Under the pieces are notes generated by a model, which was not told the DNA's origin, ran no database searches, and worked only from the letters and a program-made list of their open reading frames with translations. From an uncultured Clostridia bacterium (GTDB lineage: Bacteria; Bacillota; Clostridia; Oscillospirales; CAG-272), in contig CALWJV010000002.1 of NCBI GenBank assembly GCA_944381115.1, positions 26,800-90,799 of the forward strand: a stretch of DNA of 64,000 nt, given 5' to 3'. Below are positions 1 through 64,000 of the stretch, piece by piece. Made by a program: the position numbers and the translations under genes. How positions within the stretch are numbered: position 1 is the first letter of the stretch; every line of letters starts with the position of its first letter.

Positions 1-406
1 ACTCGATATTTGCCTCTGATGCGATTTCGTCGGCAATTCTTGCTACGCCCGCTATTGCATCTGCCTTTGCACTTTCAACCGCACTGTCACTGTCTATAAC
101 AAGTTGAAGTACCTCAAGCGCCTCGTCTCTTGCCTGCTGACGGCTTATCTGAACTGAAGCAAAATAACCTGCAACGTTTTCGTTTTCATTTGTACCGGTC
201 TGCTCTGAACCTTCAGACGGATTTTGGTTATCAACCGGCGGTGCCGTATCATCAAGACCTGATGTTCCGGAATATAATGCCCAGTTAACACAAATTGCAA
301 CGGCAATAACAAAAACCGATAAAACTATTGCCAAATTCCGTTTTCCGAATTTTTTTATACCTCCCGCAATGTTTTCAGTACTGCTTTTAAGTTTTTCTCC
401 TATCAC
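1..406 (-). CDS. SpoIIIAH-like sporulation protein (N-terminal part; CDS runs off the window start)
   Basis: GTG at 406..404 with AGGAGG 6 nt upstream (rc of 413-419); the frame stays open to base 1. It has an N-terminal TM helix, then '..YFASVQISRQQARDEALEVLQLVIDSDSAVESAK..', which resembles the SpoIIIAH family pattern. It is absent from the ORF track because it is truncated. Confidence 0.5.
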   Translation of the reverse strand, partial: MIGEKLKSSTENIAGGIKKFGKRNLAIVLSVFVIAVAICVNWALYSGTSGLDDTAPPVDNQNPSEGSEQTGTNENENVAGYFASVQISRQQARDEALEVLQLVIDSDSAVESAKADAIAGVARIADEIASEANIE

Positions 407-586
407 AGTCTTTCCTCCTTTTTCTGTTTGTTTACTATATTATATTCCGGAAAATTTAAATTAAGAACCATTACGCAAAAAATTTTTTCACATTAATTTT
501 TATTTTGCATATTATATTATTATTTTTTTTGCATATCATTTTAAAAACGGCGAAAATTATTATTTTACATACGAACGGAGAATATT

Positions 587-859
587 ATGATAGAATTTAA
601 GATCGATATGGACGGGATTGACTACAATTCCTTGGTAAATGTTCTTGTGCCAATGGTTATAAAAAATAACATCGCCGCAAAAGCGGCGATGTTTACAATA
701 AATTTAAAACTTAAGACGATGTCTGAAAATCAAAAAAATGCATTTGTCGTTAATTTTATTGAAGAACATAAAAATCAAATGATTGAAAACCTTAATGAAG
801 CCATAAAAAAGAAAGGTGTTAAAGGGTACATCTGTAATTTTGATGCAGATATCATATAA
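587..859 (+). CDS. hypothetical small protein (90 aa)
   Basis: ATG preceded by the GGAG-type RBS 'acggagaatattATG'. I recognise no family. Confidence 0.45.
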   Translation: MIEFKIDMDGIDYNSLVNVLVPMVIKNNIAAKAAMFTINLKLKTMSENQKNAFVVNFIEEHKNQMIENLNEAIKKKGVKGYICNFDADII

Positions 860-976
860 TATCTTTAATTTTTAAACAGGCCGTATATTTATATTAATAC
901 TTTAATAAGAGTTGCTTAAACTGTAATACGTTTGTTTTCCGGTCCCGGACATGTATTATTACTTGCAACTCTTTTT

Positions 977-2851
977 TTATTGCCTTAAAATATATCTTAC
1001 TTTATCCGCTATTTTTTCACCGGTAAGAGAGTATTTTTCATATAAGTCATTAAGTCCTGCATGTTTCGGAAATTCCTCATCAATTGCGCAAATTTCAATA
1101 TAAGGCATCTTTTTCCCCATTTCGGCAAATGCTGTAACAATATTTTCCGAAACTCCGCCTGTTTTTATCTGCTCTTCGGCAAATAATATGAGTTCACTTC
1201 CCTGACAGTATTTCCAAATTTCAGCGTAGTCTATCGGTTTGACTTTTTTAAGCGAAACAATCTTTACTTTATATTCTGATGAAAGAATTTTTCCCGCATC
1301 AAATGCTGACCTTGTAATTCTTCCGTAAGTGATAAGCGTTACCTCTTTCCCTCTTCCGGTAATACTGTAACGAAAATTTTCAGTTTCGGTTAATTCATCT
1401 CTTAAATAATAACATTCTTCTCCTTTGGGATATCTGATCGCAATGGGTCCGTCTGCCTTAATTGCTTCTTCAAGCATAAAATGCATGTCTGTATAATTTT
1501 CCGGTGTATAAACAGTCATACCGGGAATCTGAAGCAGAAATGCGCAGTCAAAAATTCCCTGATGTGTCATTCCGTCACCTGCAACAAAACCTGCCCTGTC
1601 TATGGCAAAAATCACATGCAACTTCTGCATGGCAACATCATGAATAATCTGATCATATGCTCTTTGTAAAAAACTTGAATAAATAGCAACTATCGGTATT
1701 TTTCCTGATGCCGCAAGACCTGCCGCAAATGTAACGGCATGACTCTCGGCAATTCCAACATCAAAAAATCTTTGAGGAAATTTTTCTCTGAAATCGCTGA
1801 GTCCGGTTCCTTCGCACATGGCAGCACATATTGCTACCAAATCAAGATTTTGGTTTGCAAACCACTGTAATGTTTTACCAAAACAATGTGAAAAGCCTTT
1901 TATTTCGTTTCCATCTTTTATTTGTTTTGGAATAATCCCGGTTTCTTTATTGAATTTTCCCACAGAATGGTAAAGATCAGGGCACTCCTCTGCCGGTGCA
2001 TATCCCTTGCCTTTTTTTGTACAAACGTGAATAATAACCGGCTCGTCAAGGTATTTGGCCTCGTTCAAAACTGCTTCAAGTTTTCTTATGTTATGACCAT
2101 CAACAGGACCCATATAATCCATTCCAAGATGCTCAAATAGATTTGTATTAAATACTATCTTTTTTATAAAATTTTTAAACTTCCTTGTAACAAAGGCTAT
2201 CGGTCTTCCGATTCCTCTCATTTTTTTTAGACCGTGCTTAAATCTTCTTTTAAATTTATAATACTTTACACTTGTACGTAAGCGTCCGAAGTATGCTGAC
2301 ATCCCCCCGACATTTTTTGAAATCGACATTTCATTGTCATTAAGTATAATTATTAGTTTTAGACCTGCTTTTGAAGCATTATTTATTGCTTCATATATCA
2401 TTCCATTGGTAAATGAACCGTCTCCTACTACCGCAATAGCATAGTTTTCCCCACCGTTCAATTTATTGGCCTCTGCAAAACCTAGTGCAGCCGCAATAGA
2501 TGTTCCGCTATGTCCGCCTCCGAAAAAATCATATTCACTCTCACTTCTAAGTTGAAACCCTGAGACTCCCCCGGTATTTCTGAGCGCAACAAAACCTTCC
2601 GAACGTCCTGAAAGCATTTTATGGACATAACTCTGATGTCCGACATCAAAAATAAGTTTATCGTGCGGAAGCGAAAAAACTCTGTGAATGGCAATTGTTA
2701 ATTCCACAACTCCCAGATTTGAAGCCAAATGTCCTCCGTTTTGACTTACGGCATCAATTATTCTTTCCCTGAGTTCGGCAGCCAGTTCGTTAAGTTCCGA
2801 ATAACTCATTGACTTTAAGTCAATTGAATTAAGATCCATATTAAATTTCAT
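977..2851 (-). CDS. dxs: 1-deoxy-D-xylulose-5-phosphate synthase
   Basis: 624 aa with 'GHLASNLGVVELTIAIHRVF', 'DVGHQSYVHKMLSGR' and a TPP-binding 'GDGSFTNGM' motif. Length and domain order are typical of Dxs. Confidence 0.95.
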   Translation of the reverse strand: MKFNMDLNSIDLKSMSYSELNELAAELRERIIDAVSQNGGHLASNLGVVELTIAIHRVFSLPHDKLIFDVGHQSYVHKMLSGRSEGFVALRNTGGVSGFQLRSESEYDFFGGGHSGTSIAAALGFAEANKLNGGENYAIAVVGDGSFTNGMIYEAINNASKAGLKLIIILNDNEMSISKNVGGMSAYFGRLRTSVKYYKFKRRFKHGLKKMRGIGRPIAFVTRKFKNFIKKIVFNTNLFEHLGMDYMGPVDGHNIRKLEAVLNEAKYLDEPVIIHVCTKKGKGYAPAEECPDLYHSVGKFNKETGIIPKQIKDGNEIKGFSHCFGKTLQWFANQNLDLVAICAAMCEGTGLSDFREKFPQRFFDVGIAESHAVTFAAGLAASGKIPIVAIYSSFLQRAYDQIIHDVAMQKLHVIFAIDRAGFVAGDGMTHQGIFDCAFLLQIPGMTVYTPENYTDMHFMLEEAIKADGPIAIRYPKGEECYYLRDELTETENFRYSITGRGKEVTLITYGRITRSAFDAGKILSSEYKVKIVSLKKVKPIDYAEIWKYCQGSELILFAEEQIKTGGVSENIVTAFAEMGKKMPYIEICAIDEEFPKHAGLNDLYEKYSLTGEKIADKVRYILRQ

Positions 2852-3040
2852 ATATTAAAAACTCACATTTCTGAAATTAAGTGTATCCGCATATAAGCGG
2901 CCTATTCTTTTGACACCAAAAATAAATTATCGTAAAAAATTTTTCAAATTATTGTAATATAATATCTGCATATATTATGCATATTATATATTTTTTAAAA
3001 ATCTTTTTTAAATTTAATTATGGTATAATAAAATTCATTT

Positions 3041-3066
3041 AAAAAGCCGATTCAAACGAATCGGCT
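3041..3066 (-). terminator. rho-independent terminator downstream of tRNA-Val
   Basis: Hairpin agccgattc/aaac/gaatcggct (3045-3066), followed on the minus strand by a T-run (A-run 3041-3045 on plus). Confidence 0.6.
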
Positions 3067-3070
3067 GATC

Positions 3071-3147
3071 TGGTGGGGACAACTGGAATCGAACCAGTGA
3101 CCTTATGCATGTCAAGCATACACTCTAACCAGCTGAGCTATGCCCCC
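3071..3147 (-). tRNA. tRNA-Val (anticodon GAC)
   Basis: The reverse complement folds as a cloverleaf: acceptor GGGGGCA/TGTCCCC, anticodon stem TATGC/GCATA, loop TTGACAT, T-arm ACTGG-TTCGATT-CCAGT, encoded CCA. Confidence 0.9.
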
Positions 3148-3334
3148 TTTTTTTTAGTTTATCATAATTATTTAAAAAAATCAATATTTAATATGCACAA
3201 ATTTATTTCACGTTTTTATTATTTTTGCCAATTAATCTACAAAATCACCGCTTTTAAAACTTTTGCATAAAATATATCAGAAGAATATAGTTTTAAATCA
3301 GTTGCCAACTAAAGGCGGAATGGAGTGTTTATAT

Positions 3335-4384
3335 ATGGAAATAAAGAAAGACAGCAGTACGTATTTTGCTGCAATGAATACTGGGGACGGTTTTAAAAGT
3401 TTGTTTTCTGAAATATTCGGATCGCTAAAAAGACTATACATAATAAAAGGTGCTCCAGGAACAGGAAAAAGCCGTTTTATGAAAGATGTAAATGAAGAAG
3501 CCGTTTTGCGGGGATTTTATACCGAAAAATTTTTATGTTCTTCCGATTCGTCATCTCTTGACGGTATAATAATCCCTTCAATGTCTCTCGGAATCATCGA
3601 CGGAACTGCACCTCACACATATGAACCGATCCTTTCAGGTGCAAAAGACCATATTGTCGATCTCGGTCAATTTTGGGATACCAAGGTTCTCTACAAAGAT
3701 CTTTCCGAAATTAAAGACATTTCAAACAGAAAATCGAGGCTCTACTCAGGAATATACTCTTATTTGAATGCCATTAAAAGTTATGACAGCATAATTGAAA
3801 GCATTGTAAATGAAACGGTAAATTTTGATAAGATGAGACTTGTTGCAAAAAAATTTGCAGGTACGCTTGGAAAATCCGGAAACTCGCAAAAAAATATACG
3901 TATCAGGACGGCGATAAGCGACAGTGGTATTATTACTCTCAATTCGTATTCAAAAAACGCTGACAGACGATTTGCGGTTCTTGATACATGTGGAGTTGGC
4001 GGATATTTTTTGTCATGCCTATTACAAGAAACAATGAAAATTGGACTTTCTGCTACAGTAAGTTACAGTCCACTGTCTCCTACCCTCCCCGATGCTATTT
4101 TTTACCCCGAAAGCAATACCTCATTTTATATTGGAAGCGAAAGTGATTTTGAAGAGTTGAGCATAAATACACGAAGATTTATAAATGATTCCTCCCTCCA
4201 ACCGTACAAACCGAAAATAAGGGCAATTTCAAGACTTAAAAAAGAAGCATTTAATGAATTATTTATTGATTTTCGATCGGTAAAGAGACTGCACTCCGAA
4301 CTTGAAAAAATTTATGGTAAAGCAATGGATTTTGAAAGAAAAGAAAAGTTTTCAAATAATTTTATAAAGTCAATTTTTGACTAA
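3335..4384 (+). CDS. P-loop NTPase of unknown function (conserved Firmicute-type ATPase)
   Basis: Walker A 'IIKGAPGTGKSRF' near the N-terminus and a 'DGTAPH' motif. The likely start is ATG 3335 (GGAG 8 nt upstream), not the track start at 3263. Confidence 0.6.
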   Translation: MEIKKDSSTYFAAMNTGDGFKSLFSEIFGSLKRLYIIKGAPGTGKSRFMKDVNEEAVLRGFYTEKFLCSSDSSSLDGIIIPSMSLGIIDGTAPHTYEPILSGAKDHIVDLGQFWDTKVLYKDLSEIKDISNRKSRLYSGIYSYLNAIKSYDSIIESIVNETVNFDKMRLVAKKFAGTLGKSGNSQKNIRIRTAISDSGIITLNSYSKNADRRFAVLDTCGVGGYFLSCLLQETMKIGLSATVSYSPLSPTLPDAIFYPESNTSFYIGSESDFEELSINTRRFINDSSLQPYKPKIRAISRLKKEAFNELFIDFRSVKRLHSELEKIYGKAMDFERKEKFSNNFIKSIFD

Positions 4385-4501
4385 TATATCTTTTTTATCC
4401 TTTTTTCACTAATTTAAGACATTTTTTTACAATTATAAAATAATTTATAACAAATTAATTCTATATTAAAAAACATTATATTTATTACACATATTAAAAA
4501 T

Positions 4502-4537
4502 AAATTCCGCAGTTTGGATAAACTGCGGAATTTATTT
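4502..4537. terminator. bidirectional terminator between the convergent ATPase gene and purL
   Basis: 13-bp stem aaattccgcagtt / aactgcggaattt with loop tggata; A/T runs on both sides. Confidence 0.6.
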
Positions 4538-4547
4538 GTTTAAAAAT

Positions 4548-7500
4548 TTATTTAAAGTATTTTACAGCAGATTTAAAGAGTCTCATGTCATACTCGCCAA
4601 AAACATTTTTATAAAGACCGTTTCCAATCCTTTCACTGTGCCCCATCTTACCGATTATTCTGCCATCAGGTGATAGTATACCCTCAATTGCATGCATAGA
4701 ATTATTGGGATTAAAATGTATATCATCCGTTGCGTTTCCATTAAGGTCTACATACTGTGTTGCTATTTGTCCGTTTTCAATAAGCGAGGCAAGTACATTT
4801 TCTTCTCCTATAAAACGTCCTTCACCGTGTGAGATCGGCACGCTGTAAATCTGACCGACCTTGCATCCGTCAAGCCATGGAGACTTATTTGAAGCAACTC
4901 TTATCCTTACAATTCTTGATTGATGACGTCCAATTGTATTAAATGTTAGTGTCGGACAATGTTCGTCGGTATCAATTATCTTACCGTAAGGAACAAGTCC
5001 GAGTTTTATCAGTGCTTGAAATCCGTTACAGATACCGCACATAAGTCCGTCTCTTTTTTCAAGAAGATCCGTCACCTGCTCTTTTATTTCTGTATTTCTT
5101 AAAAATGCGGTAATAAATTTGCCGGACCCATCCGGTTCATCTCCTCCGGAAAATCCACCGGGAATAAATATTATCTGTGATTCAAAAATCTTCTTTGCAA
5201 ACTTCTCTACACTTCGTGAAATTCCATCTGCGCTGAGATTATTTATTACGAATATTTCTGCTTCTGCTCCTGCATCTCTTACTGCCTTTGCAGAGTCAAA
5301 TTCACAGTTTGTCCCCGGAAATACCGGAATAAGCACTTTCGGCTTTGCAAATTTTAAGGCAGGGGCAATACTTATACCTTTGGTATATGAGATGTTTTCT
5401 GCCTTATTACCTTCGGTCTTTATATTACAGGAATATACGCTCTCAAGTTTATCTTCATATATATTTTGAAGCTTATCAAGATCAATAACTTCGTTTTTAT
5501 ATGAAACTGTATATTTTTCCGTCGTATATCCTATTACTTTTTCCGCGTCAACATCATTATCTACCTCTAAAATAAACGATGCGTATTTGTAAGAGAACAT
5601 ATCGGCAAGAGTGATATCATCATTATATTTAAAGCCGATCCTGTTTCCGATAGCCATTTTGAATATAGCTTCGGCAACACCGCCATATCCCGGTGTGTAT
5701 GCGGAAACCGCCTTACCTCTATGTAAAAGTCCGGTTACTTCGCCAAATACCTTGATAAGTGACCCGGCTTTCGGAAGATTATTTTCATCGTATTCCGGTG
5801 ATATCATTATAACTTTTCTTCCCGCTTTCTTGAACTCGGGAGAAACAATATTTTTTACCTTTTCTGTCGTTACTGCAAAGGAAACGAGCGTCGGAGGAAC
5901 ATCAAGGTGCTCAAATGTTCCGCTCATGGAGTCTTTACCGCCGATCGCGGCAACTCCGAGGTCTTTTTGTGCGATAAATGCGCCTAGAAGCGCCGACAGT
6001 GGCTTGCCCCAACGCGCAGGGTCTTTTCCGGGACGTTCGAAATATTCCTGGAATGTAAGGTAAACATCTTTGAACCCGGCACCGGTCGCGATAAGTTTAC
6101 ATACCGATTCAACAACTGCAAGATATGCTCCGTGATATGGGCTTTTTTCAGAAATAAACGGGTTATATCCCCACGCCATAAGTGAACAGTCATCCGTATG
6201 ACCTTTTTCAACGGAGATTTTATGCACCATTGCCTGGATAGGCGTCTGTTGATATTTTCCCCCAAACGGCATAAGTACAGTTCCTGCACCTATTGTTGAA
6301 TCAAATCTTTCGGAAAGCCCGCGCTTTGAGCAGACATTCAGATCTGATACTGTTTTTTCGTATTCTTTTGTAAAAGAAGTACCTGTTTTTTTATCGTATT
6401 TTTTCGGGACTTCAGGTATTATATCAATATGTTTTTCGGCACCGTTTGAATTAAGAAATTCACGGCTTATGTCAACAATTTTATTTCCGTTCCAACTCAT
6501 TGTCAGACGTTTTTCTTTTTTTACTGTTGCAACAACTGTTGCTTCTAAGTTTTCTGCGTTTGCAAGTTTAATAAATGTATCTGCGTCGGCCGGGTCAACA
6601 ACAACTGCCATTCTTTCCTGCGACTCACTTATCGCAAGTTCAGTACCGTCAAGACCGTCATATTTCTTTGGTACTTTATTAAGATCAATTTCCAATCCGT
6701 CCGCAAGTTCTCCGATGGCAACGGAAACACCGCCTGCGCCAAAGTCATTGCATCGTTTTATCATGCGGCTCGCCTCAGCGTTACGGAACAATCTTTGTAA
6801 TTTCCGTTCCTCAGGTGCATTACCTTTTTGTACCTCTGCTCCGCAGGTCTCTATCGATTCAAGTGTGTGGGACTTTGAAGAACCGGTTGCTCCTCCGCAA
6901 CCGTCACGTCCGGTACGACCGCCGAGAAGTATGACTACATCACCCGGCTCCGGACATTCCCTGCGTACATTTTCAGCAGGCGTTGCAGCTATAACTGCTC
7001 CTATCTCCATGCGTTTCGCGGCATATCCGTCATGATAAAGTTCATCAACTATACCGGTTGCAAGTCCTATCTGATTACCATAGGAAGAATAACCCGCAGC
7101 GGCAGTCGCAACTATCTTTCTTTGAGGAAGTTTACCCGGAAGCGTCTCCGATACCGGCTTAAGCGGATCGGCCGCACCGGTAACACGCATTGCACCGTAA
7201 ACATAGGAGCGTCCGGAAAGCGGATCGCGTATCGCGCCGCCGATACATGTCGCCGCACCGCCGAAAGGCTCTATCTCCGTCGGGTGGTTATGTGTTTCGT
7301 TTTTAAAAAGGAGGAGCCACGGCTCGCTTTTACCGTCAACTTCAACATCTATCTTTACTGTACAAGCATTTATCTCTTCAGATTCGTCAAGTTTCTCAAG
7401 TTTTCCGGTCTTTTTCAGATATTTTGCTGCTAGCGTTCCGATGTCCATAAGATTTATCGGCTTTGTCCTGCCCAGTTCTTTACGGGTATTTAAATATTCT

Positions 7501-8237
7501 TCAAATGCAGATTGTAGAAGTTTATCATCAAACTTTACATTGTCTATTGTCGTAAGAAATGTCGTATGACGGCAGTGATCTGACCAATATGTGTCGATCA
7601 TTTTTATTTCGGTTATTGTCGGATCACGATTCTCCTTCTTAAAATATTTTTGGCAAAATATTATATCATCGATATCCATTGCCAGTCCGTACTGCTTGAT
7701 AAAACTTTCAAGTTCTATTTCACTGAGTTCATTAAATCCCTCAATAATTTTTACCGCTGTCGGAATTTCGTAACCTATGTTAAGTGTTTCAGGAAGGTCA
7801 AGTGTCGCTTCTCTTGATTCAACCGGATTGATAACATATTTTTTTATTTCCGAAATATCTTTTTTTGTCAGATTTCCGTAGAGCATATACACCTTTGCTG
7901 TATGGACAATCGGACGTTCTTTTTGAGAAATAAGTTGAATACACTGTGCTGCAGAATCTGCTCTTTGATCAAACTGCCCTGGAAGAAATTCTACTGCAAA
8001 CACTGTCTCGGCGTCATTATCAATACTTTCAGATACAATATCGAGTTGCGGTTCTGATAGAACGGTCTTTTTTATATATTCAAAAAGATCTGCATCTATA
8101 TTTTCAATGTCGTATCTGTTTATTACACGGACGTCCTTAAGTCCTTCAATCCTGAGAAATACCTTTGCATCGGAAAAAAGTGTTTTTGCTTCGTGTGCAA
8201 GTTCCTTTTTCTTTTCTACATATACGCGGTAAACCAT
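4548..8237 (-). CDS. purL: phosphoribosylformylglycinamidine synthase, single-chain large form
   Basis: 1229 aa with AIRS-type domains plus a C-terminal glutaminase containing 'GICNGFQAL'. It is the last gene of the pur operon. Confidence 0.95.
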   Translation of the reverse strand: MVYRVYVEKKKELAHEAKTLFSDAKVFLRIEGLKDVRVINRYDIENIDADLFEYIKKTVLSEPQLDIVSESIDNDAETVFAVEFLPGQFDQRADSAAQCIQLISQKERPIVHTAKVYMLYGNLTKKDISEIKKYVINPVESREATLDLPETLNIGYEIPTAVKIIEGFNELSEIELESFIKQYGLAMDIDDIIFCQKYFKKENRDPTITEIKMIDTYWSDHCRHTTFLTTIDNVKFDDKLLQSAFEEYLNTRKELGRTKPINLMDIGTLAAKYLKKTGKLEKLDESEEINACTVKIDVEVDGKSEPWLLLFKNETHNHPTEIEPFGGAATCIGGAIRDPLSGRSYVYGAMRVTGAADPLKPVSETLPGKLPQRKIVATAAAGYSSYGNQIGLATGIVDELYHDGYAAKRMEIGAVIAATPAENVRRECPEPGDVVILLGGRTGRDGCGGATGSSKSHTLESIETCGAEVQKGNAPEERKLQRLFRNAEASRMIKRCNDFGAGGVSVAIGELADGLEIDLNKVPKKYDGLDGTELAISESQERMAVVVDPADADTFIKLANAENLEATVVATVKKEKRLTMSWNGNKIVDISREFLNSNGAEKHIDIIPEVPKKYDKKTGTSFTKEYEKTVSDLNVCSKRGLSERFDSTIGAGTVLMPFGGKYQQTPIQAMVHKISVEKGHTDDCSLMAWGYNPFISEKSPYHGAYLAVVESVCKLIATGAGFKDVYLTFQEYFERPGKDPARWGKPLSALLGAFIAQKDLGVAAIGGKDSMSGTFEHLDVPPTLVSFAVTTEKVKNIVSPEFKKAGRKVIMISPEYDENNLPKAGSLIKVFGEVTGLLHRGKAVSAYTPGYGGVAEAIFKMAIGNRIGFKYNDDITLADMFSYKYASFILEVDNDVDAEKVIGYTTEKYTVSYKNEVIDLDKLQNIYEDKLESVYSCNIKTEGNKAENISYTKGISIAPALKFAKPKVLIPVFPGTNCEFDSAKAVRDAGAEAEIFVINNLSADGISRSVEKFAKKIFESQIIFIPGGFSGGDEPDGSGKFITAFLRNTEIKEQVTDLLEKRDGLMCGICNGFQALIKLGLVPYGKIIDTDEHCPTLTFNTIGRHQSRIVRIRVASNKSPWLDGCKVGQIYSVPISHGEGRFIGEENVLASLIENGQIATQYVDLNGNATDDIHFNPNNSMHAIEGILSPDGRIIGKMGHSERIGNGLYKNVFGEYDMRLFKSAVKYFK

Positions 8238-8319
8238 TTATAATCTCCATTCTGGCTCATCTTACTGCCATTTTTTATTCATTGGTTTTTAAAAAATATT
8301 TTTCGGTAAAAATATTTTG

Positions 8320-9585
8320 TTACTTCTTCGCCTTTAATGCTCTTTGACCTATATCTTTACGGTAAAACGCATTTTCAAAATTTACTGTCATAACAATTCC
8401 GTAAGCCTTGTCAATCGCCTCTTTAAGTGTATCTGAAACTGCTGTTACACCTAAAACACGACCTCCTGAAGTTACCATTTTCCCATTTTCAAGTTTCGCT
8501 CCGGCAATGTAAATCTCTCCTTCTGGATTTTCCGGAAGTTTTATCTCAAATCCGGTCTGATATTTCTGCGGGTAACCTGACGACGCCATTACAACGCAAC
8601 AGGCACTTTTATCGGAAAATTTTACCTCCTCCGCTTTAAGAGTACCGTTTGTTACGGACTGCATAACAGAAAGAAGATCGGATTCCAGAAGCGGAAGTAC
8701 GACCTGTGTTTCCGGATCACCGAAACGGCAGTTGTATTCAATTACTTTCGGTCCTTTTGGAGTAAGCATAAGTCCGAAATAGAGGCAGCCTTTGAACATT
8801 CTTCCCTCTGCATTCATCGCCTTTATTGTCGGAAGAAATATTGTTTTCATGCAAATATCTGCTATTTCCTTTGTGTAGTAAGGATTGGGTGCTATCGTAC
8901 CCATTCCCCCTGTATTAAGACCGGTATCGTTATCCCCCGCTCTTTTGTGATCCATTGAAGATACCATCGGAACAATCGTATTTCCGTCAGTAAATGAAAG
9001 GACGGAAACCTCGGGACCTGTCAGAAACTCTTCGATAACGATCTTATTTCCGCTTGCGCCGAATATCTTGTTCTCCATTATGGAATGGACGGCATCAAGT
9101 GCCTCTTCTCTGGTCTGCGCAATAATAACGCCTTTTCCCAGCGCAAGACCGTCTGCTTTTATAACGGTCGGAAGCGGTACGGTTTCAAGATATTTTAACG
9201 CCTCTTCCGGAGAGTCAAACACTTCATATTCCGCAGTCGGAATACCGTATTTTTTCATAAGATTTTTTGAAAAAACCTTACTTCCCTCTATAATAGCGGC
9301 ATTCGCGGTGGGTCCGAAGCACGGAATCCCCGCTTTATTCAGTGAATCGACGGCCCCTAGTACGAGCGGATCGTCCGGAGCGACAACGGCATAGGAAATA
9401 CCGTTTGCTTTTGCAAAATCAACTATTTTATCAATTTCCTTTGCGCCTATCGCAATACATGTTGCATCTTTTGCAATTCCACCGTTTCCGGGAAGTGCAA
9501 AAATTTTTGTAACGTCTTTATTGGCTTTTAATTTTTTTATGATGGCATGCTCCCGCCCGCCACCGCCGACGACCATTATTTTCAT
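8320..9585 (-). CDS. purD: phosphoribosylamine--glycine ligase
   Basis: 421 aa, starts 'MKIMVVGGGGREHAI', ATP-grasp architecture, pur operon context. Confidence 0.95.
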   Translation of the reverse strand: MKIMVVGGGGREHAIIKKLKANKDVTKIFALPGNGGIAKDATCIAIGAKEIDKIVDFAKANGISYAVVAPDDPLVLGAVDSLNKAGIPCFGPTANAAIIEGSKVFSKNLMKKYGIPTAEYEVFDSPEEALKYLETVPLPTVIKADGLALGKGVIIAQTREEALDAVHSIMENKIFGASGNKIVIEEFLTGPEVSVLSFTDGNTIVPMVSSMDHKRAGDNDTGLNTGGMGTIAPNPYYTKEIADICMKTIFLPTIKAMNAEGRMFKGCLYFGLMLTPKGPKVIEYNCRFGDPETQVVLPLLESDLLSVMQSVTNGTLKAEEVKFSDKSACCVVMASSGYPQKYQTGFEIKLPENPEGEIYIAGAKLENGKMVTSGGRVLGVTAVSDTLKEAIDKAYGIVMTVNFENAFYRKDIGQRALKAKK

Positions 9586-9709
9586 GTATCATTCTCCGTT
9601 TCTGTACATTCCTGATGAAAGATTGCTTTTTCATTTTCGTAATAATATTTTGATTTGCTTATAAAACACTGTCTTTTATCAAGGGTTTTTATGAATATAC
9701 TGAATATTA

Positions 9710-9764
9710 AAATACTGCTCTTTTGTTTTTTTTCCTTCTTCAAAAGAAAGCAAGAGCAGTATTT
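9710..9764 (-). terminator. long-loop hairpin between the AICARFT gene and purD (possible internal attenuator/terminator)
   Basis: 13-bp arms aaatactgctctt / aagagcagtattt with a ~29-nt loop. On the minus strand only a weak U-rich tail follows (tttaatatt). Confidence 0.35.
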
Positions 9765-9782
9765 AACTGAAATTGCAATTAT

Positions 9783-10964
9783 TTAATGGTGGAACAGTCT
9801 CATTCCGGTAAATGCCATTACAATTCCGTACTTGTTACATGTATCTATTACTATATCGTCTCTGATGGATCCGCCAGACTCAGCAATGTAAGAAACACCG
9901 CTCTTATGCGCTCTTTCTATGTTATCCCCGAACGGAAAGAAAGCATCTGAGCCTAGTGCTACACCGCTTATCTTACTGAGATATTCTTTTGTTTCTTCGT
10001 CCGTAAGCGGGTTCGGTCTGGTCTTGAAATATTTCTGCCAGTTCCCCTCTGCACAGACATCTTCTTCATTTTTGTTGATATAACTGTCTATAACATTATC
10101 TCTGTCAGGTCTACCAAGAGTATCAAGGAAAGGAAGGCTCAATACCTTGTCATGCTGACGCAAGAACCAAGTATCTGCCTTACCACCCGCAAGTCTTGTG
10201 CAATGGATCCTTGACTGTTGTCCGGCACCGACACCAATTGCCTGTCCGTCTACCGCAAAGCAAACGGAGTTTGACTGCGTGTATTTCAGTGTTATGAGCG
10301 AAACTATAAGATCGCGCTTTGCACTGTTTGGCAGATCTTTATTTTCCGTTACGATGTTTGAAAGAAGCGCTTCGTTGATCTCAAAGTTATTTCTTCCCTG
10401 TTCGAATGTTATACCGAAAACCTGTTTTCTTTCCACCGGATCGGGAATGTAGCCCGGATCGATCTCGACAATATTATAATTTCCCTTGCGCTTTGATTTA
10501 AGTATTTCAAGTGCCTCCGGCTCGTATCCGGGAGCGATGATACCGTCGGAAACCTCGCGCTTTATAAGTTTTGCGGTCGTTACATCACAAACATCCGAAA
10601 GTGCTATAAAATCTCCAAACGAACACATTCTGTCCGTTCCTCTTGCTCTTGCATAGGCACATGCAAGGGCAGATTTGTCAAGATCTTTTATATCATCTAC
10701 AAAGCAAGCCTTTTTTAGTTTTTCCGAAAGTGGTGTTCCGACTGCCGCGGATGTGGGGCTTACATGCTTGAACGATGTTGCCGCGGGGAGTGAAAGGGCT
10801 TCCTTAAGTTCCTTTACAAGTTGCCAGGCATTAAAAGCATCGAGAAAGTTTATATAACCAGGTTTTCCGGAAAGTATCTTTATCGGAAGTTCTCCGTTCT
10901 CCATGTATATCCTGGAAGGTTTCTGATTAGGGTTACAGCCGTATTTAAGTTCAAATGAGTTCAT
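9783..10964 (-). CDS. purH: AICAR formyltransferase (PurH formyltransferase domain only; no MGS/IMPCH domain)
   Basis: 393 aa starting 'MNSFELKYGCNPNQKP', which is the start of the AICARFT half of PurH. The MGS-like IMP cyclohydrolase domain is absent. Confidence 0.85.
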   Translation of the reverse strand: MNSFELKYGCNPNQKPSRIYMENGELPIKILSGKPGYINFLDAFNAWQLVKELKEALSLPAATSFKHVSPTSAAVGTPLSEKLKKACFVDDIKDLDKSALACAYARARGTDRMCSFGDFIALSDVCDVTTAKLIKREVSDGIIAPGYEPEALEILKSKRKGNYNIVEIDPGYIPDPVERKQVFGITFEQGRNNFEINEALLSNIVTENKDLPNSAKRDLIVSLITLKYTQSNSVCFAVDGQAIGVGAGQQSRIHCTRLAGGKADTWFLRQHDKVLSLPFLDTLGRPDRDNVIDSYINKNEEDVCAEGNWQKYFKTRPNPLTDEETKEYLSKISGVALGSDAFFPFGDNIERAHKSGVSYIAESGGSIRDDIVIDTCNKYGIVMAFTGMRLFHH

Positions 10965-10995
10965 TTTTTTATCTCCTTATGCATTTATTATAATT

Positions 10996-11721
10996 TCATG
11001 CATTTTTATTGATTACGATTTCGGTGGGCTTACTTCCGTCAAGCGGTATCTGACGGACGAAAAGTGATACTTTATTATCCGCATTAAGATTATTCCAACA
11101 GATATCGGCAAGTTCTTTTGCCGTATTCGGCATTGATACTTCTTCCGGTTCACCATAGAAAGACGGAATTGGATTGCCGTTACACTTATATGTATGAATA
11201 AAATGACCAAATCCGGCTCTGGGTTTATAAGAATAAAAAAATCTGTTACATACTGAACCATCTCCGTTGGCGCTTTTCAGAATCGACATTTCGTAATCAA
11301 ATTTATTTCCGGAGGCGTAATGAAGTATTCCGGAAATACGAGGAGTAAAGTTCGGCGCATCGTCCTCAAATTCACGTGTACGAAGTGCTTTTACGAACGA
11401 GGTGCCGTCATCTCCATGCTCTTTTATATAGTTAAAGATCGTATCTGTCTGATCTCCGTTTGTGATTATATCAATGTTTTCAAGTTTAAGATAAGGGTTA
11501 TAAATAATGAGATGCGGGTCGACCATCTTTGATTCGTCAAACGCCCTTGTTCTCATTCCCGTCTTATGCATTTCGAAAATACGGTTGCGGCTGTTTACGC
11601 TACGTCCCATGATAAAGTAAGCGAAAAGCGCCGATTTTCCGTCCGCGGACTCACCGATAACTATTCCACGACCCGGGTATGTATTTTCACTTAAAAGTGT
11701 GTTTAAATCGTAAAGTGCCAT
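10996..11721 (-). CDS. IMP cyclohydrolase, archaeal PurO-like type
   Basis: 241 aa with 'YPGRGIVIGESADGK..FAYFIMGRSVNSRNRIF', as I recall for the PurO/IMP_cyclohyd family. It sits directly upstream of the AICARFT gene. Confidence 0.8.
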   Translation of the reverse strand: MALYDLNTLLSENTYPGRGIVIGESADGKSALFAYFIMGRSVNSRNRIFEMHKTGMRTRAFDESKMVDPHLIIYNPYLKLENIDIITNGDQTDTIFNYIKEHGDDGTSFVKALRTREFEDDAPNFTPRISGILHYASGNKFDYEMSILKSANGDGSVCNRFFYSYKPRAGFGHFIHTYKCNGNPIPSFYGEPEEVSMPNTAKELADICWNNLNADNKVSLFVRQIPLDGSKPTEIVINKNA

Positions 11722-11737
11722 TTTTTTTACCCTTTCA

Positions 11738-12352
11738 TTAACTTGGATTATTTATAACTTGAGCACAGACCTTCTCGGTCGCCTCCGGCAGTATTATCCA
11801 CTCGGCGTTTTCCATAACTCTGCGTTGAAGTATCTCGGGAGTATCTCCCTCTTCTACCTCTACCGCCTTCTGCATTATTATCTCGCCTCCGTCGGCTATC
11901 TCATTTACATAATGTACGGTGGCTCCGGTAACTTTTACACCGTACGCCAATGCTGCTTCATGAACTTTAAGTCCGTAAAACCCTTCGCCGCAAAAAGAAG
12001 GTATAAGAGACGGATGAACATTGATTATTCTTTTCGGATAGCGGTATGTAAATTTTTCGCTGAGAATACACATAAATCCGGCTAAAACTATAACATCGAT
12101 TTCAGCCTTTGTCAACTTCTCTATTATCTTATTTTCAAATTCCTCTTTTGAGGCACATTCTTTTTTAAGAATGACTGCGGTTTTTATGCCCGATTTTTCC
12201 GCACGTGTCAAAGCATAGGCGTCGGATTTATTGGAGACCACCAGTTTTATCTCTCCGCTTTTTATTATTCCGCTTTTCTGTGCATCGATAAGCGCTTGAA
12301 GATTTGTACCTCCGCCAGAAACAAGTACCGCTATTTTAGCCTTATTCAACAT
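11738..12352 (-). CDS. purN: phosphoribosylglycinamide formyltransferase
   Basis: 204 aa with '[17 protein letters not shown]' and 'INVHPSLIP'. Its start overlaps the purM stop. Confidence 0.9.
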
Positions 12353-13386
12353 ATCGTTACCTTTTCCTCTGACTTGACGATCTCGCCCATGATATATGCG
12401 TCTTCGCCGTTTGCCTTGAGTACTTCTATTGCCTTATTTGCTTCGTCTTTCTTAACCACGACGCTCATGCCTACGCCCATATTGAATGTATTGAACATAT
12501 CCCTTTCCGGAATATTTCCGGTCTTTGCGATCAGATCGAAGATTGGTAAAATATTCAATGCCTTTTTCTCAATCTTCGCACCGAGTCCATCTGGAAGGCT
12601 TCTCGGTATGTTTTCATAAAAACCTCCGCCGGTTATATGAGATATGGAGCGGACGGTTACCTTATCTATAATATCAAGAATGGGTTTGACATATATCTTC
12701 GTAGGTGTAAGAAGTGTCTCACCTACGCATTTTCCGCCGAGTTCCGCAACCGGAACGGTAATGTCCTTATCACCTACACCGAATATCTTGCGAACAAGCG
12801 AAAAACCGTTAGAGTGAACCCCGCTTGATTTGAGCGCGATTATAATGTCACCTGGCTCCATAGTCTTCGGGTTAAGAATTTTCGGCTTATCGACAACACC
12901 TACGGAAAATCCTGCAAGGTCGTATTCATCTATCGGATAAAAACCGGGCATTTCGGCAGTCTCACCGCCGATAAGGGCAGACCCGCTTTGTACACATCCC
13001 TCGCTTACGCCTGATACAATTGACGCAATTTTTTCCGGTATATTTTTTCCACATGCTATGTAATCAAGGAAAAAAAGAGGTTTTGCGCCGCAACATATAA
13101 CATCGTTTACACACATTGCAACACAGTCGATACCTACCGTATCATGCTTGTCCATAATAAATGCAAGTTTTAGTTTTGTACCTACTCCGTCTGTCCCGCT
13201 TACAAGTACCGGCTTTTCCATTCCCTTTACATCGAGTTCAAAAAGCCCTCCAAAACCTCCAACGTCGGAACATACACCACTTGTAACTGTTCTTGCAATA
13301 TGTGCCTTCATTAGTTCAACCGCTTTATATCCGGCGGTTATATCTACTCCTGCGGCAGCATAACTTTCTGATTTTGAATTTAACAT
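12346..13386 (-). CDS. purM: phosphoribosylformylglycinamidine cyclo-ligase (AIR synthetase)
   Basis: 'YAAAGVDI', 'GGFGGLF', 'GTDGVGTK'. I prefer ATG at 13386 (AAAGGAAA RBS 9 nt upstream) to the GTG at 13419 given by the track. Confidence 0.9.
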
Positions 13387-13434
13387 AATATCGAATTTCC
13401 TTTCAAAAAGAGATTCCACTGTTTGCTTTTACTA

Positions 13435-14859
13435 TTAACCTTTTCCGTTCCAACAGTATGTGCATATCTTGGAGGGGTCGATCCCTATCGCCTTAATCAT
13501 ACCGTCAAGAGTCTGGTATTCAAGTGAGTCAAAATGCATTTTTTCACATACCGCTTTTCTGAATGCCTTACCGCGTTCGGTCGTTCCGTCGCAGTATTCA
13601 TCGATGTACTCAAAGCCCTTTTTACCTTCAAGTTCCATAATTATCCTTCTCCCGAGAAGGTCCATATCCGACGTATTTCTGGAAAAGTTAAGGTATTTAC
13701 AGCCGTACATTATCGGTGGACAAGCCGAACGGATATGTACTGACTTTGCGCCGCATTCGTAAAGAAAGTCTACCGTTTCGCGTAACTGCGTTCCGCGGAC
13801 TATACTGTCATCAACGAACATCAGGTCTTTTCCGTCGATGAGTTCGGTGATCGGTATCTGCTTCATCTTCGCAATTTTGTTTCTTTCTTCCTGATTGGAA
13901 GGAATAAAACTTCTCGCCCATGCAGGAGTATATTTTATAAGAGGTCTTGCAAACTGCTTTCCGCATCCGAATGCGTATCCCATGGCATGAGGCGTTCCGG
14001 AATCCGGCACTCCGCAAACATAGTCAACATCAGGAAGAGTTCCGTTTGCCATCTCCTGCTCTGCCATTATCCTTCCGTTCTGCACTCGCATCATCTCAAC
14101 ATTAACGCCTTCATATGTGGCATTCGGGAATCCGTAATATGTCCAAAGGAACGCGCAGATCTTCATTTCATCATTTCCCGGATCAAGTACTGTGATCCTA
14201 CTCTTTGACATCTCTACTATTTCACCGGATCGCAGTTCCTTATATTCCTTGAACCCTAGTTTTTTATATGCAAATGATTCAAACGAAACGCAGAATCCGT
14301 TGTCATTTTTTCCGATACTTACCGGAAGCCGTCCGTATTTGTCTCTTGCGGCTATAAGTTCTCCGTCTTCCTTTAATATGAGGATTGACGCAGATCCTTC
14401 AATATTTTCCTGAGCAAATTTTATTCCCTCGGCAATAGTCGGTTTTCGCTCGATTAGTGCTGCAATGATCTCCGCTGAGTTAACTTTGTTACCACCCATA
14501 CTTTGAAGAATTCCGAAATTATTCTTCAAATAACGGTCAACGATATCTTCGCTGTTTAAAATATAGCCTACCAAGGTAATAGCGTAAATTCCGAATTTTG
14601 ACTTAATAAGGATCGGAATTGGATCTGAATCACTTATACAACCTATACACGCCCTTCCCTTTAGCCGTTCAGTTATATTATCAAATTTTGTCCTGAAAGG
14701 AGTATTCTCTATATTGTGAATTTCGGAATTAAATCCGAGTTGATCATCAAAAGAAGCCATTCCTCCTCTTGCTTTGCCGAGATGTGAATGATAATCAACT
14801 CCGAAAAATACATCTTGTACACAGTCCCTGTCACTTGTTATGCCAAAAAAACCACCCAT
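13435..14859 (-). CDS. purF: amidophosphoribosyltransferase-like protein (PurF family, lacks Cys1)
   Basis: 474 aa in the purF slot, with PRTase motifs 'VPDSG' and 'FVDDSIVRGT' and a C-terminal 'CTYCWNG'. The N-terminus is MGGFFG rather than MCG. GGAGG lies 6 nt upstream of the ATG. Confidence 0.8.
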   Translation of the reverse strand: MGGFFGITSDRDCVQDVFFGVDYHSHLGKARGGMASFDDQLGFNSEIHNIENTPFRTKFDNITERLKGRACIGCISDSDPIPILIKSKFGIYAITLVGYILNSEDIVDRYLKNNFGILQSMGGNKVNSAEIIAALIERKPTIAEGIKFAQENIEGSASILILKEDGELIAARDKYGRLPVSIGKNDNGFCVSFESFAYKKLGFKEYKELRSGEIVEMSKSRITVLDPGNDEMKICAFLWTYYGFPNATYEGVNVEMMRVQNGRIMAEQEMANGTLPDVDYVCGVPDSGTPHAMGYAFGCGKQFARPLIKYTPAWARSFIPSNQEERNKIAKMKQIPITELIDGKDLMFVDDSIVRGTQLRETVDFLYECGAKSVHIRSACPPIMYGCKYLNFSRNTSDMDLLGRRIIMELEGKKGFEYIDEYCDGTTERGKAFRKAVCEKMHFDSLEYQTLDGMIKAIGIDPSKICTYCWNGKG

Positions 14860-14887
14860 TTGTCAGCCTCCGGATAAATTTATGAGA

Positions 14888-15571
14888 TTATGCGAAAAAT
14901 AATTCAGATAGCATCATCGGATCAATATACTTACCATCTTTGTAAACTCTCATATTTCCCGATGCTATTTCATCAATGAGTATTACTTCATTTCCGTCAT
15001 AACCAAATTCAAACTTAATATCATATAAGACAAGACCTTTTTCAAAAAGGTCATCAGCAATGATTTTTGTAATCTTCTGAGTCATGTCTTTTATTGCATC
15101 ATACTGCTCTCCACTCATTACTCCAAGGTCAATAAGTCCATCTTTTGTTACGAGCGGATCGCCTTTTTCATCATTTTTAAATGTCATTTCAACATAAGAA
15201 GGTAAATCCGCTCCCTCTTCAATATAGTCGCTGTATCTGCGGAAAAAACTTCCCACAGCCTTATTTCTGCAAATTACTTCAAGTCCTTTTCCAAACGGTT
15301 TTGCCGGAATAACCTCCATAGTTGTATCACCAAGATTTGCACTTATGTAGTGAGTTTTAATCCCAGCTTTTTTTAATTTTTCAAAATAATAAACTGACAT
15401 CTTTAGATTTACTGCTCCAACGCCTTCAATGGTAAGTCCTACAGAATTTTCTCCGGGATCAAATTTACCATCCTTACCGGTGCAGTCATCTTTAAACTTT
15501 AATAAATAATTCCCATTGGCAAGTTCAAACACGTTTTTTGTTTTTCCTACATATACAAGTTTTTTATCCAT
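14888..15571 (-). CDS. purC: phosphoribosylaminoimidazole-succinocarboxamide synthase
   Basis: 227 aa; 'GKTKNVF..' at the N-terminus and the length are typical of SAICAR synthetase. Operon context supports the call. Confidence 0.9.
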
Positions 15572-15584
15572 GTCTTTTACCTCT

Positions 15585-16079
15585 TTATTTATTTAACTGT
15601 GTTTCAAGCATTGCGTCTTTTTCAAGTACTTTGGCTTTATCTGCTGCTCTTTTTTTATCAAGTGCCTCAGCAAGTCCAGAGTCATTGACAGCAAGCATCT
15701 GTAAACATAAAAGAGCGGCATTGGCTGCACCGTTCACTGCAACTGTTGCTATTGGTATTCCTGTAGGCATCTGTACAGTTGATAAAAGTGCATCAATACC
15801 GCCGAGGGTTCCGGATGCTACGGGGATTCCCACAACCGGAAGAGTCGTATTAGCGGCTATAGCTCCCGCAAGGTGAGCTGCCATACCGGCAGCCGCAATT
15901 ATTGCTCCGAATCCGTTCTTTCGTGCTGATTTTGTAAATTCCGCTGCTTCGACCGGAGTTCTGTGCGCAGAAAAAACATGTACCTCATATGGCACCCCGA
16001 ACTCTGCCAAAACATTTATCGCTTTTTGTACGATCGGTAGATCGCTGTCACTTCCCATAATAATGGCAATTTTTTTCAT
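15585..16079 (-). CDS. purE: 5-(carboxyamino)imidazole ribonucleotide mutase (class-I-like PurE)
   Basis: 164 aa with 'IIMGSDSD' and '[24 protein letters not shown]' (an AAHL-type class I signature). It is the first gene of the operon. Confidence 0.9.
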
Positions 16080-16122
16080 CTCTACATTTCCTTTAGTTAT
16101 TTTTAAAAAATATTACTTTATT

Positions 16123-16151
16123 ATTGTATCATATATTATATTGATTGTCAA
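16123..16151 (-). promoter_or_regulatory. sigma-A-type promoter of the pur operon
   Basis: On the minus strand: TTGACA (16151-16146), 17 nt, TACAAT (16128-16123). This is ~40 nt upstream of the purE ATG. Confidence 0.6.
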
Positions 16152-16253
16152 GTGGCTATTTTTCCAAAATTCGTCTTTTTACGCATAAATATTTAGTTAA
16201 ACTTTTGCTGTATTTTTTTATAATTGTTTTTTAATTTATAAAAAAACTAAATT

Positions 16254-16325
16254 AAAAAAACGGCATTTTATTCAAAGATTTCAAAAACGTTTTGTCTTTG
16301 ATAACTCCTTTAGAATAAAATACCG
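16254..16325 (-). terminator. terminator after nfnB
   Basis: Arms cggcattttattc (16261-16273) and gaataaaataccg (16313-16325) have one mismatch and enclose a large structured loop. A 7-nt T-run follows on the minus strand. Confidence 0.5.
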
Positions 16326-16336
16326 GTTTTCCGTTA

Positions 16337-17734
16337 TTATTTTCCTTGTATGTACTCATCAATGGCTGTTGCCGCTTTTTTTCCTGCTCCCATAGCAAGT
16401 ATTACTGTAGCCGCTCCTGTAACGGCATCACCTCCGGCGTAAACTCCCTCAAGAGATGTTTTACCGTTTTCATCTGCAATTATTCCTCCCCATTTTTCGG
16501 TCATAAGTCCATCAGTCGTTGATTTAATAAGCGGGTTAGGTGAAGTTCCAATTGCCATAATTACACAGTCGCAGTCAAGTTCTATTTTTGATCCTTTTTT
16601 CTCGATTGGTCTGCGTCTTCCTGAAGCATCCGGCTCTCCGAGTTCCATTTCGGAACATATAAGTTTTGAAACAAAGCCGTTTTCATCTCCTACTATTTCT
16701 GTGGGATTGGTAAGTACTTTAAATTCAATTCCTTCTTCTTTTGCATGCTCGATTTCTTCGCGACGTGCAGGAAGTTCTGCCTCAGAACGTCTGTATACTA
16801 TACAAACTCTTTCGGCTCCGAGCCTTTTTGCGCATCTTGCGGCGTCCATTGCAACATTTCCACCTCCGACTACCATTGCTGCTTTGGGTCTTTCAATCGG
16901 AGTTGCGCTGTTTTCAAGATATGCCTTCATAAGATTTACTCTGGTCAAAAACTCGTTTGCGGAATATACGCCTTTGAGGTTTTCACCGGGTATTTTCATA
17001 AATCTTGGAAGTCCCGCTCCCGAACCTATAAATACAGCCTCATAACCGTATTTTTTCATAAGTTCTTCAACCGACAGCGTCTTTCCTATTATCGTATTTG
17101 TGGAAATTTCAACACCAATCTTTTTGAGTCCGTCAATTTCTCTCTGTACTATTTCTTTCGGAAGTCTAAACTGTGGAATACCGTATTCAAGAACTCCGCC
17201 TGCTACATGAAGTGCCTCAAAAACAGTAACTTTGTACCCTTTTTTTGCAAGATCTCCGGCACATGTAAGTCCAGAAGGACCTGAGCCTATTACAGCGACT
17301 TTATGTCCGTTCGGTACAGGTATTTCAGGCTCTTTGCTGCTGTGCGCATTGTGGTAATCGGCAACAAACCGCTCAAGCCTGCCTATGGCGACCGGCTCAC
17401 CTTTTATACCTCTTATACACTTCGATTCACACTGTGTTTCCTGAGGACAAACACGTCCGCAAACGGCAGGAAGCGAACTTGAACGGGAAATAACTTCATA
17501 TGCATTTTCAAATTCTCCTTTTGCAACGTAGGAGATAAAACCGGGAATATCAATATTTACCGGACATCCGCTTACGCAAAGCGGCTTTTTGCAATTCAAA
17601 CAGCGCTTTGCCTCATCTACCGCCATTTCAGGTGTATATCCAAGTGCAACTTCCTCAAAATTTTTATTTCTTACTTCGGGATCCTGAGTGGGCATATCAT
17701 TTTTCTTTAAAGACATATTAGCCATTTTAAACAT
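16337..17734 (-). CDS. nfnB: NADH-dependent reduced ferredoxin:NADP+ oxidoreductase subunit B (GltD-like)
   Basis: 465 aa with two Cys clusters ('CLNCKKPLCVSGCP', 'CGRVCPQETQCESKC') plus FAD/NAD(P) Rossmann motifs 'VAVIGSGPSGL'. It is paired with an NfnA-type gene. The exact start among three nearby ATGs is uncertain. Confidence 0.75.
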   Translation of the reverse strand: MFKMANMSLKKNDMPTQDPEVRNKNFEEVALGYTPEMAVDEAKRCLNCKKPLCVSGCPVNIDIPGFISYVAKGEFENAYEVISRSSSLPAVCGRVCPQETQCESKCIRGIKGEPVAIGRLERFVADYHNAHSSKEPEIPVPNGHKVAVIGSGPSGLTCAGDLAKKGYKVTVFEALHVAGGVLEYGIPQFRLPKEIVQREIDGLKKIGVEISTNTIIGKTLSVEELMKKYGYEAVFIGSGAGLPRFMKIPGENLKGVYSANEFLTRVNLMKAYLENSATPIERPKAAMVVGGGNVAMDAARCAKRLGAERVCIVYRRSEAELPARREEIEHAKEEGIEFKVLTNPTEIVGDENGFVSKLICSEMELGEPDASGRRRPIEKKGSKIELDCDCVIMAIGTSPNPLIKSTTDGLMTEKWGGIIADENGKTSLEGVYAGGDAVTGAATVILAMGAGKKAATAIDEYIQGK

Positions 17735-17801
17735 TCTCTTTCATATTTTATAAATTTAAAGTCATATGGAAATGCAAACAGTATTTACTTTTTTGGAGAT
17801 A

Positions 17802-18644
17802 TTACCGCGGTTGCTGATTCAATAGATGACAAGTCTTTTCGCGTGCTTCTTTTTCAAAATCTCTGTACATGGAACCTCTTGCCATTGCCTCATCAAAATC
17901 TACAAGATGCCCGTCAAAATCCGGACCGTCGACACAGGCAAATTTAGTTTCGCCGCCTACCGTAAGACGGCATCCTCCGCACATACCTGTACCGTCAATC
18001 ATAATTGGGTTCATACTGACAACTGTTTTTATTCCGTGTTCCTTTGTAAGTTTGCATACGAACTTCATCATAATCAGTGGACCTATCGCGATTACTTCAT
18101 CATAAGTTTCCCCTTCTTCAATAAGAGTTTTCAATGCATCGGTAACAAGTCCTTTTTTTCCTGCAGTTCCGTCATCACTCATTAAAATGAACCTGTCACT
18201 CACACTTTTAAACTCATCTTCCAGAATAACGAGATCTTTTGATCGAAATCCCACAATTGTATGTACTGTCGCACCGCTTTGATGAAGTTTCTTTGCAACA
18301 GGATAAGCGATCGCAGATCCGACTCCTCCTCCTATAACGGCAACTTTTTTTAATCCATCTGTCTCAGACGGTCTTCCAAGCGGACCCGCAAAATCGCATA
18401 TATATTCCCCTTCGTTCATTGCCGCGAGTTTTTGCGTCGTTGCTCCGACGGCTTGTGCTATAATAGTAATTGTTCCTTTTTCTCTATCGTAATCTGCAAT
18501 GGTAAGCGGTATCCTCTCTCCTTCGGCATCTGTACGAAGTATAATAAACTGACCCGGTTCTGCCTTTGCGGCAATAAGCGGTGCCTCGATTTCAAAAAGC
18601 GTGACAGTGGGATTTAATATTTTTTTCCTTAAAATCTTATTCAT
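17802..18644 (-). CDS. nfnA: NfnA / sulfide-dehydrogenase-like FAD-NAD-binding subunit with a C-terminal 2Fe-2S Cys motif
   Basis: 280 aa with a ferredoxin-reductase-like fold ('GQFIILR', 'IGGGVGSAI') and 'GTGMCGGCR'. It lies immediately upstream of nfnB. Confidence 0.75.
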   Translation of the reverse strand: MNKILRKKILNPTVTLFEIEAPLIAAKAEPGQFIILRTDAEGERIPLTIADYDREKGTITIIAQAVGATTQKLAAMNEGEYICDFAGPLGRPSETDGLKKVAVIGGGVGSAIAYPVAKKLHQSGATVHTIVGFRSKDLVILEDEFKSVSDRFILMSDDGTAGKKGLVTDALKTLIEEGETYDEVIAIGPLIMMKFVCKLTKEHGIKTVVSMNPIMIDGTGMCGGCRLTVGGETKFACVDGPDFDGHLVDFDEAMARGSMYRDFEKEAREKTCHLLNQQPR

Positions 18645-18656
18645 TTTTTCTCCTTT

Positions 18657-19397
18657 TTATCTTCCTCTTCGGCCGCCTTTGAATCCTTCGCCTCGACTTC
18701 TGCCGCCGCTTCTGTTGCCGTGGAAAGAACTTGATTTTATAACGCTTACAGTTACAAACTTTCCCACAAAAGAGTCATTACTGACTTTAAGGTCAAGTTT
18801 TGCATATCTGTCGAGCGGATATTTTTCTGAACGTATTTTTTTGTTATATGAATAAATGATGCATCCGACAAAAATACCTGTAATTAAAATCGCAACTGCA
18901 ATAGCAATTGCAAAAATCGCAAAAAAATCAGTACGGCATTCATATGCACAAAGTTCCATACACCTTATAATGCCAGCTTTGTAATTTCCTGATTTTATGT
19001 TTTTATACACCCCGGGATCATCAAGAATCTCAAAATGTTCATCATAACTTATTTTTTTATAACTTTTTCCGTATTCATATATATTGTAATTGCGGCTCTC
19101 GTTGTCTGTAACGATAATTACTATAATATCCCCTTGCGGTATGCTTTCTTCGTTTAAAAAATCGTCACCTTGATAATTTTCATAATTTTCGCTGTCATCG
19201 GTTACTACGTAAATTGCGGAAAAACTATCCTCAAAATATTTTTTTGCTTCGGCTTCTATTTCTGATTCTTCAGCAGTTGTGAGAATATCCGCTTTATCGT
19301 ATACTATCTTTTCCCTTTGATCTTTTTTACAAGAATTTAAAAAAAATACAGAAAAAACTATCAGTATAAACATGTATGCGATATATTTTTTTCTCAT
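18657..19397 (-). CDS. TPM-domain (YgcG/YdjH-like) lipoprotein with a C-terminal TM helix and Gly/Arg-rich tail
   Basis: It has a lipobox 'FFLNSC', a TPM-like 'ADILTTAEESEIEAEAKKY..IYVVTDD', a TM helix near the C-terminus and the tail 'GNRSGGRSRGEGFKGGRRGR'. An ATGA start/stop overlap joins it to the upstream gene. Confidence 0.55.
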   Translation of the reverse strand: MRKKYIAYMFILIVFSVFFLNSCKKDQREKIVYDKADILTTAEESEIEAEAKKYFEDSFSAIYVVTDDSENYENYQGDDFLNEESIPQGDIIVIIVTDNESRNYNIYEYGKSYKKISYDEHFEILDDPGVYKNIKSGNYKAGIIRCMELCAYECRTDFFAIFAIAIAVAILITGIFVGCIIYSYNKKIRSEKYPLDRYAKLDLKVSNDSFVGKFVTVSVIKSSSFHGNRSGGRSRGEGFKGGRRGR

Positions 19398-20449
19398 AAG
19401 AATATTCCTCCTATAAGACCGACAACCGTAGCAACAACCGTAAAAAGTCCCGATGCTGCTATCGCAAGTTTTTTTATACTTATAGGGAGTCTTCCGTAAA
19501 TCTTTCCGGTATACCCATTCATCGCATATGTATACATTTTATTTTTTGTTCTGTAATTCAATATCCATACCGGCATAAGTGAATATTCCCAGTTACATCG
19601 GGCGATCGCAAGTTTATTTTCCGACACTGAAACCGATGAATAACCTCCGATCGTATCTCTTAAAAGTGTAAAAGCATAATTGTTCATTCTTGCTTTTACC
19701 TCTTCAAAGATCTTATCCCGTTCAATATCTCTCTTTTTTGCGGCAAATCCGGAAAGATACGACATATTAAATGGCTGAAGGGAGTCAGACGGATACGGCA
19801 ATATACCTTCCAGCATTTCTTTATCATCTTCTGAAAACGCGGATGTCACTATATCTTCAAAATGAATATATCCTGCTCTTTCAACACGGTATCTTGATGT
19901 TTCGGTATATTGCTTGTTCCCAACGCGCCATGTTCTTATTTTAGTTGCATCTGCATTCATAGACCCGTTTGTATCTGCATCTACTACCCAAAAAGGATAA
20001 TAAATTCCGGCAATTTTCTCAGCATGTTTTTTTGAAGTAAAATCTTTAGGCAAAAACCATCTCTTTTTTACAAACTTTAAAAATTTGTTTTGTGCCTCTT
20101 CTTTACCGTATTTGAAAGGTATTACTTTATCCGGCTTCATCTGCCCGGAAAGTTTTCCCTTAAGGATTACCGGACTGTCACAGTAAATACAAATCCCTGC
20201 TGCTGTATTTTCGTCGACTGAAATTTCAGCTCCGCAGTTTGTACATGTGTATTCGTTGATATGATCGCAGTATTCAGCATCAGCCTTTGCTTTTTGATCT
20301 TTAATGTAGCCGGCACCGGTTGCTTCTATTTCGTCGCCTGTAAACTCCGATTCGCAAAATTCGCAGCAAAGTTTTTGCTTATCTGAATTAAAATAAAGTT
20401 CCGCACCGCAGTTTGGGCAGTTGTATGTAACCGTTACGGTCCCATTCAT
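19394..20449 (-). CDS. double zinc-ribbon protein with a C-terminal membrane anchor (YdjG-like architecture)
   Basis: Two CxxC..CxxC ribbons ('CPNCGAE..CEFC', 'CTNCGAE..CIYC') and the C-terminal TM 'LAIAASGLFTVVATVVGLIGGIFL'. I prefer ATG 20449 (GGAG 7 nt upstream) to 20467. Confidence 0.55.
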   Translation of the reverse strand: MNGTVTVTYNCPNCGAELYFNSDKQKLCCEFCESEFTGDEIEATGAGYIKDQKAKADAEYCDHINEYTCTNCGAEISVDENTAAGICIYCDSPVILKGKLSGQMKPDKVIPFKYGKEEAQNKFLKFVKKRWFLPKDFTSKKHAEKIAGIYYPFWVVDADTNGSMNADATKIRTWRVGNKQYTETSRYRVERAGYIHFEDIVTSAFSEDDKEMLEGILPYPSDSLQPFNMSYLSGFAAKKRDIERDKIFEEVKARMNNYAFTLLRDTIGGYSSVSVSENKLAIARCNWEYSLMPVWILNYRTKNKMYTYAMNGYTGKIYGRLPISIKKLAIAASGLFTVVATVVGLIGGIFL

Positions 20450-20492
20450 ATTAATTCTCCAAACCATATATTATATTTGATTTAACATTTTA

Positions 20493-20521
20493 ATTTTATC
20501 ACACAAATACTTTTTTTTCAA
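20493..20521 (-). promoter_or_regulatory. sigma-A-type promoter upstream of the zinc-ribbon/TPM/nfnAB genes
   Basis: Minus strand: TTGAAA, 17 nt, TAAAAT, with a TGn extended -10 (tgtgaTAAAAT). Confidence 0.5.
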
Positions 20522-20684
20522 TACTTTATTGTATTTTTATTTTAAACAATACGTAAACATATTTTTTCCTTAAATAGCCGCATATTAATAAATTTTACTT
20601 TATTATTTTTTTTTATTCATTAAATGTACTTTATTTTGTGTTATACTTTATTTGTAGAACATTATTTTTGAAAGGAATTAAAAA

Positions 20685-21398
20685 ATGTTTTTTTTTGACT
20701 ACACTTATCTTATTATTTTACCTGCGTTTATTTTTGCTCTATGGGCAAGCGCAAGGGTTAATTCAACTTTTAAAAAATACAGTAAAGTATACTGTCCGAG
20801 CGGGTACACTGCGGCAATGGCGGCAAGAACCGTTCTTGATAAAAATGGACTTTATCATGTTAGAATAGAGCATATTGCCGGAAATCTTACCGATCACTAC
20901 GACCCCAGGGAAAATGTTATCAGACTTTCCGATTCTGTTTATAACTCCTGCTCTGCTGCCGCTATAGGTGTTGCATGCCATGAGGCCGGACATGCGGTAC
21001 AGCATGCTGAAAACTATTTACCAATAAAAATACGTCAAGCACTTGTTCCGATAACTAATATAGGCTCTCAAATAGGAATTTGGCTGTTTTTCTTGGGAGT
21101 TCTTTTTGCGGCTTTTTCAGAAACATTCGTTTTTATCGCATATATCGGAGTCGCTCTTTTCTCATTTACGGCTCTTTTTCAACTTGTAACACTACCTACT
21201 GAGTATAATGCCAGCAGCAGAGCAATGAAGGCAATACGACAAACCGGTATTTTGGATGAAACATCACAAAATGCCGCAAAAAAAGTTTTAAACGCCGCAG
21301 CTCTTACCTATGTTGCCGCACTTGCAGTTTCAGTAAGCCAACTTTTACGTCTTCTCCTCATCCTTATGCGTATAGGCGGAAACAGACGCAACGACTGA
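20685..21398 (+). CDS. YugP-type membrane zinc metallopeptidase
   Basis: 237 aa with an N-terminal TM, 'HEAGHAVQH' and C-terminal TM helices. This architecture matches the Zn_peptidase_2/YugP family. Confidence 0.8.
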   Translation: MFFFDYTYLIILPAFIFALWASARVNSTFKKYSKVYCPSGYTAAMAARTVLDKNGLYHVRIEHIAGNLTDHYDPRENVIRLSDSVYNSCSAAAIGVACHEAGHAVQHAENYLPIKIRQALVPITNIGSQIGIWLFFLGVLFAAFSETFVFIAYIGVALFSFTALFQLVTLPTEYNASSRAMKAIRQTGILDETSQNAAKKVLNAAALTYVAALAVSVSQLLRLLLILMRIGGNRRND

Positions 21399-21481
21399 TC
21401 AAAGCAATAAGTATAGGAATAATGAATTTTGTAATTTAATCTTTGCAAAAATACCATTCAATAAAAGAAAGGCAGATAAAT

Positions 21482-21994
21482 ATGGACTTTTTACAGTTAA
21501 CCAAAGACCGTTTTTCGCTTAGAAAATTTGACGGAAGACCGCTTAAAGACGAAGATATTGAAGCAATTCTTTCAGCAGCAAAATTTGCACCAACTGCTAA
21601 AAATTTGCAACCGCAAAAGATATTTGTTTTAAAAAGCGAAGCCTCAATTGAAAAACTTAATAACTGCACACGCTGCGGGTTTGGAACAAAAACCGCTTTT
21701 CTGATTTGCTACGATAAAAACGAATGCTGGAAACGCATTCCGGACGGTGCCGAAAGCGGAATTCTTGATATGGGGATCGTTGCAACACATATGATGTTGC
21801 AGGCAACTGCCATCGGTGCTGGAACAACTATGGTCATGCTTTTTGACTTGCAAAAGACTGTACAGGAATTTGATCTGCCTGAAAATATTATCCCCGTATG
21901 TTTTCTTGTCGCTGGGTACCCGGCAAAGGACGCCGAACCTTCGGAGAGACATTTAGTAAGAAAAAATATCGAAAACTTTACAAAAGAAATTTAA
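21482..21994 (+). CDS. nitroreductase family protein
   Basis: 'RFSLRKFDGRPLKDEDIEAILSAAKFAPTAKNLQP' is a typical nitroreductase N-terminus. The start is set at the internal ATG 21482. Confidence 0.8.
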   Translation: MDFLQLTKDRFSLRKFDGRPLKDEDIEAILSAAKFAPTAKNLQPQKIFVLKSEASIEKLNNCTRCGFGTKTAFLICYDKNECWKRIPDGAESGILDMGIVATHMMLQATAIGAGTTMVMLFDLQKTVQEFDLPENIIPVCFLVAGYPAKDAEPSERHLVRKNIENFTKEI

Positions 21995-22047
21995 ATTTTG
22001 CTCAATTTCAAAAAAGAGAAAATTTCAAAACGAAATTTTTTCTTTTT

Positions 22048-22998
22048 TTATATATCCACCCTGTTTCTTATCTCACCGTTAAAAAAGGCGGTAATATTTT
22101 TAAGCATTTCTTTGATTAAACGTACCCTTGATTCATATGCTCCCCAAGCATTATGAGGTGTAAAAATAACATTTTTATAATCTTTAATTCTATTATATGG
22201 TGAATTTTCTGCCATAGGTTCAGCCGAATAAACGTCAGTTGCAAGTCCGCTGATCTTTCCCTCTTCAAGCGCTTTTACAACCGCTTCTTCGTCAAATATG
22301 GCTCCCCTTGCGGTATTTACGAGAATCAAACCGGGTCTTGCCTTTGAAAGCACTTTTTCGCATACCGAACCGCGGGTTTCATCATTTAACGGAGTATGGA
22401 CCGAGATTATATCAGATTTTTCAAAAAGTTCGTCAAGTCCTACGCATTCAATATCATTTTCATATGTTCTTTTACAGGCAATTACCTTACATCCAAAGGC
22501 TTTTGCTATCTGACCTACTTTTCTACCGATATTTCCGTAACCGTATATTCCCCATGTTTTGCCGCTCAGTTCATATACGACCGGACTAAGGCAATTCTGT
22601 ACCCCGCTTTCGGTATACTTTCCGCTTTTACAATAATTATCATATTCACTCAAATGACAAACAAGTGACAGTACATAACTGACGGTAAGCTGTGCTACTG
22701 AATCAGTGGAATAACCTTTTACATTACAGACTGCAATACCTTTTTCTCTTGCATAACCAAGATCAACATTATCAAATCCTGTGGCGGCTATACAGATAAG
22801 TTTTAATTTTTCGGCTCCGCAAAGATTACTTTTATTAAGTTTTACCTTGTTTATGATCACAACATCTGCGTTTTTTATTCTAATTGCAACCTCATTTTCT
22901 GCGGTTGATCTGTAAACAGTTTTTTCCCCAATTTTGTCAAATATATTTAAATCAATATCATCTCCAAGAGTCCCGGCATCAAGCAGTACTATATTCAT
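22048..22998 (-). CDS. D-isomer-specific 2-hydroxyacid dehydrogenase (glycerate dehydrogenase-like)
   Basis: NAD motif 'GIYGYGNIGRKVG', 'NTARG' and a catalytic His in 'TPHNAW'. ATG 22998 has GAGGG 8 nt upstream and follows the pdp stop by 4 nt. Confidence 0.85.
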   Translation of the reverse strand: MNIVLLDAGTLGDDIDLNIFDKIGEKTVYRSTAENEVAIRIKNADVVIINKVKLNKSNLCGAEKLKLICIAATGFDNVDLGYAREKGIAVCNVKGYSTDSVAQLTVSYVLSLVCHLSEYDNYCKSGKYTESGVQNCLSPVVYELSGKTWGIYGYGNIGRKVGQIAKAFGCKVIACKRTYENDIECVGLDELFEKSDIISVHTPLNDETRGSVCEKVLSKARPGLILVNTARGAIFDEEAVVKALEEGKISGLATDVYSAEPMAENSPYNRIKDYKNVIFTPHNAWGAYESRVRLIKEMLKNITAFFNGEIRNRVDI

Positions 22999-23002
22999 AA
23001 AT

Positions 23003-24322
23003 TTAACCCTCAAAATCCATTTTCACTAATGTTTCAAAAATAAGAGGTCTTTTCTCCCTCCGCTTTTCCGAAATTACGGTTGATGCGAGTAGCCTTTCTT
23101 CGGAACTGTCAAACAGATTCTGATCATTTGCATAAAGGACCGCAATTACATCACCTTTTTTCACGTAATCTCCGGTTTTCTTACGTAGAATAATTCCGGC
23201 AGTACTGTCGATCTTGTCGTCTTTTTTATTTCTTCCCGCACCGAGAAGCAGCGCCGACATACCATATCCTTCAGCGTCAACTGAAGTTATATATCCTTCC
23301 TCTTCGACAGTTATATTTCTGCTGTATTTTGCTTTTGGAAATTTATCCGTATCTTTTATTAGTTCGGTATCTCCGCCCTGTGCTTTTACCATCTTTATAA
23401 AAGTCTGCAGGGCCTTTCCGTCTTTCAGTGACATTCTTACTTTTTTTTCACATTCTTTATAACTGCCATTTCCTGCAAGGTATAAAATATTTGCCGAAAG
23501 CGCTACAGAAAGTTCGGTAAGATCTTCGGGACCGTTTCCCTTAAGTGTTTCAATTGCCTCAATAACTTCAAGAGAGTTACCTATGGTATTTCCCAGCGGT
23601 TTATCCATATCGGTTATCAGTGCCGCAATCCTCTTACCGGCTCTTACACCTATATCAACCATGATTTTAGCAAGTTCACGGCTTTCTTCAATATTTTTCA
23701 TAAAGGCACCGCTTCCTGTTTTGACATCAAGTACTATACAGTCATCATCGGCGGCAAGTTTTTTCCCCATTATACTTGATGCTATGAGAGGAAGACTGTC
23801 AACAGTTGCTGTGACATCGCGCAAAGCATAAAGCATTTTATCAGCAGGAGCAAGTTCGGCACTCTGACTTACAACCGCAATTCCTGTATCATTGACTGTC
23901 TTTTCAAATTCTTCTTCCGAAAGTTCTGTATTAAATCCGGTAATTGATTCAAGTTTATCAATTGTGCCACCGGTATGCCCAAGTCCTCTTCCGCTCATTT
24001 TGGCAACAGTAACGCCAAGACTTGCCACGGTAGGTGCTACTATAAGCGTCGTTTTGTCACCCACACCTCCTGTTGAATGCTTATCAGCCTTTATCCCTTT
24101 TATTCCAGAAAGATCGAGTTTTTCACCGGATTCGCATATTGCTTTTGTTAAAGAAAAAGTCTCCTCCGCGCTCATTCCTTTAAAAAATATCGCCATACAA
24201 AGTGCAGATGCCTGATAATCGGGAATCTCTCCTTTAACATACCTGTTTATAAAGAAAAAAATTTCTTCTTTACTGAGTTCCATACCGTCTCTTTTTTTCT
24301 TGATTATATCGTACATCCTCAT
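23003..24322 (-). CDS. pdp: pyrimidine-nucleoside (thymidine) phosphorylase
   Basis: 439 aa with 'DKHSTGGVGDKTT' and 'GRGLGHTGGTIDKLE'. Confidence 0.9.
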   Translation of the reverse strand: MRMYDIIKKKRDGMELSKEEIFFFINRYVKGEIPDYQASALCMAIFFKGMSAEETFSLTKAICESGEKLDLSGIKGIKADKHSTGGVGDKTTLIVAPTVASLGVTVAKMSGRGLGHTGGTIDKLESITGFNTELSEEEFEKTVNDTGIAVVSQSAELAPADKMLYALRDVTATVDSLPLIASSIMGKKLAADDDCIVLDVKTGSGAFMKNIEESRELAKIMVDIGVRAGKRIAALITDMDKPLGNTIGNSLEVIEAIETLKGNGPEDLTELSVALSANILYLAGNGSYKECEKKVRMSLKDGKALQTFIKMVKAQGGDTELIKDTDKFPKAKYSRNITVEEEGYITSVDAEGYGMSALLLGAGRNKKDDKIDSTAGIILRKKTGDYVKKGDVIAVLYANDQNLFDSSEERLLASTVISEKRREKRPLIFETLVKMDFEG

Positions 24323-24366
24323 ATTTTTTTACTCCATGCAGTTTAAGATAAAAAATTTTACTTAAC

Positions 24367-24789
24367 TTATAAAACGGATTTATCAAATGTAAACGGTAAA
24401 AGTTCATTTAATCCGTATTCTTTTATCTCTTCTTTATCTTTAAGTATAATTTTAAATCCGTTTTTGCAAAACTCCGACATTACCTGCCTGCATGTACCGC
24501 AGGGGTAACAAATAACAAAATTATCGCTTCCTTTTGATGTAAGTTCTTCTTTTCCTCCTACGATTGCAATTTTAACAAAGTTTTTTTCACCTTCGCTTAC
24601 CGCTTTGAAAAAAGCGGTTCTTTCAGCACAAACGCTCTCTCCGTAAGATGCATTTTCTATATTACATCCGGTATATATTCTTCCCTCTTCCGTAACCAGT
24701 ACCGCACCAACCTTAAATCCGGAATATGGTGCATATGCGTTTTCTCTTGCTTTTATTGCCAAACGTATCATTTCTTCGTTACTTATCAT
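24367..24789 (-). CDS. cdd: cytidine deaminase
   Basis: 140 aa with zinc motifs 'CAERTA' and 'PCGTCRQ'. Confidence 0.9.
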   Translation of the reverse strand: MISNEEMIRLAIKARENAYAPYSGFKVGAVLVTEEGRIYTGCNIENASYGESVCAERTAFFKAVSEGEKNFVKIAIVGGKEELTSKGSDNFVICYPCGTCRQVMSEFCKNGFKIILKDKEEIKEYGLNELLPFTFDKSVL

Positions 24790-24858
24790 GATATTTCCTT
24801 TTTTAAAACTTATATTTTTATATCTTCAATTCATTTTTATGTTCTCTAGAAAATACTT

Positions 24859-26019
24859 TCAGATCAGATCTTTATAAAAACTTTTACCTGCGGTCCTTCC
24901 TTTCTTAAGACCAAAAATATCAAGAACTGTAGCCGAAATATCTGAAAAACTTTCTCGGATACCGAGATTTACCCCATTTTTTATATTATTACCGCATATT
25001 AAAATAGGAGTATATTCTCTTGAATGATCCGTAGAAGGGGTTGACGGATCACATCCGTGGTCTGCAGTGATTATTAAAAAATCTTCTTTTTTTATTTCCA
25101 ACAAAAGTTCGGAAAGTCCAGTATCAAATTCGCTTAAAGCACGGGCGTATCCACCAACATCATTCCTGTGTCCGTAAATACTGTCAAAATCAACGAGATT
25201 TACAAAACAAATACCGCAAAATTCTCTTTTTGCAATTTCAAGCGTCTTTGCCATACCATCAGCATTGCTTTTTGTAGGATTGCTCTCCGTTATTCCTTTT
25301 CCGGCAAAAATATCGTTGATCTTTCCTACCGAAATAACGGAAAGTCCGCTTCCTTTTATAATATCCAGCATGGTAGTTTTTGGCGGAACCAAAGAGTAAT
25401 CATGACGATAAGGTGTCCTTTTATAAGGATATTCTCCCGTAAAAGGTCTTGCAATTACTCTTCCCACAGCATTCTTTCCTTTTAATATTTCTCTTGCAAT
25501 TTTACAGTATCGGTAAAGTTCTTCTGTAGGTATCACTCCGTCATGTGCGGCAATTTGAAAAACACTGTCTGAAGATGTGTATACTATCAAATCTCCTGTC
25601 TTTATATGCTCTTTTCCATAGTCCTTTATTACTTCTGTCCCGGAATACGGCTTGTTACAAAGTACTTTTCTTCCGGTCTTTTTTTCAAATTCTTTTATGA
25701 TCTCTTCAGGAAATCCGTCCGGATAAGTCGGCAAAGGTGTTTTTGAAATAATTCCGGCTATCTCCCAGTGCCCTATTGTTGTATCTTTTCCCATTGATCT
25801 CTCTCTCATTTTTCCATATGCGCCAATAGGATCTTTAACTCCTCCGCTAAACCCGTCTATATTGAAAAGTCCGAGTTTTTTTAGAGTCGGAACAGAAAAA
25901 TCCAGGTGCTCTGATATCGCTTTCAGCGTATTGCTTCCTTCATCGTTCCAAAGGTGTGCATCCGGTAACTCCCCGACTCCCAAACTGTCAAGCACTATCA
26001 AAAATACTCTTTTTTTCAT
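24859..26019 (-). CDS. deoB: phosphopentomutase
   Basis: 386 aa with 'VFLIVLDSLGVGELPDA' and 'TADHGCDP'. Confidence 0.9.
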   Translation of the reverse strand: MKKRVFLIVLDSLGVGELPDAHLWNDEGSNTLKAISEHLDFSVPTLKKLGLFNIDGFSGGVKDPIGAYGKMRERSMGKDTTIGHWEIAGIISKTPLPTYPDGFPEEIIKEFEKKTGRKVLCNKPYSGTEVIKDYGKEHIKTGDLIVYTSSDSVFQIAAHDGVIPTEELYRYCKIAREILKGKNAVGRVIARPFTGEYPYKRTPYRHDYSLVPPKTTMLDIIKGSGLSVISVGKINDIFAGKGITESNPTKSNADGMAKTLEIAKREFCGICFVNLVDFDSIYGHRNDVGGYARALSEFDTGLSELLLEIKKEDFLIITADHGCDPSTPSTDHSREYTPILICGNNIKNGVNLGIRESFSDISATVLDIFGLKKGRTAGKSFYKDLI

Positions 26020-26062
26020 TTTAACTTTTCCTTATGATTTTATTAACATCGTCAAAATTTTT

Positions 26063-26773
26063 TTATGCAATATTCAATGCTATTTCCATCATTTTTGTAA
26101 ATGAAGTCTCTCTTTCTTCTGCGGTTGTGTTTTCCTTTGGATATACAAAAGAATCACTTACAGTACAAATACAAAGTGCCCTTTTCCCTGCTCGCGCAGC
26201 GTTACAGTAAAGAGCTGCGGATTCCATTTCAACACCTAAAACTCCCATTTTTGCCCACTGCATTCCTGAATTTGAATCGTCATAAAATGTATCCGAGGAT
26301 AAAATATTACCGACTTTGTAATTGATCCCCATTTTTTCACATTCCAAAACTGCGGCTTTAATTAAATCAAAATCCCCAATAGGACAAAATGTCCCCGGCA
26401 AACCGTATTGTGATGCATAATTTCCGTTTGTACAGGCTCCCATTGCAATTATTATATCTCTTGCATGGAGTTCAGCCGAAAAAGAACCGCATGATCCTAC
26501 CCTAATTATGTTTTCAACTCCGTAATAATTATAAAGTTCGTAAGAATATATTCCGATCGATGGCTGCCCCATACCGGATGCCATTACTGATACCTTTTTT
26601 CCCTTATATTTTCCGGTATACCCTTGAACTCCTCGTACATTGTTTACAAGTACGGCGTTTTCAATGTAAGTCTCCGCAATAAACTTTGCCCGAAGAGGGT
26701 CCCCGGGCATCAGTACTGTTTTTGCAAAATCTCCGGGTTTTGCATTAATGTGAGGCGTAGGTGTATTATTCAT
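26063..26773 (-). CDS. deoD: purine nucleoside phosphorylase, DeoD type
   Basis: 236 aa with 'TPHINAKPGDFAKTVLMPGDPLRAKFIAE' and 'VEMESAALY'. Confidence 0.9.
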   Translation of the reverse strand: MNNTPTPHINAKPGDFAKTVLMPGDPLRAKFIAETYIENAVLVNNVRGVQGYTGKYKGKKVSVMASGMGQPSIGIYSYELYNYYGVENIIRVGSCGSFSAELHARDIIIAMGACTNGNYASQYGLPGTFCPIGDFDLIKAAVLECEKMGINYKVGNILSSDTFYDDSNSGMQWAKMGVLGVEMESAALYCNAARAGKRALCICTVSDSFVYPKENTTAEERETSFTKMMEIALNIA

Positions 26774-26798
26774 ATTTCTTCCTTTCTCAGTAGGCTTT

Positions 26799-27470
26799 TT
26801 AATCCTGACTGTCTTTGTTTTTTACAATCTTTACTATTTTGCTTGTCCCAAGTCTTTCAGCACCCGATCTTATAAAATCTTCGGCGTCTTTTATGCTTGA
26901 TATACCGCCTGCCGCTTTGATTTTTACGTTTTTACCGACATTTTCTCTCATAAGTTCAACCCCGTGTAAAGTTGCTCCCTCGTAAGAAAATCCGGTTGAG
27001 GTCTTGATAAAATCCGCTCCGGACTCGGTAACGATTTTACATATTTTTTTTATCTCTTCATCGGTAAGTAAGCATGTTTCGATAATCACCTTTAAAATTC
27101 TATCTCCACAAACTTTTTTAAGCGCCGAAAGTTCCGACAAAATTTTACCGTATTCCCCGCTTTTAAGATCTCCGATATTTATAACGGTATCTAATTCGTC
27201 TGCTCCGTTTTTAATGGCATCCTCCGCTTCAAAACACTTAACTGCCGCCGTATTATATCCGTTCGGAAAACCGATAACAGTACAAATCTTTATTTTATCG
27301 CCTACATAATTTTTAACCGCTTTTACATAAAAAGGCGGAATACAGACAGATGCCGCTCTGTACTTGATTCCTTCATCACAAAGTAATTTTATTTCATCAA
27401 GTGTCGCTGTGGATTTAAGACATGTGTGGTCACATTTTGAAAGTATTTCTTTTATTTCCAATGTAAGCAC
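26799..27470 (-). CDS. deoC: deoxyribose-phosphate aldolase
   Basis: 223 aa with 'DHTCLK', the Schiff-base Lys context 'DFIKTSTGF' and 'IKAAGGI'. The true start may be TTG 27461 (better RBS spacing) rather than GTG 27470. Confidence 0.9.
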   Translation of the reverse strand: MLTLEIKEILSKCDHTCLKSTATLDEIKLLCDEGIKYRAASVCIPPFYVKAVKNYVGDKIKICTVIGFPNGYNTAAVKCFEAEDAIKNGADELDTVINIGDLKSGEYGKILSELSALKKVCGDRILKVIIETCLLTDEEIKKICKIVTESGADFIKTSTGFSYEGATLHGVELMRENVGKNVKIKAAGGISSIKDAEDFIRSGAERLGTSKIVKIVKNKDSQD

Positions 27471-27491
27471 CTTCCCTTCAATTATATTTAT

Positions 27492-27520
27492 ATTCTAACA
27501 AATTACAACTTAAAATGCAA
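27492..27520 (-). promoter_or_regulatory. sigma-A-type promoter of the deo operon
   Basis: Minus strand: TTGCAT, 17 nt, TAGAAT, ~25 nt upstream of the deoC start. Confidence 0.5.
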
Positions 27521-27577
27521 TACATAAGTTTTAAATTTATTTTTTTGTTAAAACAATATATTTACCTATTTAATATT

Positions 27578-27613
27578 AAAAAACGGATATCTCCATATAT
27601 CCGGAGACATCCG
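27578..27613 (-). terminator. terminator downstream of the sugar kinase gene
   Basis: Stem cggatatctcc / ggagacatccg (10 of 11 bp), followed on the minus strand by TTTTTT. Confidence 0.55.
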
Positions 27614-27714
27614 CTTTATATTTTAAGTTCCTTACATGCCCAATGCCATTTTTATTTAAAAATATAACATGTTACTGGCGAAAATCTTTATTTAGTTACT
27701 GTTAAAAAATTCTG

Positions 27715-28812
27715 TCAGCGTTGTACTCTGGCACCTTTTCCTCCGATTATATTTTCGACTTCTTTAAGAGATGCCATTGAAGTATCCCCGGGAGTTGTCA
27801 TGGCGAGCGCACCGTGTGCAATACCGTAGTTTACTGCCTCCGATGCCGGTTTCCCGCTCATAAGTCCATATATAAGTCCAGATGCAAAACTGTCTCCGCC
27901 GCCTACACGGTCATATATTTCAAGTCCGGGAAGTTCTATTCCCTTATGTATCTGTCCGTCTGCCCAACAAATTGCACTCCAGTCATTTACCGTAGCGGTT
28001 TTTACTGTTCGGAGCGTCGTTGCAACAACTTTGAAATTGGGATATATTTTTGTTGCCGCCTCAATCATTTTATAATATCCTTCGATATTTAGTTTTTTGA
28101 GGTTTCCGTCGTTTCCTTCTACCTCAAGTCCGAGACATGCGGTAAAGTCCTCTTCGTTGCCTATCATGACATCAATATATTTTGCAATCTCTTTGTTTAC
28201 CTCCTGTGCCTTTGCCTGACCTCCTATTCCTTTCCAAAGTGACGGACGGTAATTAAGGTCATACGATACAACAGTTCCGTATTTTTTTGCTGCTTTTACT
28301 GCCTCAATTACAACCGCTGCCGCTGTTTCACTGAGTGCGGCAAAAATTCCGCCGGTATGGAGCCAACGGACACCAAGTGTACCAAATATGTAATTCCAAT
28401 CTATATCTCCGGGCTTGAGTTTTGATGCAGCAGTATTTCCCCTGTCTGATACACCTACTGCTCCTCTTACTCCGTAACCTCTTTCAGTAAAGTTAATACC
28501 GTTACGTACCGTTCTTCCTATCCCGTCATATGGCATCCATTTGATAAGTGAGGTATCAACACCGCCTTGAAGAATAAAATCTTCCATAAGGTATCCAAGT
28601 TCATTTTCTGCAAAAGCAGTAACAACACTTGTCTTCATGCCAAAGCAACGGCGAAGTCCTCTTGCAACGTTATACTCTCCTCCACCTTCCCATGCACGGA
28701 AAGAACGTGCGCATTTTATCCTTCCGTCTCCGGGATCAAGCCTGAGCATGATTTCACCAAGCGAAATTTCATCAAACTTGCAATTTTCCTTTGGTCTTAA
28801 ATTCAAATCCAT
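27715..28812 (-). CDS. PfkB/ribokinase-family sugar kinase (2-keto-3-deoxygluconate kinase-like, long form)
   Basis: 365 aa with 'GGGEYNVARGL' near the N-terminus and a C-terminal 'GGGDSFASGLIYG' anion-hole motif. Confidence 0.75.
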   Translation of the reverse strand: MDLNLRPKENCKFDEISLGEIMLRLDPGDGRIKCARSFRAWEGGGEYNVARGLRRCFGMKTSVVTAFAENELGYLMEDFILQGGVDTSLIKWMPYDGIGRTVRNGINFTERGYGVRGAVGVSDRGNTAASKLKPGDIDWNYIFGTLGVRWLHTGGIFAALSETAAAVVIEAVKAAKKYGTVVSYDLNYRPSLWKGIGGQAKAQEVNKEIAKYIDVMIGNEEDFTACLGLEVEGNDGNLKKLNIEGYYKMIEAATKIYPNFKVVATTLRTVKTATVNDWSAICWADGQIHKGIELPGLEIYDRVGGGDSFASGLIYGLMSGKPASEAVNYGIAHGALAMTTPGDTSMASLKEVENIIGGKGARVQR

Positions 28813-28983
28813 TTGTTTTCCCCCTAAATTCTGTTTTTTATTTGTTTTTTCTAATTCAATTATTCAAATTATATCACAATTTTTTGAAAAAATCAAGTTT
28901 AATTTACAAAAATTATTTTGATGCTTTACTTATTTTTATAATAAAAATAAATTATAAAAAATTAATAAAAAATTATACATTAA

Positions 28984-31044
<2,061 letters not shown>

Positions 31045-31114
31045 AATTACTTCCCTGATAAATATTTTAATATTAGTTTTTAAAACCCGACAATATATAT
31101 TAACGGAGAAAAAT

Positions 31115-32389
31115 ATGTTTATAGATAAAGTTAAAATTTATACAAAAGCCGGAAACGGCGGAAACGGATGCGTTTCTTTCCGACGTGAAAAATACGTTTC
31201 CCACGGAGGCCCTGACGGAGGAGATGGAGGTAAAGGCGGAAATATTGTACTACGTATAGATGAGGGTACAAATACTCTTTTTCTTTACAAAAACAAAAAA
31301 AAGTTTATTGCACAAAACGGCGGAGACGGTATGTCAGGTAAAATGCATGGGAAAAACGCCGAAGATCTTGTGCTTACCGTTCCTCCGGGAACCGTCGTAC
31401 GTGATGCAACAACCGGTGCAGTGATAAAAGATATGTCAAATTGCGGAGATTATATACTTTGTAAAGGCGGTAAGGGTGGTTGGGGTAACCGCCATTTTGC
31501 AACCCCCACAAGACAGATCCCCAGATTTGCAAAAGCCGGAATGACCGGTGAAGAACATGAAGTTATTTTGGAACTTAAAATGCTTGCTGATGTCGGACTT
31601 GTAGGTCTTCCAAGTGCCGGAAAATCCTCTGTTTTAGCCGCAATTAGTTCTGCACATCCCAAAGTCGCGGCATATCACTTCACTACCCTCTCTCCGATTC
31701 TAGGTGTCGTTACTCTTTCGGAAAACAGAAGTTTTGTATGTGCAGATATTCCTGGACTTATTGAAGGTGCTTCAGAAGGCGCAGGACTTGGCCTTGACTT
31801 TCTTCGCCACATAGACCGTTGCCGTATGCTTATACACGTGGTTGATATTTCCGGAACCGAAAGTACAGACCCTGTTAATGACATTGAAATAATCACAGCT
31901 GAACTTGAAAAATACAGCCCGTCTCTTGCAAGCCGTCCGAGAATAGTCGCTGCAAACAAGATAGACGCACATAACCCTGATCTTGTTGATCTTAAAAAAT
32001 TTGAAAAATATATTGATGAAAAGGGATACGAACTTATTTACATTTCAGCCGCCACCGGTGAAAATATTGTAGACCTCATTAAACTCACCTACGAAAAACT
32101 TAAACTCCTTCCTCCTCTTACACTTTATGAAAAAGAATATAAAGAGGATGACCCAGCAAATCCGTCAGACAAAACGGTCACCGTTCATAACAAAAACGGC
32201 GTATTCGAGGTCGAAGGAGAATGGCTCTACAGATTTATGGGTAACATAAATTTTTCGGACAGAGAGTCTCTTATGTTTTTCCAAAGAATATTACGTGAAA
32301 ACGGCGTAATAGATGCGCTTGAAGCAGCAGGTTGCGGCGAAGGTGATACGGTAAGTATTTATGACTTTGAATTCGACTTTATAGAATAA
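31115..32389 (+). CDS. obg: GTPase Obg/CgtA
   Basis: 'MFIDKVKIYTKAGNGGNGCVSFRREK', a Gly-rich Obg fold, the G-domain 'GLPSAGKSS' and a C-terminal TGS-like OCT domain. Confidence 0.95.
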   Translation: MFIDKVKIYTKAGNGGNGCVSFRREKYVSHGGPDGGDGGKGGNIVLRIDEGTNTLFLYKNKKKFIAQNGGDGMSGKMHGKNAEDLVLTVPPGTVVRDATTGAVIKDMSNCGDYILCKGGKGGWGNRHFATPTRQIPRFAKAGMTGEEHEVILELKMLADVGLVGLPSAGKSSVLAAISSAHPKVAAYHFTTLSPILGVVTLSENRSFVCADIPGLIEGASEGAGLGLDFLRHIDRCRMLIHVVDISGTESTDPVNDIEIITAELEKYSPSLASRPRIVAANKIDAHNPDLVDLKKFEKYIDEKGYELIYISAATGENIVDLIKLTYEKLKLLPPLTLYEKEYKEDDPANPSDKTVTVHNKNGVFEVEGEWLYRFMGNINFSDRESLMFFQRILRENGVIDALEAAGCGEGDTVSIYDFEFDFIE

Positions 32390-32433
32390 GCGTAACTTTT
32401 TTACCTTAATTTTCGGAAGGAATAGTTATATTA

Positions 32434-33234
32434 ATGAATAATCAAACAGATTTTATAAAAACCAGAATATTTCTTTTTAAAGATTTAAAACTTAATGATA
32501 TAACATCTGAGCATCACGGCAATCATCTTCATCACTTTTTTTATTTTAATACAAATAACTGCATTATTAAATTTGAAAACGGTTCTGAACGTGCTCCTTC
32601 AGAAGGTACGGTATGTTACATAGCACCGAATATTGCATTTAAAATTATCGGTGCAGAGAATGAAGAAGATATTGTCGGAATTGCCGCTTACGGCTCTCTG
32701 GCCGATTCATTTGCCTTTTCATGCAACGCTCTTACAATGCATCTTTCAATTCGTCCTACCGCCATTGATGCGTTCGAAAATATCGTAATGCTTATGAAAA
32801 ATATTCATATGAATTCGGAAACTGTCAATAGAATTGCCTCAGCATTCTATTCTTTGTTAATTGAACTTGTATTCTCCCCTTTACATACAATTGAAAGTAA
32901 ACCTGAAATCACAGCATATAAAATTAAAAGTTATATAGAGTCAAATATAGATTCTGATATTTCCGTAACAACTATTGCAAAACAGTTTTATCTCAGCGAA
33001 ACTCACGTTATCAGAATTTTTAAAGAAAAATACGGCGTAACACCTAAACAGTATATTTTAAAATGTAAAATCGATGCTTCAAAACTCATGCTCCTTCACA
33101 CATCTTTGCAAATTAAAGAAATCGCAATGAATTATCATTTTTCAGACAGTTACCATTTTTCACATACATTTAAGCGTTTTATGGGAATTTCTCCCGAAAA
33201 ATACCGTATGCGTGAAGAGGAAAGAAAAAAATAA
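32434..33234 (+). CDS. AraC family transcriptional regulator
   Basis: 266 aa with a C-terminal HTH_18 ('..IKEIAMNYHFSDSYHFSHTFKRFMGISPEKYR'). Confidence 0.8.
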   Translation: MNNQTDFIKTRIFLFKDLKLNDITSEHHGNHLHHFFYFNTNNCIIKFENGSERAPSEGTVCYIAPNIAFKIIGAENEEDIVGIAAYGSLADSFAFSCNALTMHLSIRPTAIDAFENIVMLMKNIHMNSETVNRIASAFYSLLIELVFSPLHTIESKPEITAYKIKSYIESNIDSDISVTTIAKQFYLSETHVIRIFKEKYGVTPKQYILKCKIDASKLMLLHTSLQIKEIAMNYHFSDSYHFSHTFKRFMGISPEKYRMREEERKK

Positions 33235-33269
33235 AAACATACACCGTATTAAATTAAATTCAATCAATA

Positions 33270-33314
33270 AAAAAGAGTGAATGGGACAACGCTTTGTCTG
33301 CTCACTCTTTTTAT
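33270..33314. terminator. bidirectional terminator between the AraC gene and the XRE gene
   Basis: Nested stem agagtga..gacaa cgct ttgtc..tcactct, flanked by an A-run upstream and TTTTT downstream. Confidence 0.55.
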
Positions 33315-33352
33315 TTATGAAACACTTTTAAAAGATATACGGTACCAATTTT

Positions 33353-33586
33353 TCAATCGCTAAGGTCAAAAATTTCCTCATAACTTACCTTTAAGATATT
33401 TTTGATCAAAATTATCTCATCGGGGTACAGATGCCTTTGTCCGACTTCTATTTTTGCAACTGCACTGCGTGTAATATCGCAACCTGACAATTGCATACGA
33501 GCCGCCAACATCTCTTGTGTCATATTGCGTTTTTCGCGAAGACTTCTTATGTTTTTCGCGACTTTTTTCTCTGTTTTTAAATTCAT
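33353..33586 (-). CDS. XRE-family helix-turn-helix transcriptional regulator (77 aa)
   Basis: 'IRSLREKRNMTQEMLAARMQLSGCDITRSAVAKIEVGQR' is a classic HTH_3. The start is set at ATG 33586, because the 158-aa track ORF would run through the divergent promoter and the neighbouring gene. Confidence 0.75.
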   Translation of the reverse strand: MNLKTEKKVAKNIRSLREKRNMTQEMLAARMQLSGCDITRSAVAKIEVGQRHLYPDEIILIKNILKVSYEEIFDLSD

Positions 33587-33620
33587 ACCCGGTCCTTTTA
33601 CAATTTTTTTTTTAAATCTC

Positions 33621-33649
33621 TTGACATTATTATACAGCAGTGCTATAAT
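33621..33649 (+). promoter_or_regulatory. consensus sigma-A promoter of the zinc-ribbon membrane protein gene
   Basis: Perfect TTGACA (33621-33626), 17 nt, TATAAT (33644-33649). Confidence 0.6.
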
Positions 33650-33705
33650 TATTTTGCACTTATATAGGTGCATAATATTTTTAGGAAACATTAGGAGATA
33701 TAAAT

Positions 33706-34080
33706 ATGTATTGTAAAAATTGTGGCGAAAAAATTGAAGACGGCGGATTATTTTGTCCAAACTGCGGACACCCTGTGGCAGATACTGAAAATAAAGAAAA
33801 AACAAAAATTTCCAGTTTAAAAATTGCAATAAAGGTAGTTATGTTATTGGCACTTTTTTATAGAGGATTAATTTATATAGCGCTTTTTATTTCTTTTTTG
33901 TTTGAAATAAAATTGATATCTTTAATTATGTTTGTTATGTTTGCTCTTAGTATTTCTTTGACTGTAATTATTTTTAAAAAAATAAACCGCCATCAACATT
34001 TGTCTGCGGGTTTTAAATTATTAACTATTTTATTTATAAGTTTCTTAGGGGGTATTTTAATGATTGCAGATAATGACTGA
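33706..34080 (+). CDS. zinc-ribbon domain membrane protein (124 aa)
   Basis: N-terminal 'CKNCGEKIEDGGLFCPNCG', then 3-4 hydrophobic helices. GGAG RBS ('ttaggagatataaatATG'). Confidence 0.6.
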   Translation: MYCKNCGEKIEDGGLFCPNCGHPVADTENKEKTKISSLKIAIKVVMLLALFYRGLIYIALFISFLFEIKLISLIMFVMFALSISLTVIIFKKINRHQHLSAGFKLLTILFISFLGGILMIADND

Positions 34081-34149
34081 GACGATACATTATCATTTCT
34101 ATATCGGTTATTTACATCAAAAAAATTGAGACAAACGACATATATAAAA

Positions 34150-34176
34150 AACGGAAAATCTCCGTTTTTTTTTTTT
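34150..34176 (+). terminator. terminator of the zinc-ribbon gene
   Basis: aacgga/aaatc/tccgtt hairpin followed by a 12-nt T-run. Confidence 0.6.
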
Positions 34177-34180
34177 GCAA

Positions 34181-34210
34181 AAATAAAACCACGCCATATT
34201 CAGCGTGGTT
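34181..34210 (-). terminator. terminator of the ABC transporter gene
   Basis: aaccacgc/catattca/gcgtggtt hairpin, followed by ttttattttt on the minus strand. Confidence 0.6.
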
Positions 34211-34258
34211 CAAAATCGGTATAATTTAAATAACTCAAAAAATAAACGAACATGTGAA

Positions 34259-36223
34259 TTATTCTTCCGATATTATATCGGCATTTTCAATATATCTCTT
34301 TGCCTGGGTTGAGAACAGTTCATAATATCTTCCCTTTTTCTCCATGAGTTCCGAATGACTTCCCATTTCGATAAGCGAACCGTATTCAAGTACAAGTATC
34401 TTATTTGCCGTTGTTGCACTCGAAAGTCTATGAGATACAAAAATTGTCGTTTTATGTTTACGAAGTTCATCAAACCGGTTAAATATCTCCTGCTCTGCCA
34501 TCGGGTCAAGAGACGCCGTCGGTTCATCAAGTATTATTATATCTGAATCAGAATAAAACGCTCTTGCAATGGCAAGTTTCTGCCACTGTCCTATTGAAAG
34601 TTCTATTCCGTTTTCTTCAAATATACGCATAAGCGGTGTGTCGTATCTGTCAGGAAGTTTTTCTATAAATTCATCAGCACTGCTTTGAATCGCCGCTTCC
34701 TTTATTTTTCCGTCATCTATGGTCTTATCGATTTCTCCGAATGCTATATTCTCCGTTACCGAAAAAGCATATTTCCCAAAATCCTGAAAAATTATGCCAA
34801 ACATGTCATATAGTTCTTTTGTATTATATTCCCTTATATCTCTGCCGTCAAGATATATCTTTCCCTCCGTCGGATCGTAGAGCCTTGTCAACAATTTTAT
34901 AAGCGTAGTCTTTCCTGCACCGTTAAGCCCTACCAGAACAACTGTATCTCCCTGGTTAATTGTGAACGAAACATTCTTGATAACATCTGTCATTGTACCG
35001 GGATATCTGAATGAAACATTATCAAACTTTATTGTATGAGGAGCACCCTTTTTTATTTCTGCGGGTTTTCCAATAATCGGAACAATATTTTTTTCCGTTT
35101 TCATGAAATCCATTACGTTTTCAATAAACAGTGTTCCTTCATATATCGTCGCTGTGGTTGATATTAGTGTCCCGACTCCTCCCGATATACTCGTAAGCGC
35201 ACTTACATAAAGTGAATAATCTCCTATTTGCTGGCTTCCGTTACATACCTGTATTGCAATATATACAAATAGCGCACAGTTTACTGCGGTATTAAGAATA
35301 GTAAGACCTATATGCCAAAGTCCCTCTGCAACAAAAAGCCTTTTTAATCCTGCAAAGTACTTTTTGAATGTTCCTTTATATTTGTCAATAAACATATCGG
35401 AAAGCGAAAACATCTTTATTTCTTTAACTATATCTTTATTTGTTATCACCCTTGAGTAATAATCCATCATCCTGCGCTCTTTTGAACGGTTTCTTATGTA
35501 CATTACATTTTTTCTGCGATAAATGAAATTTATTATCGCTGACGGAATTGCAAGTACGATTATAAATGCAGGTGCAAGCGGACTTACTGCACAAAGTACA
35601 ACAATAAACGAGACAATACTTATAAGTGTACTGAATATTTTAAATGTTGAATTAAGAATTTGAACAGGTCTGTGTCCGGCTTCTCTGTTGGCATTTTCCA
35701 ACTTTTCGTAAAATTCCGTCGTATCAAAATTTGCCAGATCAACGTCCTTTGCTTTATTCATTATTTTAAGTTTTATTCGGTTTACAACAAGTTCGCCGGA
35801 TACCCGCGTTACTATAGTATCAATATTTGAAAAAATACTTCTTGAAATTGTAAACGCAAGTTGAATAACAAGCCAGAAAATTACAGAGCGGCTTGCCTCA
35901 TTTGCAAGCATTGCATCTATTTGCTCTGCAAGCGGAAGACCTATCTCCAAAGTTCTTGCCGCCCCTGAAAGCGAATTTATTATGTTTGCGGTTATAAATG
36001 CATTTAAAACAGGTATTACGCCGTTTAAAATTGCTATAACTACCATTGAAAACAGTATCCAAGGTCCTGCTTCCCACACTATTCCGAAAATATAAAAGAG
36101 ACGTGAAAAAAAAGAAGTTAAAAGCGTTTTTAAAAAGCCCGGTACTTCTTTTATATTTTCAGGTCTTGGTATCGTATGGTATTTTTTATAATCTGGTTTT
36201 AACGGAGATATTCCCGACCCCAT
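34259..36223 (-). CDS. ABC transporter, fused permease/ATP-binding half-transporter (exporter type)
   Basis: An N-terminal 6-TM region, then Walker A 'GLNGAGKTT', signature 'LSIGQWQ' and Walker B 'IIILDEPT'. I prefer ATG 36223 (GAGGGG RBS) to 36256. Confidence 0.85.
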   Translation of the reverse strand: MGSGISPLKPDYKKYHTIPRPENIKEVPGFLKTLLTSFFSRLFYIFGIVWEAGPWILFSMVVIAILNGVIPVLNAFITANIINSLSGAARTLEIGLPLAEQIDAMLANEASRSVIFWLVIQLAFTISRSIFSNIDTIVTRVSGELVVNRIKLKIMNKAKDVDLANFDTTEFYEKLENANREAGHRPVQILNSTFKIFSTLISIVSFIVVLCAVSPLAPAFIIVLAIPSAIINFIYRRKNVMYIRNRSKERRMMDYYSRVITNKDIVKEIKMFSLSDMFIDKYKGTFKKYFAGLKRLFVAEGLWHIGLTILNTAVNCALFVYIAIQVCNGSQQIGDYSLYVSALTSISGGVGTLISTTATIYEGTLFIENVMDFMKTEKNIVPIIGKPAEIKKGAPHTIKFDNVSFRYPGTMTDVIKNVSFTINQGDTVVLVGLNGAGKTTLIKLLTRLYDPTEGKIYLDGRDIREYNTKELYDMFGIIFQDFGKYAFSVTENIAFGEIDKTIDDGKIKEAAIQSSADEFIEKLPDRYDTPLMRIFEENGIELSIGQWQKLAIARAFYSDSDIIILDEPTASLDPMAEQEIFNRFDELRKHKTTIFVSHRLSSATTANKILVLEYGSLIEMGSHSELMEKKGRYYELFSTQAKRYIENADIISEE

Positions 36224-36239
36224 ATTTTCACCCCTCATT

Positions 36240-37112
36240 TTAATATCCAAACTCAAAAAGTGTTTTTATTATATATTCTTCAAGGTCGTTTGGCAACATT
36301 GCTCGCCTTCCTTTTTCTTTTGCGCATTTGTCTGCTGCAAGACCATGGAGTACGGTCCCAATGATCGCAGCGTCTTCTCCGGAGTATCCGCACGCAAAAA
36401 AACCGGAGATAAGTCCGGAAAGTACGTCTCCGCTCCCGCCCTTTGCAAGCCCCTCATTTCCAAGACGACTTTCGTATACATCTCCGTTTTCATTAGAAAT
36501 AAAAGTAATATGATCCTTTAAAACCGTAATACATTTATTCTCTTTTGAAAACCCGGATGCGATCTCTTCAGGAGATTTCTTTATATCGGTTACGCATATT
36601 CCCGTCAACCTTGACATCTCACCTACATGAGGCGTAATAACAAAAGGTTTTTTAAAATTATTTAAAAGTTCTTTATTTTTACTTATCAAGTTGATCGCGT
36701 CAGCATCTATCACGGTTTTTTCAGAAATCTGCGCTACAACAGATACAATAGCCGCAGTATCGGTGCTTTGCCCAAGACCGGGACCCACTAAAAATGCCGT
36801 TGTTTTTTTTGCTGTCTCCGGAATTATTTTTTTCGTATCGGCACAAATCATCCCATCAGATGTACTGTTTACAGGAAAAAATATTGCACTCGGATGGCGT
36901 GCTGCAACTAAAGAAACTACCTTTTCGACTGATACAAGTCGTACTATACCGACTCCCGTTCTTAAAGCCGCGCCTACGGCAAGATCTGCTGCTCCACGGA
37001 ATTTTTCCGATCCTGCTAAAACGGTAAGTGTTCCGTTCGTACCTTTATTGGAGTTTTTTTCAAGTTTTTTTAGTCGTTCCACAAGATTTTTTTCATTCAG
37101 TATAGTATTCAT
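36240..37112 (-). CDS. nnrD: NAD(P)H-hydrate dehydratase (YjeF C-terminal domain only)
   Basis: 290 aa with 'KGTNGTLTVLAGS..FRGAA', 'ITPHVGEMSRL' and 'GGSGDVLSGLI'. Confidence 0.85.
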   Translation of the reverse strand: MNTILNEKNLVERLKKLEKNSNKGTNGTLTVLAGSEKFRGAADLAVGAALRTGVGIVRLVSVEKVVSLVAARHPSAIFFPVNSTSDGMICADTKKIIPETAKKTTAFLVGPGLGQSTDTAAIVSVVAQISEKTVIDADAINLISKNKELLNNFKKPFVITPHVGEMSRLTGICVTDIKKSPEEIASGFSKENKCITVLKDHITFISNENGDVYESRLGNEGLAKGGSGDVLSGLISGFFACGYSGEDAAIIGTVLHGLAADKCAKEKGRRAMLPNDLEEYIIKTLFEFGY

Positions 37113-37220
37113 TTCTTCTCTTTCTTATTTCAATACATGCAAAAAATTTTATATAAAAACAAAATTTTTAAAGTAATAAGACCATATGTCAAAGATACAA
37201 CTTGAAATATTTTTTAATTG

Positions 37221-38186
37221 TTAAAATTCACTCTTTTGCTCTCTTAAAAAAAGTGATGAAATAACTTCTTTCGGCTTCTTTTTTTCATGTATTATTTCAT
37301 TTATGGACGTACAAATCGGCATTTCCACATTGTATTTTTCTTTTAAATACATGAGTGAGCGAACGGTATACACACCCTCTGCAAGTTTATCGTAACTTTC
37401 TCCTTTGACAAACATTTCTCCGAATTTTCTGTTGTGTGAATGAGGTGAAAACAGTGTTGCTTCATAGTCACCAAGATGGCAGAGACCGAAAATGCTCCTT
37501 TCATCTCCACCCATAGAAATTGTAAGTCGTGCAATCTCCCTTGGTCCTCTCGCCATTAGCGCACCTTTAAGAGATGTATAATTAAGTCCGTCAAGTATTC
37601 CTGCAGCAATTCCTATTACATTTTTAGATGCCGCTCCAACTTCACATCCTACAAGATCGGTACTATAATAAAACCTGATAAGTGAAGAAGCAAACAAATC
37701 GCAAAAACTTTTTGCAAGATCTTTATCTTTGGATGCAAAAAGCATGCAGTTAGGTATCCCTTTAATAAAATCCTCTACATGTCCAGGACCGAGCCAAACA
37801 GCACACTTGGTATCCTCACCAAGAACTTCGCCGATAATTTCGGAAAGCCTTTTTCCACCTTCTTCAACTATCCCTTTCATACAAAGAATATATTTTTTGC
37901 CTCCGTTTCCGCAAAGAGTTTCTTTAATTTCTTTTACAAGTTCCGGAAATCCCTGTGCGCCCACAGATATAACTATTATTTCACTTGATTCCAATGCAAA
38001 AGAAAGTATATCTGTAAACATGATTTTATCAGAAAGAGTTATATATTCATTTTTACGCTCGGTTTTAAGTTTTTCAAAAGACATGCTTCCTTTTCTTCCG
38101 TACATCAGCACTTTATGTCCAAGCCCGGACAGGTACCAAGCAAGAAAAGAACCCCATCTCCCGCAACCGATTATTGTGATATTCAT
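37221..38186 (-). CDS. NAD(P)H-dependent glycerol-3-phosphate dehydrogenase family protein (divergent GpsA-like)
   Basis: 321 aa with 'ITIIGCGRWGSFLA', 'GPGHVEDF', 'GAASKNVIGIAAGILDG' and 'GDYEATLFSPHSHNRKFG'. Confidence 0.75.
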   Translation of the reverse strand: MNITIIGCGRWGSFLAWYLSGLGHKVLMYGRKGSMSFEKLKTERKNEYITLSDKIMFTDILSFALESSEIIVISVGAQGFPELVKEIKETLCGNGGKKYILCMKGIVEEGGKRLSEIIGEVLGEDTKCAVWLGPGHVEDFIKGIPNCMLFASKDKDLAKSFCDLFASSLIRFYYSTDLVGCEVGAASKNVIGIAAGILDGLNYTSLKGALMARGPREIARLTISMGGDERSIFGLCHLGDYEATLFSPHSHNRKFGEMFVKGESYDKLAEGVYTVRSLMYLKEKYNVEMPICTSINEIIHEKKKPKEVISSLFLREQKSEF

Positions 38187-38371
38187 AAAATTTCTCCGTG
38201 TTGAATTGAGTTATATTTTATTATATCAACAGCATTATGTCATGTCAACATTCATTATGTTAATTTTTAAGCATATCACATTTTGTTTACATTATATATG
38301 TTTTATATTTGTATAAATTTACTAAAATCAAATTGTTTTTCTTTACTAAACGGCGAATTTTTTAAAAATTA

Positions 38372-38400
38372 TTGATTTTTTCCTGATTTTGTGTTATAAT
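38372..38400 (+). promoter_or_regulatory. sigma-A-type promoter of hup
   Basis: TTGATT, 17 nt, TATAAT, with a TGn extended -10 (tgTGTTATAAT). Confidence 0.6.
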
Positions 38401-38451
38401 ATAGAAAAAAGATGATTTTTTCATCTGAAAACGAAAGGATTAAAAAAAACT

Positions 38452-38727
38452 ATGACAAAAACAAATTTAATTGAAATCGTTGCAGAAAAAACAGAATTTA
38501 AAAAAAGCGATGCGGAAAAAGCAGTCAACGCTGTTCTCGAAGCAATTGAAGAATCTCTTGCAGCAGGTGAAAAAATTCAGATAACCGGGTTCGGTACTTT
38601 TGAAATAAGAGAAAACAAAGAGCGCGAAGGAAGAAATCCTCAAACAGGTGAAAAAATTACTATCGCTGCCTCTAAAACCCCAACTTTCTCCGCTGGAAAA
38701 TCTCTCAAAGACGCTGTAAACGCTTAA
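38452..38727 (+). CDS. hup: DNA-binding protein HU
   Basis: 91 aa with '[14 protein letters not shown]', '[24 protein letters not shown]..' and '[12 protein letters not shown]'. Confidence 0.9.
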
Positions 38728-38748
38728 TTTAAAAAAGCAGAATATCTT

Positions 38749-38804
38749 CGGACTGATTTTCAAATATAAACGTTTCCATGCGTATATTTGTAAATCAGTC
38801 TTTT
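38749..38804 (+). terminator. strong terminator after hup
   Basis: 18-bp stem gactgattttcaaatata / tatatttgtaaatcagtc (1 mismatch), then TTTTTT. Confidence 0.7.
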
Positions 38805-38853
38805 TTAAATGATTTGTTATTTTTATTATTTATATTGCTAATCGGAGTTTAAA

Positions 38854-39129
38854 ATGAGACTTGATAAATACTTAAAAGTTTCCAGAATAATAAAACGTCG
38901 CACCGTCGCAAACGATGCATGCGATTCAGCTCATATTTCAGTAAACGGAAAAACTGCAAAGGCTTCTTACGATGTGAAAATAAACGATATAATTGAAATA
39001 GCATTTGGTCAGAAAATTTTGAAGATACGTGTTTTAGATATTAAAGAGCATACAATGAAAACTGATGCTCAGTCTCTTTATGAAGTTGTTGAACAACGTC
39101 AGTCTGACGTTATTAAACAACAACCTTAA
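38854..39129 (+). CDS. yabO: S4-domain RNA-binding protein (YabO/Hsp15-like)
   Basis: 'MRLDKYLKVSRIIKRRTVA' is an S4 motif. The position upstream of yabP-yabQ matches the Firmicute arrangement. Confidence 0.75.
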   Translation: MRLDKYLKVSRIIKRRTVANDACDSAHISVNGKTAKASYDVKINDIIEIAFGQKILKIRVLDIKEHTMKTDAQSLYEVVEQRQSDVIKQQP

Positions 39130-39193
39130 TGTCATAAACCAACTCCTATTTTCATATATATTTAAAAGTAAATATTATGAAAGGGAGACGGAA

Positions 39194-39478
39194 ATGGCTA
39201 TAAATAACACAGATTCTATAAAAAAGCACCGAATTGAAATTACCGAAAGATCAAATGTCATTATAACCGGTGTCAGCGATGTAATAAATTTTGACGAAGG
39301 TTCGGTTATCCTTGAAACAAGCGGAGGAATACTTTCAATTGACGGTCAAGATCTTCATATTGTTAACTTAAACGTCGATAACGGTGAAATAACTATTTCA
39401 GGAAGCGTAAATGGTATTATCTATCCAGGAAGTATCAGCAAAGGCGGGGGCGGAATTTTCCGTAAAAAATCAAAATAA
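39194..39478 (+). CDS. yabP: sporulation protein YabP
   Basis: 94 aa with 'HRIEITERSNVIITGVSDVINFDEGSVILETSGGILSIDGQDLHIVNLNVDNGEITISG'. Start at ATG 39194 (GGGAGA RBS). Confidence 0.8.
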   Translation: MAINNTDSIKKHRIEITERSNVIITGVSDVINFDEGSVILETSGGILSIDGQDLHIVNLNVDNGEITISGSVNGIIYPGSISKGGGGIFRKKSK

Positions 39479-40077
39479 TGGGGTTGCCTAAAGAAAATTT
39501 TGTAATTTTACTGTTATATTCCCTCACAGTAGGCGCTTTTCTCGGAATATTGTGGGATGCTTTCCGTATAATACGTATTGCATGTTACGGAAAAAAGAAA
39601 AACGGCGTACCTCCGCCTGTTAAACTCCCGGCAAATGAAAAAGAAGTGATTCGCGCTCTCGCATTTAAACATTCCCAAAAATTTTTCTCTTTGTCAGGAA
39701 TATTAATATTTTTATCTGATTTATTTTTTTGTATTTCTGCATCTATTTCGGTAATTTTGCTTATATTTCACCTTAACGGAGGACAAATTCGTGGGTTTGC
39801 AATTTTGGGTACATTCACGGGATTTACTGTTTATTATTTTACTGTCGGGAAGATAACTATTATTTTTTCCGATATAATTATAAAAGGAATTAAAAAATTA
39901 ATTTCACTTATACTATCTGTTACTTTAATACCTATAATGAACTTTTTTAAATACACTACTGAATATTTATTTTTAAAAATCAATTTTAAATTCAGAAAAA
40001 TGAAAACCAAAAATTATATAAATAAGCAAATAAAAAAATCCAAGTCAGGGTTTAACCTTTCAGAAGAAAAAAACTGA
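39478..40077 (+). CDS. yabQ: spore cortex biosynthesis protein YabQ
   Basis: A TAATG overlap joins it to yabP. It is a multi-TM protein with 'GAFLGILWDAFRIIRI'. Confidence 0.7.
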   Translation: MGLPKENFVILLLYSLTVGAFLGILWDAFRIIRIACYGKKKNGVPPPVKLPANEKEVIRALAFKHSQKFFSLSGILIFLSDLFFCISASISVILLIFHLNGGQIRGFAILGTFTGFTVYYFTVGKITIIFSDIIIKGIKKLISLILSVTLIPIMNFFKYTTEYLFLKINFKFRKMKTKNYINKQIKKSKSGFNLSEEKN

Positions 40078-40124
40078 TATTATATTATTAAATTTTATTA
40101 AAATATTAAAAAGGATTGTAAAAA

Positions 40125-40970
40125 ATGAGAGAAATCGACTGTGATGTTATAACAAAAACCGTAAAAGACCTTTTTATTAAAGCAAATATAATTTTGCCTG
40201 CTGATACCGAAAATGCTGTATTTGCAGCATGTGAAAAAGAAAGTTGCGCCGTTTCAGCGGCGGCTCTGCGTACCGCAAAAGAAAACCTTATTATCGCAAA
40301 AGAAGAAAATATGCCGATTTGTCAGGATACAGGTATGGCTGTCGTATTTTGCGAAATTGGAAATGAGGTACATATTACGGGCGGGTCTCTTACTGATGCT
40401 ATAAATGAAGGGGTAAGAAAAGCATACTCTGAAGGGTATTTTCGCTGTTCCGTCGTCGACGACCCGCTTTTTAACCGTAAAAACACCAACGATAACACTC
40501 CGGCAGTTATACATGTTGAATTTACACACGGAATTAATCTTAAACTCACGGTTGAACCAAAAGGTTTCGGCTCTGAAAACATGAGCAGAATAAAAATGTT
40601 CAATCCTTCTATAACAAAAGATGATATTATTAAATTTGCTGTACAGACTATAAAGGACGCCGGAGGAAATCCTTGTCCGCCTGTCGTTATCGGAATTGGT
40701 ATAGGCGGAACGTTTGACTACTCTGCCGTACTTGCAAAAAAGGCTCTTGCACGCAGTATTTCAGTCAGAAATCCCAATCCTCTTTACGCTTCTCTTGAAG
40801 AGGAAATTTTAACTGAACTTAATAAAACCGGAGTCGGTGCTCAAGGATTTGGCGGATACATAAGCGCCCTTGCGGTTAATATCGAGTACTTCCCTACTCA
40901 CATCGCAGGGTTGCCTGTTGCTATAAATGTAAACTGTCATATTGCAAGACATGCTGAAATTACAATTTAA
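40125..40970 (+). CDS. Fe-S class I fumarate/tartrate hydro-lyase, alpha subunit
   Basis: 281 aa with 'MPICQDTGM', 'GGNPCPPVVIGIGIGGT' and 'NVNCHIARH' (three cluster Cys). No beta-subunit gene follows. Confidence 0.85.
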   Translation: MREIDCDVITKTVKDLFIKANIILPADTENAVFAACEKESCAVSAAALRTAKENLIIAKEENMPICQDTGMAVVFCEIGNEVHITGGSLTDAINEGVRKAYSEGYFRCSVVDDPLFNRKNTNDNTPAVIHVEFTHGINLKLTVEPKGFGSENMSRIKMFNPSITKDDIIKFAVQTIKDAGGNPCPPVVIGIGIGGTFDYSAVLAKKALARSISVRNPNPLYASLEEEILTELNKTGVGAQGFGGYISALAVNIEYFPTHIAGLPVAINVNCHIARHAEITI

Positions 40971-41028
40971 AATTTCTTTTTCTAATAAATTGTTTTAAAA
41001 TAGTTAATATATTTTTTTAGCAAATATA

Positions 41029-41057
41029 TTGCTTTTTTTTAAAATGTATGTTATACT
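41029..41057 (+). promoter_or_regulatory. sigma-A-type promoter of tRNA-Glu
   Basis: TTGCTT, 17 nt, TATACT, ~19 nt upstream of the tRNA 5' end. Confidence 0.5.
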
Positions 41058-41075
41058 TGTATGGCAGTTTAAAAA

Positions 41076-41150
41076 GGCCTGTTAGTCAAGCGGCTAAGAC
41101 GTCGCCCTCTCACGGCGAAGGCAGGGGTTCGATTCCCCTACGGGTCACCA
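41076..41150 (+). tRNA. tRNA-Glu (anticodon CUC)
   Basis: GGCCTGTTAGTCAAGCGG.. resembles Firmicute tRNA-Glu. It has anticodon stem TCGCC/GGCGA, loop CTCTCAC, T-arm AGGGG-TTCGATT-CCCCT and an encoded CCA. Confidence 0.9.
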
Positions 41151-41216
41151 AATCAACCCGGCATATCAAAAAGTATATGTATATTTTTTGTTTTTTAACG
41201 CCTGGTATACCATTAA

Positions 41217-41251
41217 TAAAAGGACAAGGGTTTAATTCCTTGTCCTTTTTA
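41217..41251. terminator. bidirectional terminator (tRNA-Glu / fhs)
   Basis: aggacaagg/gtttaatt/ccttgtcct hairpin with A-run and T-run flanks. Confidence 0.6.
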
Positions 41252-41279
41252 TTTTCACTTTTGCCTGATTTGATGTTTT

Positions 41280-42941
41280 TTAAAACAATCCTGTTATCTT
41301 TCCGCTTGCGTCAACATCGATTTTTTCTGCGGCAGGTATCTTCGGTAGTCCGGGCATTGTCATGATATCTCCGGTTAGGACTACAACAAATCCCGCTCCG
41401 GCACTGACTTTTATGTTTTTTACCGTAACCGTAAAACCGCTCGGTTCGCAAAGTTTTGTCGGATCATCCGAAAAACTATACTGCGTCTTGGCAATGCATA
41501 CCGGAAGTTTATCAAAGCCAAGTTCTTTGATTTGCTTTAACTGCTTTAATGCACCAGGAAGAAAATTTACACCATCACCACCGTAAATTTTTTTGACGAC
41601 CGCTTCAATCTTTTCTTCAATCGAAAATTCATCCGGGTAACAGAAGTTAAAATGATTTTCTTTATTGCAAAGGCGTACGACCTCTTCTGCAAGTTCTATA
41701 CCTCCGTCTCCGCCTTTACCCCAAACTTCGGAAAGTCGTACATTAACTCCAAGTTCTTGGCATTTCTCAATGATCATTTCAATCTCTGCCTCTGTGTCTG
41801 TCGGAAAACGGTTAATTGCAACAACAGACGGAAGTTTGAATACATCGGAAATATTAGAGACATGTCGCAAAAGATTCGGTATACCTCTTTTCAATGCTTC
41901 CAGGTTTTCATTCCCCAGTTCCGTTTTTGCAAGTCCTCCATGCATTTTAAGGGCCCTTACAGTTGCAACTATTACGCACGCGTCCGGTTTAAGTCCTGCA
42001 TAGCGGCATTTTATATCAAGAAATTTCTCTGCGCCAAGATCTGCACCAAATCCGGCTTCAGTTACAGTGTATTCGGAAAGTCTCAATGCAGTTTTAGTTG
42101 CAACTACTGAGTTACAGCCGTGTGCGATATTTGCAAAAGGACCTCCATGTACTATTGCAGGCGTTCCCTCAAGAGTCTGAACAAGGTTAGGCTTGATTGC
42201 ATCTTTAAGCAGCGCTGCCATGGCTCCGTTCGCCTTAAGTTGCGCCGCGGTCACAGGTTTTTCGTCATATGTATATCCTACTATTATTTTTCCCAGTCTT
42301 TCTTTTAAATCAGAAATATCCTTCGAAAGACAAAGAATCGCCATTATCTCTGATGCGACGGTAATATCGTAACCGTCCTCCCTTGGAACACCGTTTATCC
42401 TGCCCCCGAGTCCGTCTGTAATAAAGCGGAGTTGTCTGTCATTCATATCAACGCAACGCTTCCATGTAATTCTTCTGGGATCTATATTCAGTGCATTTCC
42501 TTGATAAATATGATTATCAAGCATAGCAGCCAAAAGATTATTCGCCGCACCGATTGCGTGAAAGTCTCCTGTAAAGTGAAGGTTGATATCCTCCATTGGT
42601 ACAACCTGTGCATATCCACCGCCTGCAGCGCCTCCCTTTATACCGAAAACAGGGCCCAGTGAGGGTTCACGAAGTGCGACCATAACATTTTTTCCGATTT
42701 TATTCAGCGCATCGGCAAGACCTATTGTTGTTGTTGTCTTTCCTTCTCCCGCAGGTGTAGGAGTTATTGCTGTAACAAGGATAAGTTTACCGTTTTTATT
42801 ACCTTTGATTTCTGAAACATTGATCTTTGCTTTATAATTTCCGTAAAGTTCAATGGCTTCTTCGGGTATACCGGCGTAAGCGGCTATCTCACCTATTTTC
42901 TTCATTTTGACGGACTGCGCAATTTCAATATCGGTCAGCAT
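41280..42941 (-). CDS. fhs: formate--tetrahydrofolate ligase
   Basis: 553 aa with 'LTDIEIAQ', '[20 protein letters not shown]' and '[18 protein letters not shown]'. Confidence 0.95.
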
Positions 42942-43031
42942 AATTTTCCCCTTCTTTTTATATCTTTAATCTTTTTATTATTATGCGTGATTCTTTAAAA
43001 ACAAAAGCAGTTTATTAAATCGCGTTTATTT

Positions 43032-44417
43032 TTATATAAACGCTTTAAATGCTTCATACGTTGAATAAAGATCCGCTTTGGAAATAACCTCGTAAGGGGC
43101 GTGCATTGAAATAACCGGCACACCAAGATCAACTGTATCTATGTTGAGATTCGCAATATACATTGCAACCGTTCCTCCCCCGCCAAGGTCAACTTTACCA
43201 AGTTCCGAAGTTTGCCATTGCACTCCGTTTTCCGCAAATAATTTTCTTACATATCCCACAAATTCTGCTGATGCATCGCTTGTCCCGGACTTTCCTCTCG
43301 CTCCGGTATATTTTGACATTGTAGTCCCGCATGAAACCATTGCACTGTTACGTTTTTCGTAAACGTCCGGAAAATTCGGATCGTATGCCGCATTAACGTC
43401 AGCAGACAAACATTTTGAAGCCGCTCTTACGGATATCGGCGAATATCCGAGAGTATTTGATATCTCAGTTATAATATCAAGAAGGAGCATACTCTGCATC
43501 CCGGTATTCCCGAGACTTCCCGTCTCCTCTTTATCGGCAAGAACGCCTAAAACGGTTTTATCGCTGCTACTGTCTGTTATTGCACGGAGAAGCGGGTAAG
43601 CACATACCCGGTCATCATGTCCGTACGCACCTATGAGTGACCTGTCAAATCCTATATCTCTTGCATTAAAGGCAGGAACGCACGATAATTCTGCACTTAT
43701 AAAGTCTTCTTCGGTAATACCGTATTTTTCATTAAGAATATTTAGAATATTCAGTTTTACTGATCCTTCTTCATCACCTTCTTTAAGAGGCATTCCTCCT
43801 ACAAGAATATTGAGTGATTCTCCGCTTATTGCATTTGAAAGTGGCTTTTGATTTTGCTCTTGGGAAAGATGCGGAAGAAGATCATTTATATAAAATACAG
43901 GATCCCCCGCATTATCTCCTATTCTTATTTTTATCTCGCTTCCGTCCTTTTTAATGATAACACCGTGGAGTGAGAGCGGTATTGCAGTCCATTGGTATTT
44001 TTTTATGCCTCCATAATAATGAGTCTTAAAAAATGCCATACCGCCTTCTTCGTATAGCGGAACTTGTTTCAAATCAATTCTCGGTGAATCAATATGCGCC
44101 GCCAATATGTGAATTCCGTCTGAATCAAGCGGACGGCTACCGATTTTAAATATATAAAGACTTTTTCCTCTGTTATTATAATACTTTTTATCTCCTGAGT
44201 TCAGTCTCTCTCCCAAACGGTATTCGGTAAATCCGTTTTCCTTGGCAAGGTTTATTGCAAAATCGGTTGCCTCTCTTTCCGTCTTGGCTTTATCTAAAAA
44301 CATTTTATATTCTTCTGAAAAATCAAAAATTAATTTTATCTTTTCTTTATCCGCTGTTTCAAATATGTTATTCTTCTTCATTTGCAATTTTTCCGCGAGT
44401 TTACCGTTATTACTCAT
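43032..44417 (-). CDS. M18-family aminopeptidase
   Basis: 461 aa with 'ILAAHIDSPRIDLK', 'YGHDDRVCAY', 'DKEETGS' and 'ISMHAPYE'. Confidence 0.85.
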   Translation of the reverse strand: MSNNGKLAEKLQMKKNNIFETADKEKIKLIFDFSEEYKMFLDKAKTEREATDFAINLAKENGFTEYRLGERLNSGDKKYYNNRGKSLYIFKIGSRPLDSDGIHILAAHIDSPRIDLKQVPLYEEGGMAFFKTHYYGGIKKYQWTAIPLSLHGVIIKKDGSEIKIRIGDNAGDPVFYINDLLPHLSQEQNQKPLSNAISGESLNILVGGMPLKEGDEEGSVKLNILNILNEKYGITEEDFISAELSCVPAFNARDIGFDRSLIGAYGHDDRVCAYPLLRAITDSSSDKTVLGVLADKEETGSLGNTGMQSMLLLDIITEISNTLGYSPISVRAASKCLSADVNAAYDPNFPDVYEKRNSAMVSCGTTMSKYTGARGKSGTSDASAEFVGYVRKLFAENGVQWQTSELGKVDLGGGGTVAMYIANLNIDTVDLGVPVISMHAPYEVISKADLYSTYEAFKAFI

Positions 44418-44563
44418 ATTTTCTCCATTCTGCCGTATTATTTCGGCTTAAATTATTATATATTTTCAATATCTTTTTCAAATATTCCAATTTCTGCGTA
44501 TTATGTTTTTTATCTTCTTTTAATCAGTAAATTTCAAATTTACTTTAACCATCATTTACTCGA

Positions 44564-45592
44564 TTAAATAAACGGCCGACGGTTAAGAACAAGTTTAAGC
44601 GGTCTTTCGGTAACTATCTTACCCGGAAGGGCATCTTGAAGTTCTGCCAATGCACATACGGCACCGAAAAGCATATGCAGATCATTAAAACTTTCGTCAT
44701 TTTCATAATCTAACGAAAGCATCATCTCAGTGTATTTTTTTGCAAAATCATTTATAAGATCACGTACTTCACCGTTCCTGTGAATGGTCTGACGGCTCGC
44801 TCTGTTTATACAGTAAAGCCAATCTATTTCGATAAAATTACATTTTTTCATAAAAGTACCCGGAAGTGCGTTTTCGGTATACATTTTTATGCAGGAGTCT
44901 ATCATTTTTTCCGGATATCGCAACGGCTTATGTGCATATTCGTGATTAAACAAATAATGAAATCCACCTGCCATATATGCGTACATTGCTATGTTTTCGG
45001 GGGTATATGTCGACGAAAACCTTGCTTTATTTACCTTCCCCTTTTTCCAAAATCCGGTTACTTCATCTGCATTTTCCCAAAACCAATTAAAATAGTTTTC
45101 AGAAAATTCGTAAGTCATCTCGCCTGCCGTCTCAAGAGCGGCATATACGCCTGCTCCTTGGTGTGAAAGCGGCCATGGGTCATATCCGAAAAGACCGTCA
45201 AGAAGTTTATAAAGTTCTTTTTTATCGTAATATTTATGCAGTGCGTAAAGTTTTGTGTCTGGTACTTCATCAAAAAGTTGTAGAGCCGCACAGCAGTGCG
45301 CTGTTGTGTGGATCGGATGATGCGTCTTCTCGGTAAAAAGACCGCTTTCTTTATTTTGCAATGATTTTAGTTCTTTTATTCTTGCTTTTCGGATCTCTTC
45401 TTTGCAAGCAAATTTGCCTATCGTATATAGTATATTTGCTGCATCGGCACATCCGTATTCATTTACTCCAAGTTCTCTCGATTTTTTTTCATCCTGCCAA
45501 AGCCATCTTGCATATTGTCCGGGAATTTCAAGCTCATGTTTTTTTACGCATTTTTCAATATTTTCAATAAGTTCCCTTAAATCTGATTTCAT
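44564..45592 (-). CDS. hypothetical protein (342 aa; possibly an alpha/alpha-toroid fold)
   Basis: I recognise no family. The start is set at ATG 45592 (GAGG 8 nt upstream), because the track TTG start lies inside the predicted -10 box. The fold guess is weak. Confidence 0.45.
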   Translation of the reverse strand: MKSDLRELIENIEKCVKKHELEIPGQYARWLWQDEKKSRELGVNEYGCADAANILYTIGKFACKEEIRKARIKELKSLQNKESGLFTEKTHHPIHTTAHCCAALQLFDEVPDTKLYALHKYYDKKELYKLLDGLFGYDPWPLSHQGAGVYAALETAGEMTYEFSENYFNWFWENADEVTGFWKKGKVNKARFSSTYTPENIAMYAYMAGGFHYLFNHEYAHKPLRYPEKMIDSCIKMYTENALPGTFMKKCNFIEIDWLYCINRASRQTIHRNGEVRDLINDFAKKYTEMMLSLDYENDESFNDLHMLFGAVCALAELQDALPGKIVTERPLKLVLNRRPFI

Positions 45593-45622
45593 TTTATAAG
45601 CCTCATTTGTTATTTTAAGTTC

Positions 45623-45651
45623 ATTATACAATATTTTTTGTATTATTTCAA
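45623..45651 (-). promoter_or_regulatory. sigma-A-type promoter of the 342-aa hypothetical gene
   Basis: Minus strand: TTGAAA, 17 nt, TATAAT. Confidence 0.55.
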
Positions 45652-45690
45652 TAGTTATTTTTAAAATATTCCTTTCTTACGCAAAAAAAC

Positions 45691-45719
45691 TTGACAAAAT
45701 AATTTTTTCACTATATAAT
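45691..45719 (+). promoter_or_regulatory. consensus sigma-A promoter of the M16 peptidase gene
   Basis: Perfect TTGACA (45691-45696), 17 nt, TATAAT (45714-45719). Confidence 0.6.
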
Positions 45720-45802
45720 CATATATAATAATTTATTTATATGTAGTTTGGCAGTTTTAATTTTAAATTCAAAAACCGCATATTTGTTTAAGAAAGTGAA
45801 AA

Positions 45803-47071
45803 ATGGAAAAAACTAATTTTACAAAAAACGGTGTCGCCGTTTACAGTTATAAAAATCCTAAAATTTCCGGTTTTGCAATTTCGCTGTTTTTACGTTCCGG
45901 ACCTATGTACGAAAATGAAACGGAAAATGGTTTTACTCATTTTTTCGAACATATTGTTTTTCGCAATATCAACGCAATTATGGGCGGGACTCTCTACGAA
46001 ACTCTTGACCGCTACGGTCTTTATTTTAATGCCGCTACTTACGTAAACTATATTGAATTTACTATAAGCGGTTCAAAATTGCATTTTGAAATTGCTGCAA
46101 AAATAATTTCTCTTGTTCTTTCTCCTTTTATCCTGCCTATCTCAGAGATTAACATCGAAAAGCGAAGGATCAAAGCGGAAATACGTGAAGATGATGAAAA
46201 TTCTCTTGACCGTTTTTCTGACTGTTTGGTTTATAAAGGAACATCTCTTGCACGTCCGATAACCGGAAAATGTAAAGATATTGAGCGTTTCGGTATTAAA
46301 AAACTCCGATCTGAAAGAGAGCGTTTCTTGGTAAAAGAAAATATCTTCTTTTATATCGGAGGTGCTTTTAAAGACAAAGATATCGGTCTTCTTTCTTCAC
46401 TTATTGAAAATCATAATATTTATTCCGGAGTTTTTTTTACAAATATTGCTCCGGTTCCCGAAAATTTCGGAAATCGTAACTGCACCGTCGCAGTAAAAAA
46501 TGCTCCGCTTACTTCTGTAAAAATTTCATTTGACATTAAAAACGATGATTTTTCCTTGCCGGAACTGTTCTGTTTATGTGATTCGCTTTTTGCCGGAGAA
46601 AGTTGCCCTATGTATCGGGAATTGTCTGAAAATACAGGGCTGATTTACAGTTATGACGAAGGACTCAATTGCTTTGAAAACATTTCTTTCCTTAATGTTT
46701 CATATGAAGTCAGAGCGGATAAATTTTTAAAAAGTATTGAGACCGTTATGAAAATGTTTGAAAAAGCAAAAAAAAATGCAGGCAAACGGCTGCCGCTGGT
46801 TACTCCCGCATATACCGATAATGCGTTGCTCTCTCTTGACTGCGCAGAAACAATATGCTCTGATTTCGGTTATTATAACCATATCTTAGGCTGCAGGTAT
46901 TTTTCCGTGAATGACAAGGCAGCGGCCTTTTCCTCTATTTCAGAAGAAAGGATCGCTTTACTTGCAAATAAAGTCTTCAAACCGGAAAATCTTGTTATTT
47001 CAATCAAAAGCAACAGAAAAAACACTGATATTATTAATATCAGAAATACCGTTATGAGTATTTTAAAATAA
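45803..47071 (+). CDS. M16 (insulinase/pitrilysin) family peptidase-like protein
   Basis: 422 aa with the inverted zinc motif HxxEH as 'HFFEH', a 'NAATYVNYIEF' block and a downstream 'EKRRIKAEIRE'. Confidence 0.75.
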   Translation: MEKTNFTKNGVAVYSYKNPKISGFAISLFLRSGPMYENETENGFTHFFEHIVFRNINAIMGGTLYETLDRYGLYFNAATYVNYIEFTISGSKLHFEIAAKIISLVLSPFILPISEINIEKRRIKAEIREDDENSLDRFSDCLVYKGTSLARPITGKCKDIERFGIKKLRSERERFLVKENIFFYIGGAFKDKDIGLLSSLIENHNIYSGVFFTNIAPVPENFGNRNCTVAVKNAPLTSVKISFDIKNDDFSLPELFCLCDSLFAGESCPMYRELSENTGLIYSYDEGLNCFENISFLNVSYEVRADKFLKSIETVMKMFEKAKKNAGKRLPLVTPAYTDNALLSLDCAETICSDFGYYNHILGCRYFSVNDKAAAFSSISEERIALLANKVFKPENLVISIKSNRKNTDIINIRNTVMSILK

Positions 47072-47085
47072 ATTTTCATAAATTT

Positions 47086-47137
47086 ACTGCGGCTGCTCTT
47101 TACTAAAAAGTATCGGGCAGCCGCAGTGTTTTTTTTC
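47086..47137. terminator. bidirectional terminator (M16 gene / manA)
   Basis: 11-bp GC-rich stem actgcggctgc / gcagccgcagt, followed by a T-run (47129-47137). Confidence 0.65.
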
Positions 47138-47151
47138 TGCTTTGTGAATTT

Positions 47152-48096
47152 TTAAAGCGTAGATTTAACTATATTCATTTTTCCTTTAAACGTTATATCT
47201 CCCGCTCCGGCAAAGGCGAAAACAGTGCTCCCTTTTGCTAATGTTACCTCCTCGTCGCTTGATATGATTTTTCCATCACCGTCAATAACCGTAAAAGAAG
47301 CAAAGCTGTCTTCCCCAACTGTGATTTTTTCCTCGCCATCAACATTTACAACAGAAACACGGAAAAACGGACAGGTTACCATAATTTTTTCGTTACCTTT
47401 CTGTACACCTTTTTCATAAAACTCAGTCTGTACATCAAGATTTGAGGCAATCACACCTTTTTCTATGTGAAGTTCTCTTTCATTTCCGTTTGAATCTTTT
47501 CGCTTGTAGTCGTAAAGACGGTATGTCGTATCAGAGGTTTGCTGTATCTCACAAATTGTTATTCCCGCCCCTATGGCATGGATCGTACCCGCTTTTATGA
47601 AAAATGTGTCGCCTTTTTTTACTGGCACTTTATTTAAATAATTTGTTATTGTACCATCAAGGATTGATTCACGGAATTTTTCAACTGTAAGTTTTTCCTT
47701 TACTCCATAATAAAGATATGCACCTTCTTCTGCTTCACAAACTATCCACATCTCAGTTTTTCCGCCGTCTGCATTCAGTATTTTTGCATTTTCATCACTT
47801 GGATGTACCTGTATCGAAAGCGGTGCAGCAGCATCTATTAGTTTAATAAGTATGGGAAGTTTTTCAGAACCGTGTGCCATGGTTCCGAGTATATCTTTCC
47901 CCTCTGCATCTATTACTTCGTTTATGGTTTTTCCATCATATTTTCCGCCGTCTGCTATACTCTCTTTGCCTTTGTAACCTGATAATTCCCATGCCTCCGC
48001 AATATCCCGAAAGTCTTTTTTACCGTATTTTTCATAAAGATTTGTTCCTCCCCATATTGCTTTGTGGCAATATGGCTTTAATTTTACAAGTTTCAT
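47152..48096 (-). CDS. manA: mannose-6-phosphate isomerase, class I (Bacillus type)
   Basis: 314 aa with 'KAIWGGTNL', 'LSIQVHPSDE', 'KTEMWIV' and 'GTIHAIGAGI'. Confidence 0.85.
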   Translation of the reverse strand: MKLVKLKPYCHKAIWGGTNLYEKYGKKDFRDIAEAWELSGYKGKESIADGGKYDGKTINEVIDAEGKDILGTMAHGSEKLPILIKLIDAAAPLSIQVHPSDENAKILNADGGKTEMWIVCEAEEGAYLYYGVKEKLTVEKFRESILDGTITNYLNKVPVKKGDTFFIKAGTIHAIGAGITICEIQQTSDTTYRLYDYKRKDSNGNERELHIEKGVIASNLDVQTEFYEKGVQKGNEKIMVTCPFFRVSVVNVDGEEKITVGEDSFASFTVIDGDGKIISSDEEVTLAKGSTVFAFAGAGDITFKGKMNIVKSTL

Positions 48097-48142
48097 CCTT
48101 TTCCTTCTCCTTTTGTATATTGAACTCTATTTTAGCCGTAAG

Positions 48143-48712
48143 TTAATTTTCCAGACCGTAATATACAAGAAGTCCGTTGTATATCCCCCTTGCATAAAGC
48201 GCTGAATTGTCCCTCATAAATTCTGCCTCACCAGGATTGGTTATAAAACCGAGTTCAATAAGAACCGCCGGCATGGTTGTGTTTCTGAGTACATAAAGTG
48301 ATGGCCGTACAAACACCCCTCTGTTCGGATATCCGGTCGCATCTGTCAAATTTTTCACAATATCTTCGGCAAGCACATATGCCCTGCTGTTTCGGCTGAA
48401 TACATATGCTTCGCTTCCTGTTGCAGATGTTATGTCTGATGCATTAACATGTATTGACAAAAAAGCATCTGCACCATAATTATTTGCTGCTGTCGTTCTT
48501 ATGTTGAGACTTTGCGCATTTGATGTTCCGAGTACTTCACTTGGACTGTTTCTTGAAAGCAGAACATCAAAATTCGGATTCCGCCGAAGCAGATCGGCAA
48601 GCGCTACTCCAACAGCATAAGTTATATCCTGCTCTCTAAGCCCGTTCCCCTCGGCACCTGCGTTCGGATTTGTCGGGTTATGTCCTTGATCAATGAATAT
48701 TTTTATTGCCAT
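48143..48712 (-). CDS. N-acetylmuramoyl-L-alanine amidase (Amidase_3 catalytic domain only, no signal peptide)
   Basis: 189 aa with 'IFIDQGHN', 'FLSIHVNA' and 'AVLIELGFITN'. Strong RBS AAGGAGG. There is no N-terminal hydrophobic segment and no wall-binding domain. Confidence 0.85.
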   Translation of the reverse strand: MAIKIFIDQGHNPTNPNAGAEGNGLREQDITYAVGVALADLLRRNPNFDVLLSRNSPSEVLGTSNAQSLNIRTTAANNYGADAFLSIHVNASDITSATGSEAYVFSRNSRAYVLAEDIVKNLTDATGYPNRGVFVRPSLYVLRNTTMPAVLIELGFITNPGEAEFMRDNSALYARGIYNGLLVYYGLEN

Positions 48713-48748
48713 AGTAATCCTCCTTTTTATTATAAAAGATTCTAAGCC

Positions 48749-48777
48749 ATTATATTCGGAAAAAAGGATTTTGACAA
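48749..48777 (-). promoter_or_regulatory. sigma-A-type promoter of the amidase gene
   Basis: Minus strand: TTGTCA, 17 nt, TATAAT. Confidence 0.55.
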
Positions 48778-48874
48778 ATTTTTATATTCAATCCGTTTCC
48801 ACGGACGTTTCCTTAAAAATTATTTCATTATTTTGCTTTTCTTTTACTTCGATCTATTTTTACCTTTTTTATGT

Positions 48875-50170
48875 TCAATCGTTGTTGAACTCACTTCCGC
48901 ACTCGGGGCAGTATTTAAATGGAGTATTTGATTTATACCCGCATTTACATGTAAATCCGTCAGCCGGCTTTTTGCTTCCGCATTCAGAACAGAATTTACC
49001 CGTGTTTACTGCACCGCAAGAGCATTTCCAAGATCCTGCCGGTGTTTTTTTCGGTTTTTTACTTCCGCATTCAGAGCAGAATTTACCTGTATTCTCTGCA
49101 CCGCAGGAACATTTCCATACCCCACTTCTGTTATTTGATACTTCTACGGATTTTTTCGCTTCTTTTTCGCTTAATGCCTTAGCTGTATCAAGAAGTGCGC
49201 CCTGATACTGTGCATTGTTACCCATGGCATTTCCCATCATTCCGAGTCCCATAAATCCGGTCATTGCGCCGGCAGAGTTTTCCGCTGCCTTTTGCATCGC
49301 CTGCATCTGAGCATATGCAAGACCACCTGCCATTGCGTTTGTATTTGAATGCATTACGTTTGTATCAAATTCTTCAATTCGCCTACGGCTGTTTTCATCC
49401 GGTGTTACCTTTACTATTGCTACCGAAACTACGTCAAGTCCTCTTTTTATTCCCCAGTCTTCATCAAGAGTTTCGGACATGTATTTGGCAATCTCACTCT
49501 GCTTTATCGGAATTTGACTAAATTTTATTCCTTCCGCCGAAAGTTTTGCAAGTGAAGAATCAAGGGCGGTCATAAATTCGTCCTTGCACATATCCATAAG
49601 TTGATCCTTTGTATAGACCTCATCGACTGCTCCTGCTACTGAAGAAAAAAACACGATAGGATCCTTTATACAAAATGAAAACTGTCCAAAATATCTTATG
49701 TATAACGCAGTTTTGTAGTAAGGATCATCATATACCATCGGAGTCGTCGTACCGAATTTATTATCCATTATCTCTTTTGTATTTACATAATACACCCTTT
49801 GAACTTTTGCTTTATCTCCTCCGAATGTAAAACGTTCACCAATTTTTTTAAATGAATCTATGATCCCGGAGAAAAAACCGCCCGTAAAAATTGATGGTTC
49901 TGTTGAAGAATCCCAAACAAATCTTCCGGGATCTGCACAAAATTCAACAATTTTTCCGTCTTCTATAATAATTGCTGCCTGTCCTTCTGATACTGCGATC
50001 ACAGATCCGTTTGTAATTATATCATCCTGACCTCTGTTGTTTCCTTTTGTTTGTTTCTTACCTTTTACTATCAGCGTCTCATTTGTCATTGAATCCGCCC
50101 AAAAATACTCTTTCCACTGGTCTCTTGTTACACTTTCAACCGATCCGAATGCTGCTCTTATAAGTCCCAT
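48875..50170 (-). CDS. SPFH-like (YdjI / 'virion core protein-like' family) protein with three C-terminal zinc ribbons
   Basis: The N-terminus 'MGLIRAAFG..ITNGSVIAVSEGQAAIIIEDGKIVEF' resembles the COG4260/YdjI family. The C-terminus carries 3x CxCG..CxxCG ribbons. Start set at ATG 50170 (AAAGGAA RBS). Confidence 0.7.
   Translation of the reverse strand: MGLIRAAFGSVESVTRDQWKEYFWADSMTNETLIVKGKKQTKGNNRGQDDIITNGSVIAVSEGQAAIIIEDGKIVEFCADPGRFVWDSSTEPSIFTGGFFSGIIDSFKKIGERFTFGGDKAKVQRVYYVNTKEIMDNKFGTTTPMVYDDPYYKTALYIRYFGQFSFCIKDPIVFFSSVAGAVDEVYTKDQLMDMCKDEFMTALDSSLAKLSAEGIKFSQIPIKQSEIAKYMSETLDEDWGIKRGLDVVSVAIVKVTPDENSRRRIEEFDTNVMHSNTNAMAGGLAYAQMQAMQKAAENSAGAMTGFMGLGMMGNAMGNNAQYQGALLDTAKALSEKEAKKSVEVSNNRSGVWKCSCGAENTGKFCSECGSKKPKKTPAGSWKCSCGAVNTGKFCSECGSKKPADGFTCKCGYKSNTPFKYCPECGSEFNND
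48975..49117 (-). repeat. in-frame tandem duplication (87-bp period) encoding two near-identical zinc ribbons
   Basis: cttccgcattcagaacagaatttacccgtgtttactgcaccgcaagagcatttcca (48975-49030) against cttccgcattcagagcagaatttacctgtattctctgcaccgcaggaacatttcca (49062-49117). Confidence 0.8.
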
Positions 50171-50211
50171 ATTTATTCCTTTCAACTTTTATCATTTTTT
50201 CTTTTGACTTT

Positions 50212-50240
50212 ATTTTAATGCATAAAAAAAACTATGTCAA
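50212..50240 (-). promoter_or_regulatory. sigma-A-type promoter of the SPFH gene
   Basis: Minus strand: TTGACA, 17 nt, TAAAAT. Confidence 0.55.
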
Positions 50241-50321
50241 TAGAAAAAAAATTTTTTTTAAATTATTTAACTTCATTTTAAAATTATTACATATTTTTTT
50301 TAATCCTTTAATTTTAATTCT

Positions 50322-51326
50322 TTAATTTTTTAGATTTGTTTTTTCAAGCATTTTTTCTGCTTTTGATATCTGCATCTTGTATTCATTAACAACATTTTCC
50401 GGTGAAATGATTTGGAGTGCACCGTCAAATCCGAAAACCCACGAAAAAAATCTTACACTTATTTCGATCGGAGCGTAAAATTCAAAAAATTCACCGCATT
50501 CTTTAACTGTCAAGGACATTCCGAATCTGTCAAACATTGCTCCGGCAAAACGGTTTTCACATCTGAAGCGAACAATCTCTTCTCTTCCCTTAAACATTTC
50601 GAAAACATTACTGTAATATCTGGCAAGCGATATCTTTTCAAACTCTTCTTTACCTTTTCTCGCTATGTTATTTATTTTTATTTTCTCCATTCTATCAACA
50701 CGGTAATGTCTTATTTCCCCGGAATCATGGTCAAAAGCAATAAGATAGTAATTATCTTCCCTCCACATTAGCGACCAAGGACTTACTATGTAATTTTCTC
50801 CTCCTCTCCTTTCTATTTTCTTTTTGGAAGGGGTAATTTCTGTATATTTAAAAACTATAGAACTATTTTCTGATATTGCCCTGTGTATCATATCTATCAG
50901 GTAAAGCACCTCGCTCTTTTTTTCCTCCCTGTCATAAACATATATACTCCTTGAAAGCTGCGTTTCTTCATACTGACTCAAAAACGATGAAAGTTTTTTT
51001 ATAAGCGATGAAGACTGTTTTTTTGAGATGAACCGGCATGACTGAACTGCATCAACCAGCATTTTAAGTTCTGCAAGTTCAAAATCACGGCTAACAACGC
51101 GAAAACCACCGTTACGACCTTCATCCTGCTTTACATCCAAAACCCCGGCGTCATAAAGCGCAAATATGTCATTATATATACTTTTTCTCTCTGCCGTTAT
51201 ACCGTATCCTTTTAATTTCTCAATTATTTTTTTTGCACTGATACAATGTTCTTCATCAGTATTCCGTAAAAGAATTTCCCTGACATAAAAAGTCCTTAAT
51301 CTTTGATTTTCCTTTTTCATTGACAA
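50322..51326 (-). CDS. WYL-domain transcriptional regulator (HTH-WYL-WCX architecture)
   Basis: 334 aa with an N-terminal wHTH ('ISAKKIIEKLKGYGITAERKSIYNDI'), a central '..YIVSPWSLMWREDNYYLIAFDHDSGEIRHYRVDRM' WYL core and a C-terminal extension. It lies only 32 nt after the murD-like stop. Confidence 0.75.
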   Translation of the reverse strand: MSMKKENQRLRTFYVREILLRNTDEEHCISAKKIIEKLKGYGITAERKSIYNDIFALYDAGVLDVKQDEGRNGGFRVVSRDFELAELKMLVDAVQSCRFISKKQSSSLIKKLSSFLSQYEETQLSRSIYVYDREEKKSEVLYLIDMIHRAISENSSIVFKYTEITPSKKKIERRGGENYIVSPWSLMWREDNYYLIAFDHDSGEIRHYRVDRMEKIKINNIARKGKEEFEKISLARYYSNVFEMFKGREEIVRFRCENRFAGAMFDRFGMSLTVKECGEFFEFYAPIEISVRFFSWVFGFDGALQIISPENVVNEYKMQISKAEKMLEKTNLKN

Positions 51327-51358
51327 TTTTCCTCTTTTTTTACTTATTTAATCGCAAT

Positions 51359-53011
51359 TTATAACATATTTATTATGTTTTTAAAAACATTTCCCCGTTG
51401 TTCAAAATTATCAAATGAGTCAAAACTTGCACATGCCGGAGAAAGCAATACTTTTCCTCCGTAAGAGGTTACTGACACCGCTCTTTTTACTGCTTTTTCA
51501 AAATCTTCTTCATAATATATTTGACATGCATATTCGTTTGAATGCTGCCTTTCAAGCGAAGTTCTTATTATTCCATACGACGCTCCTGTTATCACAATAT
51601 TATCCGCTTTTTTTAACAGTTCACACGCAAATTCATCATAATTCAAACCTTTATCATATCCTCCGCAAATTACCGTAAGAGGTTTTTCAAAGCAACGTAG
51701 TGTAATAATAGAACGTGAAGGCGTTGAATCAATCGAACTGTTGTAATAACTTACACCGCTTACTTCTCTTACAAATTCCATACGGTGTTCAGCACCGGAA
51801 AAAGTTTTTGCAGTACTTATAATATCTTCAAGTGATGCATCGCTTTCTGTTACTCCGATTGCTGTCATGTAGTTTTCTACATTGTGAAAACCGGGAATTT
51901 TTATTATTTTTTTGTCCATTAAAAATTTTCCGTGTAAATATATTCCGCCATCTTTATAATATACCCCGTCGCATTCACCGTCAGAAGAAACCTCCATTAT
52001 ATTTTTCAAAGTATCATTTTGATAATCAGTAAATTCTGTATAATTTTCCGCTAATCCCGAATTTCTGTATATTCCGTTATCAATACAGCCTGATTTTTTT
52101 TCAAAATAACCTCTTTCCTTCAAATATAAAAGCGTCTTTTTATTTATAACTAATTTATTGCATCCTTTACATGAAAAAATCCTGCATTTTGCACAGATAT
52201 ATTCATGCATGCTTCCGTGATAATCAAGATGATTCTCTGTTATATTTGTTATTGCAGATATCTGAGGGGACTGTTTCATCGTCATAAGTTGAAAACTTGA
52301 TAGTTCTGCCACCGTAATATCATTTTTGTTAAGATCTTCAAGAAAAGAAACAAGCGGAGTTCCTATATTTCCTCCGACATAAACTTTTCTTCCGTTTTTT
52401 TTGAATGAACTTTCAAGAATCCTTCCGACAATGTTTGTAGTTGTAGTCTTTCCATCGCTTCCGGTTATTCCGTAAATCTTACCTTTTGCTTTTTGAAAAA
52501 ACAGTTCCGTTTCACTACTTAATACTGCACCGTTTTTTGTATAATACTGTATCTCCTCGGAATACGGACTTATTCCAGGAGTCCTGAACACAAAATCCGC
52601 TTTTATTTTTTGACCGTTTTTTAATATTTCTATATTTTTCAGTATATCTTCATCAAAAGCTATTTTATCTTGCTTTTTTAATAAATCATTATTTTCTTCT
52701 TTCTTATTAAAATAATTTGTGTGTCTTTTTATATTATTTAAAATTTCATTCTCCTTTTGCGTATAACAAATTAACCCTGTTTTATTTTTTTCCTGATTTG
52801 TTTTTTCTGCATTTTTGTTTACCTGACTTTTACAATCTTTCGTGATTTCTTCTTCTGCTTCTTTTAATATTTCGATTTCAGATTTTTTCTTATCGGAAAT
52901 AATAACTTTTGCACCCTGCTTCATAAGCCATTTTGCAAGTGCACGGTTGGATTTTCCGAAACCTTGCAGAAGACACACGCTCCCGGCAAAATTTTCAGGC
53001 AGTTTATTCAA
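51359..53011 (-). CDS. murD: UDP-N-acetylmuramoylalanine--D-glutamate ligase-like Mur ligase, with a long low-complexity insertion
   Basis: 'GITGSDGKTTTT', 'GAEHRMEFV', 'YNSSIDSTPSR' and 'ICGGYDKG'. TTG start with GGAG 7 nt upstream. At 550 aa it is longer than the ~450 aa usual for MurD. Confidence 0.75.
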   Translation of the reverse strand: MNKLPENFAGSVCLLQGFGKSNRALAKWLMKQGAKVIISDKKKSEIEILKEAEEEITKDCKSQVNKNAEKTNQEKNKTGLICYTQKENEILNNIKRHTNYFNKKEENNDLLKKQDKIAFDEDILKNIEILKNGQKIKADFVFRTPGISPYSEEIQYYTKNGAVLSSETELFFQKAKGKIYGITGSDGKTTTTNIVGRILESSFKKNGRKVYVGGNIGTPLVSFLEDLNKNDITVAELSSFQLMTMKQSPQISAITNITENHLDYHGSMHEYICAKCRIFSCKGCNKLVINKKTLLYLKERGYFEKKSGCIDNGIYRNSGLAENYTEFTDYQNDTLKNIMEVSSDGECDGVYYKDGGIYLHGKFLMDKKIIKIPGFHNVENYMTAIGVTESDASLEDIISTAKTFSGAEHRMEFVREVSGVSYYNSSIDSTPSRSIITLRCFEKPLTVICGGYDKGLNYDEFACELLKKADNIVITGASYGIIRTSLERQHSNEYACQIYYEEDFEKAVKRAVSVTSYGGKVLLSPACASFDSFDNFEQRGNVFKNIINML

Positions 53012-53160
53012 ATCAAATCTCCTTTTTTATTAAATTAATCCGTTAAAAGATCAACTGAATGTATATTTAGTTGACTTCAATTTTATGTATCGTACGTTTT
53101 TATTTTTTAATTACATAATGATTTTAATATAATTCTTGATTAGAAATGTATTATATAAAA

Positions 53161-53206
53161 GCAAAAGACCGTACCGTGATTTTTTTCACATCTGTACGGT
53201 CTTTTT
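53161..53206 (-). terminator. terminator of rnpB
   Basis: 10-bp stem aagaccgtac / gtacggtctt, followed on the minus strand by TTTTGC. Confidence 0.6.
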
Positions 53207-53578
53207 GGTGAGAGTTGACTTGTAAGCCGGGTTCTGTGACGGTAAATACCGACCGCAGTTATCTATCTTGACGGTTATGTCACCATACCGTTCTTTGCCA
53301 CCTGCGAAAAAACATCGGGCAAATGCGGATCTCTCCTTTTCGCTTGCGGTGTTGCTTTGGATAGGGTTTACATTTGCAACTTTGTTACCAAAGTGCCGGT
53401 GAGCTCTTACCTCGCCTTTCCATCCTTACCTGCCTACTGACAGGCGGTCTATTTCTGTTGCACTTTCCCGGAGGTTACCCTCGGCTGACGTTATCAGTTA
53501 TCCTGCCCTGCAAAGCCCGGACTTTCCTCATAATAATACCTTTCGGCGTGATATTACGCAACTGCGCCATCTACTCCC
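53207..53578 (-). ncRNA. rnpB: RNase P RNA, bacterial type A
   Basis: The reverse complement contains GAGGAAAGTCCGGGC (rc of 53516-53530), GGGCAGG..TAAC, GTGCAACAGAAA, GGTAAGGATGAAAGG, GGTAAGAGCTCACC, GTAAACCC and ACAGAACCCGGCTTA (rc of 53225-53239). The 5' and 3' ends can pair as P1. It is a GC-rich island. End coordinates are +/- a few nt. Confidence 0.9.
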
Positions 53579-53584
53579 ACACAC

Positions 53585-53613
53585 ATTATATACTGAAAAA
53601 AAAAATTTGTCAA
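53585..53613 (-). promoter_or_regulatory. consensus sigma-A promoter of rnpB
   Basis: Minus strand: perfect TTGACA (53613-53608), 17 nt, TATAAT (53590-53585). The predicted +1 G is near 53578. Confidence 0.7.
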
Positions 53614-53667
53614 TATTTTAATAAAGTTATATTCCAAAAACTGTGCTTTTGTTTCTATTCTTTTTCA

Positions 53668-54312
53668 TCAGACATTTTTGGGAAGTGCTGAAACAAGTTC
53701 TCCCAAATGCTCATCATAGCCTTCTTTTATCAGTGTAAAAATTCCGTTCTCAACATCAATGATCGTCACAGAAGCATTTGATACCCATTTTACATCTTTT
53801 GCCAAGCAAATCGGAAGACCTTTTGCCTTTACACACGCCATTCTTATCGGGGTTGCGTGAGTTGCAATACACACAGTCAGTCCCTCGTATAATTTACTGA
53901 TTCGCAAAAGTTCATTTATTATTCTTTCGTACAGCGCCTTCACGCTTTCACCTCCTGTCGGCACCGCATTACCTATATCTTCTTTCCAGACTTTATAATC
54001 TTCAGCGTACTGCGTTTCTATGTCCGCAACTTTCATCCCATCCCATTTTCCGGCATAGATTTCCCGAAGTTCTGCATCGGCGATTATACTTAAATCTTTC
54101 TTTTTTGCAATATGTTCCGCAGTACTCCATGCCCTTTTCAGGTCGCTTGAATATATTACGTCTATTTTTTTATTTTCAAGATACTGTGCCGTTTTTTCTG
54201 CCTGCATGTGTCCAAGTTCAGTTATATCAAGATCAGTATGTCCCAAAAACTCTCTTCTGAAATTTCCTTCGCTTTGTCCGTGTCTTACAAGTATAAGTCT
54301 GCATTTACTCAT
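53668..54312 (-). CDS. histidine phosphatase (phosphoglycerate mutase) family protein
   Basis: 214 aa with 'LILVRHGQSEGN', the RHG catalytic motif, and 'ATHATPIR'. Confidence 0.8.
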   Translation of the reverse strand: MSKCRLILVRHGQSEGNFRREFLGHTDLDITELGHMQAEKTAQYLENKKIDVIYSSDLKRAWSTAEHIAKKKDLSIIADAELREIYAGKWDGMKVADIETQYAEDYKVWKEDIGNAVPTGGESVKALYERIINELLRISKLYEGLTVCIATHATPIRMACVKAKGLPICLAKDVKWVSNASVTIIDVENGIFTLIKEGYDEHLGELVSALPKNV

Positions 54313-54436
54313 TTTTCTTCTCTTTTCGATATATTTTGCCGTAAATTAAGCCGTAATCGTTATTTATTTCGATTTGCGGCTTGTTTTTATATTTAATTGT
54401 TTTGCCGTTTCAGATTTAAAACAGTATTCCGCTTTT

Positions 54437-55651
54437 TTAAGTTCGGTAATCGCCGTTTATCTTTACATATTCATATGTAAGGTCACATCCATAAGCGGTG
54501 GCTTTTGCGTCTCCGTCTCCAAGACATACTTTTATTTCAATTTCTGGCTCAAGCAAAATTTCTTTTGCTTTATCTTCAGAAAACTCGACTCCTGCCCCGT
54601 TTTTGCATACACGAATCTCTCCCTTTCTGCTTGCAAATGAAACGTCAACTTTGTTTATATCAACATCTGCTCCGCTGTAGCCTATCGCGCAAAGCACCCT
54701 TCCCCAGTTTGCATCTGAACCGAACATTGCTGCCTTAACAAGAGATGAACATATAACACTTTTGGCTATTATCCTTGCGTTTTCAATATCCTTTGCTCCG
54801 CTTACAATACATTCAAGTAATTTTGATGCACCTTCTCCGTCCTTTGCTATTGCTTTACACAGAGCCGTGGTTACTGCATTGAATGCTTTACAAAAAATAT
54901 CAAAATCTCCGTTTTCTGAATTTATCTCCGGATTTTGCGCCATACCGTTTGCCATTACAGAAAGCATATCGTTTGTTGATGTATCTCCGTCGACTGATAT
55001 CATATTGAATGTATCTTTAACATCTGCTTTTACCGCCTTATCTAACATTTCTTTGGTTACAGCACAATCCGTCGTTATAAAAACCAGCATTGTCGCCATA
55101 TTAGGGTGTATCATTCCGGACCCTTTGGCTATACCTCCCATTCGGCAGGTCTTACCACCTACGGTAAATTCTACCGCTACTTCTTTAAGTTCGGTATCCG
55201 TTGTCATTATTGCATTTGCAGCATCAGCGCTGTTGTTTTCACCAAGTGCTTCCGTAAGCTTTTTCATATTTTCTTTTATCGGTGTAATATCAAGAGGCTG
55301 TCCTATGACTCCGGTGGATGCACATATTACGTCACTTGCCTTTATTCCCGTATATTCTTCGACAAGTTCGCACATTTTTTCTGCTATTTCTACGCCATTT
55401 GCATTACATGTATTGGCGTTTCCGCTGTTACATATCACCGCCTGCGCGAATCCGTCTCCGACGTTTTTCTTTGTAACTGTTATAGGCGCTCCCTTTACAA
55501 GATTTTGAGTGTATACACATGCTGCGGCACACTTCTTTTCACTTATTATAAGTGCAAGATCTTTTTTACTCTTGTTTTTACGTATCCCACAGTGTACCCC
55601 CGCTGCTTTGAATCCTTTGGCGGCGCATACGCCTCCGCTTATGTATTTCAT
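54437..55651 (-). CDS. argJ: bifunctional glutamate N-acetyltransferase / amino-acid acetyltransferase
   Basis: 'GGVCAAKGFKAAGVHCGI' and the autoprocessing site 'PNMATMLVFITTD'. The start is set at ATG 55651, because the 30-aa track extension lacks an RBS. Confidence 0.9.
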   Translation of the reverse strand: MKYISGGVCAAKGFKAAGVHCGIRKNKSKKDLALIISEKKCAAACVYTQNLVKGAPITVTKKNVGDGFAQAVICNSGNANTCNANGVEIAEKMCELVEEYTGIKASDVICASTGVIGQPLDITPIKENMKKLTEALGENNSADAANAIMTTDTELKEVAVEFTVGGKTCRMGGIAKGSGMIHPNMATMLVFITTDCAVTKEMLDKAVKADVKDTFNMISVDGDTSTNDMLSVMANGMAQNPEINSENGDFDIFCKAFNAVTTALCKAIAKDGEGASKLLECIVSGAKDIENARIIAKSVICSSLVKAAMFGSDANWGRVLCAIGYSGADVDINKVDVSFASRKGEIRVCKNGAGVEFSEDKAKEILLEPEIEIKVCLGDGDAKATAYGCDLTYEYVKINGDYRT

Positions 55652-55748
55652 ATCGACAACTACCTTTCCTAACTCTACTGTTTTTCCCATAAGCAGTGCG
55701 GTTAACATCTTTATTTTGTAATTCCTGCACTGTCTGTCCATATGTAAT

Positions 55749-56993
55749 TTATTTTTTACTTTTCTTTTCCTTGTTTTTTTCTTTGATCATTGCTTTGACT
55801 TTGATAGGAAGACCAAAAAGATTTATAAATCCTGCACTGTCCTTTTGATCGTAAACATTATCTTCGTCAAATGTTGCAATCTCTTCATCGTAAAGCGAAT
55901 ATGGCGAGACTACGCCGGCATTTATCATGTTTCCTTTGTAAAGGCAAAGTGTAACATCACCTGTTACAGTTTCCTGTGTCTTGTCAACAAAAGCCGAAAT
56001 CGCTTCACGAAGAGGTGTAAACCACTGTCCGAAATATACAAGTTCCGCAAATCTGTTTGCAACTATTTCTTTATAATGCTGTGTATCCCTGTCAAGTGTA
56101 AGAGTCTCAAGAACCTGGTGCGCTCTGTATAATATCGTTCCTCCAGGTGTCTCATATACTCCTCGGGACTTCATTCCCACAAGACGGTTTTCAACAAGAT
56201 CTGCCAATCCTATTCCGTTTTCCCCGCCCAGTTTATTTAGTTTTTCAATAATCTCTACCGATCCGAGTTTTTCACCATTGATCGCTACAGGTATTCCTTT
56301 TTCAAAACTGATCTTTACATATGTCGGTTTATCCGGTGCCTTGAAAGGGGATACACCGAGTTCAAGAAATCCGTCTTTATCATAATCAGGCATATTCCCC
56401 GGGGTTTCAAGATCCAGTCCTTCATGAGAAAGATGCCATAGATTCTTATCTTTTGAGTAGTTGGTCTCACGGCTTATTTTAAGCGGAATGCCATGCGCCT
56501 CTGCATAGTCTATTTCCTCATCTCTGGACTTGATGTTCCATTCACGCCACGGCGCTATTATCTTCATGTCCGGAGCAAACGCCTTTATTGTAAGTTCAAA
56601 ACGTACCTGATCGTTCCCTTTTCCCGTACAGCCATGGCAAATTGCATCTGCACCCTCTGCCTTTGCTATTTCAACAATTCTTTTTGCAATTACAGGACGT
56701 GCAAATGATGTTCCGAGCAAATAGTCTCCTTCATATTTTGCCCCAGCTTTAAGCGTTGGAAATATAAAATCTTCAACAAACTCTTTTTTTAGGTCCTCAA
56801 TGTATAATTTTGACGCTCCGGTCTTTATTGCTTTTTCCTCAAGTCCCTCAAGTTCTGTTCCCTGGCCAACATCTCCTGAAACAGCTATAACTTCGCAGTT
56901 TTCGTAATTTTCCTTTAACCATGGTATTATAATAGAAGTATCAAGTCCACCTGAATATGCTAAAACTACCTTTTTTATTTTTTTATCTGACAT
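55749..56993 (-). CDS. argG: argininosuccinate synthase
   Basis: 414 aa with '[12 protein letters not shown]' and '[15 protein letters not shown]'. Confidence 0.95.
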
Positions 56994-57034
56994 TTTTTAT
57001 CTCCTTTACATATGCTCTGTAAGTTTATGCACTA

Positions 57035-57063
57035 ATTATACACTATTAAAACATAATTGTCAA
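57035..57063 (-). promoter_or_regulatory. consensus sigma-A promoter of argG-argJ
   Basis: Minus strand: perfect TTGACA (57063-57058), 17 nt, TATAAT (57040-57035). Confidence 0.6.
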
Positions 57064-57303
57064 GTATTTCTTTGCAAAAAAAATAAGTTTTTTCATTATA
57101 TTTTTTTATATATTATATTATCTTATTCTTTTTACTTTTGTTTCTGTATGTTATTTTAAAAGTTTTATATAATTTATGCATATTTTAATGAATATTTATA
57201 AATTTTATTTAATTATTACTTCTTTTTTTAAACATAAAAAGAGCAAAAAAAGTCTTAAAAAAGCGCTTTTTAGATTTTTTTAAGACAAATTACGTAAACC
57301 CTC

Positions 57304-57332
57304 TTGCAATTCGAAAAAAATTGTGATATACT
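57304..57332 (+). promoter_or_regulatory. sigma-A-type promoter of the AraC-family gene
   Basis: TTGCAA, 17 nt, TATACT, with a TGn extended -10 (TGATATACT). Confidence 0.55.
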
Positions 57333-57376
57333 ATTATCGCACGTAAAAACAGTTTTCAGAAATGAGGTTCTATACC

Positions 57377-58603
57377 ATGAGTCATTTTTGCGAGAATCCT
57401 AATGAGCCGCTTCGCATTCAAAAAGTTGAAAATTTCAGAATACCTCCGCATTTGCATACATCGGCGGAACTCTTATACATTGAAAACGGCGAAGCAACTC
57501 TTACGCTCGGTTCCCTTGAATTCAATCTTCATTCCGGAGATTTTGTTTTGATCATGCCGAGCACACTGCACAGCGTAACACCTGTCTCAGGGGATCTCAC
57601 ATTATATGTTATCAATACAAAATGTGAACTTATTTCAGATATTATAAAAAGACTAAGTGGTTTGCGTCCGGCATCTCCGGTATTAAGAAGTATTGATGTT
57701 CCTCAGCACCTTCTCTATGCTTTTTCGGCTGTCGCATCGGAAAGAGACCGTTACATAGCATATAGTTGGATACACCTTATGTTTTCGATCGTTGTTTCCG
57801 GCCTCCGATTTGCCGAAATACACGACGGCGTTACATCAAATCTTTCAAACAGGGTACTTTCCTACCTTGGAATGCATTATCGTGAACAAATCTCGCTTGA
57901 TCAACTCGCAGACGCAATGGGCGTAAGCCGATTCCACCTTTCTCACCTTTTCTCCGGCAAACTTGGTATCGGATTTAAAGAATACCTTAATAATTTAAGG
58001 GTTGAATATGCAAAAGGACTCCTTCGCACAACCGATACACCCATTGCCAATATTTACAAAGTTTCCGGATTTGAAAACCAAAGAACATTTAACCGTGTTT
58101 TTAAAGAAAACACAGGTGCTTCCCCTCGTGATTACCGTTTAGGACGTGAAAATTTCGGACTTCCCGATCTTAAAAAAATGGATGTTAATATCCCTTTACT
58201 TGACAAAAATGTTTCTGATATTTCCGATATTCAAATAACCGATGAGTTTGTTGATGTTCCTCTTGAAATAGAAGAAATTGAACCACAAAATTCAAAAACT
58301 CCTCACAAAGCAAGAGTTAAAAAACCAGTTCAAACAAAATCAGATATTAAATCATCAATTGAAAAAAATACAGATGTGACTGATAAAATCGTTGCTACCG
58401 AAAACAGTATGACAGTTGATTCAAAAATTCCCGATTTGAAAAACACATCTGATAAAGATAAAAATACCATTCCCGATGTAAAAACTGATATGAGTAACTA
58501 CTATTCTGATTTTAAAAATTCAAAAGTTAATAGAGCACTTGATAAAACCCCGGACAAGCATGAAAAGAAAAAACAAAATAACCCCGGACCATGGTTTTTT
58601 TAA
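57377..58603 (+). CDS. AraC family transcriptional regulator with a ~150-aa low-complexity C-terminal tail
   Basis: It has an N-terminal cupin-like sensor and a central HTH_18 ('GFENQRTFNRVFKENTGASPRDYR'). A K/D/T/N-rich tail follows and ends in 'PGPWFF'. I prefer ATG 57377 (GAGG 8 nt upstream) to 57362. Confidence 0.8.
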   Translation: MSHFCENPNEPLRIQKVENFRIPPHLHTSAELLYIENGEATLTLGSLEFNLHSGDFVLIMPSTLHSVTPVSGDLTLYVINTKCELISDIIKRLSGLRPASPVLRSIDVPQHLLYAFSAVASERDRYIAYSWIHLMFSIVVSGLRFAEIHDGVTSNLSNRVLSYLGMHYREQISLDQLADAMGVSRFHLSHLFSGKLGIGFKEYLNNLRVEYAKGLLRTTDTPIANIYKVSGFENQRTFNRVFKENTGASPRDYRLGRENFGLPDLKKMDVNIPLLDKNVSDISDIQITDEFVDVPLEIEEIEPQNSKTPHKARVKKPVQTKSDIKSSIEKNTDVTDKIVATENSMTVDSKIPDLKNTSDKDKNTIPDVKTDMSNYYSDFKNSKVNRALDKTPDKHEKKKQNNPGPWFF

Positions 58604-58624
58604 ACTTATTAACAATAATTACAA

Positions 58625-58654
58625 ACACCCGGAAAAAACCTGGGTGTTTTTTTA
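58625..58654 (+). terminator. terminator after the AraC-family gene
   Basis: acacccgg/aaaaaa/cctgggtgt hairpin followed by TTTTTTT. Confidence 0.55.
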
Positions 58655-58694
58655 TTTTTAATTTTGTATTAGTTTATTTAAAATTTATTTTCTC

Positions 58695-58723
58695 TTGACA
58701 ATTTCTGTATTTTGTAATAAAAT
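58695..58723 (+). promoter_or_regulatory. sigma-A-type promoter of the GH38 gene
   Basis: TTGACA (58695-58700), 17 nt, TAAAAT (58718-58723). Confidence 0.55.
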
Positions 58724-58765
58724 ATTTTTATACCTACATTTAAATATATTACATGGGAGTAATTT

Positions 58766-61420
58766 ATGAAAAAAACATATGCAGTAATATCTCACACTCA
58801 TTGGGACAGAGAATGGTACCAGCCATTTGAACTCTTTCGTTTTCGTTTGGTCGATATGATGGATAATTTATTGAAAATCATGAAAGATTCTCCTACATAC
58901 TTTTTTCATCTGGATGCTCAAACTATAGTTCTTGAAGATTACCTCGAAATAAGACCGGAAAAAAGAAAACTTTTGGAAAAATACATAAAGGAAGGACGGC
59001 TTTTGGTCGGTCCTTGGTATGTACAAAATGACTTTTTCCTCACAAGCGGTGAAGCAACTATCCGCAATCTGATTATAGGTCAGAAAATTGCTGATGAGTT
59101 CGGAAAATGTACGAGAATCGCTTACATGGCGGATCAATTCGGTCTTACATCTCAACTTCCTCAAATTTTTCGTCAGATCGGGATCGATTGTTGTGCTTTC
59201 GGACGCGGAGCAAATGCGCCGGATACTCCTGCACAGTTTAACTGGAAAGGCGCTGACGGGTCTGTCGTACTCTGCGAATTTATGAAATGGTGGTATAACA
59301 ACCTTCAAAGAGTCCCGGATGATACGGAACAGGCAACTAAACTCATCAAAACAAAAGCGGAAATCATGTCTGCTTATATGAAAACAAGTAACTACCTTTT
59401 AATGAACGGTGTAGATCATCTTGAGGCCCAGGAGAACCTTTTACCGATATTAGACAAAGTAAGAGAAAATCTTCCGGGCGATATTACACTCATTCAAGAT
59501 ACGATGCCCGAGTTTTTTGAAAGAACTAAAAAAGAGCTACGTGAAAAAAATATTCTTCTTACCCAACTTAACGGCGAACTCAGAATGGGCGGAGAAAATA
59601 CTGTTCTTACCGGAACTCTATCATCACGCATTTATTTAAAAATTGCAAACGTTAAAGCACAGGTCGCTCTTGAAAAAAGAGTCGAACCGTTATACACTAT
59701 CCTTTCTTCGCTCGGAATAACTGAGTATCCATTCGGCTACCTTAATTACATCTGGAAACTCCTTATTAAAAATCACCCGCATGACTCAATCTGCGGATGT
59801 TCTGTAGATTCAGTACACCGCCACATGATGGATAGGTACGAAAGAATTCAGGAAAATACTGACGAACTTATACGTAGAGGCATGCAAGCCATTTCTGACC
59901 ATGTTGACCGTAAAAACCTGACTGAAAAAGATTACATTCTTACCGTTTTAAATACCGTTTCATTTAAAGGAAAAACTGTTATAGATGCCGAAATCATGCT
60001 TTCTAACGACGATAAAATCTCCTGCTTTAAAATTTTAGATCCAAAAGGCAGGGAAATTCCGTTTACTGTTTACGCCATTTCACACAAAGGCCACTCTACA
60101 ATAAGCCCGGTAAATCTGCCGGGGGATCTTTCCGTAACACGCTACAATATTCGCTTTATACTCCCGATTGATTCAATTGGATTTAATACACTTACTGTGC
60201 GCCCCTGTCAGGGATTGCTAAAAATCGATATTAATGAAAATGCAAAGGCTGATTTACTCGAAAACAGATTTGTCCGCTGCAAAATTAATACAAACGGTAC
60301 CATCACTGTTACAAATAAGATAACAGGAAAAATTTATGACAACCTTTTGATTATGGAAGATTGTGAGGAGATTGGTGACGAATATGTACATAGAGAGTCA
60401 GAAAATTCGAAAAAATTTACTTCCGATTTTGTTACCAGCAATATTTCTGTAATTGAAGACAATAAATTTATGCAGCGCCGTAATGTAACATACGAAATGA
60501 CGGTCGACCGTAACGATGAAAAACGGATACCGTTTGATATTACTATCTCACTTTCCTCTGTTTCCTCCGTTATTGATATAGACCTCAGTTTTATGAATAC
60601 AGCAAAAAATCACAGGATAAGAGTTCTTTTCCCGACTGAGATTAGTTCTGACGAAATTTGTGCAGCATCACCATTTGACTTGATTAAACGCAGCATTTAC
60701 CGTAATGATAATGATAAACGATGCCCTAACTCAGGGTTCTTTGCAGTTTCCGACGGCAAAAACGGTTTTGCCGTACTTAATGAAGGCCTTTACGAGTATG
60801 AACATCTGAACGATCCCCATAACACTCTTGCTCTTACACTTCTCAGAGCAAACGAAAGCATTGCGTGGTATAAAGATCAAAAAAACATTGCAAAGGAATG
60901 GCACAGCCCGCAGGCTCAGTGTTTCGGCGAAAACAAAGCACATTTCGGCATATGTTTATTTGAGGGAAATGTCGAAAGCGCAAACGTTTCATCTATTACA
61001 GAATTATTCCTCGCCGCTCCTATCACACATTGTGCACCTACAGATATGCGTAAGATGCTCAGCGGTCGTCCCTTTGTTCAATCCGCTGACATTGGCGGAT
61101 GCGTTTTCTTCCGTAAACCTGAAAACGCCGACAAAAAATTTTCCAGACACCTTAATTTTGTACAAATTAACAATAGTGAAAATAATATAATGATATCCGC
61201 ATGTAAAAAATCTGAAAACGGAAAAGGAAATGTAATCAGACTTTTTAATCCAACCGAAAATTCCGCAGATTTTATACTTGTTCTTAATAAAAAGATAAAG
61301 TCCGCTTCCGTTATTTCTCCGGATGAACGTACGGTCATTAGAGAAAATATTCCGACAGACGGAAATAAAATCCCTATTTCCCTAAATGCAAAAAAAATAA
61401 TTACTCTTTTTATAAAATAA
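58766..61420 (+). CDS. glycoside hydrolase family 38 alpha-mannosidase (cytoplasmic, MngB-like)
   Basis: 884 aa with the N-terminus 'VISHTHWDREWYQPFE' and 'HPHDSICGCS'. No signal peptide. Confidence 0.9.
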   Translation: MKKTYAVISHTHWDREWYQPFELFRFRLVDMMDNLLKIMKDSPTYFFHLDAQTIVLEDYLEIRPEKRKLLEKYIKEGRLLVGPWYVQNDFFLTSGEATIRNLIIGQKIADEFGKCTRIAYMADQFGLTSQLPQIFRQIGIDCCAFGRGANAPDTPAQFNWKGADGSVVLCEFMKWWYNNLQRVPDDTEQATKLIKTKAEIMSAYMKTSNYLLMNGVDHLEAQENLLPILDKVRENLPGDITLIQDTMPEFFERTKKELREKNILLTQLNGELRMGGENTVLTGTLSSRIYLKIANVKAQVALEKRVEPLYTILSSLGITEYPFGYLNYIWKLLIKNHPHDSICGCSVDSVHRHMMDRYERIQENTDELIRRGMQAISDHVDRKNLTEKDYILTVLNTVSFKGKTVIDAEIMLSNDDKISCFKILDPKGREIPFTVYAISHKGHSTISPVNLPGDLSVTRYNIRFILPIDSIGFNTLTVRPCQGLLKIDINENAKADLLENRFVRCKINTNGTITVTNKITGKIYDNLLIMEDCEEIGDEYVHRESENSKKFTSDFVTSNISVIEDNKFMQRRNVTYEMTVDRNDEKRIPFDITISLSSVSSVIDIDLSFMNTAKNHRIRVLFPTEISSDEICAASPFDLIKRSIYRNDNDKRCPNSGFFAVSDGKNGFAVLNEGLYEYEHLNDPHNTLALTLLRANESIAWYKDQKNIAKEWHSPQAQCFGENKAHFGICLFEGNVESANVSSITELFLAAPITHCAPTDMRKMLSGRPFVQSADIGGCVFFRKPENADKKFSRHLNFVQINNSENNIMISACKKSENGKGNVIRLFNPTENSADFILVLNKKIKSASVISPDERTVIRENIPTDGNKIPISLNAKKIITLFIK

Positions 61421-61513
61421 TCTTTTTATAAAAATTATCTTTTTTTCAGATGATTTTATTGCTGTTTGCTTATAAATAAAACTTTAAAACGAATTTCTTT
61501 TTGTCGAATTATA

Positions 61514-61542
61514 TTGATTTTTATAAAGATGCATGTTATAAT
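61514..61542 (+). promoter_or_regulatory. sigma-A-type promoter of the PFK gene
   Basis: TTGATT, 17 nt, TATAAT, with a TGn extended -10 (aTGTTATAAT). Confidence 0.55.
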
Positions 61543-61578
61543 CATTATGTCAGTTAATTTATTTGGAGAAAATACACT

Positions 61579-62814
61579 ATGAAGAAAACATACGGTCAAA
61601 ATGCCATTGTTGGTCAATCCGGCGGTCCTACCGCGGCAATCAACGCCTCTCTTGCAGGTGTTATCTCGGCATGGCTTGAAAGAAAAAACAGTATTCTTTA
61701 CGGAATGGCAAATGGTATTACCGGAATTATTAATGAAAAACTTTATAATCTTAATAAAATTTTTTTGGGTAAAAACGACGACCTGAACTGTCTTAAATTT
61801 ACACCCGCAGCCGCTCTCGGATCCTGCCGTATAAAACTTAAAGACTTTAACAAAGATCCTGTACTTTATGAAAACATTTTTTCTGTCTTTGAAAAATACA
61901 GCATCGGTTATTTCTTTTATATTGGCGGTAACGATTCAATGGATACCGTTGCAAAACTTTCACATTATGCAGATATAAATAACATTGATATTAAATTTGT
62001 GGGAATCCCGAAAACAGTTGACAACGATCTTTGCTGTACTGACAGCACTCCAGGATTCGGGTCTGCTGCAAAGTACATCGCAGCCGTTTGCGCTGAAATC
62101 AGAAGAGATACTGCTGTTTATACTCAAAAATCCGTTACCGTAATTGAAATAATGGGACGAGATGCCGGCTGGCTTACTGCCTCATCTGTTCTTGCCAATA
62201 CAGATTTTTCCGAAGGACCCGATCTAATTTATCTTCCGGAAGTACCTTTTTCATTTGATAAATGCTTTTCCGATATCGAAAATGCATGGAAAAAACACAA
62301 CGATGTTTTAATTGCAATTTCTGAAGGAATAAAATATTCGGACGGAAGTTATGTCAGTGCTGACTCAACCAAAACAGATAATTTCGGTCATGCCATGCTT
62401 TGCGGAGCGGCAAATTCATTTAAAGAACCTATTAAAGAACGGTTCGGGTGCAAATTCCGCGCAATAGAGATAAACACCGTCCAGCGCTCAGCAGGTCACC
62501 TTCTTTCCTTGACTGATATAAACACATCTTTTAATATCGGCTCTTTCGGAGTCAGTGAAGCGTTAAGCGGAAAAACCGCTATCATGGTTGCTATAACAAG
62601 AATTTCTGACGATCCATATACTATTAAGTTTGAGTCATTTGATATAAATTCAATTGCAAATAACGTAAAGTGCGTACCTAAAGAATTCATTTCCCAAGAC
62701 GAAAATTACATAACGGATGCCGGAATTAAATATCTTCGTCCGCTTATTATGGGTCAATGTGATCCGATTTATTTGGACGGAATTCCGATGCACTTCATTT
62801 TACCCAAAATATAA
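61579..62814 (+). CDS. pfp: phosphofructokinase, probably pyrophosphate-dependent (PfkA family, ~410-aa type)
   Basis: 'GQSGGPTAAINAS'; 'IGGNDSMDT' has Asp at the E. coli Gly104-equivalent; 'GIPKTVDNDL' has Lys at the Gly124-equivalent. Both residues are regarded as PPi-PFK signatures. Confidence 0.75.
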   Translation: MKKTYGQNAIVGQSGGPTAAINASLAGVISAWLERKNSILYGMANGITGIINEKLYNLNKIFLGKNDDLNCLKFTPAAALGSCRIKLKDFNKDPVLYENIFSVFEKYSIGYFFYIGGNDSMDTVAKLSHYADINNIDIKFVGIPKTVDNDLCCTDSTPGFGSAAKYIAAVCAEIRRDTAVYTQKSVTVIEIMGRDAGWLTASSVLANTDFSEGPDLIYLPEVPFSFDKCFSDIENAWKKHNDVLIAISEGIKYSDGSYVSADSTKTDNFGHAMLCGAANSFKEPIKERFGCKFRAIEINTVQRSAGHLLSLTDINTSFNIGSFGVSEALSGKTAIMVAITRISDDPYTIKFESFDINSIANNVKCVPKEFISQDENYITDAGIKYLRPLIMGQCDPIYLDGIPMHFILPKI

Positions 62815-62819
62815 ATTAT

Positions 62820-62860
62820 ACCCGCATGCTGTTATTATTAAATACTGCTTGCGGGTTTTT
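62820..62860 (+). terminator. terminator after the PFK gene
   Basis: acccgca..tgcgggt stem with a long loop, followed by TTTT. Confidence 0.5.
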
Positions 62861-62870
62861 ATTTTTAAGC

Positions 62871-62901
62871 AAAAATGAGACTGCATTGCAGTCTCATTTT
62901 T
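62871..62901. terminator. bidirectional terminator (palindromic hairpin)
   Basis: aaaaATGAGACTGCAtTGCAGTCTCATtttt: an 11-bp perfect stem with A-run and T-run flanks. Confidence 0.65.
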
Positions 62902-62915
62902 GTTATTTTATTATA

Positions 62916-64000
62916 TTATATCTCCGGTATATTAATTTCTATTTCCTTACCGATTCTTGAAGAATCTGCAATTCCGGAAAGTATTGCCTGATTATAAATT
63001 ATCTGAGATGTCGGTACCGGTACAGGTCCTATACCCTTACACGCATCAAGGAATGAACGTATCTTCTTATCAAAAAGTGTTGATGATTTATCTTCAGGTA
63101 TAATCGGTATTTCAGTACATACCTGACTTCCCGCAACCTCGTGATATATCTTCATCGGTCCGCCAACTGTTCCGTTCCAGCAGTCAGTACTCGGTATTCT
63201 GAGTCCTCCCTTTGTACCAAGAATAATTGTATCACCGGGAGTATCCATATTCATTGCCCAGGATATTCTGAAGTCCAGAATTATATCGCCTTCAAGTCTT
63301 ACAAATGCCGCTGCAAAGTCATCAACTCCGAACAGAGATGCATATTCTGCTCCTTTTCCCTTCGGATATCCAACATAGTTCTTATCTTTTCCGAAGAAAT
63401 CACTCTTATATCCGGTTACGGTAAGTGGCTTCGGATATCCAATTGCATTAAGTACCATATCGAGAGAATAGCATCCGATATCAGCAAGAGCACCCAGTCC
63501 TGCTGTCTTATCTTCAATAAATGTTGTTCCGAAAGGAGTCGGTATTCCTCTTCTTCTTCCTCCGCCTGTTTGAATATAGTAAATCCTTCCAAGTTCGCCG
63601 CTCTCTACAATCTCCTTGATTTTCTTCATATTAGCATCAAGTCTCGGCTGGAAGCCTATGGAAATTACCTTTCCTGATTCCTTCTCTGCTCTCATGATGG
63701 CAACAGCCTCATCTATTGTTACACACATTGGCTTTTCAAGAAGAACATGTATACCTGCCTTAAGTGAATCTATTGCGCAGTTCGCATGCTGACGATTATA
63801 TGTACAAATAGAAACTGCATCAAGCTTTAGGCTTTTGTCTTCAAGCATCTCTTTGTGAGAAGCGTAATTTGTCTTTACACCTTCAACTCCAAATTTCTTA
63901 AAGAAAGCCTCTGCTTTTCCCGGAATAAGATCGGCTCCTGCAACGATTTCAACGTCAGGCTGTTTTTTGTAAGAAATTATATGTTGTTCTGCAATCCATC
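62916..64000 (-). CDS. Gfo/Idh/MocA family oxidoreductase (N-terminus beyond the window end)
   Basis: The frame stays open upstream of the track ATG (63848) to base 64000, reading '..WIAEQHIISYKKQPDVEIVAGADLIPGKAEAFFKKFG..', the end of a Rossmann domain. 'VLLEKPM' is the family motif. Confidence 0.85.
   Translation of the reverse strand, partial: WIAEQHIISYKKQPDVEIVAGADLIPGKAEAFFKKFGVEGVKTNYASHKEMLEDKSLKLDAVSICTYNRQHANCAIDSLKAGIHVLLEKPMCVTIDEAVAIMRAEKESGKVISIGFQPRLDANMKKIKEIVESGELGRIYYIQTGGGRRRGIPTPFGTTFIEDKTAGLGALADIGCYSLDMVLNAIGYPKPLTVTGYKSDFFGKDKNYVGYPKGKGAEYASLFGVDDFAAAFVRLEGDIILDFRISWAMNMDTPGDTIILGTKGGLRIPSTDCWNGTVGGPMKIYHEVAGSQVCTEIPIIPEDKSSTLFDKKIRSFLDACKGIGPVPVPTSQIIYNQAILSGIADSSRIGKEIEINIPEI

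Follow-up and report, generated by a model that had tools for sequence, protein, structure and literature searches.

A Cys-less PurF homologue in a clostridial purine operon

The window, that is, the whole 64-kb stretch of DNA analysed here, carries on its minus strand a purine operon whose gene order, purE-purC-[slot]-purM-purN-purO-purH-purD-purL, recurs in related Clostridia. The slot, flanked by purC on one side and by purM on the other, is occupied by a gene encoding a PurF homologue that has no N-terminal cysteine. We use purF* ('star') as a label, defined here, both for this gene and for the bacterial subfamily to which it belongs. The other nine de novo purine genes are intact and co-oriented with purF*, and the GC content of purF* equals that of the neighbouring pur genes. 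The flanking pur genes passed their NCBIfam cut-offs, with the exception of purC, which remained below its own:

15585–16079, minus strand: purE, first gene of the operon (TIGR01162, 188 bits, above cut-off)
14888–15571, minus strand: purC, divergent short form (TIGR00081, 114 bits, below the cut-off of 190; GC 0.34)
13435–14859, minus strand: purF*, Cys-less PurF homologue, 474 aa (coordinates with stop codon)
12346–13386, minus strand: purM (likely start ATG 13386, as in related loci; the mechanical ORF extends to GTG 13419)
11738–12352, minus strand: purN (NCBIfam profile search)
10996–11721, minus strand: PurO-like IMP cyclohydrolase (profile search; the L166 orthologue has PF07826)
9783–10964, minus strand: PurH with AICAR formyltransferase only (NF005492, 689 bits)
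8320–9585, minus strand: purD (NCBIfam profile search)
4548–8237, minus strand: purL, single-chain FGAM synthase with an intact glutaminase nucleophile (GICNGFQ, Cys1070)

Upstream of purE, a search for a riboswitch gave no Rfam hit that reached the gathering threshold, and even at E<=1 none was credible. The genes annotated as 'glutamate synthase' upstream of the operon resemble an oxidoreductase pair of the NfnAB/SudAB type; of 80 related genome loci, 17 have a homologue of the small subunit, used as a probe, close to purE, 16 of them in the same orientation. We discarded these genes as a nitrogen link. The window also contains a nucleoside salvage (deo) cluster.

Three features define the beginning of purF*:

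14867–14871, minus strand: GGAGG ribosome-binding site, 7 nt upstream of ATG 14859 (read from the sequence)
14863–14865, minus strand: in-frame TGA, two codons upstream of the ATG
14854–14856, minus strand: codon 2, GGT (Gly), at the Cys1 position of PurF (sequence, HMMER alignment and 33-member family)

The preliminary description of this DNA had considered the start well supported, and both the GGAGG and the in-frame TGA agree with it. Because of this stop codon, an N-terminal extension, an upstream start or a Cys-bearing propeptide can be excluded. The protein begins MGGFFGITSDRDC, its first residues being MGGFFG (ORF translation). Its closest match among species representatives shares 73% identity, and a start of the form MGG[FIL][FIL]G was found in all 120 closest homologues (68–87% identity). 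A single G-to-T change in GGT would give TGT, and the missing cysteine could accordingly be taken for an artefact, caused by a sequencing error at this codon, a misplaced start or decay into a pseudogene. This reading, to which we attach practically no probability, is already refuted by the family data: besides the upstream stop and the MGG shared by all 120 homologues, five separate glutaminase features are lost together, and purifying selection acts on an ORF that has kept its full length. When purF* and canonical PurF were compared over the same 150 genome pairs from 19 operons that contain both, identity reached 0.72 for purF* and 0.70 for canonical PurF in the N-terminal domain, and 0.82 versus 0.73 in the C-terminal domain. 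Since purF* is conserved at least as well as the canonical PurF encoded alongside it, it is not a decaying duplicate.

Loss of the glutaminase site and conservation of the phosphoribosyltransferase half

In PurF, the N-terminal cysteine exposed by removal of methionine or of a propeptide (Cys1) is the nucleophile, and the glutamine site further includes, in E. coli numbering, Arg26, the Arg73/Tyr74 loop, the Asn101-Gly102 oxyanion hole and Asp127. Profile searches placed purF* below the equivalog cut-off of TIGR01134 (152.1 bits, cut-off 350), as well as below those of Pfam GATase_7 (22.8, cut-off 25) and Pribosyltran (18.4, cut-off 26.3). Its best PDB match was B. subtilis PurF (1ao0, E 2.7e-37, HMMER), an alignment that set Gly2 of purF* on Cys1 and HSHLGK at the place of the LQHRGQ block. 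The absence of Cys1 described earlier is thus confirmed.

Residue conservation was counted across 33 diverse members of the purF* family. Cysteine never occurs at the Cys1 position, which holds Gly in 13, Ser in 13, Thr in three and Ala in two. Arg26 is replaced by Leu in 26/33 (Leu27 in the window protein), the eight-residue Arg73-Tyr74-...-Ser80 loop (R73–S80) is deleted in 33/33, and variable residues have taken the place of Asn101 and Asp127, namely Val97 and Ser128 in the window protein, which retains Gly98 of the oxyanion hole. No propeptide is present either, the protein beginning at the Cys1-equivalent position, whereas the canonical PurF neighbours in relatives do have propeptides (MRKINEE followed by CG). 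The whole glutaminase site is gone, not Cys1 alone, and glutamine-dependent phosphoribosylamine (PRA) synthesis by purF* is predicted from these sequences to be absent. As some family members start with MSG or MTG, Ser or Thr was considered as an alternative Ntn nucleophile. We dismissed this as a mechanism for the family in general, given that about half of the members have Gly or Ala there and that none retains the glutamine-binding residues. The 'other nucleophile' once proposed for this protein, which has Gly there, thus appears unlikely.

In spite of these losses, the N-terminal domain has invariant residues of its own (D22, Y23, H48 and F59). The subfamily is recognised by an M-[GSTA]-G start, the DYHSH motif at residues 22–26, the eight-residue loop deletion, DDSIVRGTQ and four Fe-S cysteines, all of them present in the window protein, and it was monophyletic with respect to canonical outgroups in an NJ tree. 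The two halves of the protein and the main elements of the second one are as follows:

14176–14859, minus strand: N-terminal Ntn-fold domain with degenerate glutaminase site, residues 1–228 (alignments; fold in the AlphaFold model)
13438–14175, minus strand: C-terminal type I phosphoribosyltransferase (PRTase) domain and Fe-S ligand segments, residues 229–474
13786–13812, minus strand: PRPP-binding loop D350-D351-S352-I-V-R355-G-T-Q358 (family alignment)
14155–14157, minus strand: Cys235 (KICAF), aligned with the B. subtilis [4Fe-4S] ligand Cys236 (33/33)
13699–13701, minus strand: Cys387 (GCKYLNF), aligned with B. subtilis Cys382 (33/33)
13453–13464, minus strand: Cys466-x-x-Cys469 (CTYC in CTYCWNG), aligned with B. 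subtilis CLAC, Cys437 and Cys440 (32/33 and 33/33)

The PRTase half had been called canonical on the strength of VPDSG (residues 284–288) and FVDDSIVRGT (348–357), and its PRPP-loop and flexible-loop residues are indeed conserved across the family: D351, S352 and R355 of the PRPP loop occur in 33/33 members, and K309, R316, Q323, R326, K333 and P-D-S-G are likewise invariant or nearly so. The expectation of B. subtilis-type cluster cysteines was equally well founded, each of the four being present in 32 or 33 of the 33 members. An AlphaFold model of purF* (pLDDT 80, pTM 0.73) matched the full-length Fe-S-type PurF structures 6lbp, 1ao0 and 1gph with TM scores of 0.74–0.77 and E values of about 1e-30, the closest folds being all PurF, which indicates that the two-domain Ntn and type I PRTase fold is retained. 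Hence, purF* resembles B. subtilis-type [4Fe-4S] PurF (EC 2.4.2.14; 1ao0/1gph, and 6lbp from Arabidopsis) in fold, cluster cysteines, PRPP loop, flexible-loop residues and operon position, and differs from it in the lack of Cys1 and propeptide and in the loss of Arg26, the Arg73/Tyr74 loop, Asn101 and Asp127. The distance is considerable even within one operon, where purF* and canonical PurF share only 31% identity.

The low TIGR01134 score, together with the replacement of a canonical Thr by Gln358 (T374->Q, 33/33) and the S375->L change (29/33) next to the PRPP loop, might suggest that purF* uses PRPP to modify another acceptor, or has some other role, PRA or purines being obtained by other means such as salvage, for which the deo cluster could account. 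We regard this as very unlikely: the pathway would then miss its first step amid nine other intact, co-oriented de novo genes, the closest folds are those of PurF, and the linkage of purF* to pur genes extends over two phyla, since in Bacteroidales it lies directly after purL. The occurrence of relatives in both Clostridia and Bacteroidales also agrees with the mention, in the preliminary description, of similar MGGFFG proteins in Bacteroides and Clostridia.

States of the purF slot in related genomes

Among relatives, the slot between purC and purM exists in three states, with purF* alone, with purF* and canonical PurF in tandem, or with canonical PurF alone. Given that the same slot holds canonical PurF in some relatives, the two proteins are alternative fillers of one position. 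A total of 80 related purF* genome loci were inspected, 76 of which have pur neighbours; at 73 of these 76 species-representative loci purF* is the sole PurF homologue of the operon, and a Cys1-containing PurF stands nearby in only 3/80. The cultured Pseudoflavonifractor capillosus ATCC 29799 (GCA_000169255.2) has purF* alone in the slot. Loci of related canonical PurF comprised 60 canonical-only and 20 tandem arrangements with purF*. At the studied locus, tblastn with E. coli and B. subtilis PurF as queries revealed no further PurF-like locus in the 64-kb window, so that the description of purF* as the only PurF holds at the scope of operon and window. A canonical purF outside the operon is conceivable, because three canonical loci without pur neighbours (L145, L147, L149) exist among the relatives.

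Tandem operons, in which both genes are intact, amount to 23 loci, and their stability shows that purF* and canonical PurF are not simply interchangeable. They would also fit a hetero-oligomer. In line with this, purF* could be a non-catalytic or regulatory pseudo-amidotransferase working only with a canonical PurF encoded elsewhere, for instance by joining it in a mixed tetramer and so adjusting feedback inhibition or stability. The conservation of an N-terminal domain without catalytic residues, and the crenarchaeal PurF', which always accompanies a PurF (PMC3261824), point in that direction. Nevertheless, we judge such a subunit unlikely, though worth keeping in mind, on several grounds. 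It would not need invariant catalytic residues in the PRPP and flexible loops; purF* is alone in the slot at the great majority of loci; and in relatives canonical PurF is hardly ever encoded outside the operon, which makes a hidden second copy the exception. Moreover, the tandem/solo state switched at least six times on the purF* tree, with purF* itself showing no visible change.

A second possibility is that purF* receives NH3 in trans from a separate glutaminase or nitrogen-donor protein rather than from bulk ammonia, the conserved vestigial site serving as a docking surface. Split amidotransferases are common, as in PurL/PurQ and PdxS/PdxT. We consider this arrangement quite improbable, given that no conserved extra gene lies beside purF* in the 80 + 20 operon loci, that the stand-alone purF* loci (L038, L041, L072) share no neighbour gene, and that no free glutaminase is encoded in the 64-kb window. 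The partner invoked in the preliminary description consequently has no counterpart as a conserved gene in the neighbourhoods of related loci.

Ammonia as the probable nitrogen source

Taken together, the loss of the glutaminase site, the maintenance of the PRTase half and the occupation of the slot by purF* alone argue for a glutamine-independent, NH3-dependent PRPP aminotransferase that supplies the first committed purine step for its operon, a reading to which we assign a probability of about 0.6. The PRA synthesis from free NH3 contemplated earlier is thereby favoured, while the other nucleophile and the partner gene proposed beside it are not. The enzyme would catalyse PRPP + NH3 -> phosphoribosylamine + PPi, with the chemistry performed by the conserved C-terminal domain. 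The N-terminal Ntn-fold domain, presumably no longer able to hydrolyse glutamine, would probably contribute structurally, by completing the PRTase site, the oligomer and the [4Fe-4S] site, and might in addition provide an NH3 entry route or a regulatory site. We infer the use of NH3, the sufficiency of purF* alone and this role of the N-terminal domain from comparative data. The habitats of purF* hosts are anaerobic guts and rumens rich in ammonia, in which glutamine could be replaced by free NH3. Glutamine scarcity alone does not explain the loss of the glutaminase, because purL of the same operon keeps an intact one.

Precedents for such chemistry exist. Wild-type PPAT uses ambient NH3 (PMC12017579), and E. 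coli PurF mutants in Cys1 are described as losing glutamine-dependent activity and keeping the NH3-dependent one (Mei & Zalkin 1989, as cited in PMC3261824), which makes PRA synthesis from NH3 a reasonable reading of purF*. As far as that citation describes them, these mutants are the engineered equivalent of what is predicted for purF*, NH3-dependent PRA synthesis without glutamine use, but they are point mutants made in the laboratory whose glutamine site is otherwise intact, whereas purF* represents an ancient lineage that arose in nature and in which the entire site has been remodelled and a loop of eight residues deleted.

The idea is not wholly new, as the same NH3 hypothesis was proposed in 2011 for the Cys-less PurF paralogues (PurF') of Crenarchaeota (Brown et al. 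2011, Biol Direct 6:63; PMC3261824). Both groups are PurF-like, lack the N-terminal Cys and cluster with purine genes. However, the Cys position is Ala or Val in PurF' and Gly (G/S/T/A in the family) in purF*, the hosts are Crenarchaeota in one case and gut Clostridia and Bacteroidales in the other, and purF*, judged from the 64-kb window and related loci, is usually alone in the purF slot. Full-text literature searches for an enzyme assay, genetic test or other characterisation of the bacterial purF* subfamily returned only the archaeal hypothesis.

A purely structural function leaves the strong conservation of the 'dead' N-terminal domain unexplained. One could speculate that, in many gut and rumen Clostridia, purF* is the sole committed-step enzyme and its N-terminal domain not a scaffold but a new site, with D22, Y23, H26, H48 and F59 around the former glutamine pocket, which captures or gates NH4+ or frees nitrogen from a non-glutamine donor by a non-Ntn mechanism; we hold this to be a rather doubtful extension of the ammonia-dependent reading. 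In some lineages an amidotransferase reaction runs on free ammonia in NAD+ synthesis, by an NH3-dependent NadE without a glutaminase domain. The comparison with this NadE (PMC6946656) is an analogy only: there the whole glutaminase domain was lost, whereas purF* keeps it as a conserved, catalytically dead module.

In textbooks, PurF is the step by which purine synthesis begins, dependent on glutamine and subject to feedback regulation, and in M. tuberculosis, for instance, it is a drug target (PMC12328218). Should purF* function on ammonia by itself, a large share of the anaerobes that dominate gut and rumen, including Oscillospiraceae, Ruminococcaceae, Acutalibacteraceae and Christensenellales, would run the committed step independently of their glutamine pool. 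The control of nucleotide synthesis by nitrogen status would then be different in these organisms, metabolic models, in which EC 2.4.2.14 is at present tied to glutamine, would need to be changed, and purF* would provide a natural case of an amidotransferase whose dead glutaminase domain remains under selection. A direct test is feasible, since purF* is carried by cultured organisms such as Pseudoflavonifractor capillosus ATCC 29799 and Agathobaculum.

A Cys-less PurF homologue in the purF slot

The purF slot of the pur operon is occupied by a PurF homologue devoid of the catalytic cysteine (hereafter star PurF):

13435..14859, minus strand: star purF, 474 residues, N-terminus MGGFFGITSDRDC

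In the window sequence, its ATG is preceded by GGAGG at 7 nt and by an in-frame TGA two codons 5', so that no longer form carrying a cysteine or a propeptide is possible. The minus-strand order is purE, purC, star purF, purM, purN, a PurO-like IMP cyclohydrolase, an AICAR-formyltransferase-only PurH, purD and a single-chain FGAM synthase; apart from purC and the PurO-like protein (43, below its cut-off of 150), these neighbours exceeded the cut-offs of their NCBIfam models. The GC content of star purF (0.42) matches that of the adjoining pur genes. An artefact, whether an error, a wrong start or a pseudogene, is practically out of the question. Using E. coli and B. subtilis PurF as tblastn queries, star purF was the sole match in the 64-kb window, with no second PurF-like locus. 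The claim of the preliminary description that the only PurF lacks the cysteine is thus borne out for the operon and this 64-kb window, and all the motifs it quoted were found in the protein.

Star PurF is a distant PurF homologue: it scored 152 bits against TIGR01134, below the equivalog cut-off of 350, and both Pfam domains fell slightly below their gathering scores. The best solved-structure match was B. subtilis PurF (1ao0, E 2.7e-37), followed by Arabidopsis and then E. coli PurF (E 7e-20). The AlphaFold model (pLDDT 80, pTM 0.73) matched full-length Fe-S-type PurF with TM 0.74-0.77; confidence was low in the PRPP loop and in the loops bearing the cluster ligands, which is to be expected when cofactors are not modelled.

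Glutaminase and phosphoribosyltransferase residues

We aligned 33 diverse members of the star family with seven PurFs of canonical type: those of E. coli and B. subtilis, three encoded in related operons, and two database representatives that carry Cys1. The residue roles in the PurF glutaminase site are those established for the enzymes of E. coli and B. subtilis from their structures.

Glutaminase-site positions (E. coli numbering) in the star family (n=33) and in the window protein
Cys1: family G13 / S13 / T3 / A2; window protein Gly2
Arg26: family Leu in 26/33; window protein Leu27
Arg73-Tyr74-Pro-Thr76...Ser80 loop: deleted in 33/33; deleted in window protein
Asn101: family V / D / A / S; window protein Val97
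Asp127: family S / Q / M / V; window protein Ser128

The glycine reported earlier at the Cys1 position was recovered, with further glutamine-site residues absent too, and the glutaminase site of the family is lost as a whole unit. N-domain structural residues are retained (Gly2, Gly5, His25, Gly27, Gln86-Pro87, Gly102, Asn106, Glu129), and D22, Y23, H26, H48 and F59, near the former glutamine pocket, are strongly conserved. The position-2 residues (G/S/T/A) are all small and compatible with removal of the initiator Met, which suggests that the N-terminus still needs to pack into the fold core.

By its residues, the PRTase half of the family is intact. The PRPP loop (D350/D351-S352-I-V-R355-G-T), P285-D286-S287-G288, the flexible-loop residues K309, R316, S317, Q323, R326 and K333, as well as F237, Y241 and V354, are invariant or almost so, and cysteines aligned with the four B. 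subtilis [4Fe-4S] ligands occur in 33/33, 33/33, 32/33 and 33/33 members. Invariant positions specific to the family are D22, Y23, H48, F59, G145, S156, S317, A330, Q358, L359 and W470. The closest known family is the B. subtilis-type Fe-S PurF, of which star PurF lacks three defining features: it has neither Cys1 nor the residues of the glutamine site, and it stays below the curated score. For this reason we do not class it among the glutamine amidotransferases, although its most likely mode of action is that of the PRTase half of such an enzyme.

Family distribution, operon states and predicted reaction

Cys-less PurF is a family, not an accident. An MGG[FIL][FIL]G start was found in 120/120 closest database proteins (68-87% identity), and of the 1.84 billion 50%-identity representatives searched, 495 matched with E<1e-30; among the best 150, most full-length matches start M-[G/S/T/A]-G with DYHSHLG replacing LQHRGQ, and canonical proteins with Cys and LQHRGQ appear only towards the bottom of the list. 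A single 90%-identity cluster holds 3,295 members. These proteins are named 'amidophosphoribosyltransferase' at source; Pseudoflavonifractor capillosus ATCC 29799, Agathobaculum, Oscillibacter and Muribaculaceae are among their named hosts. Three representatives without Cys1 (P0229, P0240, P0268; MAG, MITG or MGG start) keep an LQHRG-like or QHLG motif; they may represent intermediates, or lineages that became Cys-less independently.

A scan of species-representative genomes yielded 80 loci. All of them belong to gut/rumen Clostridia MAGs, and 76 have pur neighbours in window-like order. Within the +/-10 kb around each match, star was the sole PurF homologue at 73 of these 76, and in the other three (L008:8552-11425, L045:10001-12914, L065:10001-12853) it adjoins a canonical PurF with propeptide (MRKINEE|CGVFG...LQHRGQ). 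A second scan, of metagenome contigs with the canonical PurF of L065, returned 80 loci, most with the same operon architecture; canonical PurF stood without star in 60 of them, and 20 were tandem. Taken together, both scans define one operon slot with three states: star only, tandem and canonical only. In an NJ tree with canonical outgroups the star proteins make up a single clade, along which the solo/tandem state switches at least six times, and the identity of only ∼31% between star and canonical PurF within one operon shows that the split is ancient. The 20 tandem loci of the second scan lie within L086-L115; in tandems both genes are intact and star is mostly upstream, though downstream in L008. 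In Bacteroidales star purF immediately follows purL, and in P. capillosus ATCC 29799, a cultured type strain, the operon contains star only. Star also occurs without pur neighbours or any common neighbour (L038:10001-11422, L041:4901-6325, L072:~10001-11428), and canonical purF alone at L145, L147 and L149. Two contigs labelled 'uncultured Alistipes sp.' and 'uncultured Sutterella sp.' (L079, L081) carry a Clostridia-type star operon at 60% identity to the window protein and are probably mis-binned.

PurF catalyses two half-reactions, the second of which, PRPP + NH3 -> PRA + PPi, is carried out by the PRTase domain (PMC12017579), and E. coli Cys1 mutants are described as keeping ammonia use and losing glutamine use (Mei & Zalkin 1989, as cited in PMC3261824). 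The pattern of residues, the fold, the occupancy of the slot and the ammonia-rich host habitats are best explained if star PurF is an ammonia-dependent PRPP aminotransferase, to which we give a probability of about 0.6: its PRTase domain would make PRA from PRPP and NH3, and its N-domain would be required as a structural or regulatory module. Sequence, predicted structure and genomic context are the basis of all statements on function made here. The FGAM synthase of the window operon keeps its glutaminase nucleophile (GICNGFQ), so the glutaminase loss is specific to step 1. A different PRPP-dependent reaction is highly improbable, since it would leave the pathway without step 1, and delivery of NH3 in trans by another protein seems quite improbable, given that a conserved partner was not found. 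Tandem operons and an archaeal precedent favour a non-catalytic role, with star PurF as partner to a canonical PurF from elsewhere in the genome; nevertheless, the star-only majority of loci and the invariance of the catalytic residues make this unlikely.

Identity was compared in 19 tandem operons, over an identical 150 divergent genome pairs for both proteins. The N-domain averaged 0.718 in star and 0.704 in canonical PurF (C-domain, 0.819 and 0.727), indicating that the catalytically dead star N-domain is constrained as much as an active glutaminase domain.

The nearest published idea is PurF', the Cys-less PurF paralogue of Crenarchaeota, for which an ammonia-dependent PRPP aminotransferase was proposed as a hypothesis (Brown et al. 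2011, PMC3261824); the bacterial protein differs from it in its hosts and in usually standing alone in the purF slot. Full-text literature searches found neither a follow-up of the PurF' hypothesis nor a paper on the bacterial Cys-less group. The ammonia-dependent interpretation proposed earlier remains plausible and is now better grounded, although the concept was already published; the observation itself is real and well supported. Cultured carriers make this reading readily testable.

Other features of the operon and the window

16337-17734 and 17802-18644, minus: GltD-like protein ('NADPH-dependent glutamate synthase', TIGR01316) and 280-aa DHODB-type Fe-S/FAD protein, directly upstream of purE
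14888-15571, minus: purC, short (227 aa), TIGR00081 114, below the cut-off of 190
9783-11721, minus: PurO-like IMP cyclohydrolase and AICARFT-only PurH, splitting the last two purine steps
23003-27470, minus: deo-like nucleoside salvage cluster (pyrimidine-nucleoside phosphorylase, phosphopentomutase-type metalloenzyme, purine nucleoside phosphorylase family, DeoC aldolase)
27715-28812: PfkB kinase
41280-42941, minus: formate-tetrahydrofolate ligase

The GltD-like/DHODB-type pair resembles an oxidoreductase of the NfnAB/SudAB type, not a glutamate synthase, and a homologue of its small subunit lies near purE in 17/80 related loci. No Rfam match was found in the 257-nt leader 5' of purE (16080-16336), nor any purine, ZTP or PRPP riboswitch or T-box. 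The GC content of purC is 0.34, against 0.41-0.45 in other pur genes, and in many related loci the window purC as query detects no PurC, or a different PurC of typical form (MEK..QLYEGKAKK) is present; the gene may be replaced or xenologous. The PurO-like cyclohydrolase is archaeal-type, and its split from PurH, an arrangement treated as purO/purV in PMC6486802, is kept in most related operons. The deo-like cluster makes purine salvage probable as well, and the formate-tetrahydrofolate ligase could supply 10-formyl-THF for PurN and PurH. Three ORFs of 355-373 aa, at 3263-4384 (+), 19394-20467 (-) and 44564-45631 (-), gave no match to Pfam at E<=1e-6; the second contains several CxxC pairs and a hydrophobic C-terminal segment, and has a 4-nt overlap with a TPM-domain gene.
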